Below, one piece after another: positions 1-64,000 of a stretch of DNA of 64,000 bases; position 1 is the first letter of the stretch; each line of letters opens with the position of its first letter. The translations under genes were made by a program, and so were the position numbers. This DNA comes from Mantamonas sphyraenae STR306. Lineage: Eukaryota > Protista > CRuMs. Under the pieces are notes generated by a model that saw nothing but the letters and a program-made list of their open reading frames with translations, did not search any database and was not told the DNA's origin. The stretch covers positions 378,058 to 442,057 of the forward strand of contig JAPMXV010000053.1 of the NCBI GenBank assembly GCA_026936335.1, in the 5' to 3' direction.

Positions 1-1045
1 GGCCAAGTGGTTGCCGGGCGCATGGACAACTCGTACAGTGTATTCTTGATGCAGATGTCCCTGGTGAAATTCCGCGGCCTGGCATATGAGGTTTCGCACG
101 CGGACGTGGTGCCGCTTCAAGGGTTCCGTGAGCACCCGGAGATGCCGGGCATGCTGCTTGCTGTGAACAAGAAACACGGAATGTGTGTGGCCATGGATCT
201 GGAGGGTGACGAGATCCAGTATACAGTGCTGCTGGACGGTCCCGGATCGCACCGCCGTGCGGAAGGAATCGCACCCGTGCATGGCAAAGCGGCCGAGTCG
301 GTGTGTGACTCTGCTCGCCCGGGACGCATGGGATCGGTGATGCTGTTGCGCAGCAACGGCACGGTGTCTCATTGGGTACTGGACCGCGACGGTGTGGACA
401 AGGAGAAGATGGCTGCGCTGGCTGGGAAGCGCGCGGCGGCGGCGGCGGCAGACAAGGGCAAGGGCAAGGCAAATACCAAGGCTGAGAAAGGCAAAAGAAG
501 AAGAAAAAGGCGCCAGAGGTGCCGGATCGTAGCGAGAAGCCGACTGTGCGCGGCATGGCGACGGCGCGCAAGTCGACGGGTGGAAAGGCGCCGCGCAAAC
601 AGTTGGCGGCCAAAGCAGCCAAAGCAGTGCGGAAAGAAGCGCGTGCGTACGCACATGGGGAGGAAGATGTGAAGGCGCCGATGTGGAGCGACGACTTTGA
701 GGACGAGGAGCCTGAGGAGAAGCGAGGCAGCCTGTTCAAGACGATGCGTGCGAGGCAAGCAAGCAGGGACTCGGCCGCCGGGTCGGACTCGGAGCCGGAG
801 GATGGAGAAGAAGAGGAAGAGGAAGAGGAAGAGTATGAGATTGACGAGGTCGCGGATGGCGCCGATTTGGACGGCGGGGCGGCAGTTAGTCAGCGAACGA
901 TGCATCTGTTGCACGAGGCCGAGGGTCGCGGCGGGAATCCATTTGCCTCTGTGCCGAAAGCAAGCTCTGGGAAGACGTCACTGTTTGGTGGAGTCAAGAG
1001 CGGGGAAAGGAGCACGGGATCTTTGTTTGGAAGCCGCGGCGCCGT

Positions 1046-1083
<38 letters not shown>

Positions 1084-4000
1084 GCATGCAAAGACAGGAT
1101 TGGGGTGCGCCAAACATGTCTGAATTGGCAATGACGCCGTCGATGAACGACGTGGCACGCAACGAGGGTGTAGCAGGTGGACCGGAGTTTGCAAAGGACT
1201 TCTTTGAGCGACTGCCTGTGATCACATCGAGCGTGGAGCTGAGCTCCACAAAGTTGAAAGCAGATGGGGAGGATTTGAAGAATGCGATGCAGAGGTACGG
1301 ATACATGGGCATCGGGGGCGGCGAGAGCATGGATCTCCAGATTGCGTGCGATCCGTCGATGGTGATTGTCGGCGTGCAGCTGTACCTGTACAGCGAAGCC
1401 GGTGTGATCGGCTCTGTGAGCGTAGAGGGGGAGCGTGTGGTGCCTGTGCGTGCGTACAGGGACAGGCGCGTTCTGGATGTGCCGTTTACAGCGGCGGAAA
1501 TCCTTGCGTCTCCGCACCATGCCACGCTGGAACTGCATCCGCGATCGCAGACATCACGACGCACAGCCATCGAAGGCCTTCAGGTGTATGGAGTTCGTGC
1601 GAGTGAGTTTAAGCTGGCAGAGAAGGTTGCTGCGCTTGAGCGTTTGGAGGCTGAGCGAAAAGCTGTGCAGAAGCGCCTGCGTCGCAAGGTGCCACAGAGT
1701 GCACTGGAGCGCAGCGCAGTGCACGTGCTGCGTATGGCGACTGCATACTTTCTGAAACAGCCGGATGCGCTTGCCGGCGATGGGATGGTGAAGTGGAAGC
1801 AAACTCTGCCTCACAGTCTGAGCCAAGTGTCGATGCTGGTGGTGCACGAGAGCCTGGAAGAGCTGCTGAAGGCGATGCACGACGACGAGGAGAACTTCCT
1901 GCGCACAAAGGACCTTGTACACCTGGAACACCTTGTGCAGCAGCTGTCGGCGTCGCCCGTGTCGTCGCTGGCGGGAACGATGTCGTTGGCTGAGCTGAAG
2001 CACTTGCTGGCAAATATGGGCGCCATTGCACGCGAGCGTCCTCTTAACTTTGGGGCTTTCCTGAAGGAGCATGGGGAGGTCCCGTCCGTGCTTTGCGACC
2101 TGCTGGTGGCGGTGTACGAACGGCGAGCGCTACATGGGGAACAGGTTGTGTCCGCAGTCGAGTCGTTGATGGATGTGCTGTATGGCAATTTGCGTCACCT
2201 GTGGCAGGAATGCATCGACACACATGGCGAGACGGCAAAGGTGCACGCAGTGGCGAGCATCGAACCGGGAATGGCGTTGGTTGTGCGCATGGTGACGTTT
2301 GCATCGTCGTACAAGGTGCGTGCAGCTGCAGACCGGGCGCTGTTCTCTGCGGTGCTGCACACGCTTGCTCGAGAGTCGCACCTGCTGCGGCTGTCGGAGG
2401 ACGGCGTGGTGGGCGGCGAGGACGAAAGTGACATCGGTGTGGTGAGCAATTTGTCAGAGGCCATTCTTGCGTGCCTGCTGAAGAACCTTCCGAGTATGGT
2501 GCACCTGGATGGCGAAGTTGCGTTGAACTACATGCACCTTGTGTCTGCGATGCTGTCCAGTTCGCCTTCGTCTGTGCTACGTGACGTGCGGCGCTTCGTC
2601 GCATGCGGCGTGCAGTTGTTCAAAGACGGTGATACCGTGGCGAGTGGGTTTGTTGGGCACAGTGCGCAGCAGGATGTGGAGCTCATGCTGCTGCAGCTGG
2701 TGCACAGCGTTTTCAAGACACAGCGACGTTGGGAGCGAGAGGCACAGGGTACGGGCGAGGGCAGTGGCGCTGCGAAAGCCAAGACGGCCCCGCGTGTGGT
2801 GGAGCGTTTTGAGAATGTGGTGGAGCGTCTGCGAGTGGAGCTTCACGAGACGGGCCTTGCGCAGACTTTGCTTGAAGCAGCGCAGAGCTTGTTTGCGTAC
2901 TGCGCGTCGCAGAGTGACGACTGGACGGGCGGAGTGGAAGAGAACGAGGGTGGCTTGAGCAGCTTCAAGCAAGCTCTGCTGAGCAAGAAGCGCGAGACAC
3001 CGCCTAGCAGCATTCCGCCGTTCTTTGGAGTGGAGCACGTACGGAAGTACGGGGACGACTTGTTCAAACCGTTCCGACAGATGTACCTGAACGTGCTGCT
3101 CAAGTCTGCGAGCGACTACTTTGGCGTCGTGTGGAAGGGAGTGCGTGAGCGGCACGGCGGCGACGAAAAGAGCGAAACGGTCGAGTCACTGGACGAGACG
3201 GACGCAGCGCTCTTCCACGGCTGGAAAGCGCTGGCGTGCCGTGTGATGTATCAAAGCCAGACGGAATTTGCGACCGAGGCGGCAAAGAAGCTGCTTCTGC
3301 AGCTGACGCGCAAGCGCAGTGCGTTCAACCGTGTGCGCGACTCGTTTGTGCTGGGGCAGGAGAGTGACAAGCTGATGGAAATCGGGTCACGCAGCGAGCA
3401 ATTCACGGGGACAGTGAGCTATGACGACATTGCAGATACGATCGAGTGTGTGACTACGCTTGCTTCGGTGGCAAAGAAGCGGCCGGAGAACTGGCAGGCG
3501 TTTTGTGCTGAGCAGCGTGAGATGCCTGTGTTTCTGTGTCACAGCATGTTCCACATGGTGGAAAAGGCAGTGCTGCCGATGAGCCAACTGCTTGCGTTGC
3601 TGTTTGAAAGCAGCAGCGAAGAAAGGAAACCGAAGGGCAGCGGCGACGGGAGCACGCGCAGCGCAAGTCCGCTTCCTACGCTGGAGAGTGAAGCATCCAT
3701 GGACACGTCTGTGGCAAGTGTAATGAGCAGCGGGGGCGACGAGGACGATGACACGGAGGGTGGTGCGGAGGCTGCGGTGGATGTGGCATCGCTGGTGGAT
3801 GGTGATCTGATGCATCGTTTCGTAAGTGCGTTTATGTTGGAAGTGCGCAACGTGGAGGTGCGGATGAACGTGCGCGATTTCATGCTTGGCGTGTGGAAGC
3901 GAGCAGACAACGAGCAACGAGCTGTGCTGTTTGAGGTGGCTGGCGACTTGCTTGCGAGCCTGCCGTCGTACGGAGTGAACGGCCTGAGTGCAACGGAGCT

Positions 4001-7000
4001 GATGGCGTACATGGTGAGCGATTTGGGCAACAAGGGGACGCAGAGTGGCTCGTTTGCGCTGGACAAGTGGCTGGGCCAGGTGATGGAATGTGTGCAGTCG
4101 CAAAATGCACTGGTGAGCGAGCACAGCCACTCGGGCCTGTATCAAGCACTCGGGCAGGTGCTGGACCTGGGCGGATACTATCTGGAAAGCCAGCCGTGCT
4201 TGGTTTGCAACGACCCAGAGGTGCCGTTTAAGCGCATGTCGTTGGACATGGTGCGTGCAGAGATCAGATACACGGACAGTGCGATGATCACACGCTTCCG
4301 ACAGAGCCTGGCGATCGAGAGTGTGATGGGCACTGTGACACCGCAAAAGGCGGGCAAGAGCGTGCAGACGTTGAATGTCTATTACACGAACCGCACAGTG
4401 AAAGACTTGGCGGAGCTGAAAACGATGAGTGCAAGCGGAGTGGATGTGTGGAAGAAGGCCAAGAGCGTGCGCCTGAAGCCGCGACAAACCGAGGTGGCCA
4501 TCCACTTCCCGGAGCCAATTCTGGCGTCGAACCTGATGATTGAGTACGCGACGCTGCACGAGGACGTGCAGTCGCTTGCCCAGGAGAAGCTGATGTGTCC
4601 TCGTTGCGGCAGGCATGTTCCAGACCGGTTTGGCAACTGCAAGAACTGCGGCGAGAACGCATACCAATGCAGGCAGTGCCGCAACATCAACTACGAGAAC
4701 CTGCAGGCGTACCTTTGCAACGAATGCGGTCATTGTCAGTATGCACGGTACGACTGGTCCCTGAGTCAACGGCAGAATCTGGGCACAGGAGTGATTACGA
4801 CCGACAGCGAGTACGAAGAGGCACTGGAGGCGCTGCGAAAGGAGACAGTGATGACAGACAGGCTATACAAGCAGCTGGGTGCGGAAATCGAACCCCTGAT
4901 GCAGATGATCAATGATGACGGAAGCGAAGAGGCGCGGGAGGCGGTGGCAAAGGCATTGGTTGACGCGGAGGGCGAAGGGAGTTCGGAGTCTCTGGTGCGC
5001 AAGAACATCCGAGGGCTGAGTGCAAAGTATGGCAGGCGTTGCCGCCAAGGGTTTGGTATGCTGAGCAAGCGTGTGCAGCTGCTGATTTCCATTCGGCGGG
5101 AGGTGGTGCGGTACGTGAACCGCAGCGGAGGTGGAGGCGGACATGGACATGAGGGAGGCAGTCGCCCTGCGGCAATGCTGGACAACAGGTGTTTTGGGTG
5201 TGCAAACAACTTCCTGTCGCAGATTGTGATGCTTCTGGAGCAGCTGGCAATGCAAAAGGAAGCAGGCGACAAACTGGTGAAGCTCGGCATTGTACAGGAG
5301 CTGATGGAGCACAGCATGTACCACAGCGACGTGGAGGCGCGCAAGCGTGCACGCAGTGTCATTTGCCAGTTTGTGCGCGGGCGTCCAGAGGCGCTGAATG
5401 TTGTGCTGGAGCACATTTCGTCCAAGATCCGCCTGTGCCTGGCCAACTGGTCGCGTCTGGATGTGCGCACGAGCGTACAGAACGAAATGACGCTGCTGAG
5501 CGAGTTGAGCGTACAGGCGGAGCAGCAGTGGGAGCCGCTGCTGCGTGTGTGCGTCGAGGAGCTGTTGCGAGCACTCGCTGCCGGCTATGACAAGCCCGCC
5601 GTTGTGGATCACATTGTGCGGCCGTTGCTGGCTGTGGTGCACAGATACTGCGGTGGCAAGCGCGGAGAGAATGGCGATAGCAGCAGTAGTAGTGGTGGTG
5701 GCGGTGGTGGTGGTGGCGGTGGCACCAGCGGCGACTCGGAGGGAGCGACGACGTCCTCGAATACGGTGGGTGGCGAAGCAGTTGCGAGTTTGCCTGTGAT
5801 CTCGACGGCAGGATGGCTGGCCGGCAGCGCAGAATTTGCGTCGTGGAACACGGGTGAGTTGCAACAGATGAGTGGACAGCAGGCGAGCGCGTCGCAAGGG
5901 TTTGCCCTGATGCAGAGGCTGTTGTTGAACCGATGCAACGAAAGGGTGCGCGAGATGGCGTTGGACATGCTGATGGCCGTGGTGACGAGCAATGGGTCTC
6001 TTGCGAATCGCCTGGGGGTGCTGAAGCAGCTGATGGGACTGATGGAGAGCGCGCAGGAGCAGCAGCTGGGAGGGGCAAGCAGGCAGCTTTTTGAGGGCAT
6101 TGCAGAGGTGAGCAAGGGCCATGAGGAGGATGTGTGGGCGGCACTGTCCAAGGAGGGCAACGTGGAGGTTCTGTGCGCGCTGATTGTGAAAGAAGTGCAG
6201 GGCATTGTAGCTCTTGAGGGTCAAGTGACGGCCGACTTTGAGCAAGGGTATGTGCTGGCGGCTCTGGTGGACGTGCTGATGCGCATGCTGGGCGTGGAGA
6301 GTGTATTCGAGCACTTTCAGCGTGAGAAACAGGTGCACCGTGTGCTGGAAGCGTTCCTTGCGCTGCGCGGTGTGATTGGCCAAAAGACGCGGTTGACGGA
6401 CACTGCGCTGAAAATGCTGGAGGCACTGATCCAAAGGGTGGTGGAACAGGGTGAGGAGGCGCAAGCAGAGTACAGTGCAGGATGTGTGGCGGCGCTGAGG
6501 AAGCAGCGTGGGGGACGCAAGTCGCGTGCGCCTGTGTTTGTGTACGAGCAGCTGTGCAACCTGATGTGTCCGGTGAAGCCCGATCCGGTGTACGAGCTGC
6601 AGCTGGACAAGTCGCGCACGCAGGAGGAATTTATCCGAGGAAGCATGACGCACAATCCGTACCGTTCGGACACGCTGGGCCCACTGATGCGTGACGTGAA
6701 GAACAAGATCTGCCTGGATCTGGAAATGGCTGGTTTGATTGAAGACGACAACGGGATGGAGCTGCTGGTGGCCGGGAACATCATCAAGCTGGACCTGCCT
6801 GTGAAACTGGTGTACGAGCAGGTTTGGGTGCCGCATTTCCGGGAGCGACACGGTGAGGAGGAGCGCGTGAGTCCGATGCGCGTGGTGTACAGGCTGCAAG
6901 GCTTGGACGGAGAGGCGACAGAGCCGGAGGTGGACTCGCTGGAGGAGGAGAGTGGAGAGGAACGCGACCCGGAAGAGGAGTTTGCGCTGACGGGCGTGAT

Positions 7001-9215
7001 GAGCGAGTGTGGAGGGTTGGAGTTGATGCTGGAGCACCTGGGAGGCATTGAAAGCTTCGAACAGGAACGGGAGCTGGCCAATGTGCTGTTGCGCCTGCTG
7101 GACGCTTGCTGCAAGGTGCGGGCAAACCGACGGGAAATGCTGCGCCTGGGTGCCGTGAGCGTGCTGGTGCGCACGCTGATGGTTGCGTTTGTGCGAGAGG
7201 AGGATGCGCCGTTTGCAGAGGCGTTGTTGTTGATCATGGGACGCGTGGTGCAGGAGGCCAACGTATCGCTGACGCGCTCGAGCAGTGTGAACACGGAAGA
7301 GCTGCGACAGCTGCTGCTGGAACACACGAGCGGCGAGAGTGGCGAGGGAGGCAAGAACGAGTCGGAAGAGAGCCACTCGTATGTGGAGCAGCTGCTGGAA
7401 CAGATGTCGAGTGGCATGGTCAAGAAGAACGGCAAGGTGCGAGAGGCGCTGAACAGCGTGATCTCGTTTTTGACGTTTGGAGAGGCACGCAGCATGACTT
7501 TGCTGTACAAGCACTTTGTGGATGTGATGGATTACGAGGCGTACGACGAGGCGCTGTACGCAGACGAGTCACACACACACAAGCTGGAATGCCTTGCAGA
7601 ACTGTGCGAAAACATCTCGCTGGACGCAAACGGGTCGAAGCTGAAGGACCTGTTCTTGGTGGAGGGGTCGACGAAGCGAGGCATCGAGTACTTGGTGGAT
7701 CGCTTCCCACTGAAGGAGGACCGGGAGAGTGCGACGTGGCAGGCGTCGCTTGCGGCACCTGCTCTTCCGTACGTGCTGCGCATCCTGAGTGGACTTGCGC
7801 GAGGACATGAGGCGACACAGGTGTTGCACATGGAGATGGGCGCGCTGAAGGTGCTGCAGCGACTGGAGGGAGTGTTTGCAGAAGGGAAAATCGGGTCGCT
7901 CGCAGAAAACCTTGTGGAGAGCGTTTGCTTTGCAAACACGGAGACACAAAGTGCATTTGAAAAACTGAACAAGGCACAGGAGGAGAAGAAGAAGAAGCGA
8001 GCGGAAGCGCAGAGGAAGAAGATGATGGCGGCGATGAACATGTCGTACAGCAAGGAAGGAAAGATCGTGGCAAAGAGCGGCCTGCTGGAAGACGACCTGG
8101 AGGAGGAAAGCGGGAGCGTGTGCATGGTGTGCCAAGAAGGGTACAAGTACCGCCCGGAGCAGGTGCTAGCCATCTACACATACAGCAAGGCTGTGGACGG
8201 GTCGCGCGGTGGGATGAGCAGCGTGTCGCATCTGAACATGATCCACATGGAGTGCCACGACGCAGCAGTGGAAGCAGACCGACGTCTGAAGAAGCCGAAG
8301 CGTGAGTGGGAGGGTGCAGAGCTGCGTAACCAGGGCACACGGTGCAACAATCTGCTGCCGACATACGGAAAGACGGTGCCGGAAGGGGCATACGAGCAGG
8401 CGAGCACCCGCTACTGGCAACGGGCGAATGAGCTGGGTGTGGTGATGGGCAGTGCAGGGCAGTACGGGGCGATGATGAACGACCTGACGTACCTACTGAT
8501 GAGGTTTGGAAACAACGAGTCGTTCAGCGTGGATGCACACGGCGGAGGGCGGGAGAGCAACCTGCACTTTGCGACGTACATGGTGCAGCACGGCCTTTAT
8601 CTGTTGCACAAGAGCGGGCGGCTTGGAGAAGTGCAGGCAGACATGACGACGTATCTAGAGACAGACGAGAGTGGCTGGGCAAAGTATGTTGGCCGGAACG
8701 AGGACCACGACGTGGTGCGGTGTGTGTCAACGTTGTGCTGCATGTCTGCCGAGACGTGGGCCACACATCGCATGCTGATCCTGAAGCGGTTGATCCGCTT
8801 TGCGGCGACGACGAGCACGCACATTGCGAGCGTGTCCAGCAGCGAGAGCAGCAGCAGCAGCAGCAGCGGCAGTGGTGGCGGTGGTGGTGGTGAGCAGAGC
8901 CTGTCGGAGAAGGTACGGCCGTACTTGGTGCTGTTTGCACTGGTGAACAGGTTGCAGGAAGTCATCAAGCCGCAGGGCAAGGTGAAGGGAGAGGATGACG
9001 CGTGGCTGGAGTCTGCGCTGACCTATTCTCGGGAGAACGAGGAAGATGTGCGCAAGCAGGTCCAAGAGCTCTTGTCAGACTATGAGGACGAACTGGTGTA
9101 CTTGGAGGCGCCCATGGAGTTTTTCGATGTGATTGGCGTGCTTGGCGACGTCATGGGAGAGGGCAGTGACGCAGATGGGTTTGTTTCGCGATGGGCCGGT
9201 GAAGAGAGTGGATGA
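1..9215 (+). CDS. UBR4: UBR4/BIG/p600-family giant E3 ubiquitin ligase, C-terminal ~3,070 aa; 5'-truncated by the window; 1-nt frameshift at ~493-496 joins frame +1 (1-494) to frame +3 (495-9215)
   Basis: Hallmark UBR4/BIG motifs: GYYLESQPCLVCNDPE, Cys cluster CPRC..NCKNCGENAYQCRQCRNINYE..LCNECGHC, DKSRTQEEFIRGSMTHNPY, EDDNGMELLVAGNIIKLDLPV, YRLQGLDGEATE, hemi-RING CMVCQEGY..HLNMIHMECH, EWEGAELRNQGTRCNNLLP, GGGRESN. Frame +1 upstream reads like the preceding beta-propeller region. Confidence 0.93.
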
Positions 9216-9336
9216 AGAATGGCAGAGCAGCCCCCCTCCTACCCTCTGCTGAAATGATGCGACGTTGAGAGGTTCAGTTCTCTCTTGCAATCAGTGCAGT
9301 CCGATGCTGCGCCGAGCGTGCCACGCCTTTGACAAC

Positions 9337-9344
9337 ATGTCCTC

Positions 9345-9391
<47 letters not shown>

Positions 9392-12300
9392 ATGGGATGG
9401 AGACGGAGGAGAATGAAGAGTTCAACAACGGGTTCATCCGAGTGGTGGGCGCTGAGCAGCACAATCTGAAGAACGTAGACGTGAGCATCCCAAAAAACCA
9501 AGTTGTGGTGATTTCAGGCGTGTCTGGGTCGGGAAAGTCGTCGTTGCTGTTTGACACAATCACGGCAGAGAGCAGGCGGCAGCTGATAGACACAGTGAGT
9601 GAGATGGGATGTGGGAGGGAGTATGGTGAGAGGAAGAAAGCGGGACTGCCGCACTGCGACGACGACACAACGAGTTCCCGAGAACCTGTTTGGCCGGAGG
9701 GAAAGTGGGTCTCGAGAACACGCAGGAGGTGCTGGCGGGCACACAAGGTACACACACTCACACGTCGGTCGCGTTCAATTCCAAGTTCTCTGCATTTGCT
9801 CGACAACGCCTGCCCAAGGTGAGCCGACCGGCCATGACGTCGATTGAAGGCATTGGCGCCTGCATTGCCATTGACCAAAAGGCACTGGGCACGAGCTCAC
9901 GGTCGACCATCGGGACGACAACCGAGGCATGGAACTTTGTGCGACTGCTGTTCAGCAAATGTGGCACGCCGCCGCTGCCAGATGGGTACTTTGCGTTCAA
10001 CAAGCCGACGGGAATGTGCAACGGGTGTTCCGGCGTCGGAATGGCGTTTGAGCTGAAGGAGGACACGCTGTTTGACATGAGCAAGTCGCTGAAACAAGGA
10101 GCCATCCTGCATCCAGACTACAAGACCACAGGGTGGTACTTCAAGAGCGTGCGGCTGTCGGGCCTGTTTGATCTGGACAAGAAGCTGCGCGACTTTACAA
10201 AGGAAGAGTTTGAGCAGCTCAAGTGGATGGACCCGGTGAGCGTGGACGTGAAAGAGGGAGACTTTGCGTTCAACATGACGGGTGTCTGCAAGAACCTGAA
10301 GAGACGTCTGGGAGCAAACGAGAACCTGCACAAAAAGTGGTCCGAGTACATCGAACGGGCCACGTGCTCAGACTGCAAAGGCTCGCGCCTGAACCAACAG
10401 GCACTGTCGGTGCGCTTGAACGGCAAGAACATTGCCGAGGTGTCGCAGATGGAGATCGGGCAACTGGTGACGTGGTTGGAAGATTGCCGCGTGGACGACG
10501 TGACTCGTCCGATTCTCAGGCGGCTGCTGTCCATTCTGAGCAACATGACGTTGCTCGGTGTGGGCTATCTGTCGCTCGGACGTAACATCGGCACGCTCAG
10601 TGGCGGCGAGTCGCAGAAGATCAAGATGGCGCGGCAGTACGGTTGCGATTTGACGGACATGATGTACGTGCTGGATGAACCTTCGGTGGGCATGCACCCG
10701 AAAGACCTCCTCAACACGATGCGTGTGATTGATCAGCTGAAACGCAAGGGCAACTCTGTGCTGCTTGTGGAACACGAGCCACTGGTGATCACGGCTGCAG
10801 ACTACCTGGTTGAGATCGGCCCTCGCGCAGGGCGGCACGGAGGGCAGTTGATGTTCAGCGGCACGCCTGCGGAGATGCGCGAGGCTTATGCATCGGGTAC
10901 ATTGGAGACGGCAACAGCGCGAACAGTGTTTGGTGCGGAAACCGAGTTTCTGCCGTGGACCACGAGCGAGACGGCGCAGGAGTTTGCAGGCATGTTGGCG
11001 CAGATGCGCAAACTTCGAGAGGAGCACATGCGTGACAAGAAGCACGTGGGCGGTGAAGCAAGTGGCAAGCAGCGTGGGCTGACAGAAGCGTTGGCGATGG
11101 GAGACGGGTTTGAGGAGGCCGTAGCACAGATGATGTTTCCCGTGTGTGGAAACATCGACTGGCGCTTCTTGGATGGGGAAATCGTGGCACGTCGCACGTG
11201 GGAGGATTCGTATGTCGTCAAGGCGGCGGAACTGAACAACCTGAAGCGGCTCACAGTGGAGATTCCGAGGGGAGTGTTTTGCGCGCTGTCGGGCGTGAGT
11301 GGAAGTGGCAAATCGTCGCTGATGCAGGTGTTTGCACAGCAAGTGGAGGACATTGTGTTTGTCGATCAGAGCTCGATTGGAAAGACCAGCAGGTCGTGTC
11401 CGGCAACGTACACGGACGTGTTTACGCTCATCCGCAAGGAGTTTGAACGGGAAACACGTCAGAAGGCAAAGGTGTTTTCCTTCAACAGTGCAGGAGCATG
11501 CGACGAGTGCAAGGGGAGCGGGTCGCTGACGATCAACATGAACTTTCTGGACGACGTCAGCGTCCAGTGCCATGTGTGCGAAGGAAGGCGGTACAAGGAG
11601 GAGGTGCTGGGATACCTTGTCAAGGGACACTCGATTGCCGATGTGCTGGACATGACGGTGAGCGAGGGTCTGGAGCTGTTTGCGGATGTTCCAGCAATCG
11701 CGACGAAGCTGGAGCTGCTGCAGGAGATTGGCCTGGGATACATCCAGTTGGGTCAAAGCGTGTCAACAATCAGTGGAGGAGAGGCACAGAGGTTGAAGCT
11801 GAGCAAGGAGCTGAACAAGAGAGGCAACACGTATGTGCTGGATGAGCCGAGCAGCGGACTGAGCGTGACGGATTTGCAACCGCTGATCCGCCTGCTGCAA
11901 CGACTTGTGTCGCAGGGCAACTCGGTCATTATCATTGAGCATGACTTGCATCTGCTGCAGTTTGTGGACCACATTATTGAGCTGGGACCGGACGCAGGCG
12001 AACAAGGAGGCTTTCTTGTTTGCCAGGGCACTCCGGAACAAGTTGCGTCGTGTGCACACTCGTACACAGGACAATTTCTCAAGCACATCCTGAGGGCGTT
12101 GCACAAGCGAGTGACGAGTGACGTCAACTCGTTGGAAGGACTGACGAGCGACACAAGCATTGCCGGGCAGCACGGGGGACACGCGGGCGGACATAGGACA
12201 AAGAAGGTACGCAAAGGCAGCAGTGGAGGACGCTCGAAGCGCTCGCGCAAGGAGATGGACGACGACGAGGCGTTTGTGGCGGACGACGACGACGACGACG

Positions 12301-12539
12301 AACAGCAACTCAAGTTTGACGAGGAGGACGAAGAAGAGGCGGAGTTTGACGAGGACGAGGACGAGGACGACGATGAAGATGGTGGGATGACCCTGGACCA
12401 AGGCTCGCCAGACGATGACTATCGCGGCAGCGTGGATGTCAAACCGTCGGGAGGCGGGCGCCGATCGACGCGACGCACACGCAAACGAGTCAAGTACAAT
12501 GAGGATGAGGATGAGGATGAGGATGAGGATGAGGATTAG
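9337..12539 (+). CDS. uvrA: Excinuclease ABC subunit A-like ATPase, class II (UvrA2/DrrC-like). Exons 9337-9594 and 9786-12539
   Basis: [37 protein letters not shown]; the GTGAGT..CAAG intron (9595-9785, phase 0) restores ESRRQLIDT|[10 protein letters not shown]. Two ABC modules ([19 protein letters not shown]; [31 protein letters not shown]) and CxxC zinc pairs. Confidence 0.92.
9346..9390 (+). repeat. (AGC)n coding microsatellite giving poly-Ser at the UvrA N-terminus; similar tracts at ~1046-1082, ~22012-22059 and ~23933-23968
   Basis: Trinucleotide runs directly visible and read as Ser in the coding frame. Confidence 0.9.
12501..12536 (+). repeat. (GAGGAT)6 coding repeat giving the ED tail of UvrA
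   Basis: Hexamer run directly visible before the TAG. Confidence 0.9.
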
Positions 12540-12559
12540 GAATGGAGTGGAAACTTCTC

Positions 12560-13849
12560 TCACGACTCGTTGGGAGACTGTGTGCGGAAAAACTCAGACT
12601 CGAACTCGTCGATGAACTGGTTGCTCAGTTCCCAGAGCTTTGTGTTGTTCTGGTCGGTTGCAAACGGGTTGATGATGTGCTCCATGGTCTTGAAATCTTG
12701 CCAGTAGGTGCCCGGGTGTGTGATGACATCGTCGGAGGTTGCACCGTGGGTGCAGCCGAGGGCACCCGAGTCTGCCGAGCGTGCGACAAGCATGGTAAAA
12801 AAGTTGGTGATGAGGCGCAAAGGTCCATCGATGCCGTTCCAAATGCCAGTGTAGACGTAGCCCGGGTGGTTGCAGCTCCAAATAAGGCGTGTGGGGGGGG
12901 CTTCAGGCAACTGCTGATACTGTGCGTCGCTGCGTTTCTGGCCCTCGATGGTAAACATCGTGTTGAGCAGTTTGGCTTGGGTGTACAGGAGGGCTCGGGA
13001 GACTCCCGGATTGGCTTGGCGCAGTTTGTCCCAGCGCACACCTTTGGCGAGGTGTTGGCCGTAGGAGGCCTGGTTGACAATGCGGCCTGTGACTCGCGTC
13101 TTGCGGCCTGTTTCGTCACCCGGCTGGGTGTAGAGCATGGTGGCCCACAGGAGCTTGGTGAGGTAAAAGTGGCCCAGGTGCATGGAGGCGAAGCTGTAGT
13201 CGAAGCCCTGTTTCGTGGCGGTGGTGGGTGGGAACGAGCCAGCGTTGTTCACCAGCACATGCAGTTCGTCATACTCGTCCTTGAACTCGGTGGCAAAACG
13301 GTACACACTCTCAAGATCCGAAGTGTCCAGCTGCTTGACGATGGCAACGCCGGTGGTGTTTGTCATGGTGTCGATGACTCTGCGTGCCTTTTCGCCTCGC
13401 TCGACGCTGCGGCAGGCCATGATCACGGTGTCTGCACCTGCCTGGATGAGATTACGCACGACCCAAAAGCCTATGCCGGCGTTGGCTCCGGTGACGATGC
13501 ACACGGCGCCGTGGAGAGAGCGGTAGTTTGGCACGGCGGAGAGGTCGGACGGGTCGAGCGTGTACTTGAGGGAGGCAATGAGGAGGATGTTGACGACCCA
13601 TGCGGTGAGTTTGGCAGGCATGACGTCGAGATCAGGGTTGAACCAAGCGACGGCGTAGACGATGGGCAGGCTGAAGACGGCGACGACGAGATGAAAAGCC
13701 AACTTGAAGGTGTGGCCCCAGTCGTTGAGGATGTAGGCCTGGAGCTCAGGCCAGCGAATGGCAAGGTACAACAGAGCCACATACCACACCAAGACGGCAA
13801 TCCCCTCTGCGAGGACGGCTCCAGGCAGGTCTGGGAGCGATTCGAACAT
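12560..13849 (-). CDS. Short-chain dehydrogenase/reductase (RDH11/12/DHRSX-like) with N-terminal transmembrane segments, ~429 aa
   Basis: CIVTGANAGIGF Rossmann motif, LHVLVNNAG, HLGHFYLT, YTQAK (YxxxK), HPGYVYT. Start taken at MFESLPDL because the upstream part of the listed ORF overlaps the PAP2 gene. Confidence 0.88.
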   Translation of the reverse strand: MFESLPDLPGAVLAEGIAVLVWYVALLYLAIRWPELQAYILNDWGHTFKLAFHLVVAVFSLPIVYAVAWFNPDLDVMPAKLTAWVVNILLIASLKYTLDPSDLSAVPNYRSLHGAVCIVTGANAGIGFWVVRNLIQAGADTVIMACRSVERGEKARRVIDTMTNTTGVAIVKQLDTSDLESVYRFATEFKDEYDELHVLVNNAGSFPPTTATKQGFDYSFASMHLGHFYLTKLLWATMLYTQPGDETGRKTRVTGRIVNQASYGQHLAKGVRWDKLRQANPGVSRALLYTQAKLLNTMFTIEGQKRSDAQYQQLPEAPPTRLIWSCNHPGYVYTGIWNGIDGPLRLITNFFTMLVARSADSGALGCTHGATSDDVITHPGTYWQDFKTMEHIINPFATDQNNTKLWELSNQFIDEFESEFFRTQSPNES

Positions 13850-13970
13850 TGTGTGGCCGGAGAGTTGTTGGTTGTGCGAGCGCAGACGTTGCACAGAGGG
13901 AACGGGAGGGAGTGTGGATGCAATGGCGCAATGAAATGTGTGGAAAACACAGGGTGACCAGGACTGTACT

Positions 13971-14567
13971 TCATGGGCGCATGGCAGGGAGCATGGCGTC
14001 GAGCTGTGCAAGATGAGCGGGTTCAACAAAGCCCCACAGCCATTGGAGGATGGTTGCATAGGTTGTGCCCAGGGAAAGACCAGCGATAACGTCCGAGGTG
14101 TAGTGGCGGAGGAGGAGGACGCGTGTGGCGGCAATGAGGGCGACCCAAAGTGGAGCGAGCTGGCGAGCCCAGAGCGGGAGAAGGGGATGGAACCAAAGAG
14201 CGAGGGCGACACTCCACGCTGCATGGCCACTGGGAAAGGACTTGACATCAGGGCCAAGGAAAACCTTTGCGTGCTCGCGGAATGGAGGGCGTGGACGACC
14301 GACGACAGCCTTGAGGGCGCCGCTGGTGGCTGTGTGGACCACAAGGAGGGCATTGGTTTGGAAGATGAGTTCGAGGGCAGCGTTGTCCGGAGCCAGCCAG
14401 TGACGGGAAAACACAGCGGCGAGGAGGATGACAACCCAGACCCAGCCGTCGGCCGTGGTTGAAAGGAGCTCGAGGAGGAGGAGGTACGGGGTGCCGAGCG
14501 TCTGGAAGAGGGAGTGTGCTTTGTCGGTGATCCATGCATCGACCGGATTGTCCAGATCGATGGCCAT
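13971..14567 (-). CDS. PAP2-superfamily lipid/polyisoprenoid phosphate phosphatase (PLPP6-like), 198 aa
   Basis: Three PAP2 motifs: KAVVGRPRP, SFPSGHA and TRVLLLRHYTSDVIAG; hydrophobic helices. Confidence 0.9.
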   Translation of the reverse strand: MAIDLDNPVDAWITDKAHSLFQTLGTPYLLLLELLSTTADGWVWVVILLAAVFSRHWLAPDNAALELIFQTNALLVVHTATSGALKAVVGRPRPPFREHAKVFLGPDVKSFPSGHAAWSVALALWFHPLLPLWARQLAPLWVALIAATRVLLLRHYTSDVIAGLSLGTTYATILQWLWGFVEPAHLAQLDAMLPAMRP

Positions 14568-14638
14568 GGTGGCTCTTGAGAGAAGGGCTGGGCCGAGGGC
14601 GGCGCGTCCGCCACGGAAACCCCTTTTTGTCAACCATC
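14568..14638. promoter_or_regulatory. Putative compact bidirectional promoter (PAP2 / COX6B); analogous spacers at 18824-18884 (WDR44/TMEM258) and 20275-20346 (prefoldin-like/CaMK1)
   Basis: Divergent start codons only 61-72 bp apart; inferred from gene geometry only. Confidence 0.5.
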
Positions 14639-15358
14639 ATGAGCTCTGTGAACCTGAACACGCCGCAGTACGATGCACGATTCCCGCACGCAAACCAGAC
14701 CAAGCGCTGCTGGATCAACTATGTGCAGTACCACCGCTGCTTGAACTCGGGTGGCGACGAGGACTCGTGCAAGGAGTTCTTCAAGACGTACAACTCGCTG
14801 TGCCCCAACGCCTGGGTGAGTTGTCGTGTGTGAGGAGGGCATGCATGTGTTGCGCAGGGAAACGAGGTTTGATGTGACTGGGCCTCGCGTGTGTGTGGAA
14901 CACGCAAGTACTGGCACGGTTCATGGCGACGAGGGAAAGCGGCCTTTGTCGTCGTGGCCGTTTCCGGCGCGCGATCGTCGCTTCGGCGCCTTTCGCGCCG
15001 AGCCTGCGGCCAAGGGCCGGGCCACTTGCACGGCGGAGTAGGGGCACGGAGATGGAGAAGCACTAGATTCCAGTGTGGCATGTGTGGCAGCACAGAGATT
15101 TGCCCGCGTGGACGACCGAGCGCGGGCTTCGAAAGTTCTCCAAGGCCGAATTTTCCCTCTCCGCGCATTCAAGGCGCAGGGGAGACTTGGGAGTGGAGGG
15201 AGGGCAGTGAAGCTGACACACTGTGCACACATATACACACACACGCCCATACACACACGTGACGTGTACACATGCCTGTTTACGCACGGGGTGTCCAGGT
15301 GGAGAAGTGGGACGAGCAGCGTGAAGAGGGTACCTTCCCGACCAAGCTCACAGAGTAA
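14639..15358 (+). CDS. COX6B: Cytochrome c oxidase subunit 6B. Exons 14639-14815 and 15299-15358
   Basis: DARFPHANQTKRCWINYVQYHRC..C....YNSLCPNAW|VEKWDEQREEGTFP after splicing the GTGAG..CCAG intron. Confidence 0.95.
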
Positions 15359-15400
15359 AATTGCGGTTTATCACTGGTCCATTGGTTATTGTGTTGGCCG

Positions 15401-18393
15401 TCACAAGTATTCTGGGTCGTTGGTGACGCGGAACACGCTGATGAGACCCTCGTAGTCAGCAGTGACAATCACCTGACCGCGAAGGGTCTCTGCTGGATCG
15501 AGGTCAAGGTTTGTGGTGCTCTGCGGGGCCATGACGGCACACGTGATGACGCCTCCCTTGCCAGGGGGCTGGAAGCACTCGTAGGATTCGTTGTGGTCCT
15601 TGCGGTGGCCTGTAAAGAGCGGGTTGATGGAGGGCACGTACGGATTCTCAGTGTTCCACAGGTAGACATGTCTGTCCTCGCTGCCACACACGATAAAGTT
15701 GCCCCGGTCGTTGAAGGAGGCGCCAATCTGGCTCTGCTGGTTCTTGAGGCCCTTGTACTTGCAAAACAGCGAGTGGTCGTTCATGTGGTACAGGCGCACG
15801 CGCGAGTCGTTGCTGGTGACGAGCAGCTTGTCGCCGTCCGGATTGATGCGGATGCCCGTGATCTTTTTGCCCTTTGAGTTCTTCCCGCGGGAGGAGCGCA
15901 CGTGCAGCTGGGCGTGGTACTTGAGGCGTTCGGTTTCGTAGAAGGAGACGCGCCCGGCAAAGGAGCCTGCAATGACCATCTTGCCGTCGGGGGTGAAGCA
16001 GGTGGCTGTGATGGCGCCCTGTGTGTGCACATAGCTGACCACATTGCAATCGATGATATTCCAGATGCGCAACTTCTGGTCCATGGAACCCGACAGAAAC
16101 AGGCGGTCGTCTTTGGGGTGAAAGTCCACCGAAGTGACAAAGTCGCGGTGGCGGAAGATGCGCAGGCATTCTCCGCGATGCACGTGCCACAGGCGCACGG
16201 TCTTGTCCATGGAAGAGGTGAGGAGGAAGTTGCTCTTGCTCCACGAGAGATCGAGGACGTCCTGCACGTGGCCTTCAAACACGCGGTATGGCTTGGCTTC
16301 AAACACGGCGTCCCCGTTCAGGTGCACATCTGCAGGCACCCTGCTGTCTTCCTCTGCACCACTGGTTGCATCGTGCGAGGAGCTGGACGATGATACGGTG
16401 TCATGCTCATGGTCTCCGTCCTCGCTGGTGTTGTTGTTGGTGTTGCCCTGAGCATCACCCTCGTCATCTCCACCACTCTCGCCGTGCTCGCCCAAGCCGT
16501 CGTTTGCGTCGACGGCAACCCAGATGCGCACGACGCTGTCGAAGCCCGCTGTGGCTAGGAACTCGCCGGTGTGGTTGAACTTCATGACCCAAATGGCACC
16601 TGTGTGTTCGCCGAGCAGCTGTTCGGTGACCAGACCGGACACTTCTTGGCGCTCTTTCTTGTGCGCAGTGACCTTGATGTCCTGAGTGTCGGACGCGTCC
16701 TCGTCGCTGTCGCTGCCGCCCTTGAACAGGCGCATAAACTTTTTGCGCTTGCTGCCTTTCTTCTTGCGCTTGCCCTCGTCGTCCGAATCCGACTCGTCAT
16801 CGGAATGTCCCAGGTGCTCGCGCGTCTCTTCGTCTTTGTGCAACAGCTGCGTGATGGGGTCCAGCTCCTTCATAAAGGTCTCTTCGGCCTGCGCAATGGT
16901 GTACATCTTGCCAGACTCCAGGTCCTTGATGATAAACTCGGTTTCGATAAACTCTTCCTCATCGATCGCGTCGCCTTCTTCGAAAACGCGCTTGGTTCCG
17001 CCCTGGAAGTGGCCCAGGGACATGGAGTCCTCGTCCACGAGCGGGGCCACAGACGCAGAGGCGGCGGAGGACGCGATGGCATCACCTGTGGGTGGTGTCG
17101 TGTTTGTGACCACATCGACGGTGGTGGCGGTAGTGTTGGTGGTAGTGTTGGTGGTGGCGGTGGTGGTGGTGGTGGTGGTGTCTGACGCAGCAGATTCAGG
17201 ATTGTCGTGACTGGCTGATGTTGGTGCCTGCTCGTCGGGGATGTCCGCTGGAGGTTCCGATGGTGAGGTGGTAGAAGACGACGGCTGTGCCTCTTGGGTC
17301 TCTGTGTGCTGTGGCTGCTGTGGCTGGGGTGGATCAAGGTCGTCCGCCTCGTGTTGGACGCGCGGTTCATCCTTTTGGGGTGCACTCTGCTGTACATGTG
17401 CGTTGTCCAACTGTTGTTCCACAGGTTGCTGTGGCTGGGGAGGTTCAAGGTCAAGCTGTGGCTCAGGCTGTGGTTCGGGTTCGGGTTCGGGTTCGGGTTC
17501 GGGTTCGGTGGCAGCGCTTGTGTCTTGCACCACGACAGTGTTGGGCGTGGCAGTCACATCCACGTGGGATACCGTAGTTGTGGTGGGTGTGGTGGCAGTG
17601 GCATCGTCTTGAGCTTGTGTGGGTGTGGGTGTGGATTGACCTGTGTAGGCTGCATCGATGGCCTGCAGATCCTCGTCCAGGGAGTCGTCCGAGTCGCTGC
17701 CGTCTGCGTCGACGCTGAAGCGCACACGCCGTGCACTGGGCGTCCGCTTAATGTCTTCTGCGTCGTCGATCACCATGCCCATGTCCTCGTCCTCGTCGCG
17801 GTGCTTGAGCACAGATTGGATCACCGGTTCCTGCACGTGGTCTGCTGTTGCCACGTCCACGTCCACTTCCGTGTCGTCTTTCTCTTGGGCGTGTGAGATA
17901 TCTGCGTCTGCGTCTGTGTGTGTGTCTGCGGCTGGTTCTTCTTTGCTGTCGGTAGTGATGGTTTGCTCCACTGCATCCTGCTGCGGCAGCGGGTGGTCAA
18001 GTGAATTCCCAGTGTCGTCAGCGGCCGGGTGGACGTCGTGTACGTCCACCTCGTTGGCGGACGGCTGCTCCACCACCTGTTCCCGTACCTGTGTGTGTAC
18101 GGGTACCACGTCTTCTTCGTCTTCTTCCTCGTCGTCCACATCTTCCTGCTGGACGGCAAGAACTTCGTGGCCATCCACGACCGTCACCGTCTTTGGGGGC
18201 ACATACTCAAAGTCCTCGCCCTCGTCGCCGTCAAACAGCTCCGACTCGCCCTCGCTGGCTGTGGCAAAGCCTGCGTCGACAGAGTCGCTCTGGGACAGCG
18301 AGGTGGTGGAGCTCAGGTGAGCTGCCATGGACGAAGCGCTGAAGCTGTAGAAGCGTTCGCGAGTGCGCCCCTCTCCTTCGTCGTCTGCGTCCC

Positions 18394-18427
<34 letters not shown>

Positions 18428-18823
18428 GACCACGGGAGGACTGTCCCTCTGTGGCTGTGAATCCGTCTTGCTGCTCGTGTCCTCAGATGTCGTGTGCACC
18501 TCGTGCGTGGTCTCTCCATCTGCGTTTTGTTCGTCGTGGTTTGCAGCCGGCGGGTTCGTGTCCTCAGCCGCATTCTCCTGTACATCGGTGCTGCTGGATT
18601 CACTGTGTGCATTTGCCATGGCTGTGCTGGCTGTGCTTGTGCTTTGTGTCTGCTCCCCGGGCTTATCTGCACCCTGCTGTTGCCTCTCGGGTTCTTCAGA
18701 GTGCAGCACCGCCTCGGCTGCCTGATTTAGAGTGGCGTCGTGGAACTCATCGTCCGCATCGAAAAACTCGTCATCGTCCGAGTCGGAATCGTCAGACGAC
18801 GATGGAGACTCCCAATCGGACAT
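15401..18823 (-). CDS. WDR44: WDR44 (Rab11-binding)-like WD40 protein with a long acidic N-terminus
   Basis: N-terminal FFAT motif EFFDADDE; C-terminal HTGAIWVMKF, GHVQDVLDLSWSKSNFLLTSSMDKTVRLWH, FRHRDFVTSVDFHPKDDRLFLSGSMDQKLRIWNI, LLVTSNDSRVRLY. Confidence 0.9.
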
Positions 18824-18884
18824 GTGGGGCGGTTGTTTTGGTGCGGGTCGAGCGACGGCACAGCCAACCACGAACGAACCGACC

Positions 18885-19635
18885 ATGGGCGACCTCCCTG
18901 CCATCACCAATCCGTTCAGCCCGCTGATCTCGCAGTCACAGTTTCCGCTGCTCACTGTCATCTTTCTGGGCATCGGTCTCTTCCTTGGCATCTCCTTCTT
19001 TGTGTAAGTGCAGGAAATGCAGCGTCGCTGGCCTCCTCCATGCCGCCCCGGCCCCCTTCAGAAGCACATGGAGGGCACGCACGCAATGTGTGCGGTGTCG
19101 ACATGACATGTGCGACGTGTGTACAGGCGCACGTGTGCACCTGTGCTGTAGCGGACGCGCGCTAGGAGTGCAAAGAACGCGCTCGCCACGCGTTGTCTTT
19201 GCGCCTGGCCCTTTTCGCAGGCCTTGTGCGGCCGTTGCGTGCACGTGTGTCCCCCAGACGTGGCCACCGACGACGCAGGAGGGCTGCTTGTGCACATTCT
19301 GAGCCACCTCGTTTTGCAAGCCACAGATGGTCACCCATGGTGACGGATGGCGGTCGAGGTGGCCACGTCAACACGTGGCGAACCCTCTTTGCCTTCTCCC
19401 ACGCGCACGCAATTCCGTGTACTCGCCCATACTCACATGCACACATCATCGTACACACATGCACACACATGGCGCATGCTTGCATGCCGTGCTGCTCCCT
19501 GAACACAGTTCTGAGGTCACTTCGACCAAGGAGAAGCGCAACCTGGTCACGGAACTGCTGTCTGCCCTGGTTGCCTCTGTATTCCTGGGCGTTGGCACCC
19601 TCTTTCTCATGCTCTGGACAGGAATCTATGTGTAG
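18885..19635 (+). CDS. TMEM258: Oligosaccharyltransferase subunit TMEM258/OST5. Exons 18885-19003 and 19509-19635
   Basis: Spliced product ..[21 protein letters not shown]|[41 protein letters not shown]; GTAAGT..ACAG intron. Confidence 0.93.
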
Positions 19636-19751
19636 AGAGTGTGTGGGACATGCTGGACAACAAAGCCGAAGTTTGTGGTGTTTTCAAATTTGTTTGTGCC
19701 TTCTTTCTTGTCTCCTGGCCGCTGAGAAGCCCTACAGAAGCACGACGCCGC

Positions 19752-20274
19752 TCATGAGTCCAGTGCCTCGAGTTCTTTCCTTCGGGCATCGAGGTGCACT
19801 GTGTCTCGAGAGTCAGCGGGGCTGTTCAAGGACACACGGCCACAGACACACACGCTGGCACACACTACTTTGGGAACACATCGGCCCACGCACGCACAAG
19901 GGTGACATGTCGGGTGTCTGAGGCCAAACTTACACGTTAAATCGCTCAGCACCCGTGCATTGTCGGTTTGTTTGTACATCAGTTTTCCGACGCGCACATA
20001 CACGTCCTGTGAGGTGTGTGTGACATGGGTGACACATGGATTAGACTCTGAGCTATACAAACGGTGGAATCTGTGGTCCAACCGTACCGCACGTGACCTA
20101 CCTTGCCCTCTTTGAGCGAACGCAGCTCCCCAACTTGCGTCTCCAGCAGCTGAATCTGTTCGTCTGCTGCGTCAGCGCGATGTGAAAGGTTGGATCGGCA
20201 ACGGGGGAAACGCACGTGTGCACGTGCGCGGGCCTTACCTCTTTGATCAGCGACTCACGTGCAGACAAACTCAT
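19752..20274 (-). CDS. 69-aa beta-prefoldin-like microprotein (ASDURF-like). Exons 20274-20239, 20155-20102, 20006-19934, 19798-19752
   Basis: Three canonical introns (donors GTAAGG, GTAGGT, GTAAGT; CAG acceptors) splice in frame to MSLSARESLIKEIQLLETQVGELRSLKEGKDVYVRVGKLMYKQTDNARVLSDLTLHLDARRKELEALDS*, a coil-hairpin-coil with the EL..L....VY..VG motif. Confidence 0.78.
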
Positions 20275-20346
20275 GAGTGCATGGGTTTGGGGCGCGTGCG
20301 CCGCGCCGCGGCACACACACAAGCCACACGAACCCACGCATCAACA

Positions 20347-22119
<1,773 letters not shown>

Positions 22120-22176
22120 TTGCATTGCAGAGTTTCTCAATTGCGCGTCTTTGCAGCCAACCCATTGGCTCGAGCG

Positions 22177-24076
22177 ATGCAGGTGCGCAGACCCACCCTT
22201 CCGGACGTGGCTGCAGAAAACAGGCGCCACAGCACGGTGAACCTCGTGTGGGCATGTTTGTTCGTCGTGGGTGCTCTCGTGGCCACGTACCACCCGTTCA
22301 CTCCATGGTTGGTGCGAGCAACGGGCCTGTCCGCCTGGTGGCTGGACGGCATCAGTCTTCTCCTTGCCCTGCTCTTTCTCGGATTTGCCATCGTTGGGTT
22401 CCGTCGCTACTTTGTGCACCGCGACCTCAAAAAAGGACTCGAGGCGCGCAAGCGCATCTTGTACGGCATGGAGCGTGGAAAGCTGCCGGATTCCCCGGCC
22501 CGCTTGCACAGCCCGGCCTCGCGCGGCACCTCGCCCATTCTCCACACTCCGGGCAGCGCGGGCTCCAAAGCAGCCTCTTCTTACCTGGGCCCATCCCTCA
22601 CCAAAGCCAAGCGCTTCGTGGTACGTTTCGCCATGCCTGCTGGCCCTCCTGGAGGCCGACAAACGCAACCAATGCAGCGCGCGCACAACCTCGCTTCGCC
22701 CATCGTCTCCTGACACCCTCTCCTTGCTCACCCGGCGCCGCCGTGCACAGAACAAGTCGCCCACCAACGACTCGAACGTCGTGGTTGCCGGCACGCCCAC
22801 GCGTATGTCGCCATACATCGACATGCACCGCCGCGTGACGGCAGGGAACAGCAGCTCGCCCGCGCGAGAACTGATCATCGACGCAGGCACGCACGTGGAC
22901 AGCAGTGATGATCTGGATCGCTACCTGGCAGAAGAAGAGGAGCGCACACGCATGTGGGAGGCCCTCAACAACAGCACAGTGGATGCATCGTCAGGCAATA
23001 CTTCGTTCTTCTTTGGCGCGGCAAAGAGCCCCGCAAAGGGCGGGGCGGGCAAGGCGGCAAACACAAGCATGCTGGCCAGCTTCACCACCTTTGCTGCCGA
23101 TCTCACAAACCGCATGCGCAGCTATCAGCTGAGCTCGCGCCAGGTTGCGCACAAGGCACACAACACGAAAACAGACATGGCCTTGGAGGCACTGAAGGAG
23201 TTGGGCCTCAGCAGCATCGTAGACGAGGGTATTGTCATGGTGCGTGAATGGCTGGGATCCCAGATTGTCACCTACATGCCACGGGCACAGTCCAACCACG
23301 TGGCGTTTGAGAACTTTGCCATGGAAAGTGAGGAGGCTGCGGTGCTGTTTGCCGAGCCCATGGTGAGGTACAACTACGTGCAAGAGACGCTACTCAAGCT
23401 CAAAGGACCCAAGGAGTACCTTGCAGCACGCATCCAGGAGCTGTGCGAACACGGCCGTCTGGCCAACTTTCGCTGGAACGCGGGCGGCGAGTACCGCACC
23501 AAGGAGTGGACCGAAGCGCTGCCCAACGACTCGGAGGTGGTCATGCACCTCTTTCTCCACGTGCTCTACTTTATGATCCATGGTCTCGACGACGCCCACA
23601 TGGACCTCGCCACCTTTGTTTCGGGCATCTTTTCCGTGGACAGTCCTGAAGCCAACGCCACGGGCTGCCGCATTGTACAGAAGAAACGCAACCCGCCGCA
23701 CTATGTTGTGTGGCACGACAAGCCGACCAAAGGCACCTGGGAAGTGGTGGCCGGGCGGAACAACCTCTTTCACGCTATTCTCCTTTGGATGTTTTACATC
23801 CACAAGTACCAAAACGGACGCTACCACCTCCTCAACCTGCGTCACTTGGGCCTCGATGGCCTCTTTGACCTCTTTGAGATGGTGCATCCGTCGTACAAAC
23901 CGTCTGCGCAGGCGTTGGCGAGTCTGGCCGGAGGCAGCAACAGCAGCAACAGCAGCAGCAGCAGCAGCAAAGGCAAGGGCAAGGCATCTCGTGGCCTGTC
24001 CTCTGGGTTCGGCTCTGCTGGAAGCGACTACGCAGGGAGCAAGAGCGGCATCGTCGTGGGCGGGTCTTTCCGTTGA
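22177..24076 (+). CDS. TMEM209: TMEM209-like nuclear envelope membrane protein. Exons 22177-22620 and 22751-24076
   Basis: Two N-terminal TM helices; YLAARIQEL..FRWNAGG..EWTEALPNDSEVVMHLF, NPPHY, GRNNLFHAILLW; GTACGT..ACAG phase-0 intron. Confidence 0.85.
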
Positions 24077-24748
24077 CACGTCCACACGCACAAATGAACG
24101 CATGAGCAGTTTTGCGCACAAGATGTTAAGTGGGTGGGTGGGCGGCAAGGAGGAGGAATGGCTTCGCAAGCGGTCATGACGTGTGTGTTTGTTTCGTGGC
24201 GCAGGACAAGAGCCAAGGCTGCTTTTCGCTCGCTCAATTGAGGCTGTGTGGGTGTGTACACATATGAGTGTGAGTTTGAGGGCGTGGCCAAATACACACA
24301 GGCTTCTTCCATGGCATTGCATCTGTTGCGCTTGCCCAACGCAGTGGCAACGTAAAGCCAAGCCAGGCGGTTGCGCTCAAAAAGCTCGCCGCGCGTGCAC
24401 TCATTGCAGCTGTGGTTGCATCAGACACGTGCTGTGCAGGTGGTCTCCACACATATGCACACACGCACAGTGGCATCGCGTGCACAAACAGCGCACCCGT
24501 GGGATCTGAAGGGAGGTGGAGGGCCACGTCACAAAGGCATGCACCTGGTCCACCGTTGCGTCCCGACGCCTCACGGCATCTCCGTGGCATCGTCGGAGTC
24601 ACCATGGCTGTCCGTGCATACAAAAAAACACGTGTAGGCATGGGCCCTTGGGTTCGGGAGAGTGGGTGCGTCTCCATGTCGAGCGGCAGGCTCCGCTTGC
24701 GTTTGCGAGAGGGGGCGGCCGCGCGAGGCCGTCCCTCCTGTTGGATAC

Positions 24749-24850
24749 CTACCGTTGCTGGGCCACCACGTGGTGGTAGTACACAATCAAGCTGAAGATT
24801 GTGACACCAAGAAAATTGGCAAAGTACATCAACTGCTCATCCGTAATCAT
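24749..24850 (-). CDS. OST4: Oligosaccharyltransferase subunit 4 (33 aa if unspliced; a GTAGGT donor at 24752 could add a short alternative tail)
   Basis: MITDEQLMYFANFLGVTIFSLIVYYHHVVAQQR matches the OST4 pattern MI[TS]D.QL..FAN.LG.....L.V.YH. Too short to appear in the ORF track. Confidence 0.92.
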   Translation of the reverse strand: MITDEQLMYFANFLGVTIFSLIVYYHHVVAQQR

Positions 24851-26358
24851 GATCGATTGCTGCTGCCGCGGCGGCGCTTGGGCCTCGACTTTGCCACACC
24901 CTCGTCCTCGTCCTCGTCCTCTTCATCCTGCTCCTCACTCTCCTCCCTTGCCCTCTTTCCGTACTCTTCGACCCCCACAATGGCACTGGCCCCTCCCAAG
25001 TCTTCGTTGTCGTCTTCCTGCGGCGTTTCGGGCACCACCGCGACACGCCCGTCATGCTCGCCATCGTCCTCAGCAGGGATGTCTGAAGCGTCGAGCTCCT
25101 CCAACACACGCACCATGCCCTGCAAGCCCATGTGATGCGACAGGTGGTCCAGCAGCTCGTGTTTGGACACGTCCAACAGCCGAGCCAGTGCGGGGCAAGG
25201 CTGCCAGGCTCGCATCTGTGCACGCAGCTCCTGCTGCGCATCCTCCTCCTCACGCGCTGCCCAGAATTTGAATGACTTGCGTGCGGCAATAAACATTTTC
25301 AGCGATGCCTCAATACTCCCGCTCATCTGTGCCTCCAGGTCGCCCGCAAACTCGCTCCAGAAGAGCGCAAGCAGGGAGGCCAGCGCACCACTGCCCACAG
25401 CCAGCGGGTCAACCTCGCAGCCCAGCAGCACGTCCAACACCATGTCTGCGTTGGTTTCTGCAAACACGAGCACCAGTTGGCTGGCCCGCTTCAGCCTGCT
25501 GTCGTGCACTTCGAGCGCGTCACCGCCACTCGTCGCCCTGACACAAGGGTAGTGGCAGGCCAGCGTCAGCCAGAACAGAAGGATTTGCGTCACAAGCAAG
25601 CCCGACTCCGGGTGCAGCAGCTCCGCCAGCGCAGTCATGGTCACCATGCGCTCCATTTGCGCGTATATCCGACGCACAGCGGACCCTTTTGTGTTTAGGG
25701 TCAGGTCGTCCTCCTGTTGTGCCTCGATACACGCGTAGGCATGCTCACACAGCTGAGATACACAGTCCAACAGCGCCATCTGGTGTCCGGCTGTGTCCAA
25801 AGCCATGACTTGGCCCAGCGCGCAAGTGCGCTGGCACACTCCGCTCCATGCTACCGCATACGCGTCCAGATCCTCTGCTTCCTCCAACTGGTGCATCTGG
25901 CCTTGGAACCACAGCAACATTGCGTCGGGAGAGCCTTGCTCGCTTGAAAGCAGGCACGCCAGCCACTGCCGAGCGAGCTGGCCCTGAGCCTGCGTTTCCG
26001 CCTCTGCGATCTCCTGCAACAGCTCCACTGCACCCTGCTCACTCAGCATGTTGCACGCCGCCAATGATTCACTGTAGCTCGCTGTGCTCAGTGTGCTCTT
26101 GCCACCTTGCCCTTGCTGTCCTGCTCTGGAAGCGTTGTCCGTGTTGGCTTCCAGCTGCATTTCGTCGGCCCACGACGCCGCCTCTGCTTCTGTGACTGTC
26201 TCGTTGTCCATTCCTGCTGCGCTCAACGCCTGGTGAAGCACCTCTTGCCACTCGTTTGCGCTCACCTGGCTCAGCCACCCTTGTTGGCTTTGCGGCGTGT
26301 TGGCGACGACGCTCTCGCGCAGCTCCTCCAACACCTGTTCTCGTTTGCCACCGCTCAT
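24847..26358 (-). CDS. Uncharacterised alpha-helical protein (~503 aa) with an acidic tail and a basic NLS-like end (KSRPKRRR)
   Basis: Long intronless ORF with protein-like composition that fills the gap between neighbouring genes; family not recognised. Confidence 0.7.
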   Translation of the reverse strand: MSGGKREQVLEELRESVVANTPQSQQGWLSQVSANEWQEVLHQALSAAGMDNETVTEAEAASWADEMQLEANTDNASRAGQQGQGGKSTLSTASYSESLAACNMLSEQGAVELLQEIAEAETQAQGQLARQWLACLLSSEQGSPDAMLLWFQGQMHQLEEAEDLDAYAVAWSGVCQRTCALGQVMALDTAGHQMALLDCVSQLCEHAYACIEAQQEDDLTLNTKGSAVRRIYAQMERMVTMTALAELLHPESGLLVTQILLFWLTLACHYPCVRATSGGDALEVHDSRLKRASQLVLVFAETNADMVLDVLLGCEVDPLAVGSGALASLLALFWSEFAGDLEAQMSGSIEASLKMFIAARKSFKFWAAREEEDAQQELRAQMRAWQPCPALARLLDVSKHELLDHLSHHMGLQGMVRVLEELDASDIPAEDDGEHDGRVAVVPETPQEDDNEDLGGASAIVGVEEYGKRAREESEEQDEEDEDEDEGVAKSRPKRRRGSSNRS

Positions 26359-26575
26359 GCTCCTGGTTGACCTTTTCAAATGCTCACGGATTCGGTGCGC
26401 AGGGTTCGCACTGCTGGGGCTCGATGGACTGCCCCGTCACGCGCCCCCACCGCAACAAGCTTTCTCCTTTCTTGGTAGGTGTGACACTGCATACCCCCGC
26501 CCTCCCCCCCTCCCACCCCGCCAACACACACACTCACTCACACAGTTGACCTCATCTCCTTAGTGCACATCCATC

Positions 26576-29500
26576 ATGGGAGCAAACCAGTCCCGCCCTT
26601 CCGCTGACCCACAGCGCGCGTCGACGTTTGCACCTGCCGAGCCGCACCGTCGTCTGTACCAGGACGACTACACCACACGCAACAACATTGCCACCAACAG
26701 CAGTGCCGACTACCCGTTTGCGCCCGAAAAGGTGTTTGAACCCTCCAGCGTGGATGACCTTGTCGAGATTGTGAAACACTGTGCCGCGAACCAGAAGAAA
26801 GTTCGAGTGTACGGTAGTGGACACAGCTGGTCCGACCTCGCTGCCTCCACAGACTGCATGGTACGTTTCACTCTGTGTGCGACCCGTGCCCTTCCCATGG
26901 CCAGCCAAGTGCCGCCCTGCCTCGCCGGCGGGTCGAAAACAAGCTCTCGGTGTGCGCGCCCTTTTTTTGTGTCCGTTTCGCTCACCGCCCTGTGTTTGCA
27001 CTGCAGATCAACACTGTGGCGCTGAAGGAGTTTCTCGAAATCGATGTTGAGAACGAGACCATGACGGTACGTGAATGTTGACATGCCCTCGTGTCGCATG
27101 CAGTGTGCACAACGCCCCGAACGAAACCGGCTGTGTTTTCGTCGTCGTTGACTTCCCTGAAAACAAGGCACAAACGCTCAAAACGCAACCCTCGACAAGG
27201 CCCTTTCTTTCGCCGAATCTGCACCTCACACCCATCATGAACGGTCCTTCTTTCCGCTGGCACCTTGCCTAAACACACTGCGACCCCACACTCACGCAGG
27301 TCGAGGCCGGTGTCACCATCCGTGAGGCAATCAAGGAGCTCCGCAAACACGGGCTCGGTTTCCCGAATCTCGGTGGTTTTGACGGACAAACAGTCGCCGG
27401 CGCCCTCGCCACCGGCACACACGGCTCCGGTCGTAGCATCAGGTACGTCATCTCGCATATGCACCCTTGCTGCCATCTGTCTGTCGTTCCACTGCGACGG
27501 TCGTTCAGGAGTCACGTGCCGCGCCGCAAACTTGTCTGCCACTCCTTTCCTTTCCTTTCGCTCACACCACACCGTACAGCCCACTGTCTGCGTTCACACT
27601 CGAGATGACTATGGTTCTGCCCAACGGCACCATCGAGGTCTTCAGCAAGGGCCACCCGCACTGGGACGCGGTCCGTGTGCATCTGGGCCTGCTCGGCATT
27701 GTGTACAGCATCAAGGTGCAGGTGCGCAAGGACTTCAACATGGCCCTGCGCTACGAAACCGTCGAGCAGGACCAGTTCCTGGAGGAGTTTGAAGCCAAAA
27801 CCGTGGAGTCCAAGTTCTACCAGGCTCTGTGGTGGCCGTACACCACAAAGGCCACTCACACCTATCGCGATGAGGTGGAAGACCTGACATGCGGCGACAA
27901 CTGCGATCGCTGCTGCTTCGAGTGTGCTGCCAGCTGCTTTGTGCCCTGCGAGACGGACTGCCTGCGCCAGTACCCAGAGTCGACTCCTGCGCGGTTCACC
28001 TGCAGCACCTCCAGCCGCTGTGGATGCAAAGCCTGCGTCGATGTCAAGACGGCCGGCACATACGAGCAAGCGCTGCTCACCATTGCCCAGCCCATCTATG
28101 TCGAGATGGAGTATTGCATTCCGTTTGAAAACACAACGTCTGCCCTCAAATCTCTGCACAAGGTGCTCAACGAGCGTCGCAACCGGGACAACATCTTCAC
28201 CAACGGCCCCATTGGCATCCGCTTTTGCAAGAGCGAGACCGCCTTCCTCAGCCCTGCGTACAGCAGCGACCCTGAGCAGGTGTTCACGTACCTCAGCATC
28301 AATTTTCTGGGCAACATCGGCACACCGGGCCACCAGTTCATCTACCGGGACGTGGAGGCGGTCATGGAGCCCCTCAAGGGCCGTCCACATTGGGGCAAGA
28401 CATTTTTCTTGAACTTCACAAACCCGGGCGTGAGCACAAACTACCCACAACTCAAGGAATTCCTCGAGTACCGCGATCAGGTCGACCCGGACCAGCTCTT
28501 CACCAACGACTGGACCAAGCGTGTGTTCAACCTGGGCAAGGACGAGCCGTCGGTGCTGGACGTGCAAACGTTTGGCCAACGCCCGGACACAAGCAGCGAG
28601 CCCGCAGATCTCGTGGACGAGGTCATCGAGCTCCTCAAGCGCGACGAGTGCACCGCCAAGGACCTGTGGAACGCCATTGCCGCCGTCCCTGTCGCCAAGC
28701 GCTATCTCATTCTCAACAAGTTGGACAACCCGCTGCAAACCAAGATGTGGGAGATCACGCGCGACAACCCGCTCTTCCGGCCCGTGGACATGATTGCCTC
28801 GCTTGTCAAGCAGGATGTGGGCATTGTCGATATGACGCGCAAAGCGTCGTCCACGTCGGACACGCGCAAGCGAGTGTCGTCCATCTCTGGCGAACCCGTC
28901 GACCTGCCTGACTATCTGCCGGGCTCCAAGCGCGAGGACGAAGAGGAGTTTGTGCCCGAAGATGGCCAAAATGTCGATGTTGTGGAGGTCGACACTACGG
29001 GAGAAGAGGGTGAGGAGGACGAGGAAGAGCCCGAGGCCGACCTGGACGACGAGGAGGTCGAGAAGCCGCCGCCCTTGCTGAAGAGCATGTCCAGCGAGAA
29101 GCTGTTTCAGAACAAGGCTCTGTCCGAGGAACTCAACGACACATTGCTGGACAGCACCCAGGTTGCTGTCTTTGTGGGTCGCAACACTCTGGTGGGCAAC
29201 ACGCGCTTTGTGAAGCGCATGTTCATTCCCAACACGTCCAACGGCGAGGTCTACGGCTACAACGACAACAACGGCGACAAGTTTGCCAACTGGCTGACGG
29301 GCCCGGGCTACTTCCATGCCAAGGACTACCTCAGCTCGTACGCACCCGTGTTCTTCGATTACACGGAGGTGCCCCGCGAAGAGAATGTCAACGAGGAAAT
29401 GCCCACGCCTGTGGACAACCGCCACGGTCTGTTCCTCTTTGGAGGACTGCGCGACTACATGCGCATCGCTGGGCCTGACTTTTACATCGGAGAGGTTTGG

Positions 29501-29602
29501 CGTGACGGCGTGCAGGGAAACCTCTTTGCAATGACGGCGGACCCAGGGGACATCAAGTGTACCTGCGGCTGCTACTGGTGTGTGTGCTGCACAGAGTGCT
29601 AG
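26576..29602 (+). CDS. FAD-linked aldonolactone oxidase family protein (GULO/ALO-like) with an extra C-terminal domain. Exons 26576-26860, 27007-27066, 27300-27442, 27580-29602
   Basis: VYGSGHSWS (covalent-FAD His), VEAGVTI, QTVAGALATGTHGSG, HLGLLGIV, EMEYCIP, GRPHWGK, DPDQLFTN; three GTACGT..CAG introns in phase. Confidence 0.88.
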
Positions 29603-29632
29603 TGAATGGTTGGGGAACAAAATGGAAACGCT

Positions 29633-32600
29633 CTATTCCACCTGTTCATCCTCGCCGTGTCCCTGTCCCTCCCACAGCCTGCCCGCATGTTGGTTGATGT
29701 ACGACAAGTCGTCCATCGAGTAGAATTCAAACTGGTTCTCGCTGCATTGCAGGTTGAGCGAGTTGAGGAAGATGAGCAACGGGATAAAGTGGCAATCCGT
29801 CTGGCCGGTCATGTCGACAAAGTTGCTTGGGTCGTGGTCATGATTGGGTGAGAACGGCTGCAACCAAAACTTGTTGCCCGTCTTGGGGCTGACGATGGGT
29901 GCGCTGCTAAGATAGTACTCCAGCAGGTGTTTGATGTTCTCATCGTGCTGCTTGAGGATCTCGCGCGCTTCGTCCTGGTTGGCCAGCATGGCGGCGAGTT
30001 TGAACTTGAACTGGGCATCGGACGGCCCGAGCTCGTGACTCACCGCTTCCACAAACTCGGGCGTCAGACGCAGCACTCCACGCTCGATGTACTGGAGCAC
30101 CATGGGACGAGTGAGCACACGGAGGCTGAGAGCACAGAAGCGGTTCTGAAAGTCCTTGGGGAACGGGAAGCTGAGTTCTTCCAAGGCCACGTACATCTGC
30201 TCCAGCTGTTGGAAGCAGGTGAATTCAGCTTCGCCTGCAGGCGCAAACGGGTCTTCCATCATGAGGTCGACCGGCACACTGCTGCTTGTACTGCGCGTGC
30301 TGTTGCCGCCCTGTTCCATGGACGCGCCCGCGGAGGACGATCCATCGTCTTGATTGCTTGCGCCATCGTCGCCTCCCAACAGGCCCGAGAACCAGTTGGA
30401 AGCGGCTTGGACGCCCGAGGTGGAGGATGATGCCGAGGAGGATGAGCCTGAGGAGGGGGAGGCCATGCTTCCGCTGGCGTGGTCGCGACCCTGCTCGGTA
30501 CTGACGCGCACGGCAGCCTCGATGCCCGTGGCGGCGAGGATGCAGTCAAACAGTCGGTTGGACTCGAGGCTCTGAGAGTTGTAGTACTGCTGGGAGAGTC
30601 GAAGGCATTGCGGGCGACCTTCTTTGGTGAACTGGGACATGATAAACTCGCAGAGGATTTCGACAAAATCCTTGCGTGTCAAGGGGCCGGGCGTCTCTTC
30701 AGTCTCGTCCATGGACGGGGTGCTGGTCTCTTCCTCGGCCACAAAAAGCTTGGAAAAGAACTTGCGGATGCTTTGGGTTTGCTTGTTTACCAGGGATGCG
30801 CCGGAGTTGCTGTTGGAAATCATGACATCGGCAGAGGTGAGCTGGGTGGATGTGTATCGCTCAAAGGGGAAGCGGGTAAGAGCAAACTCGTCTACTTCAC
30901 CCGCGGTGGCAAAGACGGGAGTGACGTTCAGTGCGGTCATGGCGGAGTTGCCCATGCGCCTGCGCTCTCCAGAGCTCTCGTTTGCATCAAAGCAGGGCTG
31001 TGCAGTGATGGGCACGACGCGAAGGAGGTGGTCCTGCATGCCCAAGGCCTTGAGCTCCTGGAAAGTGGTGCCCAGCAGAAACTCCTTGAAGAGATCGGAG
31101 GTGGCATGCTCGGGATATTGCGAACAGACCATCATCATGATTTGGTCGACAAGTTCGGTGTCCTGCATGTGGACCATAGCAAGGTGGAGGGCACGCGTGT
31201 GCCAGGAGGCCTGGGGCTGTGCAAAGAGGTCGAGGATGGTGGTGCGGTCCAGCGTGTACTCATAAACGTCACCTGTGCGGCAGTCGAGGAGGCAGTGGCC
31301 ACGCAGATCTGGCACAGCAGAGCTGCTGAGGCGCATGGCCTGTGTGAGCTCGGGGTCAAACGGGAGCACGATGGCGGGCTGGAAGTAGGCTGGGTTCATG
31401 ATGTTTGCGAAACTGTCGTCAGCGTCCGGATTCGCATCGTCTCCTTTGGCAGACGAGGATGGGGTGGAGGATGAGGATGAGGATGAGGATGAGGATGAGG
31501 AGGAAGATGAAGAGGATGAAGAAGCAGAGGAGGCGGAAGAAGCTGATCCGGTGGAGGAGGTCATGGAGAGGGCGGCAGAAGTGGATGAAACAGACGGGCC
31601 GAGGCGGACAGGGTGATCGTTGTCGGAAGGGGAACCGTTGGAGGAGGGGGAGGGGTTGGTTTCGCTTGCGGCAGCGGCGCGTGCTTCAGCCTCAGCCTCT
31701 TCGGCGGCAGCATGCTTGGCAGCGGCAGCAGCAAGCTGACTGGGCAGTGGGGTTGCCCAAGCGCAGCCTGTGAGGACGAGGGACTCACAGGTGGCGTGGA
31801 GGGAGCCACAGTCAACGAAGCGGATGTGGTGGCCGGGAATGTACACAACGAGGAGGTCGCCGATGGAGCCGAAGAACACGTTTGTGCGACGGATGATCTG
31901 AGGGTCGTAGTTGTTCATCTGGATGGTAAACTCGATGCGGACGCGGTGGTGAAGGACAAAAAGAGTGACGATGATCTGCGGGGGTTGCTTGGCCTTGATC
32001 TGGATCTGCTGTTGACACAGGACGACCGCATTGCCGCGAAGGCGCACGAGGTTGAGGTAGAGGGCACACGACCACCGTGGAGCCAGTGTGGCTGAGGGTC
32101 GCGTGTTTTGTTGAGTCTGATCTGCAGGGGGATTTCAAACACGAGCTCGTTCTTCATGTCCTGAAAATCGACGCAGCGCACAAGGTGTTCGCTGCCTGCA
32201 TTGCCGTTGTCCTTTTGCACGCGGGGCGCTGGGATGAAGTAGAGCAGGGATCGATGGGTGTCCCAGTGCATCCACATGTACAGTTTCACGATGACTGCCT
32301 GCAGGTGTGGCTGAGCGGTGATTTTCTGTGGATGGGGGCACGTGTGAGCACGATTACCAAGGACTGACTTTGTGTGGGGAGTGGCGGTGGTTGCGTTGTC
32401 GTAGGGTCGGGTTGTGGAAGAGGGAAAGGAGGGACAACGCAGGCCATTTCACGTACCACGCCCTGGCCGTCGGAGCGGCGCTGGATGCTGATGAGATAGA
32501 GGTGGATAAACTCCTTGTCGAGAAAGAAAAGAAAGTTGTTTGTGCGGGTGCTGTCGTGATAGAGAAACTGTGAGTGGGGGCCAAGGGCGTATGGGGAGGG

Positions 32601-33407
32601 TGTGTGAGCGGTGACGTGAACGGGGGAAGTGGATTGGGTCAGGGACAGGGGAGGCCAGGACAAGGAGACAACGCAGGCAGAAGGGAGGTTGTGGTGGAAC
32701 AAAGATGGGATGACCTGCAGGATGGAGTTTGGCCAAGGGGCTGAAAGACACGGGAGAGGAGGGAGGGAGGAACGAACCTGGATGCGTTGAGACTCGCGGC
32801 TGCGGATATTGAGAGAGTAGCAGCGAGCCTGAGGCTGGATTTCGACGAGGCAGCTTTCGTAGATCTCGTCGTAGTCTCTGTTGTCGCGGTTGGAGGAGGT
32901 GCGCACCTTTGTGACGGTGGTAAAGGCGAGGAGGTTGCGCTCTTTGTTGACGGAGGCGCTGGTGCAGGTCATGGTGGACTCGTGGACGTAGAGAGGGGTT
33001 AGTTCGCGCATAGTAGGGTCGTACATGTCGATAAACGTCTTTCGAGTGCCATTCTTGTCGACCCCGTCGCGTGAGAGGAGGACGACGCCGTTGCGTTCTT
33101 GTCCGACGATCATGACGCGAAAGGGTGCCGAGCGAGACTTGGACTTGCCTGCGGAAGAGCTGGAGGGTGTGGAGACCGAACTGCCTGCGTTCTGGCCGGC
33201 TTCGGTACTGCTGGGGGATTTGAGGGCGGAGGAGACCGTGATTCCGCGGGAGGAAGAGGAAGAAGAGGAGGAGGAAGAAGAGGAGGAGGAGGAGGAGGAG
33301 GAGGTGGTGGAAGAGGAGGATTGGTTGGTGAAAAGCAGTTGCTGCTCGCGCGGAAGCAACGGAATGATGTCCTCAGCGATGCTGAGGGTGCGCGTGAATC
33401 GGAGCAT
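29633..33407 (-). CDS. GSAP: Gamma-secretase activating protein (GSAP/pigeon)-like. Exons 33407-32778, 32567-32457, 32325-29633, with a 1-nt frameshift at ~32106-32109
   Basis: IVGQERNG, SASVNKERNLLAF, LVEIQP, IQ|FLY and MWMHWD..LLYF follow in order the GSAP N-terminal motifs as I recall them (NVERNG, SCSVNSERTLLA, LVEIHP, VQFLY, VWAQWD..RLYY). Confidence 0.8.
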
Positions 33408-33597
33408 GGGAAACGAAGTGGGGATTTTGTTGGATGGTCGACCGTCACGACACAGATGTGGGGAGGGGAGGCAAAGGATGTTGGTGAACACAGGCGATGC
33501 TTGATGATGCTTGATGATGATGACGATGGGCGGGGAAGAAGCGTGGGAACGGCGACACAGAGTGCAGCGGCGCTGGGGTTTGCAGTGCGCAACTGGC

Positions 33598-34865
33598 TCA
33601 CTTGTCCTTTGCGGCGGCGGCAGCCTGGGCAGCAGCTTCGTGGAGCTTGCGTGCCTCTGAACGCCGCTTGGAGTACAGGCCCCAGATGCCGCGGAGCCAG
33701 TAGTTGTTGACAAAGATGCCAAAGGCCATGGAGAAAACCATGACCACCTTGACAGAGGTAAGGACCTCGGCAAAAATGCGCTCGCGCATCTGCCAGTAGA
33801 GGGGAAACACAAAGAGGTACTCTTGATACTGGCGTGCAGCGACCCAGACGGCCATGAGGATCCAGGACCAGACCATGAAAAAGGTCGAGTGCTGCTGCTT
33901 GCTCTTACCCAGGTACCAGTAGACGGTGTTGAAGGGGATGGTGATCTCCATGGAGATGTACACCATGAGGGCAAAGGTCATCTGTTGGGTATACTGTGCG
34001 GAAGGGCGCGCGGGGAAAATGTTGCCCAAGGGTCAGCGAGTGTTTGCAGAGGACGCGAAGGAGGCATGGGCAGAGGCAAACAGGGTGCAGGTGCGCGGAC
34101 TGGCTTGTGTACAGAGGTGTGCTGGTGGTGGGGAGACACAATGGGAACAGCGGGGCATACGGTGGACATGCGAGGGCGATTCACGCAAAAAGGTCACGGG
34201 AAGCAAAGGGGCCCATGCGGCAAAGTGCTGTAGCAAGGGCATTGCACAAGGCTGAGGGCCGGTGATGTGTGCTGGCGAAACACAGGTGTAGGGATGGACC
34301 AGGTACAGGCAGTGCGGGCGTGGGGAAGAAAGGAGAGGCGGTGCTGGGCACGTGGGAGCCTGGAACGGTGGACGGGTTTGCATGACTGGGAAAAGGGCAG
34401 CAGGTCGAGCAGAAGGGAACGTACGAGAATGAGGGCGATGCTGTAGCCAAAGGAGATGTGGTGAACGAGCATGACAAAGTTGCCGTTTCCGAAGCGGCTG
34501 GGCCAGATCAGACGCATGGTCGTGTCGAAGCTGACGCAGCCGGTGGTGACGGCAAGGCAGATGTCGGAGGCGGTGGTATGGTGGTAGATGGGGTCTGCAA
34601 TGAAGGCCGGGTCACGCAACATGAAGAGCGAATGGACGGCGGTATAGAGGGCAAAGAGGGAGGCCAAAACCTTGGTGTCCCACGTGAGCTTGTCGTTGTC
34701 GCTGAAGCCGTTGTACGACTTGAGCAGCAGAGGTGAAAGAAGGCGGCTGGCGCCGGTGACGAGGAAGCTGCCGATGTAGGAGAGCACCATCACAGTCAGC
34801 ACCATGGACTCGCGCGAGTTGGTGAGCAGAGACTCGAGGGTGGCTTCGCTGGTGATGTTTGTCAT
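33598..34865 (-). CDS. TLC (TRAM/LAG1/CLN8) domain membrane protein, TMEM56-like. Exons 34865-34425 and 33993-33598
   Basis: WDTKVLAS, MLVHH, EITIPF and N.YW motifs; multiple TM helices; GTACGT..ACAG phase-0 intron. Confidence 0.82.
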
Positions 34866-35046
34866 CTCGGGGTTGGGGTGGAGCTGCCAGCGCCTGGTGT
34901 TGGCATGAATGGTGGCGTGAAGGGGTGGGTTCATGGTGCGGGCGTTGCAGGGAAGGCAACACTGGAGTGTTTGTTTGGCACCTGGGGCTTAGGGTGACGT
35001 GATGCACGGGTGCGGGAGGAGAGGCAAGCCACCGGAAGAACACGTG

Positions 35047-36846
35047 ATGTCGTCGTCATCGTCGCGGTTGGTGGACGCGGAAGACGCAGGTGTGCAGAGA
35101 GACATTCTGCGCATCATCATGCAGTACCTTCAGTCGCAAGGGTACCAGCAGTCGATTGTGACGCTGCAAGACGAGGCTCAGCTGAAATCCCACTTTGCAG
35201 CGAGCGCGCAGACACAGACCAAGAGGCTGCGGAAGGCCATCCGCAAGGGCATGTGGAAGGATGTGGACAAGCTGCTGGGCATGAAACCGTTCCGAGACAA
35301 CAAGATGCTGCTGTACGAGGTGCACAAGCAGCAATACCTGGAGCTGATTGAATCGCGGCAGGTTCAAAAGGCCTTTCAGCACCTGAACACGCGGCTGAAG
35401 CCGCTGGAGCCGTGGGCTGACAGCAGCACAAGCAGCCGAAGCGAGTTTCAACAACTGTGCTACCTGCTCACTTGCAACTCGGTGCACGAGGTGGAGGCGT
35501 TCAAGTCTTGGGACGGAGCCTCAGGGCAATCTCGCGAACTGCTGTCGGAGCTGGTGCGCACGGTGGCTGAATTTGACTCGCTGGAACGTAGCCATGGTGA
35601 GAGCTTGCCTGTACCCAAGAACAGACTGCTCACGCTACTGGAGCAGGCAGTGCAGCAGCAGGTAGCCCAGCTGCCGAAGCGACCTCCGTTTACACCGCAC
35701 GTGCGCACGCTGCTGAAAGACTACTCGGTGGCGGTGCTGCCCACCACGGAGCGGCATGTGTACACGGGCCATCGCGGCAACGTCAAGTGCGTGACGTGGG
35801 TGGGTGAAGCTGGGCGCTATCTGGCCAGCGGAGGCTCGGACAACACCGTGCGGCTGTGGGACAGCGACTCGCCCGAGTGCTTGAGCATACTAAGCGACTT
35901 TGAAGCGCGCATCTGGGACGTTTCCAGCAGCGCGTCGGGGACACTGCTGTCTGTGGCGTGTGGAGACGGACAGATCAGCGTGTGGGATCTAGGCGGCTGG
36001 CCCGAGGAGGAGTCCAGCAGCAGTGTATCGGGCAGCTACATGGGTGCGGCAGAGAGTCTGTCCCGCTTGGGCTCGTGGTACAAACGGCGTCGCCACGAGG
36101 AGGGCCTGGAAGGCAGTGTGGAGGATCCTTTGCAGGTTGCCAGCATGCGCCTCCATCAAGGCGCAGCGTACACAACGCACTTCCATCCGCACGAATCCCA
36201 CGTGATCAGCGGAGGCTACGACGCGTCGGTGCGCTTGTACGACGTGCGCACGGGCGAGCAGGTGAAGCGGTTTGCCGAACACGAGGCTTCTGTCACCTCG
36301 GTGCGGTTCAGTCCGCACGGCCACATGCTCGTCAGCGGCTCCAAGGACTCGCACATCAAGTTTTGGGACGTGCTGAGCGGCACATGCGTCAAGACACTGT
36401 CAGGACATCTGTGGGAGGTGTCGTCGGTGTGCTTCAACGCAGCCGGCACGCAGCTGCTGAGTGCGTCCAAGGACAACAGTGTGCGCCTGTGGGATCTGCG
36501 CATGGACTCGGCACACACCACGTTCAAGGGCCATCACAACACCAGCAAGAACCTGATCCGGGCGAGCTTTGGAGCCGAGGAAGAGGTGGTGCTCACAGGT
36601 TCGGAGGATGGCACCGTGTACGTGTACGAGACGCAGAGCGGGAATCTGGTGGACGAGCTGGAGGCGCACGACGGGGTCATTTTTGAGGCACAGTGGAACG
36701 CCCAGAAGCAGTTGCTGGTGAGCTGCTCGGAGGACGGCACACTGCGCACTTGGAACGCGGGTGAGGACGACAGCAGTTTGGGAGACGAACCCTTGGACAC
36801 AAACGGCGTGGTGGAGCAGCATGAGAGTGTTCAGGTGGAGAGGTGA
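35047..36846 (+). CDS. LisH-CTLH-WD40 repeat protein (SMU1/WDR26-like architecture)
   Basis: LisH (ILRIIMQYLQSQGYQQSIVTLQDEA), CTLH (LRKAIRKGMW..KQQYLELIE), VPKNRLLTLLEQA and about seven GH..WD repeats. Confidence 0.88.
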   Translation: MSSSSSRLVDAEDAGVQRDILRIIMQYLQSQGYQQSIVTLQDEAQLKSHFAASAQTQTKRLRKAIRKGMWKDVDKLLGMKPFRDNKMLLYEVHKQQYLELIESRQVQKAFQHLNTRLKPLEPWADSSTSSRSEFQQLCYLLTCNSVHEVEAFKSWDGASGQSRELLSELVRTVAEFDSLERSHGESLPVPKNRLLTLLEQAVQQQVAQLPKRPPFTPHVRTLLKDYSVAVLPTTERHVYTGHRGNVKCVTWVGEAGRYLASGGSDNTVRLWDSDSPECLSILSDFEARIWDVSSSASGTLLSVACGDGQISVWDLGGWPEEESSSSVSGSYMGAAESLSRLGSWYKRRRHEEGLEGSVEDPLQVASMRLHQGAAYTTHFHPHESHVISGGYDASVRLYDVRTGEQVKRFAEHEASVTSVRFSPHGHMLVSGSKDSHIKFWDVLSGTCVKTLSGHLWEVSSVCFNAAGTQLLSASKDNSVRLWDLRMDSAHTTFKGHHNTSKNLIRASFGAEEEVVLTGSEDGTVYVYETQSGNLVDELEAHDGVIFEAQWNAQKQLLVSCSEDGTLRTWNAGEDDSSLGDEPLDTNGVVEQHESVQVER

Positions 36847-36885
36847 GCGAGTGCGCGCTGACGGCCACAGCAAAAAGTTCCTGAC

Positions 36886-37701
36886 ATGACCCGTCGCCGC
36901 ACAGCGCTGGCCGATGTGACGAATGAACATCCAGCGTGGAGGTTGGGGGGAAGCAAACACAGCCCCAAGACTCAGGGTATCTTGAATGCACGGTGTACAG
37001 AGCGTAAGGTCGGCACGAGCATTGGAACCGAGGTGGAAAGTGAGCGGTCGGCAATGGCTCGAGATTTGAAGTCAGGAACTTTGTCGGCCGAAGGATCCGA
37101 GGCCTGCGTGGAGCGCAAGAGGCTGCCCAAGAGCCAAGACCCTAGTTTCTACAAGGTGGAACTATGCAACATGTTCCTGGAGACCGGACTATGTGTGTAC
37201 GGGCGGGATTGTCGATACGCCCACGCTCTCAGCGAGCTGGTGCCTCGCACACGGGGCTTCTTTGCACGCAAGAAGTACAAAACCGAGAGCTGCACCATGT
37301 ATGCGGAAGGTTACTGCCGATTTGGCAACCGATGTGCATTTGTGCACACAAAGTCTCGAGACGCCATCCTGGCGGGCGCTGTCACATTGGGCAACGTGTT
37401 CTCGTGGACCGAGCGCCATACGCACAACCCGTTTGTGCGCCGCTTGGGCGTGTTTGCCAACCTCGCCCGAGAGGAGGATGAAGAGGCCGAGGAAGCCTGC
37501 TTGGATGTCGATGCAGAAGAGGCAAAGGCGAAACTCGTGCCGACGTACAGGCGCCCTGCAACGTCCACGGTCGATGTTCACCAAGATGCATGTGTGGAGA
37601 ATAGTGATAGTAAGCAGGAGGAAGAGGAGAAGGAGAAGTTGCCGTGGTGGGAGGCTGGATGGGACGGGATCTGCGAAAAGGCTGGCGAGTGGAAGCTGTG
37701 A
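36886..37701 (+). CDS. Tandem CCCH zinc-finger RNA-binding protein (TTP/ZFP36 family)
   Basis: YKVELC-x8-C-x5-C-x3-H and KYKTESC-x7-C-x5-C-x3-H, followed by RRLGVF. Confidence 0.85.
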   Translation: MTRRRTALADVTNEHPAWRLGGSKHSPKTQGILNARCTERKVGTSIGTEVESERSAMARDLKSGTLSAEGSEACVERKRLPKSQDPSFYKVELCNMFLETGLCVYGRDCRYAHALSELVPRTRGFFARKKYKTESCTMYAEGYCRFGNRCAFVHTKSRDAILAGAVTLGNVFSWTERHTHNPFVRRLGVFANLAREEDEEAEEACLDVDAEEAKAKLVPTYRRPATSTVDVHQDACVENSDSKQEEEEKEKLPWWEAGWDGICEKAGEWKL

Positions 37702-37774
37702 TGTCTGACCGATCGTGAACACAGCTGTGCTTTGATGATCATCAATCAACGCAATCAAACTCAGGAGGACTTGT

Positions 37775-40700
37775 TCATTTCTTGCTAAAGCGCCCGCCTT
37801 CCATCAGGAGCGGCGAGTCCAGCGGGGACTCCACATCCTCGTCGGATTCATCATCATCGCTGTCCTCCTCCTCGTCCAGCTGCTTCTTTTGCTGTTTCTT
37901 CTTCTTCTTGCGCTTCTCCTCCTTCTTTGCGCGGCGCCTTGCCTCCTCCTCCTCTCCAATTCTTCTGCGCTCTTGCCTGCCTTGGCCGCTTCCTCCCGCG
38001 CCGCCTCTGCCGCCGCTCGCACCACATCCATCATGTTGGCCTTGCCCTGTGCCTGTTTGCGGCGCAGCTTCTCTCGCAGCGCGCCTGGACTGTCCATCTT
38101 GGGGCTTGGGCTGGCGCTCTTGGATCCCGTTGCAGCAACTTCGCCTGATGCCACCTTGGCCCTCAGCGCCGCCCATCCCTTGCCTCCCGCGGGTTTCTTC
38201 TCCTTGCCTTCTTCCTCTTCGTCGTCGTCGCCGTACTCCAGTCGTCGGAAGGATGGCATAAACAGCTCCACCAGCACGGGGTTGAGCAGCGCCATCGCCT
38301 GATCTCCTTTCTCTTCCGCATCTTCCTCCAGCTTCTCCAACTTCTCCAGCATCTCGCTCAGCAGCGTGAAATCCACCTCGACGTACTCGTCCGCATCGTC
38401 GTCAAAGTACTCCAAAGCCACCTCGTTCACCTGCTCCAGCACCTCTTCTGCTTCAAGGAACTCCTTCTCCGCTTCCACGGCCTGCACACGCTCCCACAGT
38501 CCGCACACATTGTCTGGGTATCGTTTGCGCAGTACATCCTTGGAAATCTGCTCAAACACAGCCATGCGTCGCTTGCCGCCCGTCAGCGCAATGCCAAACT
38601 TGTCCTTCAGGGTCAGGCCGCCTGCGCCCGTGGACGAACGGCGTCGCAGCTTCTCCATGGTCTTTTTCTTCTTCTCCTCATTCTCTTGCAGACGCTTGAA
38701 CACAACTTCGTCCTTTTCCTCCAGCGTGTCGGTGTCAAACTCGTTCAGGCTCATGGGTTTGATCACAGTTGCTCCGCGCAAGCGCGATGCGCCTCCCGGT
38801 GCGTTCAGCGACGCTGCAATCTCTTCCAACTCCTTGGCACGCTCGCGCGTGGCCTTTTCGTGTTCGTCCTTCTGTTCCAATTCCTTGTTGTAGTACTTGC
38901 TGATGTCCACGCCCTCGTCAATGACCTTTTTCAGATCAAAGGCGCTGTCCTGCTTCTCTAGTTGCGCCTCGCTGACCAGCGCCGCAGGGGCTGCCAACGA
39001 TTGGTCCTTCTTTTTGTCCTCTTTGGCAAAGTCCAGCCCTGTGCCCAGCACAGCTGCAGCCACCGTGTCGAAGCGGCCTGCCGCACGGTTCTGGTTGGCC
39101 GAGCCCTTGGACATGTTGTAGCGTCCTTTGCGCGATGCCACATACTTTTCCCACTTGCTGACGCCCCACAGGTAGAACAATAGGATGACGAACAGCAGGG
39201 CCAAGAGAAAGTTGAGCACAAACAGGCCCACGGTGAGCGCCGTCTTTTCGTCCTCTGTCGCCTCGTTGCTGAAGAACATCATGCCTGCCATCAGTGTCAT
39301 GCATGTCACGAGCAAGGTGTACGTTTCCAGGCGCGTGTGCAGCGGATGCTTGAACGGACGCGCGTACAGATGGAGAATCAGACCCGAGAGGATGATCCAC
39401 AGGCCGAGATAGATCTGCGTAAGCGGTTCGTCCTTGAAGAAGATCACCACCAGAACAATGATGATCTTGCGGATGAGAATGACCAGCTCCCACCAGTAGC
39501 GCTTGCCACGTAGCCGTGAGTGAGCAAGTCGATCTTGGGGAAGATCTTTGGGTTCTTCTTGCTCTTCCACAGAAGGTAGCCAAAGAATGCAGGGAAGCCG
39601 ACGAGGTAAATGATGACGGCTATGATGGCCAACACACGCCACGCTTGGTACTCTGGGTCGTGGCATGAGATGCTGAGGTCCTCCTGCAGCAGCAGGATGT
39701 TCTTTGTCTCGTCGTACAGCTTGCAGTTGAAGAAGGTCAACACGTTGTTGGTGATCACGGGGAACACGATAAAGATGCCGGCCACAGAAACGCGAATACA
39801 AAAGGTGTTGAAGTCAAAGAGCCACTTGGAGGTGATCTTGCCCGTGACCTTCTTGGCCACCCAGGCGCAGCCGTACACAATCAGGGGGACCATCACGCAC
39901 ACAATGGGCACCAACGTGTACGACACAAACTTGTCGTAGTAGGTCCACTTGGTGGTGCAGTCCAGTGGCTGCTGGAACAGTCCAAAGTTGGTGATTCCGC
40001 TGATCTGGAAGACTGTGGACATGAGGCCGCTCCAGCGCATGCGGAAGTCTCCGATGAACGCCAGCACCTGCATGTAGTTGAGCAGGATCTTCTTGATGAT
40101 GGCACGGATACTCTTGCGCTTGCCCTGGCCACGTCGTGCCAGCGAGATGATGATGTAGATGAGCGCCAGGAGGGTGCCCACCACGTACAGCCAGCTCACC
40201 GCCTCGGCGTCACATTTGTGGCAAGTTGTTCCGCGCTTGCCGTATCCTGGGTCACACAGTGAGCAAAGTGGACCGTGGTAGCCCTCTGCACAGGTGGAGT
40301 TGCCTCCACCCAGGCAGGCGTCCGGATTGGGGCAGCGCACAAACTTGGCTTCGGCCAGATTGAAGCTGAAGTAGCCCGTGCCGGTTGTGTAGCCGCCATC
40401 CTCGCTCTGGCTGCACACGCCACCAGCAGGGCAAAGCTGGCAGTCGCCATTGGTAAAGGCGTTTTCGTAGTAGCCGTCGGAACACAGACACTGGCTGGCG
40501 TTGGTTGCCCCGAGGATGCCGTTGGTGTCCCTGTGAGTGCGGCAAGGCTCACACTTATCCTGGCCCGGTTTGGGTTGGTAGCCATACTGGTCACAGGCAA
40601 CGCAAGGCGAGTCTGGAGTGATGGAATAGTGACCTGGCGAGCAGAAACACGAGTCTTTGGTGCCGGTGGGCTCGGAGTTGGGTCGGTACTCGGGGCATGT

Positions 40701-43700
40701 GATGAAGGTCAGGGCCTTGGGCAGCACGAGCGGAGTCAACTGCGCGTCGTTGCTGATCACGTTGCCAATCACGGTGACGTCGACCGCGTCGCCAAAGGGA
40801 CCGGTGTAGAAGACGCCGGTGAAGTTGGCGATTCCATCGAGAGCTGCCTTTTCGTACGTGGCTCCTTGTGTGTACCGAGACACCAGGATGCGCACGAGCA
40901 CATCCGATGTGTTGACCCTGTTGCCTGCTGTGTCGATCACTTCGACTTCGGGCTGCACAGGGAACGGTTTCTCCGCCGAGTTGCGGTTGTCGACGAACAA
41001 GGTCATGTTGCGAACAAAGCGGAAGGTGTGTGCGGGTCCATGCACCACCGTGACGCTGCTGCTGGTGGGTTCCAGGCCGCTGGCGGTGTAGGCGAGTGTG
41101 TACGTGCCAGCCGTGGGGGTGATGCGCACATCGGCAAAGTCCACCTGATAGCCATTTGCAGCCGAGGCCACACGCGACAGAGTGCCAGCGCGCAGAACAC
41201 GCCGTCGCTGCTGCTCACAGAGATCGTTACAGAGGGCAGCTGGGCGTCGACAACGAGCTGCGTGCCGGGCGATGTGGGCGTGTTTGCGTCGAGGGCGTTT
41301 CCGCCTGCATCCACAACACGCACTGTCACGCCGTTGACAGGCACATCGGCTGCGTTGCTGCCTGCGTACGTCAGTGTTTGTTTTCCACCGCCCTGTACAA
41401 GCAGATGTTCGGCAACGCCGCTGGAGATGTTGACCTGTACCAGTGCAGGCTGCAGGTTGCCTTGTGTGACCACCAGCACATGCACGCCAGCACGCGGGCG
41501 CAACAAGCGCACTCCGTCGATGGTCACCACGCCTGCCTGCATGGTGTATCTGACACGTCCGGCCAGAATCGGCGTGGCCAGAGGTTGCCGGTTTGCATCC
41601 AGGGCGCCTGGACCGCCGCTCTGCACGCTGACGTCGATCTCGCGAGAGATCGTGTCTGTGTCGCCCACAGCCTCTCCTCCCGCATCGTATGCGCGCACTG
41701 TAAACGAGCTGACAAGGGAAGAGATGTTGCTGGTGGCTGTCACTGCCGAGGTGGTGCTGGAAAGGCGTGCAGCAGGCCCAACCACAATGCGCACGTGTGA
41801 TTGGGCGCTGATCAGTCCTGGCGCACGGTACTCGATGCCATACACGCCCAAGGGTGGGGAGAGCAACGCCAGCGAAGCAAACACAGCCGTGCCGTTGCGC
41901 ATGCGCTCGACAGAACCCGTGCTGCGCAGCGTGGCGGTGTTGTTCAGAAGGACAGCCGTGATGTCCTTTTCGTTGGGATGGTCGTACACCCACGAGCCGC
42001 CGGCATCTTTCTGTCGAATCTGCACAGTGGCCAGTAGGGACTCGAATGTGGACGATCGTTGGGAGAGCGGGTTGAATTCGCTCACGAGCGTGTGCGGCGG
42101 CCCAACGGTAACCACAACTGCGAGGTTCACTGGGATCCACGTGCGCGAGGCAAAGAAAGTAAGCGTGTACGTGCCGGCAGGTGGCTTTAGGAGCACCACC
42201 GACAAGTTGGCGTACGAAGGGAGCACAAATCGAGCAATGTCACCCTGCAACACGCCAGAGTTGTCCACGCTGACGTCCACAGAGGTGAGACCACCTAGAC
42301 TGCTTGTTTCCACACCCCCTGCGTCAAGGGCAGCCACAATGACGGGTTCAATGGTCACGGCGTCCACAGACGCGTAAACGAGCGTGGCAGGGGCCTGGCG
42401 AATGCCAAGACTCTCTGCCAAACCCTGGGTGACGATGACATCCACAGTGGCATTTTGGAGACCTTGCGAGGAGAAATGCAAGGAGTGTTGGCCTTGCAGA
42501 CCTGTGCGGATGGTGAGAGTGCGGAAAACGGCGTCCCCGTTCACTGTGGTTTCCGACGTACCCGAAGGCAGATCCAAAGACTGCGACCACACCGACACGG
42601 TGCGATTGAGCACGTCCAAATTACCAAGGGTGTTGTTGGCAACGTCGACGACACGCACAGTGATTTCTGGGACGGTGTAGAGGCGGGTAGAGGCGAACGT
42701 GCGCTTCCAGGCCGTGACCAGTGCGAGGGCACGTGGCTGGCCAACTCTCACGGTGACGTTGGCGGTAGTTGGGGCCAATCCAGTCATGTTGAACACAACG
42801 CGATACGTTTGTGCCACAGGAAGCGTTAAGGACATGTTTGCAAACACCGCAGCGCCGTTGGAGACGCTCGATGGGAACACGGTTGCGAAACCTTGGATTT
42901 GGGCCGCCATCGTGCCGATGTAGTCGGTGACAACATTGTTACCGGCGTCCACGACAGACACAGAAATGGAAGGGACCGCTGTTGTGGTCTCGGCCGGGGC
43001 ATACACATGCTGGGGCACAACGCGGTCCAACCTCACCGCTGGCCCTGTGACAACCTGCACGGCCACATCGCCGCTTTGGAGGGATGCAGCCGAGAAGCGC
43101 AGTGCATACCAACCGACAGCAGGTGCAGAAAAGGCCACTGTGGTAAAGGTGGCGTTGCCTGCGGTGCTATTGACGGGCGTCAGGCCCGTAGCAACCAGTG
43201 ATGCGTTCAATGTCTGGACGCTCACCAAACGGTGCGACGCGTCAAAGGAGCCCACAGCGTTGCCTCCGTTGTCGTAGAGGATCGCTTGGATCGGTGGCAC
43301 GGGACTGCTTGTGCGCGACGGCACGGTGGCTGTGATCGGGGGAACAACAATCTGTGTGGGAGGGCCAGGGTACACAGAGAGCGACACGGTGACATTTCGC
43401 AGCGCATATGCAGACATGACGATGCCGTAAGAGCCGATGGGAATGCGTCCCGTGAGCTTGAGATCGGTGAAGGACACGCGGCCAGAGTTGGCGTCGACTG
43501 GTTTCGTCAGCGTGCCCTGCAGAGTGACGCCAGCGATGGAGACATTCAATGCAGCGTGCACGTGCACATCACCCGTGGTCACGGTATCGCCTGCGTCTCG
43601 AAGCTCCACGGTGATCGCAGGCAGAGGCACAGAGGCGATGGACGCGTAGGAAAGGGTCGTCACGGGGGCAATGCGAGTCAGCGCGTACGGCTGACCCACA

Positions 43701-46700
43701 CCCACCTGGACAGCCACAGACGTATTGCGCAGACCCTGCGCGAGGAACCACAGCGTGTAGGAGCCGTTCTGTGGCGATTGCAGGGCAAGATCGGAAAACA
43801 CGGCGCGGCCAACCATGCTGGTGACCACCTGGACGCCCACGAGCACACCACCAGCGCTGGCAGACGCGCTCACAGTGCGGTTGAGTCCATCGAGTGCACC
43901 CAGCATGTTGTTGCCAGCATCTACGACGCGCAAGTCGACGGCGCCCAAGGCTGAAAACACACGGCTTTCAACCACCACAGAGGCACTGGCAGGCGAGTGC
44001 ACCACCAGCGCTGTAGGCGGTCCCGTGATCACGTCGATGGTCATGTCGACGGAGAAGAGACCCGTGCTGGCGAAGCGCAGGACGTACCGGCCGACGCGAG
44101 GTGTTGTCAGAGTCAGGTCTGCGAATGGATGAGTGGCGTTTCGCTGCAGCGTACCCTGCAGCTGGGCAAGCTGTGTGCTGTTGAGCAGTTGCACAGATGC
44201 GTTGCGGGCAACCATCTGTGCGGCGTCGACAGCGTTCCCTGCTGCATCGCGGCCGATCAGAAGAGTGGCGTTGATGGGCGTGTTGAGAACCGCGTGGACA
44301 CTGCCCAGGTGGGCAGAGGGCACATCCAGAGACACGACCTGGCCCGGTACAATCTCCAGGGCCACCGATGTGTTGAGAAGAGATGCTGCATAGAACACAA
44401 GGGAGAAGTTGGCTGTGGGCGGGCGCAGCAACTGCAGGCCCGTCAGCGTGGCCACACCGTTGGTGACAGAGACAGACGTGGGACCAGATGTCTGCAGCGC
44501 AGCAGGAACGTCCACGTTGACGATGATGTCAGAGGCCGTTGGCACAAGGGTCCCCGCGACATCTCGAGCCTGCACCGTCACTGCACCCAGCGCAACCTGC
44601 AGGTTAGTTGCAAGCGACTGGGCGGCGCCAGACACAACCGCCAGCTGAAAGGGAACACCCACCGTGACGCGGATGGACACAGAGACATTGCCTAGCAGCG
44701 GACTGTGGAAGTTGAGCGCGTAGTCGCCAGCCACAGGCTTGAGCAACTGCACGGCGTCAAACACGACCACCGCGCTCGTGGCAGTCACATTGAGCGTGCC
44801 AGCGAGGTCCAATGTAGCGTTGGCGCCCGTCAAGAAGAGGTTCTGGCCAGCAAAGCGAGGCGCGGAGACAGCAGTGCCGCTTGCGTCGACGGCTGTGAGG
44901 CGGATGGTCGGTGCTGCGGTCACAGCTGCGGCCTGCACGGTGGAGGATGTGGTGAACACTGCAAGCAGACGCAAGGGCAAGCCGCCGTTAACTTGCACGC
45001 CCACCGTGGCAGTGCCGACGTTGGGTGTGCTGACACGAAGCACATACGCACCCAGAGCAGGTGCTTGCAGCGACACGTTGGCAAACGAGGCCAAACCGTT
45101 GACGAGCGTGGCTGTGGTCGTGCTGGTTACAGTTGCACTCGGTTGCAGCGCCAGAGTGAGCGTGCGGTTGCTGTCGCTGACGATCGTGTTGTTGCCTGCA
45201 TCAAAACCTTGCACCGTCAACGCGCCCAGGTAAGCGGTCTGCGCAGTCTCGACGCTGATCGACACCGGGGAGACGATGCGAAGGGTATGGATGGGACCCA
45301 CCGAAACGTTGAACGTTGTGGTGAGCACGGGAAGCCCAGCTGTGTTCAGCTCCACCGCATACACGCCGGCCACAGGGGATGCGAGTGCGAGCGAGGACAC
45401 AGAGACGTTGCCCTTCAGCATGGTCTCGGACGAGGAGCCGAGTTGCACTCCGTTGCTGTCTTTGATCTTGATCAAGACAAGACGATCGACATCGAGGCCC
45501 ACGAGCGAGTTGTCACCGGCATCGCGTGTTTGCACCGAGATCGTGCCCAACGATGTGGACACACGCGAAAGCACCGTGGCCGGCAGGTTGAGCAGAGCCA
45601 TGTGTGTAGCAGCGCCCGGAAGCACTTCTACAGTGACATTTGCGCCGATCAACCCGGTCGCACCAAACTGCAGCGTGTAGTTGCCTCGCGCAGGAGAAGC
45701 CAGGCGTGCGTTGTCAATGGTAGCCGCACCACGGTTACTGAGAGCCGAAAGGACACCCTGGAGCATTGCCTGGTGCGGCGACGGGAGCGACGCAGTGACG
45801 GTGACGGGTGAGACGCTCGTGGTCGTGCCACTTGCATCTTGCACGGTCACACTGACGGCAGGCAGAGCAGTCAGCGCGGAGCTGCTCACTTGCAGGGACG
45901 TAGGCGACGCCACAAGTTTGTAGGGTGCACCACTGGAGATGGTCAAGGCGATGGTCGCGTTGACGAGACCCAGCGTACCCACCTGGAGCGTGTAGGCATC
46001 GGGGACGGGCGCAGCCAGAGTGGCACCAACAAACTGTGCAGCACCTGCAGCCTGACTGTACGTGGTGGCCACCCGCACACCTCCAATCACGTCGAGGACC
46101 ACGGTGCGGTTGAGGGTGTCGAGGCCACCCAGTACGTTGTTGCCGCCGTCGCGCACAACGACGCCGATGGTGGGCAGAGCCACGGAGACGCTTGTGTCGA
46201 GGGCCAACGTGTTGTCGGTGTTGTTCAGCGTCAGCTTTGTTGGGGCGCCATGCACAATGTTCACCGAGGTCTGTGCCACCACCAGAGCAGGAGACACAGA
46301 CGCCACAAAGGTGTACAATCCCACCGTGGGTGTGGTCAGGGACAGGCCCGTAAAGTTGGCCACTCCTTGCACCATGGCTGTGGACGCAGTGCCCGCAAGT
46401 GCCGTGGCGGTCACGTCCACACCGTTGAAGTAGACAGTGAGGGTGGCCGACGTGGTTGTGGTGTCATTCGACAACAACGTCTCGTTCTGGTGGTTCTGTG
46501 TGGCGACGGTGATGTGCGGCAGGGCCACGCTTGCGGTTGCGTTGACATCGCCCAATCCGCCCAAATCGCTCAGCAGTGTCGTGTACTCGGGCGTGGTCAC
46601 AAACATGCCATGCACTTCAAACTCATACAGCCATCCGCCATCTGTGGCTGTCACAAGCGTGCCCATGGCTCCCTCGCTGTTGTTGAATCCGACGCGGAAA

Positions 46701-49700
46701 TGCGACGAGCGCACCTCGCTCGCCAAAAAGTCCACACAGAGGCCGACATCGTTGGCATCGGAGGGAACGACACGACAGGGACGCTGTGTACCGAGCGCCG
46801 ATGCGCTCTGCTTGGTCACGCGTTGTACAATGGTCTGCCAAGTTTGCGTGGCCGCAATGAAAGCCTGCACCTCGTAGTACGGCGGCGTGTTGCGGCACGA
46901 CTGGTACCACGACAGGATGATCTCGTTGGCAAAGGCCTCAATGGGCAGATTGACCTGTGCATACACCCAATGTGTGTTGTTCTGGGCAAACTGCAGGCCG
47001 CACTTGAAGCCTTGGTTGGCGTCGGTCTTTTCACAGCAGCGGTCGTTGTCGTGGATGCCTGCAGGGTACACACCGTCGGTGACGCCGGTGGCACTTCCTG
47101 TGGCGGTGCCGTTTGTGGCCAGGTTCTCAAAATAGCGCAGGCCGAGAGCCACGCGGTCGGCGACGGCAAAGTCGAGCTCGCTCTTTGTGCGACACAGAGG
47201 CGAGAACGGGTCCACGTACGTAAACTGGACACCCGAGGCCGACGCAACGTACTGCTGGGCATTGTTGGACACAGACAAGTCGTATTTTCCCGTGTCCTGC
47301 TGGGGTGCCGTGCAGATCACCTGCGTGCTGGACACAAACTGGGGTGCCTTGGTGTTTACAAGCTGGCCAAAGCGGCACTGAAGGGCATCGCTGTTGATGA
47401 ATCCCGATCCAGCGACAGTGATGGTCTCGCCGCCGGTGGTCTGGCCAACCTGAGGAGTAAAAGCACCCACCGTCTCGGGCGTGTAGTACGTCATGGAGGC
47501 GTTCTGGCTGGTTGCACTGACCGAAAAGTTGAGGCCGTTGTTGGTCACATTGACGAGGACAGTGCTGCCAGCCGCGCCGGCCGGAGATGTGCACAGGAAC
47601 TGCGTGCGCGACACGTATTGGACAGAGACACACGCCTGACCGCCCACTTGGGCGTTCAGATAGCCGTTGTTGACAAAGTTGTTGCCCGAAATGGTGAGGA
47701 TGGTGGCGCCGGTGGACGGCCCTGTGGTGGGGGTCATGGCCGTCTGGTTGGCCGGAGCGAGAACCTGCACGGTCCAAGGGCTGCCTGCAATGCTGCCCAC
47801 AGCGGTGGTGACGTCGATACGGTACAAATCCGCACCTGCGCCAGCGACGTATTGGACACGGTACCTGTTTGCAGTGGCAAAGGCGACGGAGCTGGGCACG
47901 GCTGCACCGTCACTCAGGCGGGTGACGTTGATGGTGAACACATCGGTGCCCACAGTGCGTGCATTGCCGTAGACATCACGTGCAAACACGTCGAAGCTGT
48001 TTGTGACGTAGGGACTGGCCTCCGAAAGGGCGACACCGGACGCAGTGCACGCGGCAGCGTGAAGGGCGTTGGGCGTGACGGTGACGTTGGTCGCACTCAA
48101 CACGTCGCTGGGAGTCGCTGGAAAGGCAAGGATGGCGATGTTGCGGCTGCCGCCGGGGTTGGTCACAGAGGGAAGATCGACCCACTTGCCGCGAACAGAC
48201 CCCGAGGCCACCAGCGTGCCGTTGTAGACGTCGATGGCTCGGAAGTAAGTGCCGCTGCTGGCGCCCGTGTTGATAAAGGTGCGACCGCCGACCTGGACAC
48301 CATCGCTGAGGCGCAGTTTGGCGATGAACGCGCGTTCCTTCTCGCCGACAGTCTGTGCGTCGAAACCATCCTGTGACACCGAGCCTGCGACATAGACAAA
48401 GGACCCATCCGACGTTGCCATGAACGCAGCGCTACCCGCAGGGTTTGCCATGGACCACGTCCACAGCACATGGCCGGTGGCGTTCATGCGGACAACGATG
48501 GCCGTGTCTGGGTTGGGCTCCAAGCGAAGACCACACAGAAGGAACTCACCGTTGAACATTGCACCGGCATACGTATCGGTTGCCACAGATGACGGCAAGT
48601 TGTCACGGAAGCTCTGTTCGAGCACACCGGCGCGCGTAAAGCGGCTGATGAAGATGTCACGACCGCCGACAACGGAGTGACCTCCAAAGTCGCCGAGCGT
48701 ATCACCGACGACGTAGATACGGTCGTCTTGTGCTCGGTAGAACACCGCGGACGTCGATTCTGATTGTGTGCTGCCAAACTGGCGCTCCCACACAAGATCA
48801 CCCGTGGCGGAGTACTTCACCAAAAGAATGTCGTTCGCGCCGAGATTGGTATCAACGACTGAACCCTCCGTTCGCCCAGCAAAGACGGCACTGCCATCAG
48901 TGGGATCGACAGCGACGTCGACAAAGGATTCTGAGGCACTGGAGCCGCGTGCACGGGCCCAGCGGAGAGCGCCTGTGGTTGCATCAAAGGCAAGGGCAAG
49001 GGCATCGGCGCCCCCACCTTGGTAAGAATGTCCCAGGAACGTGCTGGAGGACTCGCCGGCAACAAAGAAGGTGTTGCGTGCCTCGTCCAAGGCGCAGCGC
49101 CACGGTTTATCCTGGCCAGCAGCATCAAAGACGTTGCTCCACACCAGGGTTCCTGTGGGCGCAATCTTGGCCACATAGACGGCGTGATCGGCCACAACGA
49201 CCTGTGAACCATCTGCTTTGATGTAGTTTCCGGTCACACGTGCAGCGACATAGACATTGCCATCTGCATCGAGCGCCTGGCCGGTTGCAATGGCACCTGA
49301 GCTCGAGGTGGTCGTACCGACGATGGTGCCCCAATCGGGCGACCCAGAGGCAAAGGGATAGCCAATGGGCGAGCGGATGCTGAGAGCATGCGTGCCGGCC
49401 ACGGTGGTGAGGTAGGTGACCTGTTGCTGACCCTGCAACGCCACGAGAGGGCCGATTGTGCCCTGCACGTTACCCAGCGCGGCACTGAACGCGTTTGCCG
49501 TCACTGCGGTGCGATTGTTGGAGAACTGGTCTCGTTCCTGAAGGGCCACGAGACCCTGGACACCGGCCATGGCAGCATACAGGCTGCTGCCGGTGATGAT
49601 GGTCTTTGTTCGATCCATTGGGGCAGGGAGCACGTTGATGGTCGCAGGTGAGCCGATGATGTGTTGGCCACGGTACTGCACCTGCAGCGAGGCCGTGCCA

Positions 49701-52700
49701 CGCAGATTGGAGGAATAGGAAACAGCAAAGACACCTTGGGTGGCGAGCGACACAGTGACACTGCCTGTGCTGAGAGAAGTGACAATCAGAGCTGCATCTG
49801 TTGCGGTTGAGCTCAGCAGAGTGTTGTTGAAGCGGTCACGCAACTGGATGGTGACACCTGTGCTGGCCACACCGGCTATCACGGTGCTCTGGACATCGAG
49901 GAGCTGCGAGCGCGAAGGATCGCCCTGAACAGGGGTGACCACAATGGCAAAGGGAGACCCGACGATACCCCGCGTCCACGAGAGATCGGTGATGCTGACA
50001 GCGTACGTGCCTGCAATTGTGTAGTTGAGCAGAGCTGAGTACACCCCGCCTGCATGTGGAAGCACTGTGCCGTTGCGCACGCCCTGGATGGCAACAGCAA
50101 AGGCGTCGGGCTGCGTGGACAACGGATTGCCGAACACATCACGCGCCTGGACGGTGGCGTTGAAGGATGCGTCTGCAGCGACGGTGCCTGTGGGTGTGGA
50201 CACGACGGTGCTGTGGAGAACAGAAACTGCCGCCGGAAGCACCGAGACCGTGTGCGATGAAATGAGGCTGGGCCCCGGCTGCACAGAAACGTGAAGGTTA
50301 AAGACACCGCGCGTCGTGAGATTGAACGTGAGGCTGTGCATGCCTGCACCCAGGTACTGCGTGGAGTGCAAGGCATTTGCAAGGACGACGTCGCCGCCGG
50401 CAGTGAGGTTGTTGCCAAACTGATCACGGAGCTGGATGCGCACAGTGTGCGTCGTACCGGCAACGACAACCTGCGGAACGTCGTACACCGAGGAAGAGCT
50501 TGCCTGCACGACGTCTGTGGCCACAGTAAACGGCAAATTGCCTCCAATCTGAGCATCCTGGTTGAGGGTGACGGTGAGCGGGTGTGTTCCGCTGACGGTG
50601 GCTGCGACAGAGGTGGAGTAGCGCCCAGTGGCCATGCGTCGTGTGGAAACACGTGCATAGTCGGTCTCAATGTCAACTGTGTCGTAGAAGATGGTGGGTG
50701 CGGCGTACCTTGCAGCGGGCCCGCGATCGATGAACGGGGCTGTGGGAATAACGACGTCCGTGTGCCACAAACCAAGCCCGACGACCTCGACGCTGCCATC
50801 TGCCGTGTCGATGGTAGCGTATGGGTTGGAAGCATAGTAATCTGATGTCAACGTGTTGTAGTTGGGGAACCCCTGGCCGTAGCCCTTGGCGTAGATGTCG
50901 TAGAGGCCTGGCTGGATGGCGACCGGAGCAGGGAGCTCACAGCGCATGTAGCTGCCCTGGATGGTTGTGCTTGCACACAGAAAGGTGTCGATGACGGCCA
51001 CGTTGGACGTACTCGTCTGCATGCGCAGGGAGATGTTGCGCGGCTGCAGACCTGCCTTGATGTACGCACCCATGGCGTGAATGTTGATCGGGCGCACGAC
51101 ACGCAAGGTGTGGCCCAACCAACCAAGCCAGTTGGTTTGGGTGGCCGGAGTGTTGTCCGCATAGGCGATCAATTGGTGGACGGGGCGCGCGCTGCGTGTG
51201 CGCGGCATGTGTGCGCGTGCGTAGTGTTCTGTGAACCACAGGGACCCTGCGCCGTACACGTTTGCGTTTCCACCTGTGTCGGGGCGTTGCAGGGACCTGT
51301 TTTCTTCCGGCTTTGAGAAGCGGCCGTGCATGACGATGGAAATAGCCCCGTCTGCAGAGTCGGTCTTGATGGGATTGGTGCCACCGACCGGATTGTGGTT
51401 GTAGTTGGGGAACGTTGCGTTGTACCCCGTGGCAGCAACCCAATAATCACCAGGAAGCAGATAGATGGGCGCATCAAGGTCTAGCCGCATGTAGCCATTC
51501 TGGGGCTGTGAGTTGACGATGTACTGACGCGTGAGGATGGTGTTGCGGTAGTCTGCGGCAGTAATCCAGACGTTGACGTCGCTGGGAGGCTTGTCAGCAG
51601 ACAGGAACGCACCGAGGGCGGTTACGTAGATGGGCCGGTTGACGCGAAAGGGAAGGCCAAACGAGTAGTCGGGCGCGTCGTGCTGGTTGCCGTTGATGCC
51701 TGCTGGCGCGGTATGGAAGAGTTGGTGTTCGAGGTCGGAGACGTTGGCGACGTTGCCTAGCGTGTCGCGCAGGACGGTGTCGACAAGCACTTTTGTGGTG
51801 CCTGCGACGGTGGTGCTTGCAACCTGCGTGTTTGCCGAGTGGGCAGCAGTGGGTACGTTGGAACGCACCGTCAACGCAAAGCTGATTGCAGGTACGTTGA
51901 CGAGAGAGACAGCATAGGTACCAGTGACGTTGATCATGGTCGTGGCTGCATAGATGCCATTGCCGGTGTACTCCATGGTGATGTTGGGCAACCCCTGGAT
52001 GGCGACGATCATGGGGAGTGCGGAGGGCGCGGTCCGGTCGTTGCCGTACTGGTCACGCGTCTGAACACGTAGGATCTGAAAGTGCTGTCCGGCGACGGCT
52101 TCTGTGGACGAGGCGAGTTGGACGGTTGTCGGGTAGTGAGCAGGTGCTGGCACGATGGTGATCTGTTGTGCGCCGATCCCAATGGCCTGGCCCGAGAGTT
52201 GGACGGAGACCGAGTGTTGCACAGCCTGAGTGGGTGTGAAAGACGCGGTGTAGGTGCCGTTGGCAAAGGGACCGTGCCACACGAAGGAAGCCGTGGCAGG
52301 CGTGGCCACGACAGCAAGGTTTCCGGGCAGTGTTTGGTCAAACGCATTGCCGAATGTATCGAGCAGTGCAAATGTAAAAGTGATCGGCTGACCGGCGACG
52401 GAAGTTGTCGGGGCGATGGTCTGCACTTTGGAGGAAGGTGCATGTGGGGCAGCCGGATTGACGGCAAAGGTAAACGGGGAACCGGCGATGTGGAGGGAGG
52501 CGTTGTAGCGCAAGGCATAGGAGTAGTTGCCTGCACGAGTGAGGGTGACACTGGGCACATCCCAGATGTTGACGCTGCCGCCACGAAGAGAAGCCGAGGT
52601 GGTGAAAGGCACAGGGCCGGTCAACACGGCTTGGAAGGATGTGTCGAGGGCCTCAGTGCGTGCTACTCCTGCGGCGTCGCGCGCCAGGATGGCTGGGGAG

Positions 52701-55700
52701 AGGGCTGATCCAGCCAGCATGGCAGTAGGGATGGCCGATTCGAGGATGCACTGGGCAGGGGTGGTTTGTGGCGTGTTGACGGTGATGGTGTACGGAGAGT
52801 TTTGAACGTGTCGGCCGTACACGGTGATGCCAAAGGAGTAGACGCCGTTGCGAAGGGGCGAGCGGGCCCAAACGGTGAACGCGCCGTTTCCGTGCACAAT
52901 AATATTGCTGTCCAGCGGCCCTACTGTTGCAATGTGCGTTGCTGGAATGACGGAATTGAGGGTGTTGCCAAAGGCGTCTACACCGTGGAAATTGAAGAGG
53001 CGGACGATTTCGACGTTGCCACAGCAGTGGCGAGCGGTGGCGGTGGATGCCTGGGCACCTCCGGGGATGTTGGGCGCATAGGCAAGGTTGGGGTTGACGG
53101 TGATGACGAAAGCGCTGTTTTGGATGTCGGCACCATCAGCCTTGAGCTTGACGTTCATGGAGTAGGAGCCTGCGCGAGTGAGGTTGAGAGCAAATGCATG
53201 GTCTCCCGTGGTGCCACCGACGACAGGAGTCGAATCGATCGTCAAGGAGAAGCCGTTTGCCTGACTGGAAGTGCCTGTGACGGAGAGGGTGAAAACGTCG
53301 TCGTCGTGGAGCTGGAGGGCGGAGTTTGTGTCGCGCGCAAACACGGTGAGCGAGACGATGCTGCCGGCGGTGTAGGTTGTCGGCGGAGTGGAGCGGGTGC
53401 TCTTGATTGCCTGTGTGGGAAGCCAAAAGGTGACAGTTCGTGGAGGGGCAAAGTCGATGTTGCCGTAGAGAAAGTGCACGGTGACGGGGCCAGCGGAGGA
53501 GCGTGCAGTGAAGCGGCACTGATAGTCGAAGTCAGAGTTTCCGGGGTTGCCTACTCGGATGATATCGAAGCGCTCTGTGCCGATGACACACTGGCGCCTG
53601 GGGTACATGCGGCAAAGCGGGCAGAAGCCATCCCATTTCGAACCTCGATCAGCCACAAAGGCCGACGTAAGGGATTGCCACGGGGCATTGGCTGGTGGGA
53701 GGCGAAGGGTGTGGACAGTTGCGCCAGCGGTGGGATTGTTGGCGTCCCAGTTTGTGTAGTCGATGGGAGAACCGTCGGTCCATGCGTACCAGCCCCGGTT
53801 GAGGGGCGCAGAGCCATCCCACTTGAGACCCGTGTAAAAGTAATTCCTGTTGTTGTAGAGAGCCATGTCTGCGATGGCACGGGCATAAACGGACTCGGCG
53901 TCTGTGTGGACGCTTCCGATGATGGACGGGATCGGGTTGCGGTCCAAGGAGGCGCAAATGGGCGCGGCCTGTGCCTCGTTGGCGTAGTAGTAAGATTGCC
54001 CCTTGTTGCGAGCACGCGTCCACAGGCAGTGGGAGAAGGGGCAAAACTGAACCTTGTCATTTGTGTGTGGATCGAGGTCGATATTGCGAGGCTGGAACGT
54101 GATGGATGAGGTCGTGCCTCCTGCGAGAAAGGTGGAGGAGGTGTGCGTAAGACCGGCAGGCGCAGATGGAATGTGGCGTGCTCTTCCCGTGCCGCCGGTG
54201 GCACCCACATTGTTCGCATGGGTGAGCGAGCCGGTTGGCATGGGTCCGATGGCACCGCCGGTGATGAGAAGATTGAGGGAGGTTGTACCAGGAGCATGGA
54301 TGAGAATATCGCCGCCTCCACCGCCTCCTCCTGGCGCATTGCCTGCGGCAGTGGAGCCGGAACCCGCAGCACCGCGGACGTCTACAGAGCCAGAGCCGCG
54401 CACTTCCTCGTCGGCAATTAGGATGACGATGCCACCGCCGGCGCCACCACTGTGTGAATTGAAGTTGTTCTTGCACGAGGAGGATCCGCCTGAACCAAAC
54501 ATGAGGCGAGAGCCGTCGTAGAGAACGGATGGGAGGTTTGAACTGCTGTAGGTACCGCCTACGGAGGTACCGTCCACTTTTTGCCTGGTGATTGAGGAGC
54601 TTGCGGTAAAGGAGCCACCTGGACAACCAATGCCGATGAAGTTTGCGTCTGTGTGGAGGAGGCATGTGCCAGACGTGGACGGTGTGACGGCAGATCGAAT
54701 GCCCTCGGCGTTGGTGACTGTCTGTGCTTCACCGCCTGGCCAGCCTGCACCCATGGCCGACACCTTGCAGGAGGAGCAAATGTCGATGACACGAGCGTGG
54801 ATGATGACGATGCCGCCTTTGGTGCCGTCGAAATTTGCTGGGGCGGAGTAGGTTGCGCCATCCACGAGCGTGAAGGTGTCATGGTGCGCATAGCGCACGA
54901 GTTGGGCTGAGGGCGTGCCAACGCGTAGAATGTTGACATCGATGGGGTGGTTCAAAGTGACCTTTGCTGAGCCAACGTTGACGTCGACGATGCGGCGAAA
55001 CTGGAAGCCGCCTGTGCTGGCGGTGGAGTGGAAGCCGGCGCCAGCATGTGTGTGGAGCATGACGTGGTCTCCGACCGCAAGACCGGAGACGGAGTCGAGC
55101 TGGAGGACGGTGTCGTCCGGGCTGTAGTAGGGTCCGGCCCCGTTGCCGACAACAGCGTAGTAGGCAAGGTGAGGCGAGGGTGCACTCTGGCCGCTGAGGG
55201 TGTACGATGTTGCGGAGGGGTCGACCTGAGAGAAGAGAGTGACAAAGTCGGGGAGCTTCTTGAGGGGCAGAGGCTTGTCATCGAGGGTGATCTGGACGCC
55301 GTGGTGGAAAATGGCAGGGTAGAGCGTTTCGGACTCGAGGAAACCAGTGGTGGGTAGCGGGCAGCGGAGGCGGGAGATGGATACAAAGAGAGCGTCGGTG
55401 AAGCCAAGGCGCGGGCCCCAGTAGCACTTGTAGCTTTCGCGAGGAGTGCAGATGTAGCGGTTGTACTTTGTGCCTGTGGCAACCATCTTGAGTGGGTTCG
55501 TAGGCGCTCCCGAGTACTGGAGAACAACGTCGCCGTTTGTGGTGAGAGTGTCGATTTCACTGGAGATAGTGCTCCAATCGACACCGGCCCAGGAGTCACC
55601 ATTAAAGGTGCCTGCACTGCGGGACAGCCCGACAAAGGTCGAGTGTTGGGTGACGCTGGAGGTGAACGTGGGCTTGAGGGAGGCGGCGAGGCTATGTAGA

Positions 55701-58700
55701 GCCCATGCTTGGTTAGCACTTGTTGGTGAAGCGGGGACAGCATTTGGCGACCAGGCAGCGCATCGTGTGCGGACTTGGTCGAGGGTGAGGGATGTCTCGG
55801 TGTGAAAGACCTTGTATGCGTGATAATACTGGTTGTAGAGGTTAGGGCCACGTACAGTGCCGCGGATGAGGTCGAGATCGACGTACGCGTCGGTAGGGGA
55901 GAGTTGCTGCTTGGTGAGGGCGTGTTCAGTGCATACGGAGTCGACGTAGTCCTTGCGGCCACGGGCACCGTCGACGGTAGGGTTGCCGTTTGGATTTGCG
56001 GGGGAGGATCGCTTGGAATGTCGACAGTAAACTCGCTGTTGGAAATGGACTCTGGCGAGCGGGTGAGGAATTGGATGACGCCGCCGCCTCCTGGGGCGCC
56101 ACAGACGGCGGTGCCACAGGGGGGCGGATCAGCCGATACGATGACGGAACCGGGGCCGTACATGGTGTCGATCATAAAGAGGGCGGCTCCTGCGCCGGTG
56201 CCACCTGCAGCGGCTTCGGCGACGTTGTCCTTTGCGGAAGCAGAGCCGCCTCCGCCTCCAAATGCCAGATTGCGGTTGTTTGGAACGTTTGTGCCTGCCT
56301 GTGACCCAGGAGAGGCTGTGGCGAACCCCTCAGTGCCATATCCGCCGCCTCCACCGCCACTCTGTGCCTTGGACTGGGCAGCGTTGCCTCCGCCTCCGCC
56401 GCGGCCGTTCCTGTTTGGCGACGGGGTGGAGACGGTGCCTGTGAAGCCTTCGCCGGGAATGCCGTGGCCTGTGATTGTTGGTGCAGGGCCGCCGCGGAAG
56501 CCGGTGCCAGCAGTTGAGAACTGGGCGGTTGCGTGGAGGAAGACGATTGCGCGCGCACGGACGGCAAGGACTCCACCGATGGTGCCGTTCCAGGGGAGAG
56601 GCTTGACGATGGCGTCCTGGTTGAGAAAAAGTGTGTTGTAGGTCGGCATGTAGACGAGTTGAGAGCCAATGGCGGGGAACTGGTACATGATGTCGCGATC
56701 GAGGGTGAGGAGGGTGTGGCCATTGTGGACGGCGATGACGCGCGCGGGCTGACCGAACTGTTCCAAGGGCGTGTTGGGGTCTGCAGCGAGATCTGTGCGT
56801 TGGGAGGCGTGGAGGACGATCCAATGGCCCGGGAGAATGTGTGTGGCAGGGGAGGAAAGGGTGACGTTGCGCACGTTGATACCCGGGGCGAGGTCTGCAG
56901 CAAGGGTGTGGTAGGTGTTGATGATGTGTGTGCCTGCCATGAGGGTGGACGAAGGGAAGCGATGTTGATCGCACGGGCCAGCAAAGCCGACGGAGCGGTC
57001 GGGAAAGTCTTGAAGTGCGTTGTCGGCAAAGTTCTGGGCGGCGATAGGGACGTCGTTGACGGTGATGGTGACGGTCATGGACGCTGTCTTGCGGTGGTTG
57101 GAGAGAGGACAGCGTACTTGAAGAGAATGTGCGGTGGGATCGTATCGGTCGATGATGGCATCTGCGTCGTCGTAGAAGGCGGAAAACTTGCAGCGAACAC
57201 GTGGAGTCTGGCGGCAGACGACACTGCCGGTTGGGTTTGTCTCGTCGGAGTACCTGAGCGTGGAAAGAGGCACAGAGGCGGTGGGGACGAGAATGTGGCC
57301 GTTGGGGAGGCCAGCTGCTTGTGGCCTTGCCTGGGCCCAGCCGGGAGAGTAGTCGAGGGTGGTCTGGTCGAGTGTGTTGCGCCAGGAGAGGCCATCGGTG
57401 GTAGAGGCGCCTGGAACAAGGGCCGTAGAGCCTGAGGCGACTGAGTAGAGAGTGGCCAGGTCTGTGGAGGAGTGAACAGAAGGGATTTGCCACCCGGGGC
57501 CCTTTGCCGTGCAGGTTGCGGCGTGATTGGCGACAGGTTGAGGATTGGCAGGCGAAAAGCAATGCTGGTAGAGGCAACGTGGGGAAGAGGCGGAGGGGCC
57601 AAAGTGGATGTTGGTGATGGTGAAGCCGAGCGGGTCGAATGTTGTCTCGCGAGGAGCTGTGAGTGCGGCACAGGAAAGGCCGTGTGAGACGGTGATGACT
57701 GCGCCAGGACCACCGTCGCCACCAGCCTTGGGATTGATTGCCGTGGTGTCTCCAGAGCCACCAGAGACGTCAAACTCGATCGCAGCCGGGACCGACTTTG
57801 CGTGGACAAAGATGGTTCCACCTGCACCACCTCCTCCACCAGCAAGGGTGGTCGTGTGCACGTTCGTGGCACCGTTGAGGCCCCTGGCGACAGCCTGGGC
57901 GGCGTTGCCAACGGTATCGATGGTGTCTGCCAGCACAAAGATGATGCCTCCTCCGGCGCCGCCAGGACCGCCCGGTTGGGCACTAGTGGCGGTTCCGCCC
58001 GAGCCACCGCCGCCACCAGGGAGGAGGATGTAGGGTTCGCCAAGTCCGTTGTTGACGTTTGTAAACTCGGTCGGGGTGCTGCCGATTCCAGGGCGTCCGG
58101 AGCAGCGAGCTGCGTTGTAGGCTCGGTTTGAACCTCCGGACCCGCCAATTCCGCTGGACCATCGGCCTCCGTTGCCAGCATTTCCAACAGAATTGGTCTG
58201 GGAGAGGGAGCCTCCTTGGAGGCCAAACCATGACTCGCCGGCGTAGCCGTCTCGCTTTGAAAGAGCTTGAGGACCGCCGACAAAGCCCGTACCAGAGGCG
58301 TCGAGGGTGCCTTCCCAGGTGAATGTCTTTGCGCGGATGGCAATGATGGACGGAGGGTCGTTGTAGACACGAGAGGGTGCTTTGTAGGTGGTGGAAGCGG
58401 GGAGGTTGAATGTGTCGTAGGATTCAACGCGCTGAATGACGCACTTTGCGTCTGTAGCTGCGACACAGGAGAAGGTCGCGGGAGTGTCAAGGGTGTAGGT
58501 GTACCTATCTGCAGGGTTGGTGACAGCGGAAACGGTGGAGAGCATCCAGGCACCGACGAAAGCGCCGACGTCCGCGTTGGAGCGAGAAGTGTCGGATTGG
58601 TGGGTGGGAGCCTTGAACTGGAGGAGGAGGACGGTGTCACCAGAAACGATGGCGGGTGTGTTGGCCCCTGTTGCGGCCAGCTGTACGGTCGTGGAGCCGT

Positions 58701-59054
58701 AGTTAACAGTGGTGACAAAGGCAGCGCGCATCGGAGCCGTCTCGGTTCCTGTGATTGTTCTCACGGGCTGACTTGGTGAATATGCACATGCAGAGAGAAG
58801 GAGAGGTGTGTTGACGACTGTAGGCGGCGTGTGTGCGGTGTGAACAGAGTTGGGGGGTTGGTGGAGTGTGGAGTGTGTCAGGGGGATGGGTGGAACACGC
58901 GAATTGCCGGAAATGGATATGCGCGGATTTCGATGGCCTTACCCGTGTTTGCAAAGGTCGGAGGGGTTTCTTGGCACGGCGGATTTGCCCACGTGGGCAT
59001 CGCAAGAGTGACAAGGATGATCAAAAGAGGGAGATGGGACGGAATGCGGGTCAT
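37775..59054 (-). CDS. Giant (~7,050 aa) multi-domain cell-surface receptor/adhesin with a multi-pass TM C-terminus. Exon 1 59054-58943, intron 58942-58818, then one reading frame broken by 1-nt frameshifts at ~56017, ~41200, ~39510 and ~37954
   Basis: Signal peptide MTRIPSHLPLLIILVTLAMPTWA and a GTAAGG..TACAG intron. ORFs 54952-58764, 41003-55486, 39444-42140, 37804-39801 and 37775-38176 join with continuous domain logic: Gly-rich modules, C-type-lectin-like, filamin (HIxGSPF), beta-propeller, IPT/TIG, Ig-like repeats, Cys-rich GCC2/3-like, TM region with YWWELVILIRK, charged tail. Confidence 0.8.
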
Positions 59055-59605
59055 CGGGGCGAAGTTTCTTTGGGTGGAGTGGGGGGGGTCTGGAAGAAAG
59101 AAGTTTTTGGAAAACTCCACTTTCCCAGGTCACGCGGACCCATGTGTTGTGAATGGTGCTTGCAGTGGGACTCATTGGTGAGCAGGGTGGGTTTGCAGGG
59201 GTTGAAGGGGTGGCAGGGGTTGCATTGGAGGATGGGGCCTCGCGCGAGCGGAGGCAACCAAGTTCAGGAATGTCTGAAAGGGAAGAGAGCCAGGCCAAGA
59301 GCGGCGGTGATAAGCAGGTCACCTCGCGAAATGATAGTGTGCCGAAGCTCCCCAAAGAGCTTCCGAAGATCGCCATGGACTACTTTCCGCCCCCTCGTCG
59401 AGAGGAGGCTGCAGACGAAGGCAAGGAAGACGGGAAGGACGGTGGTGTGTGAGGATTGGAGATCAGGTGTGTGAGGAGAAGGGGTTGTCTACTGTTAAGT
59501 GCACGCTATGGTGCAGACGGTGCGGGGTGAGCTGCGAAAGCGACACGCTGAGGGAGAACACAAACGCAATCCGATTTTCGTTTCGCCAACAAAAAACGCT
59601 GCCTC

Positions 59606-59790
59606 AGGACGCCACTTGCCACCTTGGTGGTGAGGAGGTGGTCGTAGTCGCATTGTGTCCAGTGTGGGTCGCTGTCGTTGTTTTTGGAGAGGGGGAAGTG
59701 CTTCCTGCAGCCAGAACTGGGTCGACTCGTGCTCCTTCCAGGTGGTGGGATGGGGCCTGTCACCAAGTGTGTCCATCTCTTTCATGAACG
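59606..59790 (-). pseudogene. Degenerate fragment of the repeat domain of the neighbouring subtelomeric gene
   Basis: Encodes EMDTLGDRPHPTTWKEHESTQFWLQE and, in another frame, NDSDPHWTQCDYDHLLTTKV. Nearly identical to 60520-60710 and 61650-61840 but frameshifted and downstream of that gene's stop. Confidence 0.7.
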
Positions 59791-59963
59791 GGTGGAGGAA
59801 GGGGATAGTTGGGGGCGCCGTGCGGCTCTTTCGGCCAGCAACCCAAGACATCGATTTGCATCGTCAGCGTTGCCGAAAACGACATCGGAAGGGTGCCCTC
59901 ATTCTTGGGCTGGAGCTTCATGAGAAGTGCATGTGCTGGGAGGTGGGAATGAAATGAATGTGT

Positions 59964-62900
59964 TCATTCGAGGCGCTGGCGTTTGGAGGAGGAGGTGGAG
60001 GAGGTGGAGGAGGAGAGGTCTTTGCGCTTGGGCAGGGTGAAGGAGGGGATGGGGTAGGCGTTGACAAGGGCGGTGGTGGTGGGGCGGGTGGTGATGTGGG
60101 GTGCGATGCGGTCGATGAGGGTGTGGAGGAGGGTGTGCAGTGTGGCGTCGCTGGGTTGGGGTTTGTCAAGCCAGGCAATCTTGAGGGAGAGGGAGGTGAC
60201 ACCACGGGTGAGGGTGAGGCCGATGGCATCGCGTACCTGCTTGCAGGTGAGGTGTGGCCTGAGGAGGCGGACAAAGAAGGCCAGGTCGACAGGCGGCACG
60301 CCAACGTTGCCCAGTGCCAGGATGATGTGTCGCAGCAGAGACATCAGGTTGCCGTTGTTGATCAGCTCAAGCAGTGCATTGTGATCGTGTGTGTGCTGAT
60401 AGCGAGGGTGCTTGGCTGCGCGTGCCTTCATGTGTGCCAGCAGCGTCTGGAACTCCCGCGCCGTGCAGCTGCCACGCTCGTCGCTGGGAATTCCCCTGCT
60501 CCAGCCACTGCGTACAGACTCCGGATGCCACTTGTCCACCTTGGTAGTGGTGAGGTGGTGGTCGTAGTCGCATTGTGTCCAGTGTGGGTCGCTGTCGTTG
60601 TCAGCAGGGCGTCGTGCTTTCTGCAGCCACAGTTGGGTCTGCTCGTGCTCCTTCCAGGTGGTGGGATGGGATCTGTCACCGAGAGTGTCCATCTCTGTCA
60701 CAAGTAGGTGGAGGAGGGCGTAGTTGGGGTCGCCGTGGTCGTGTGGTTCCTCCAGCCAGCACACCTTCAACCCAGCCTTTGTCACACCCATGGCCAGACC
60801 AGCGTGGGCGATGGCAGCACAGCACGGCTGCTGATCCATGTCACGGCCGAGAAGGGTGAGGAAGAGGGCCATGTCCCCCTGGGAGAGGGGAATGTTGCCC
60901 AGAGCGAGCTGAATCTGTCGGACTAGCGTTCTCAGGGTGCCATGGCAGACCACAACACGCGCCTGCAGGGTGATGAGGTCGGGGATGTCGTCGATGGGAT
61001 GCTCGTTGGCCAGAGTGTGCATGTGGTTGAGCAGTGCCGTGTGCTCCTTCTTGTTGCTGCGGCTGCGCTCGCTCTTGCGCCAGGACGTCCAGCCACTGCG
61101 CACAACGCCATCTGGCAGTTCATCCTCCACGGCCATCTTCTCCTCCTCTGTGGGTTCGGGAAGAACAAGCTCGGGGATGTCGAGGGCGTTGACGAGTGCG
61201 GTGGTGGTGGCACGGGTGGTGATGTGGGGTGTGATGCGGTCGATGAGGGTGTGGAGGAGGGTGTGCAGTGTGGCGTCGCTGGGTTTGGATTTGTCGAGCC
61301 AGGCGATCTTGAGGGAAAGGGAGGTGACGCCGCGGGTGAGGGTGTTGCTGATGGCACCTTGCACCTGCAGGCTGGTGAGGCGTGGTCTGAGGAGGCGGAC
61401 AAAGAAGGCCAGGTCGACAGGGGGCACGCCAACGTTGCCCAGCGCCAGGATGATGTGTCGCACCAGGGACTGATTGCTGCCGTTGTTGATCAGCTCACGC
61501 AGTGCCTGATTCTCGTGTGTGTGCTGAGGGCGAGGGTACTTGGCAGCGCGTGCCTTCATGTGTGCCATCAGCGACTGGAACTCCCGCGCCGTGCAGCTGC
61601 CACGTTCGTCGCTGAGACGGCCATCGTTCCAGCCACTGCGCACAGACTCAGGATGCCACTTGTCCACCTTGGTGGTGGTGAGATGGTGGTCGTAGTCGCA
61701 CTGTGTCCAGTGTTGGTCGCTGTCGTTGTCAGCAGGGCGTCGTTCTTCCTGCAGCCACAGCTGGGTCTGCTTGTGCTCCTTCCAGGTGGTGGGATGGGGC
61801 CTGTCGCCGCGAGTGTCCATCTCTGTCATGATCATGTGGAGCAGGGCGCAGTTGGGGTCGCCGTGGTCGTGTGGCTCCTCCAGCCAGCATACCTTCAACC
61901 CAGCCTTTGTCACACCCATGGCCAGACCGGCGTCGTGGATGGCATTGCTGCACGCATGTTGATCCATGTTGCGGCCGAAAAGGGTGAGGCAGAGTGCCAT
62001 GTCGCCCTGGGAGAGGGGAATGTTGCCCACAGCGAGCAGAATCTGTCGGACAAGCGTGGTCGTAGTGCCATGGCAGACCACAACACGCGCCTGCAGGGTC
62101 ATGAGTTCGGGACTGTCGTCGATGGGATGCTCGTTGGCCAGAGTGTGTATGTGCTTCAGCAGTGCCGTGTGCTCCTTCTTGTTGCTGTGGCTGCGCTCGT
62201 CACTGCGCCAGTCCCGCGACCACCCTTTGCTCACAACGCCATCTGGCAACTTGTTCGTCTTGTCATCGCCTGCTTTCTTCCGTGCGCCGTTGTTTCCGTT
62301 CTTGGCCCTCCTTGCTCGTGTGCTCGACGTTCCTGTCTCGGTGCCACTGCCAGCCGTGACCCTGAGCCTGCTCTGTCCGTTGCCTTTCAACTTCTGTGGA
62401 CCAGCACGACGGCTGATGTGGCCACTGCGTTGTTGTGTGCGGCTTCCACTTGTGTGTCTCGGCTGCCATTCGTCGGTATCCTCCTGCTCCATGTCGTCGC
62501 CATCGTCATCGCTGTCGTCTTGTGGCATGTACTCCTCATCCATGTCATCGTCTGTGTCTGCAAAGCTGAGTGCGCCCTGAGTTTCCAACTCGTCGTCCAC
62601 GTGCTGCTGGGTTGCGTCGTTTGCCTCGCCGTCTTCTTCGTACGCCTCCATCCATGAGCTGGTCATCCACTCTGTGTTGCTGGAGGGTGACCGTGGTTCA
62701 CGGTGGCCAAAGTTCAGGAACATCAGGTCCTCCACGTCGCCGGTGTCATGTGTGTGTGTGTCCTGGTCTGCGTCGTCGTCGTCGCTGTCTCCAGTCTGCC
62801 GTGTGGCCTGGTGGGAGGAGGACGACGATGTGGTGGTGGATGTGGTCCGTGTGATGCCGACAAAGGCAGGGCTGATGCGTTTGGGGACGCGGTTGTGGTT

Positions 62901-63545
62901 CGTGGTGGGTTGAGCAGGCGGAGGGTGCAACGGAGGCTGAGCGAAGTGCATCTGGGCGGTTTGTCGCGGCGGAGGAGGCGGCGGAGGAGGGTAGGCGTAG
63001 TATGGGTGGCCCTGGTGAGCATATGCGTGGTGCTGCTGGGGATGGGTGTTGACAGGGACCCAGATGATGGGTGGTTGTGGGTGCTGGTACGGGTTTTGTA
63101 CGCCTTGGACGGGCAGCATGTTCGGAAACGGCTGGGCAGCCATGGGAGGGACCATGTACGCGTAGCTGTGGGGGGAGACGGGGACGGGGTGGGGAGGGAC
63201 CGGTGAGTGGAAGGCGGGATGGACGCCGTCAGGGAAGAAGCGGGGTGAAGGGAGGCTGGAACGAGCAGAGAGGGGAAAACGGAGGAGATTGGCTGACGGG
63301 GAAACTGGCAACGGGGAGGGCAGTGACAGGGGAGAGGGGATCGGAGAAGAGCGGAGAAGGCAGCGACGGTGATGATGGGGAAGTGGAGATGCAGGGAAGG
63401 AGGGCAGGGAAGCGACGGAGGCATGGAGGAGGCATGGAAGCGGGAGCAGCGGGCAGTCAGAAAACGGAGTGAAATGCAGAACGCACGCTGGGTAGTTGTT
63501 GGGTGTGTGTTGATGCTTCGGAGTGCTTGAGTAGTCCTTGTCCAT
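59964..63545 (-). CDS. Subtelomeric orphan protein: Pro/Gln-rich and acidic N-terminus, then two ~376-aa tandem domains; probable in-frame intron 63486-63166
   Basis: Long ORF. The GTGCGT..CACAG 321-nt pyrimidine-rich segment looks intronic. Duplicated LPDGVV.SGW..HWTQCDYDHHL..TALVNA units; basic end SSKRQRLE. Confidence 0.72.
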   Translation of the reverse strand: MDKDYSSTPKHQHTPNNYPACVLHFTPFSDCPLLPLPCLLHASVASLPSFPASPLPHHHRRCLLRSSPIPSPLSLPSPLPVSPSANLLRFPLSARSSLPSPRFFPDGVHPAFHSPVPPHPVPVSPHSYAYMVPPMAAQPFPNMLPVQGVQNPYQHPQPPIIWVPVNTHPQQHHAYAHQGHPYYAYPPPPPPPPRQTAQMHFAQPPLHPPPAQPTTNHNRVPKRISPAFVGITRTTSTTTSSSSSHQATRQTGDSDDDDADQDTHTHDTGDVEDLMFLNFGHREPRSPSSNTEWMTSSWMEAYEEDGEANDATQQHVDDELETQGALSFADTDDDMDEEYMPQDDSDDDGDDMEQEDTDEWQPRHTSGSRTQQRSGHISRRAGPQKLKGNGQSRLRVTAGSGTETGTSSTRARRAKNGNNGARKKAGDDKTNKLPDGVVSKGWSRDWRSDERSHSNKKEHTALLKHIHTLANEHPIDDSPELMTLQARVVVCHGTTTTLVRQILLAVGNIPLSQGDMALCLTLFGRNMDQHACSNAIHDAGLAMGVTKAGLKVCWLEEPHDHGDPNCALLHMIMTEMDTRGDRPHPTTWKEHKQTQLWLQEERRPADNDSDQHWTQCDYDHHLTTTKVDKWHPESVRSGWNDGRLSDERGSCTAREFQSLMAHMKARAAKYPRPQHTHENQALRELINNGSNQSLVRHIILALGNVGVPPVDLAFFVRLLRPRLTSLQVQGAISNTLTRGVTSLSLKIAWLDKSKPSDATLHTLLHTLIDRITPHITTRATTTALVNALDIPELVLPEPTEEEKMAVEDELPDGVVRSGWTSWRKSERSRSNKKEHTALLNHMHTLANEHPIDDIPDLITLQARVVVCHGTLRTLVRQIQLALGNIPLSQGDMALFLTLLGRDMDQQPCCAAIAHAGLAMGVTKAGLKVCWLEEPHDHGDPNYALLHLLVTEMDTLGDRSHPTTWKEHEQTQLWLQKARRPADNDSDPHWTQCDYDHHLTTTKVDKWHPESVRSGWSRGIPSDERGSCTAREFQTLLAHMKARAAKHPRYQHTHDHNALLELINNGNLMSLLRHIILALGNVGVPPVDLAFFVRLLRPHLTCKQVRDAIGLTLTRGVTSLSLKIAWLDKPQPSDATLHTLLHTLIDRIAPHITTRPTTTALVNAYPIPSFTLPKRKDLSSSTSSTSSSKRQRLE
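60047..62250. repeat. Internal tandem duplication, period ~1128-1131 bp (units ~60047-61119 and ~61175-62250)
   Basis: Matching anchors, e.g. gttggggtcgccgtggtcgtgtgg at 60723 and 61851, and cacaacgccatctggc at 61101 and 62232. Confidence 0.93.
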
Positions 63546-63823
63546 GATGGTGGTGGTGGCGGTACTGGAGTGTATGCGGATTGTGTTGGACTGGTGGAGG
63601 GTGTTGTGGGTGTTGGTATACTTTTGTTGAAGGCGGATGGGCAGTGCTGACTGCGCGGCGTTGCAGGGCGACGGGCACTCACCAGCCACATTCCCACTCC
63701 CACCCATTGCCCACTGCCCCATGTCACCACCGAACTCAGCCACCCCGCCAGCAGACACAAGCACAACTCACATGACATAGACCGGTCTCATCCACATCAA
63801 TACGACTCGGGTTCGGGTACAAC

Positions 63824-64000
63824 TTAGGGTTAGGGTTAGGGTTAGGGTTAGGGTTAGGGTTAGGGTTAGGGTTAGGGTTAGGGTTAGGGTTAGGGTTAGG
63901 GTTAGGGTTAGGGTTAGGGTTAGGGTTAGGGTTAGGGTTAGGGTTAGGGTTAGGGTTAGGGTTAGGGTTAGGGTTAGGGTTAGGGTTAGGGTTAGGGTTT
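63824..64000 (+). repeat. Telomeric repeat (TTAGGG)n, ~29 copies, with the G-strand oriented to the chromosome end
   Basis: Perfect TTAGGG array up to the window end, preceded by variant TCGGG-TTCGGG at 63807-63817. Confidence 0.98.

What the first reader, a model, noticed from the sequence alone, without database searches (positions are those of the whole stretch)
555..626. Histone H3 N-terminal tail embedded in the UBR4/BIG ubiquitin ligase
Seen: the UBR4 frame reads [23 protein letters not shown] (561-620). Established: H3 residues 6-25 are [20 protein letters not shown], so 19/20 are identical, keeping the K9, S10, T11, K14, R17, K18 and K23 sites. It lies in a low-complexity linker before the DOC-like region, with no histone fold after it, and its codons fit the G-rich host gene. 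Histone mimics I know of (e.g. the G9a ARKT motif) are only a few residues long, and I know of none in UBR4. Inference: a decoy or bait tail that lets H3 writers (K9 methyltransferases, Aurora B, GCN5) mark the ligase and H3 readers (chromo- and bromodomains, 14-3-3) dock on it, coupling chromatin signalling to ubiquitylation; it could alternatively serve as an NLS. An ATG in good context (ggcATGG, 555) sits immediately before the motif and ~60 nt after the frameshift at 493-496. If that frameshift is real, the downstream protein would begin with an H3-like N-terminus.
Basis: partly seen in the sequence, partly recalled or inferred. Interest (0 to 1): 0.9.

Follow-up and report, generated by a model that had tools for sequence, protein, structure and literature searches.

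The report
Histone H3 tail copy inside UBR4
The giant quality-control ubiquitin ligase UBR4 of the deep-branching protist Mantamonas sphyraenae carries, in a floppy internal linker, a 20-residue stretch 95% identical to the histone H3 tail that selection seems to have kept; known histone look-alikes are about 4-5 residues, and what this one binds is untested.

Summary
Window 561-620 (+) encodes 19 of 20 residues of histone H3 positions 6-25. It lies in frame in a UBR4/BIG-type ligase gene of Mantamonas sphyraenae (25.06 Mb, 78-contig assembly).

- **Real DNA, not a recent copy.** Three read-derived assemblies are colinear across the motif. Thirteen of the 19 conserved residues use other codons than the genome's H3 genes. 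Synonymous sites are saturated and codon choice fits the host gene. The peptide has therefore been kept by purifying selection (or convergence).
- **The frameshift is an assembly error.** Those assemblies lack 2 bases at 493-496, which joins the upstream and downstream frames. The motif is internal; it is not a new N-terminus.
- **Position.** It sits in a roughly 265-residue predicted-disordered linker between the beta-propeller and the DOC-like beta-sandwich. In human UBR4 these domains form the appendage that projects into the ligase cavity.
- **Distribution.** None of 154 proteins fetched in the UBR4/BIG searches carries it. No close relative could be examined, and there is no RNA or protein evidence.
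- **Function.** Untested. My best guess is a tethered docking or modification site for H3-tail-handling proteins.
- **Related sites.** Two other genes in this genome begin with H3 1-10 and H3 1-8 look-alikes.

I rate it a new variant of histone mimicry.

The parts
1..381 (+). End of the UBR4 beta-propeller (reading frame 1 of the window). It continues from upstream DNA, G000:C53 before 378058.
   Evidence: Frame 1 is open from L014 8591 into the window. Its blade-like segments align with the propeller part of other UBR4/BIG proteins. The UBR box lies upstream at about L014 8580-8720.
382..1179 (+). Long disordered linker (about 265 aa) between propeller and beta-sandwich. It has a basic block (about 430-650, including a K-run and the H3 copy), then an acidic block (about 655-870), then Ser/Gly-rich sequence.
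   Evidence: AF2 pLDDT is below 50 for ORF residues 1-221. The linker is variable and much shorter in other UBR4/BIG proteins. Its codon-position composition is the same as in the folded part, and only this frame is open.
493..496 (+). Two surplus A bases in the assembly, the apparent frameshift. Without them frame 1 upstream joins the frame of 519-9215.
   Evidence: Contigs of runs X1, X2 and X3 (depth 38-72) all lack 2 bases here and are otherwise colinear over 1-1031 or 1-965. The corrected reading is continuous.
555..560 (+). ATG GCG (M-A) directly before the copy. This is either H3 M0-A1 with RTKQ deleted, or a coincidence; an ungapped alignment instead pairs the R at 549-551 with H3 R2.
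561..620 (+). The H3 tail copy: 19/20 identical to H3 residues 6-25 (S/T22 is replaced by A).
   Evidence: It shares 43/60 nt with the own H3 gene. Thirteen of 19 conserved residues use another codon and pS = 0.78. Codon log-likelihood is -22.2 under host usage against -29.6 under H3-gene usage.
621..680 (+). Basic continuation with faint resemblance to H3 26-38 (RKEA against RKSA; VKAP against VKKP). Not significant.
   Evidence: Local alignment score 19, shuffle P = 0.125.
1046..1082 (+). (AGC)n poly-serine run inside the linker. All short-read contigs break here.
1182..1599 (+). DOC-like beta-sandwich, which I equate with the BS1 domain of human UBR4.
   Evidence: AF2 strands at ORF residues 240-360, pLDDT 60-87. 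Foldseek hits 9d9z and 9hxw (human UBR4; E = 3e-12 and 2e-11) and APC10/DOC1 (E about 5e-4, TM about 0.54 by target).
4752..5123 (+). UBR4-like domain (PF24079).
   Evidence: E = 4.3e-12.
6645..9137 (+). C-terminal E3_UbLigase_R4 domain (PF13764), the catalytic region of UBR4. The stop codon is at 9213-9215.
   Evidence: E = 4.8e-244, covering profile positions 1-809 of 809.

Best explanation
The motif is a translated, selectively maintained copy of the internally readable part of the H3 tail (residues 6-25). It is built into the flexible linker between the beta-propeller and the DOC-like beta-sandwich of Mantamonas sphyraenae UBR4.

Shown:
- It is real DNA and in frame.
- It is ancient at the nucleotide level yet 95% identical at the protein level.
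- It is predicted to be disordered.
- It is unique to this protein among non-histone sequences of the genome.

Inferred: it works as a tethered H3-tail surrogate. Proteins that recognise or modify the H3 tail as a linear peptide around K9-S10, K14, R17-K18 and K23 dock on it or mark it. Candidates are acetyltransferases with bromodomain readers, S10 kinases with 14-3-3, and histone-tail carriers. This would either bring them into the ubiquitination cavity of the ligase or place the ligase's location or activity under the signals that act on H3.

The missing residues 2-5 are the part of the tail whose readers need a free N-terminus, which would be useless at an internal site.
For: - **Identity and uniqueness.** 19/20 to the own H3, E = 2e-10. 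The core occurs only in the 4 H3 genes and here.
- **Selection.** 13/19 conserved residues use different codons, and Ser10 is TCG here against AGC in H3. pS = 0.78 is saturated. A neutral simulation at that divergence keeps a mean of 1.7/20 residues and never reached 19 or more in 200,000 trials. Codons fit host usage (LL -22.2; expected -20.9 +/- 2.7) and not H3-gene usage (-29.6). Codons shared with H3 number 6/19, against 7.75 expected from an independent draw.
- **Coding context.** It is the only open frame. Codon-position composition matches the rest of the gene. There is no pyrimidine-rich or 3' splice-like signal in 300-1300. The frame is continuous with upstream once the 2 surplus bases are removed.
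- **Accessibility and position.** AF2 predicts disorder. The motif lies between the propeller and the DOC-like sandwich. [quoted passage not shown]
- **Candidate partners exist.** At least 6 bromodomain loci, two 14-3-3 genes and 12 SET-domain hits.
- **Recurrence.** Two other non-histone genes of this genome start with H3 1-10 and H3 1-8 look-alikes.
Against: - There is no RNA or protein evidence that the segment is expressed. All runs found are labelled DNA by guess, and splicing cannot be formally excluded.
- No close relative could be examined, so the selection argument rests on one comparison with present-day H3 genes of the same genome.
- No binding or modification was tested.
- The motif lies in a generally basic stretch with a K-run that could act without any H3 specificity.
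- The canonical H3K9me machinery (Pre-SET, chromo shadow) was not detected.
- The lineage-specific linker is absent from all 154 proteins fetched in the UBR4/BIG searches, so it is not needed for core UBR4 function.
Confidence: 0.5

Rival explanations
1. Histone-type nuclear import signal. The copy is kept because the karyopherin that imports H3 recognises an extended stretch of the tail (K14 and K23 as anchors, from my own knowledge of Kap123/Importin-4), so it carries part of the UBR4 pool into the nucleus.
For: An extended-footprint binder would explain why about 20 residues are constrained rather than 4-5. K14 and K23 and their spacing are kept. The motif lies in an accessible basic linker. 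The H3 tail is described as the NLS for Importin-4 (abstract of 10.1101/181321).
Against: A classical K-run NLS-like element lies 20 residues upstream, so import would not need an H3 copy. No karyopherin was examined. Generic NLSs do not need 95% identity to H3.
Confidence: 0.17
2. Intramolecular pseudo-substrate or ubiquitin-acceptor arm. The lysine-rich H3-like stretch dangles in the ligase cavity. There it either occupies a substrate site (autoinhibition, possibly folding back on the acidic block that follows) or serves as the preferred auto-ubiquitylation site.
For: It is positioned in the propeller/BS1 appendage that lines the cavity in human UBR4. An acidic block follows immediately. From my own knowledge, H3 K14/K18/K23 are natural ubiquitin acceptors in other systems.
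Against: Neither role requires near-perfect H3 identity; any basic lysine-rich segment would do. No structural or biochemical test was done.
Confidence: 0.13
3. Non-functional or untranslated. The segment is a relic of a captured H3 gene fragment, or it lies in an intron or alternative exon, and its H3 likeness has no present role.
For: It was found in one species only. It lies in a fast-evolving, lineage-specific linker; 3 of 5 heterozygous SNPs nearby are non-synonymous. There are no expression data.
Against: Saturated synonymous divergence with 19/20 residues kept is incompatible with neutral decay. It is the only open frame, it has host codon usage, and there are no splice-like signals. 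It is in frame with both flanks after the assembly error is corrected.
Confidence: 0.1
4. Internal start. A shorter isoform begins at ATG 555, giving a protein whose mature N-terminus (A-T-A-R-K-S...) imitates a histone N-terminus.
For: ATG in ggcATGG context directly before the copy. Two other genes of the genome do carry H3-like true N-termini.
Against: Its premise, a real frameshift upstream, is removed by the read-derived contigs. The ORF is continuous through the ATG. No promoter or transcript-start evidence exists. The sequence after Met lacks R2-K4, which N-terminal H3 readers use.
Confidence: 0.05

Closest known systems
Cellular H3K9-like histone mimics: the G9a/GLP (EHMT) ARKT/ARKS-type motif and its substrates WIZ, LIG1, ACINUS, CDYL; SETDB1 automethylation motifs
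   Same: A non-histone protein carries an H3-like linear motif in an accessible region. H3 writers can mark it and chromodomain or Tudor readers can bind it (PMC10611923; abstracts of 10.1101/2025.10.22.683908 and PMC7585203).
   Different: Those are 4-6 residue motifs centred on a single lysine in chromatin enzymes of animals. This one is a 20-residue, 95% identical copy spanning seven modifiable sites, in a cytosolic quality-control ligase of a protist. No modification has been shown for it.
Viral histone mimics (influenza NS1 H3K4-like tail; the coronavirus ORF8 ARKS motif, from my own knowledge)
   Same: An H3 tail sequence is reused outside a histone to engage host chromatin factors. Histone mimicry is defined in that literature as short linear motifs (PMC11738798).
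   Different: That survey defines mimicry motifs as 5 residues. They belong to pathogens and act as decoys against the host. This one is endogenous and four times longer.
N-terminal H3 mimics read by PHD fingers or UHRF1 (PAF15 from my own knowledge; H3 N-terminal mimicry network, PMC8166343)
   Same: Mimicry of an H3 tail by a non-histone protein linked to ubiquitin signalling. The two other Mantamonas genes that start with H3 1-10 and 1-8 look-alikes resemble this class.
   Different: The UBR4 copy is internal and lacks residues 2-5, so readers that need the free A1 N-terminus cannot use it.
Canonical UBR4/BIG/p600 ligases (human UBR4-KCMF1-calmodulin complex, plant BIG)
   Same: The host gene has the UBR box, propeller, DOC-like sandwich, UBR4 domain and C-terminal ligase domain.
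   Different: None of the 154 proteins fetched in the UBR4/BIG searches has any H3-tail pentamer. Their propeller-sandwich linker is short (about 45-95 aa in two I measured on alignment A2) against about 265 aa here.

Membership tests
UBR4/BIG giant E3/E4 ubiquitin ligase (host gene) | C-terminal E3_UbLigase_R4 domain (PF13764) and UBR4-like domain (PF24079) | tested here: met
   E = 4.8e-244 over the full profile, and E = 4.3e-12.
UBR4/BIG giant E3/E4 ubiquitin ligase (host gene) | UBR box upstream in the same gene | tested here: met
   PF02207, 31.1 bits (cut-off 25.2), at L014 about 8580-8720, roughly 2 kb upstream of the motif. The gene has further frame changes upstream that were not resolved.
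UBR4/BIG giant E3/E4 ubiquitin ligase (host gene) | Fold match to solved UBR4 | tested here: met
   Foldseek: 9d9z_B E = 2.9e-12, 9hxw_A E = 1.9e-11. The sandwich also matches APC10/DOC1.
Histone H3 (a true histone or H3 variant) | Histone fold (PF00125) following the tail | tested here: not met
   No PF00125 hit in ORF 519-9215. The genome-wide PF00125 search lists no hit in the window. BLASTP similarity ends after 21 residues.
Histone H3 (a true histone or H3 variant) | Tail at the protein's N-terminus | tested here: not met
   The ORF is continuous upstream once the 2 surplus bases are removed. The motif lies at roughly residue 2,500 of a protein of about 5,400 residues.
Histone mimic (H3-like linear motif in a non-histone protein) | H3-tail sequence in a non-histone protein | tested here: met
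   19/20 identity to H3 6-25 within UBR4.
Histone mimic (H3-like linear motif in a non-histone protein) | Located in an accessible, disordered region | tested here: met
   AF2 pLDDT about 25 across ORF residues 1-221. This is a prediction from a shallow 9-sequence alignment.
Histone mimic (H3-like linear motif in a non-histone protein) | Modified by H3 writers and/or bound by H3 readers | not testable with these tools
   This needs proteomics, peptide pull-downs or enzyme assays. Bromodomain, 14-3-3 and SET genes are present. Pre-SET and chromo shadow were not detected, without a positive control.
Histone mimic (H3-like linear motif in a non-histone protein) | Maintained by selection (conserved in relatives) | tested here: inconclusive
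   The codon analysis implies long-term constraint. No orthologue from another Mantamonas could be retrieved.
H3-type karyopherin NLS | K14 and K23 anchors at H3 spacing; binding to Importin-4/Kap123 | not tested
   The lysines and their spacing are present in the sequence. No karyopherin was analysed; a full-length one exceeds the size limit of the complex predictor.

The most novel reading that the evidence does not exclude
Mantamonas uses long copies of the H3 tail on non-histone proteins as a system. An internal 6-25 copy sits on the UBR4 ligase, and true N-terminal 1-10 and 1-8 copies sit on two other proteins, one of them an ankyrin-repeat protein. The cell's histone writers, erasers and readers would then write and read a 'histone code' directly on ubiquitin-system and other proteins, coupling chromatin-state signalling to protein quality control.
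Probability: 0.2. Interest if true: 0.85.

Novelty: new variant of a known kind. Interest (0 to 1): 0.62.

Why it matters
Histone mimicry is known only as motifs of about 4-5 residues, mostly in chromatin enzymes and viruses.

- **Scale of the mimic.** A 20-residue copy spanning K9, S10, T11, K14, R17, K18 and K23 would be the most extensive cellular mimic. It would be the first in the UBR4 family, whose substrate-binding appendage it sits in.
- **What the constraint implies.** If it is functional, whole multi-site stretches of the histone code can be transplanted onto other proteins and remain under the same constraint as in H3. This offers a natural test of which H3-tail partners read the tail out of nucleosome context.
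- **Evolutionary position.** Mantamonas (CRuMs) branches near the base of Amorphea, which bears on how early such cross-talk arose.
- **Practical caution.** Anti-H3 modification antibodies would be expected to cross-react with a band of about 600 kDa in this organism. The published assembly also carries a 2-base error that breaks this gene.

Tried and rejected
- **Recent copy of an H3 gene or assembly chimera: rejected.** The DNA shares only 43/60 nt with the four identical H3 genes, and short-read contigs are colinear across it.
- **Real frameshift at 493-496: rejected**.
- **A variant H3 gene with matching codons as donor: none found.** The only other tail-like hit, C45:396265 (TARKTTGG), sits among stop codons and is chance. 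The copy at the C14 contig end is cut before the tail.
- **Flanking target-site duplications or retroposition marks: none.** Only 9-17 nt chance repeats.
- **Extension of homology to H3 26-38: not significant,** P = 0.125.
- **Orthologues from close relatives: none found.**
  - The representative search had a best hit of 28% identity.
  - The word-index searches had a best hit of 36% in the C-terminal domain.
  - No hit examined was from Mantamonas.
  - Two metagenome scans found nothing.
  - These blanks say nothing about whether relatives have the motif.
- **RNA evidence: none usable.** No run on record is RNA. The paper lists four M. sphyraenae runs including one RNA run, and four runs of one study were returned, so one of X1-X4 may be RNA. 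I cannot tell which, so I make no claim.
- **Orthologue search for the ankyrin protein with the H3-like N-terminus:** only generic ankyrin hits.
- **Complex prediction: not run.** Reader binding depends on modifications, and the import receptor exceeds the size limit.
- **Handling of the corrected reading.** The 2-base-corrected joined reading was made only inside a script to check the frame. It was not sent to any search or fold tool; the pieces on either side of the break were searched apart.

Full report
**What is there.** Window 555-626 on the + strand reads M-A, then a 20-residue stretch (561-620), then K-A. The 20-mer equals histone H3 residues 6-25 except at position 22. There it has A where the genome's own H3 has S and animal H3 has T.
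- BLASTP against the own H3 gives 19/21 identities with E = 2e-10 for the pair, and the similarity stops there.
- A degenerate DNA pattern for the [10 protein letters not shown] core finds five places in the 25 Mb genome: four identical canonical H3 genes and this site. The reversed control pattern finds none.
- Chance is excluded.

**The organism and the host gene.** The own H3 protein is identical to a Mantamonas plastica entry of EukProt. The assembly statistics (25,061,354 bases, 78 contigs, about 59% GC) match the published FALCON assembly of Mantamonas sphyraenae. That assembly has 25.06 Mb, 78 primary contigs and 59.19% GC, was built from PacBio RS II reads polished with Racon and Pilon, and is diploid (PMC10492846).
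- The motif lies in ORF 519-9215 (2,898 aa), which carries the UBR4-like domain and a full C-terminal E3_UbLigase_R4 domain (E = 4.8e-244).
- Upstream DNA of the same contig holds a UBR box and then a beta-propeller that runs into the window in frame 1.
- The host is therefore a bona fide UBR4/BIG ligase of roughly 5,400 residues, with the motif near residue 2,500. The gene start and several upstream frame changes were not resolved.

**The frameshift.** Frame 1 upstream and the frame of 519 downstream are offset at the A-rich run 493-505.
- Logan contigs of three runs from one study span the region at depth 38-72 with no joints. All lack 2 bases at 493-496.
- Removing two bases joins the frames into one continuous reading through a K-run and into the motif.
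- The runs differ from each other at scattered SNPs in a mosaic way, as expected for a heterozygous diploid. None of the SNPs lies in 555-626.
- I conclude that the frameshift is a residual long-read indel. These runs probably come from the same strain as the assembly, so they are independent of the PacBio technology but not of the organism.

**Is it translated?** No RNA run is on record, so this rests on sequence.
- The motif's frame is the only open one in 497-1200.
- Codon-position composition of the linker and motif (G about 0.45-0.53 at third positions) equals that of the folded part of the gene.
- Nothing in 300-1300 looks like the pyrimidine-rich introns seen elsewhere in this genome, and no 3' splice-like signal occurs.

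**Age and selection.** The motif shares 43/60 nucleotides with the H3 genes.
- Thirteen of the 19 conserved residues use a different codon. Ser10 is TCG against AGC, the two codon families that are not connected by a single synonymous step.
- The proportion of synonymous differences is 0.78, which is saturated.
- The motif's codons are what the host gene's usage predicts (log-likelihood -22.2; expected -20.9 +/- 2.7). They do not fit the H3 genes' usage (-29.6).
- The number of codons shared with H3 (6/19) is no more than an independent draw gives (7.75 +/- 1.7).
- No nucleotide trace of common descent is left, yet 95% of the residues are. Under neutral change at that divergence a simulation kept 1.7 of 20 residues on average and never reached 19.
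- Whether the stretch descends from a captured H3 5' end or arose by convergence, the H3-like peptide has been held by purifying selection, and that also implies translation in this frame.
- The caveat is that this is one comparison within one genome.

**Where it sits.** An AF2 model of window:519-2400 (9-sequence alignment, mean pLDDT 60) gives pLDDT of about 25 for residues 1-221, which include the motif. A beta-sandwich and helical repeats follow.
- Foldseek matches the folded part to human UBR4 (9d9z, 9hxw; E = 3e-12 and 2e-11) and matches the sandwich to APC10/DOC1.
- Aligned with other UBR4/BIG proteins, the segment between the last propeller blade and the sandwich is a variable linker of about 45-95 residues in two aligned homologues. 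Here it is about 265 residues: a basic block that includes the motif, then an acidic block, then Ser/Gly-rich sequence.
- In the human complex, the propeller, UBR box and beta-sandwich 1, together with KCMF1 zinc domains, form the largest intrusion into the cavity of the ring-shaped E4 ligase (PMC7618180). By homology the H3-like arm would hang at or in that arena.

**Distribution.** None of the 154 proteins fetched in the UBR4/BIG searches (plants, animals, protists and metagenomes) contains any H3-tail pentamer.
- The nearest homologues are only 28-36% identical.
- No Mantamonas orthologue is in the collections for this region.
- Two metagenome scans found nothing.
- Conservation in close relatives therefore remains untested.

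**Mechanism.** Known histone mimics are short linear motifs of about 4-5 residues (PMC10611923, PMC11738798). A constraint over 20 residues suggests either several partners or one partner with a long footprint.
- The genome has bromodomain proteins, two 14-3-3 genes and SET-domain proteins.
- No Pre-SET or chromo-shadow domain was detected, and chromodomains occur only in three long ORFs (737-2454 aa). These negative searches had no positive control.
- The copy lacks residues 2-5, the part of the tail whose readers need a free N-terminus. That fits an internal site (inference).
- My best account, at about 0.5, is a tethered H3-tail surrogate that recruits or is marked by H3-tail-handling proteins. 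This would link them to the ligase cavity or place the ligase under H3-type signals.
- The rivals are a histone-type import signal, a pseudo-substrate or auto-ubiquitylation arm, a silent relic, and an internal-start isoform.

**Related observation.** The same genome has two more non-histone genes with H3-like true N-termini.
- The first exon of a gene at C11:37125 starts with H3 residues 1-10 exactly. Its codons again differ from the H3 genes, and there is no histone-fold hit on that contig.
- A 431-residue ankyrin-repeat protein at C61 starts with H3 1-6 plus R8.
- Together with the internal 6-25 copy, this hints that H3-tail mimicry is recurrent in Mantamonas, but I did not establish that those genes are expressed or conserved.

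**Verdict.** The evidence favours a functional, unusually long endogenous histone mimic in UBR4. The frameshift-based N-terminus idea is rejected. Function, expression and conservation remain open and can be tested with public data named in PMC10492846.

Noticed in passing
G000:C11:37125-37360 (+) = L022:1498-1733: The first exon of an intron-bearing gene begins with H3 residues 1-10 exactly (M-ARTKQTARKS) and then continues with unrelated sequence. No histone fold is detected on that contig and the exon pieces have no Pfam domain. Its codons differ from the H3 genes at most positions (Ser10 is TCG, as in the UBR4 copy).
   Followed up: partly
G000:C61:312298 (-) = L025:2507-3799:-: A 431-residue ankyrin-repeat protein starts M-ARTKQTVR (H3 1-6 plus R8). 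This is the earlier first-reader note s1-590326. A homologue search returned only generic ankyrin proteins and no orthologue.
   Followed up: partly
window 493-496: The published assembly has 2 surplus A bases that break the UBR4 reading frame. Three short-read-derived assemblies lack them.
   Followed up: yes
L014 (G000:C53:368058-378057): about 5163-5392, 6368-6743, 8226-8353, 8591-8894: The upstream half of the UBR4 gene changes reading frame four more times, with overlapping open frames. These may be further residual indel errors or short introns. Not resolved.
   Followed up: no
window 366, 443, 489, 859, 886: Heterozygous-looking SNPs appear in a mosaic pattern among runs X1-X3: 366 and 489 are synonymous, while 443 is A>V, 859 is G>D and 886 is V>A. 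This is consistent with the diploidy reported for this strain, and it shows that the linker tolerates amino-acid polymorphism while the 72-nt motif has none (small numbers).
   Followed up: partly
window 41006-55486 (-): A 4,827-residue uninterrupted ORF with Filamin and IPT/TIG repeats and a weak GEX2-N Ig-like hit. It is a giant Ig-repeat protein and was not studied further.
   Followed up: partly
G000:C24, C41, C55, C65 (L001-L004): There are four histone gene clusters with H3, H4 and H2A side by side. The four H3 genes are identical over the tail-coding stretches that the patterns matched. A fifth H3 copy at the end of contig C14 is cut by the contig end.
   Followed up: partly
protein P0028 (185 aa, from the representative search): A predicted protein made of three tandem H3 N-terminal fragments (MVRTKQTARKST...), apparently a mis-called array of H3 pseudogene pieces from some other organism. 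Unrelated to UBR4.
   Followed up: no

Follow-up and report, generated by a model that had tools for sequence, protein, structure and literature searches.

The window, which means here the whole stretch of 64,000 nucleotides that was analyzed, contains a gene for a UvrA protein with two ABC modules, divided into two exons by an interruption of 191 nt (Table 1). Reading through this interruption shifts the frame and leads to a stop codon at 9820 to 9822 (open reading frame 9265 to 9822). Residues 34 to 85 encoded by exon 1 correspond to positions 2 to 53 of the UvrA profile TIGR00630, and exon 2 begins at position 55. Removal of the 191 nt joins the profile positions 53/54 and 55 with neither a gap nor an overlap; the profile positions adjoin across the junction, and therefore nothing was lost or gained at the exon join. 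The interruption is probably spliced out, which would restore the frame, and the frame of 1,003 codons across both exons is open without any interruption. The first-pass annotation of this DNA had described a complete two-module UvrA with an intron, which agrees with exons 9337-9594 and 9786-12539 that are continuous along the profile.

Table 1. Position of the UvrA gene, its parts, and its surroundings in the window
Feature	Start	End	Strand	Description and basis
Upstream neighbor, UBR4/BIG E3 ligase	519	9215	+	PF13764, 816 bits; stop 121 bp before the UvrA ATG
Possible alternative in-frame upstream ATG	9304	9336	+	Adds 11 residues (MLRRA... start); translation of ORF 9265-9822
Exon 1	9337	9594	+	Begins with the ATG of the UvrA ORF at 9337; exactly 86 codons (direct reading); poly-Ser N terminus, then start of NBD-I including Walker A; profile match and motif scan
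Walker A I, GVSGSGKS	9517	9540	+	In exon 1; motif scan
Intron, spliceosomal type (putative)	9595	9785	+	Length of 191 nt, which is not divisible by 3; GTGAGT...AAG
Exon 2	9786	12539	+	917 codons plus stop; rest of NBD-I, insertion domain, NBD-II, tail
Site of class I zinc module 1 and UvrB-binding domain	9960	9995	+	About 12 residues in their place; alignments to 3pih and Ecm16
Zinc module 2 and insertion domain	10017	10376	+	CNGC at residues 78-81, CSDC at 194-197; Cys columns invariant in the alignment
Signature I LSGGE and Walker B I MYVLDEP	10596	10682	+	Alignment and motif scan
Linker between the two ABC modules	10902	11195	+	About 98 residues, lineage specific, predicted disordered
Walker A II, GVSGSGKS	11292	11315	+	Alignment and motif scan
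Zinc module 3, CDEC...CHVC	11499	11579	+	Invariant alignment columns and motif scan
Signature II ISGGE and Walker B II YVLDEP	11769	11849	+	Motif scan
C-terminal tail	12111	12536	+	About 142 residues; basic clusters alternate with long Asp/Glu runs; predicted disordered
Downstream neighbor, ORF with short-chain dehydrogenase (SDR) domain	12560	14614	-	Convergent; stop 20 bp from the UvrA stop
TTAGGG telomere repeats	63824 (approx.)	64000	+	Contig terminus, same contig as UvrA

Only UvrA equivalogs were matched among the NCBIfam profiles. Exon 1 reached 70 bits at profile positions 4 to 57. Exon 2, with the exons scored separately, obtained 636 bits with NF001503 and 616 bits with TIGR00630, which is under the equivalog cut-offs of 1147 and 729.8, respectively. 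The PDB matches to exon 2 were exclusively UvrA structures at 387 to 527 bits, with 527 bits for the class I UvrA of T. maritima (3pih), 514 bits for Ecm16 (7sh1), and 387 bits for UvrA2 of D. radiodurans. The core of the AlphaFold model of exon 2 displayed pLDDT values above 80, and a Foldseek search with this model again yielded UvrA structures only; the best matches were Ecm16, with an rmsd of 2.6 A and a TM score of 0.82, along with UvrA2 of D. radiodurans.

Canonical UvrA proteins bear a UvrB-binding domain, and the class II UvrA/DrrC proteins are without it. In the alignment to 3pih, query residues 2 to 66 corresponded to chain residues 58 to 122 and query residues 59 to 366 to chain residues 257 to 560. 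Residues 123 to 256 of the 3pih chain have no counterpart, and the UvrB-binding domain of about 135 residues is therefore skipped, as the first-pass annotation had indicated. In contrast to 3pih, the alignment to Ecm16 was contiguous. The RLLFSKCG run that had been noticed at the site of the missing domain is present, and 7 residues separate it from the second part of the quoted sequence. A profile search with PF17760 gave no match in the window UvrA, and zinc module 1 is likewise absent. From its sequence, the window UvrA can be assigned to the class II architecture, without UvrB-binding domain and zinc module 1, according to the definition of this class in PMC9328131 and PMC10192343.

Both sets of Walker A and B motifs, both signature motifs, and zinc modules 2 and 3 are intact. 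The window UvrA retained 112 of the 127 columns that are invariant among 27 bacterial homologues, with mostly conservative substitutions in the remaining ones. The D-loop following Walker B II reads GLS where GLH is invariant in these 27 proteins (His693 to Ser), and the ATPase cycle may differ due to this exchange. The insertion (DNA-binding) domain is divergent in sequence, with 15.6 bits for PF17755 versus a cut-off of 23.2; its predicted fold has the right size (pLDDT of 80 to 94).

Further regions are of eukaryotic style. The N terminus contains a poly-Ser stretch. Residues 385 to 457 of the linker have pLDDT values below 50 in the AlphaFold model, and the linker residues 366 to 475 had zero matches among 5.8 billion proteins. 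The tail, also with pLDDT values below 50 (residues 786 to 917), was found in none of the aligned bacterial homologues, and it carries three K/R clusters that match the K-K/R-x-K/R pattern of nuclear signals. The acidic tail and these basic clusters, which resemble an NLS, make the nucleus the probable site of action. Should translation start at the upstream ATG at position 9304, the protein may instead be imported into mitochondria and guard organellar rather than nuclear DNA. The MLRRA... start and the subsequent Ser-rich stretch resemble a presequence, and bacterial-type repair proteins in eukaryotes are frequently organellar. However, acidic residues (METEENEE) follow soon after this presequence-like start, and three C-terminal K/R clusters plus very long Asp/Glu runs are typical of nuclear or chromatin proteins, so that a mitochondrial destination seems improbable.

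The surroundings of the window UvrA are UBR4 and a set of SDR and WD-repeat genes. The best homologues of the upstream gene were eukaryotic UBR4/BIG proteins with 36 to 38% identity. The UvrA gene, present as one copy in the 25-Mb genome, had a GC3 value of 0.717 versus 0.70 to 0.78 in its neighbors, with an RSCU correlation of 0.78. A location between eukaryotic genes on a telomere-capped contig, as stated by the first-pass annotation, was evident from UBR4, SDR, and the TTAGGG repeats. The intron, the host codon use, the eukaryotic neighbors, and the telomere-bearing contig together support an integration of UvrA in the nuclear genome. The window UvrA is domesticated, having gained an intron, host codon usage, the poly-Ser N terminus, the disordered linker, and the basic/acidic tail.

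A transferred gene may also have lost its expression or function and persist as a decaying relic. The long branch of the window UvrA in the trees, the divergent insertion domain with its PF17755 score under the cut-off, and the loss of the otherwise invariant His in the D-loop of NBD-II would agree with decay. On the other side, the frame is unbroken over both exons, the retained invariant columns include all catalytic residues and zinc ligands, and the codon use is fully ameliorated, which implies a long residence under selection. This renders a relic very unlikely.

UvrABC is considered the prokaryotic excision system, and eukaryotic excision repair uses the unrelated XP proteins. The first-pass annotation had seen neither uvrB nor uvrC in the window, and the search was extended to the 25-Mb assembly with the same outcome. 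UvrC had no match in the window or the assembly, and UvrB yielded nothing beyond generic helicase-C matches at about 30 bits. The controls for these searches matched in 12 to 14 of 14 genomes. The XPA_C profile had no match in the genome, but its control matched nowhere either, and this search is thus uninformative. The missing UvrB and UvrC would imply a UvrB-independent activity of the window UvrA.

Searches were run with the two exons separately, and trees and the structural model were built on exon 2, leaving out 54 conserved N-terminal residues. The class I clade (100/100) did not contain the window UvrA, which was nested in the group of short UvrA proteins of class II (90/85) on a branch of 1.05 to 1.48 substitutions per site. 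An Ecm16-type clade (100/100), anchored by a plasmid protein of D. ficus with 1237 bits to 7sh1, formed without the window UvrA, which was located in a polytomy outside. In the AU test on a 31-row set, the placement of the window UvrA as sister of the Ecm16-type clade was not rejected (p-AU 0.64), and the alternatives were not rejected either. With respect to the proposed "UvrA2/DrrC type," the class II part held, and the polytomy is compatible with the DrrC part without demonstrating it. A class I UvrA may have lost its UvrB-binding domain after the transfer, once UvrB was unavailable. The 527 bits to 3pih are as high as the 514 bits to Ecm16, and a position by the class I stem was not rejected (AU, LG+G4, p 0.49). 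Nevertheless, the class I clade leaves the window UvrA out with full support while the short-UvrA group takes it in, and the deletion boundaries are those of class II, with zinc module 1 being lost along with the UvrB-binding domain. A reduced class I protein has accordingly very little probability.

The closest bacterial sequence was 47% identical to the window UvrA, and identities in the whole database did not exceed 47 to 50%. All close homologues were bacterial or archaeal. The bacterial origin of the gene, by the horizontal acquisition that the first-pass annotation had suggested, is supported. No fungal protein occurred among the best 120 matches. A search of genome contigs for related loci retrieved almost solely class I UvrAs, which served as an outgroup and not as donors; no single lineage emerged as donor in any tree, and the sister group was not resolved. 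The UBR4 of the host is itself merely 36 to 38% identical to that of known eukaryotes, indicating that the missing UvrA orthologues may reflect unsequenced relatives; therefore, the transfer of UvrA cannot be dated. Contamination or a chimeric assembly, with a UvrA ORF foreign to the eukaryotic chromosome, would explain why all close homologues are prokaryotic, but has next to no probability given a 191-nt GT-AG interruption exactly at the profile junction, eukaryotic genes 121 bp away on one flank and 20 bp away on the other, the same GC3 and codon usage as in the neighbors, a poly-Ser stretch, linker, and acidic tail without parallel in bacterial homologues, and not more than 47% identity to any bacterial sequence. 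The first-pass annotation had already taken the intron, the eukaryotic neighbors, and the telomere-capped contig as an argument against contamination. With a probability of roughly 0.7, the window UvrA is a bacterially derived nuclear gene of a deep-branching eukaryote and of the class II, UvrB-independent type.

As in bacterial UvrAs, the window UvrA would dimerize, hold double-stranded DNA clamped in its ventral groove, and discriminate distorted from normal DNA through ATP binding and hydrolysis. It cannot load UvrB, and therefore, its output must differ from UvrB loading. A possible output, by analogy, is the ATP-driven displacement of non-covalent helix-distorting ligands in the fashion of Ecm16/DrrC; another one, equally tentative, is the flagging of lesions to the repair enzymes of the host, which has been suggested for Deinococcus UvrA2 and BER glycosylases. 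DrrC provides resistance to daunorubicin, and from such analogy only do we infer the intercalator-stripping role that the first-pass annotation had put forward. Ecm16 functions without UvrA, UvrB, UvrC, and UvrD and requires its ATPase activity and its own insertion domain (PMC9328131, PMC10192343). UvrA2 interacts with BER glycosylases (bioRxiv 10.64898/2026.06.04.729788). More speculatively, the class II core might have been rewired for chromatin, with the NLS-like clusters and a histone-chaperone-like tail allowing scanning of nuclear DNA, followed by removal of DNA-binding toxins from bacterial prey or competitors or by a hand-off of distorted sites to BER or NER factors. Should this rather doubtful chromatin reading be true, it would represent a repair or protection route new to eukaryotes.

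An intron-bearing, host-adapted UvrA without UvrB and UvrC would mean that the sensor subunit alone can serve a eukaryotic cell. The gene may be regarded as a natural experiment on the roles of class II UvrA proteins without the excision machinery, be it drug displacement or repair hand-off. It also provides a well-anchored case of a transfer from a bacterium to a protist, with intron, tail, and codon use as marks of domestication, in a lineage without close sequenced relatives.

Among the known systems, Ecm16/DrrC, the class IIa self-resistance proteins of Streptomyces (PDB 7SH1), have two ABC modules, zinc modules 2 and 3, and the lack of the UvrB-binding domain and zinc module 1 in common with the window UvrA, and Ecm16 is its nearest structural match (rmsd 2.6 A). 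Ecm16 acts without UvrB, UvrC, and UvrD (PMC9328131), which fits a host genome without these proteins. The insertion domain sets the drug specificity of Ecm16 (PMC10192343), and this domain is divergent in the window UvrA, which is moreover eukaryotic, intron bearing, and extended by linker and tail. Unlike Ecm16/DrrC, the window UvrA is part of no biosynthetic gene cluster and has no drug-related context, as judged from the neighbors examined. The short UvrA paralogues of about 750 aa from Bacteroidota, Marinimicrobia, Bacillota, and others, many of them plasmid-borne "uvrA2," show the top identities (41 to 47%) and share architecture and side of the tree, but they are bacterial, intronless, and tailless. 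UvrA2 of Deinococcus radiodurans (PDB 2VF7/2VF8), proposed as a hub that contacts BER glycosylases (bioRxiv 10.64898/2026.06.04.729788), differs by the lowest score of the UvrA structures (387 bits) and by a full UvrABC system alongside. The class I UvrAs of E. coli, B. stearothermophilus, and T. maritima have the fold, the ATPase motifs, and the DNA-binding groove in common with the window UvrA but form a separate clade and possess the UvrB-binding domain and zinc module 1, both of which it is without.

A literature search on UvrA in protists or its lateral transfer retrieved nothing relevant, one apparent match being UVRAG. Fungal Starship transposons carry a bacterial uvrA beside the ssf formaldehyde-resistance cluster and are likewise a case of a lone bacterial uvrA in a nuclear genome without UvrB and UvrC (PMC10104507, PMC11623301). 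By description, these fungal genes have near Gram-negative homologues and are cargo of mobile elements, whereas the window UvrA is at most 47% identical to the database and flanked by housekeeping genes. The two transfers are apparently independent events. Transfer of uvrA from a bacterium to a eukaryote is rare, with a precedent, and the fungal genes point in the same direction as the window UvrA, namely, that a lone sensor can be useful in eukaryotes.

The UvrA gene of Mantamonas sphyraenae could be read directly from the sequence as two exons with a putative intron between them (see the table). Residues 34-85 of exon 1 matched positions 2-53 of the UvrA profile TIGR00630 in a profile search, and the start of exon 2 (G000:C53:387843, the host assembly and contig position that equals window position 9786) fell on position 55 of this profile in a six-frame search of the genome. 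Since positions 53 and 55 of the model lie at the exon ends, excision of exactly the putative intron should restore the reading frame and leave the UvrA sequence uninterrupted. Read through without splicing, the frame of exon 1 led into non-homologous sequence and a stop. Two further candidate introns in the window started with GTGAGT or GTAAGT and ended with CAG. In all searches, the exons were used separately and never joined. The first-pass annotation had described a two-ABC-module UvrA containing this intron, and the continuity of frame and profile upon its removal confirms this observation at the level of the DNA.

Features of the UvrA gene and of other parts of the window
Feature	Position	Strand	Description
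H3-like stretch	555-626		within the UBR4/BIG ORF
Upstream ATG	9304-9336		in frame, precedes the proposed start by 33 nt; N-terminus would begin MLRRA...
Exon 1	9337-9594	+	ATG at 9337, 86 codons
Putative intron	9595-9785	+	191 nt, GTGAGT...AAG; reading frame changes across it
Stop without splicing	9820-9822		ends the frame of exon 1
Exon 2	9786-12539	+	open frame of 917 codons, stop at 12537-12539
D-loop of NBD-II	11832-11870		exon 2 residues 683-695, DEPSSGLS
UvrA stop to end of SDR ORF	12537-12562		convergent ORFs, 20 bp apart
Long ORF	41003-55486	-	uninterrupted, 4827 codons

Judged by sequence and predicted structure, the gene product has an intact UvrA core with two ABC modules and zinc modules but no UvrB dock. 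Pfam yielded only a generic ABC ATPase domain; the UvrA equivalogs of NCBIfam matched exon 2 with 636 and 616 bits, far above all other models, and these scores, obtained with exon 2 alone, did not reach the curated thresholds for class I (1147 and 729.8 bits, respectively). A motif scan located the two Walker A motifs, the signatures LSGGE and ISGGE, the two Walker B motifs (DEP) and, as four CxxC pairs, zinc modules 2 and 3. The cysteine pairs of zinc module 2 enclose a putative, divergent insertion domain (PF17755, 15.6 bits versus a cut-off of 23.2). Of the 127 exon 2 columns that were invariant across 27 bacterial homologues, 112 were retained, and most of the 15 changes were conservative. 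The non-conservative ones included Trp729His and His693Ser, the latter in the D-loop following Walker B II, where all 27 homologues have GLH; the GLS of the window protein may alter the communication between the ATP sites. An AlphaFold model of exon 2, built from its alignment with bacterial homologues, had a core pLDDT mostly above 80 and predicted disorder in the inter-module linker of about 90 residues and in the last 130 residues. Foldseek returned exclusively UvrA structures for this model, with the tightest superpositions on Ecm16 (rmsd 2.6 Å, TM 0.82) and Deinococcus radiodurans UvrA2.

When solved structures were searched, the match with the class I UvrA of Thermotoga maritima jumped from chain residue 122 to 257, so that zinc module 1 and the UvrB-binding domain had no counterpart in the window protein; Ecm16 (PDB 7SH1), a class II protein, aligned contiguously. 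Trees were calculated from exon 2, short UvrAs from a word search, six annotated plasmid-borne class II genes, and named class I UvrAs of GTDB genomes. A class I clade excluding the window protein received a support of 100 in the 63-row tree and 100/100 in the 31-row LG+C20 tree, in which the window protein was on the other side within a group supported by 90/85. The branch of the window protein was long (1.05-1.48 substitutions per site across the trees). In the 90/85 group, it joined a polytomy with the Logan protein P0008 (47% identity), a large clade of paralogues of about 750 residues, and the Ecm16-type clade (itself 100/100), which was anchored by plasmid proteins from Deinococcus ficus (1237 bits to Ecm16) and Streptomyces (754 bits). 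AU tests with LG+G4 rejected none of three placements: beside the stem of class I (p = 0.49), with other short UvrAs (p = 0.47), or as sister to the Ecm16-type clade (p = 0.64), the last having a likelihood slightly above that of the free quick tree. The domain alignment and the exclusion from the class I clade place the protein in class II on both architectural and phylogenetic grounds. Of the initial designation as UvrA2/DrrC type, the class thus stands, and the DrrC-type placement is neither supported nor rejected; the trees point to no single donor lineage.

Among bacteria, class II UvrAs occur widely and are mobile, and the short form is common plasmid cargo that is often annotated simply as UvrA. 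In PLSDB, 917 plasmid records matched at E <1e-30, some of them being class I genes on large replicons, and the matches spanned Ralstonia, Enterobacter, Acinetobacter, Streptomyces, lactic acid bacteria, and others. The UvrA-like D. ficus gene (L095; plasmid pDFI2, 376-2769) encodes a near-orthologue of the Streptomyces echinomycin self-resistance protein outside the actinomycetes, next to a gene with a DNA polymerase domain and a radical SAM/SPASM gene.

The UvrA locus was the sole one in the assembly, other matches being generic ABC ATPases of about 30 bits. Profile searches of the assembly, with positive bacterial controls, gave only helicase-C-domain noise for UvrB and zero matches for UvrC, which extends to the genome the lack of both genes seen initially in the window. 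Rad4/XPC and three XPG-N nucleases were found, hence the excision machinery of eukaryotes is at least partly present in the host; a search for XPA (XPA_C) had no match in the host or in any control genome. By analogy with its family, a dimer of the window protein would bind duplex DNA and couple ATP turnover to the recognition of distorted DNA. One output, tentatively proposed, would be displacement of a ligand: Ecm16 prefers echinomycin-loaded DNA, which stimulates its ATPase, requires its own insertion domain, and protects Escherichia coli even without uvrA, uvrB, uvrC, or uvrD (PMC9328131, PMC10192343). An equally doubtful output would be a hand-off of distorted sites to host repair, as UvrA2 of D. 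radiodurans contacts several BER glycosylases (bioRxiv 10.64898/2026.06.04.729788). Lysine/arginine clusters and acidic runs at the C terminus suggest a nuclear, chromatin-facing protein. Alternative starts at 9304 and 9337 could yield isoforms with different targeting; a mitochondrial protein translated from the upstream ATG, which is in frame and would add the MLRRA... start, is improbable.

The window is the final 64 kb of its contig in an assembly of 25.06 Mb and 78 contigs, and ends in TTAGGG repeats. The upstream ORF, ending 121 bp before the UvrA ATG, encodes UBR4/BIG (PF13764, 816 bits), with the best homologues being eukaryotic UBR4/BIG proteins from animals, plants, and EukProt transcriptomes. 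These were only 36-38% identical, which indicates that the host is an isolated lineage and that the protein collection includes no sequenced organism close to it. Also in this ORF, the stretch TARKSTGGKAPRKQLAAKAA is almost the same as the N-terminal tail of histone H3 and might serve as a substrate mimic or as bait for a reader. The convergent downstream ORF carries a short-chain dehydrogenase (SDR) domain; with intergenic regions this compact, the 3' UTRs must overlap. The GC3 of the UvrA core (0.717) was within that of the neighbouring genes (0.70-0.78), and its codon usage correlated with theirs as well as theirs did among themselves. Bacterial homologues had neither the poly-Ser N-terminus nor the linker nor the tail with its basic clusters and runs of Asp/Glu, and the linker had zero matches among 5.8 billion proteins. 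Eukaryotic flanks, telomeric contig end, host-like codon usage, and lineage-specific extensions argue for transfer into and domestication in a eukaryotic nuclear genome, as first proposed. The same features all but exclude bacterial contamination.

Horizontal acquisitions are common in protists. This one is a clean, unusual bacterium-to-eukaryote transfer with a testable functional question. What is new is the domestication of a class II UvrA in the nucleus of a protist; fungi had already provided an instance of a eukaryote with a bacterial uvrA. A few fungi carry a bacterium-derived uvrA, as described by Urquhart and colleagues; it resides on Starship transposons, where the ssf formaldehyde-resistance cluster and a homologue of rad4 are its neighbours (PMC10104507, PMC11623301). 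The best 120 matches of the window protein included no fungal protein, and it was at most 47-50% identical to any database sequence. Since its gene is, moreover, flanked by housekeeping genes and possesses a putative intron and lineage-specific extensions, it appears to be independent of the fungal Starship uvrA as described.
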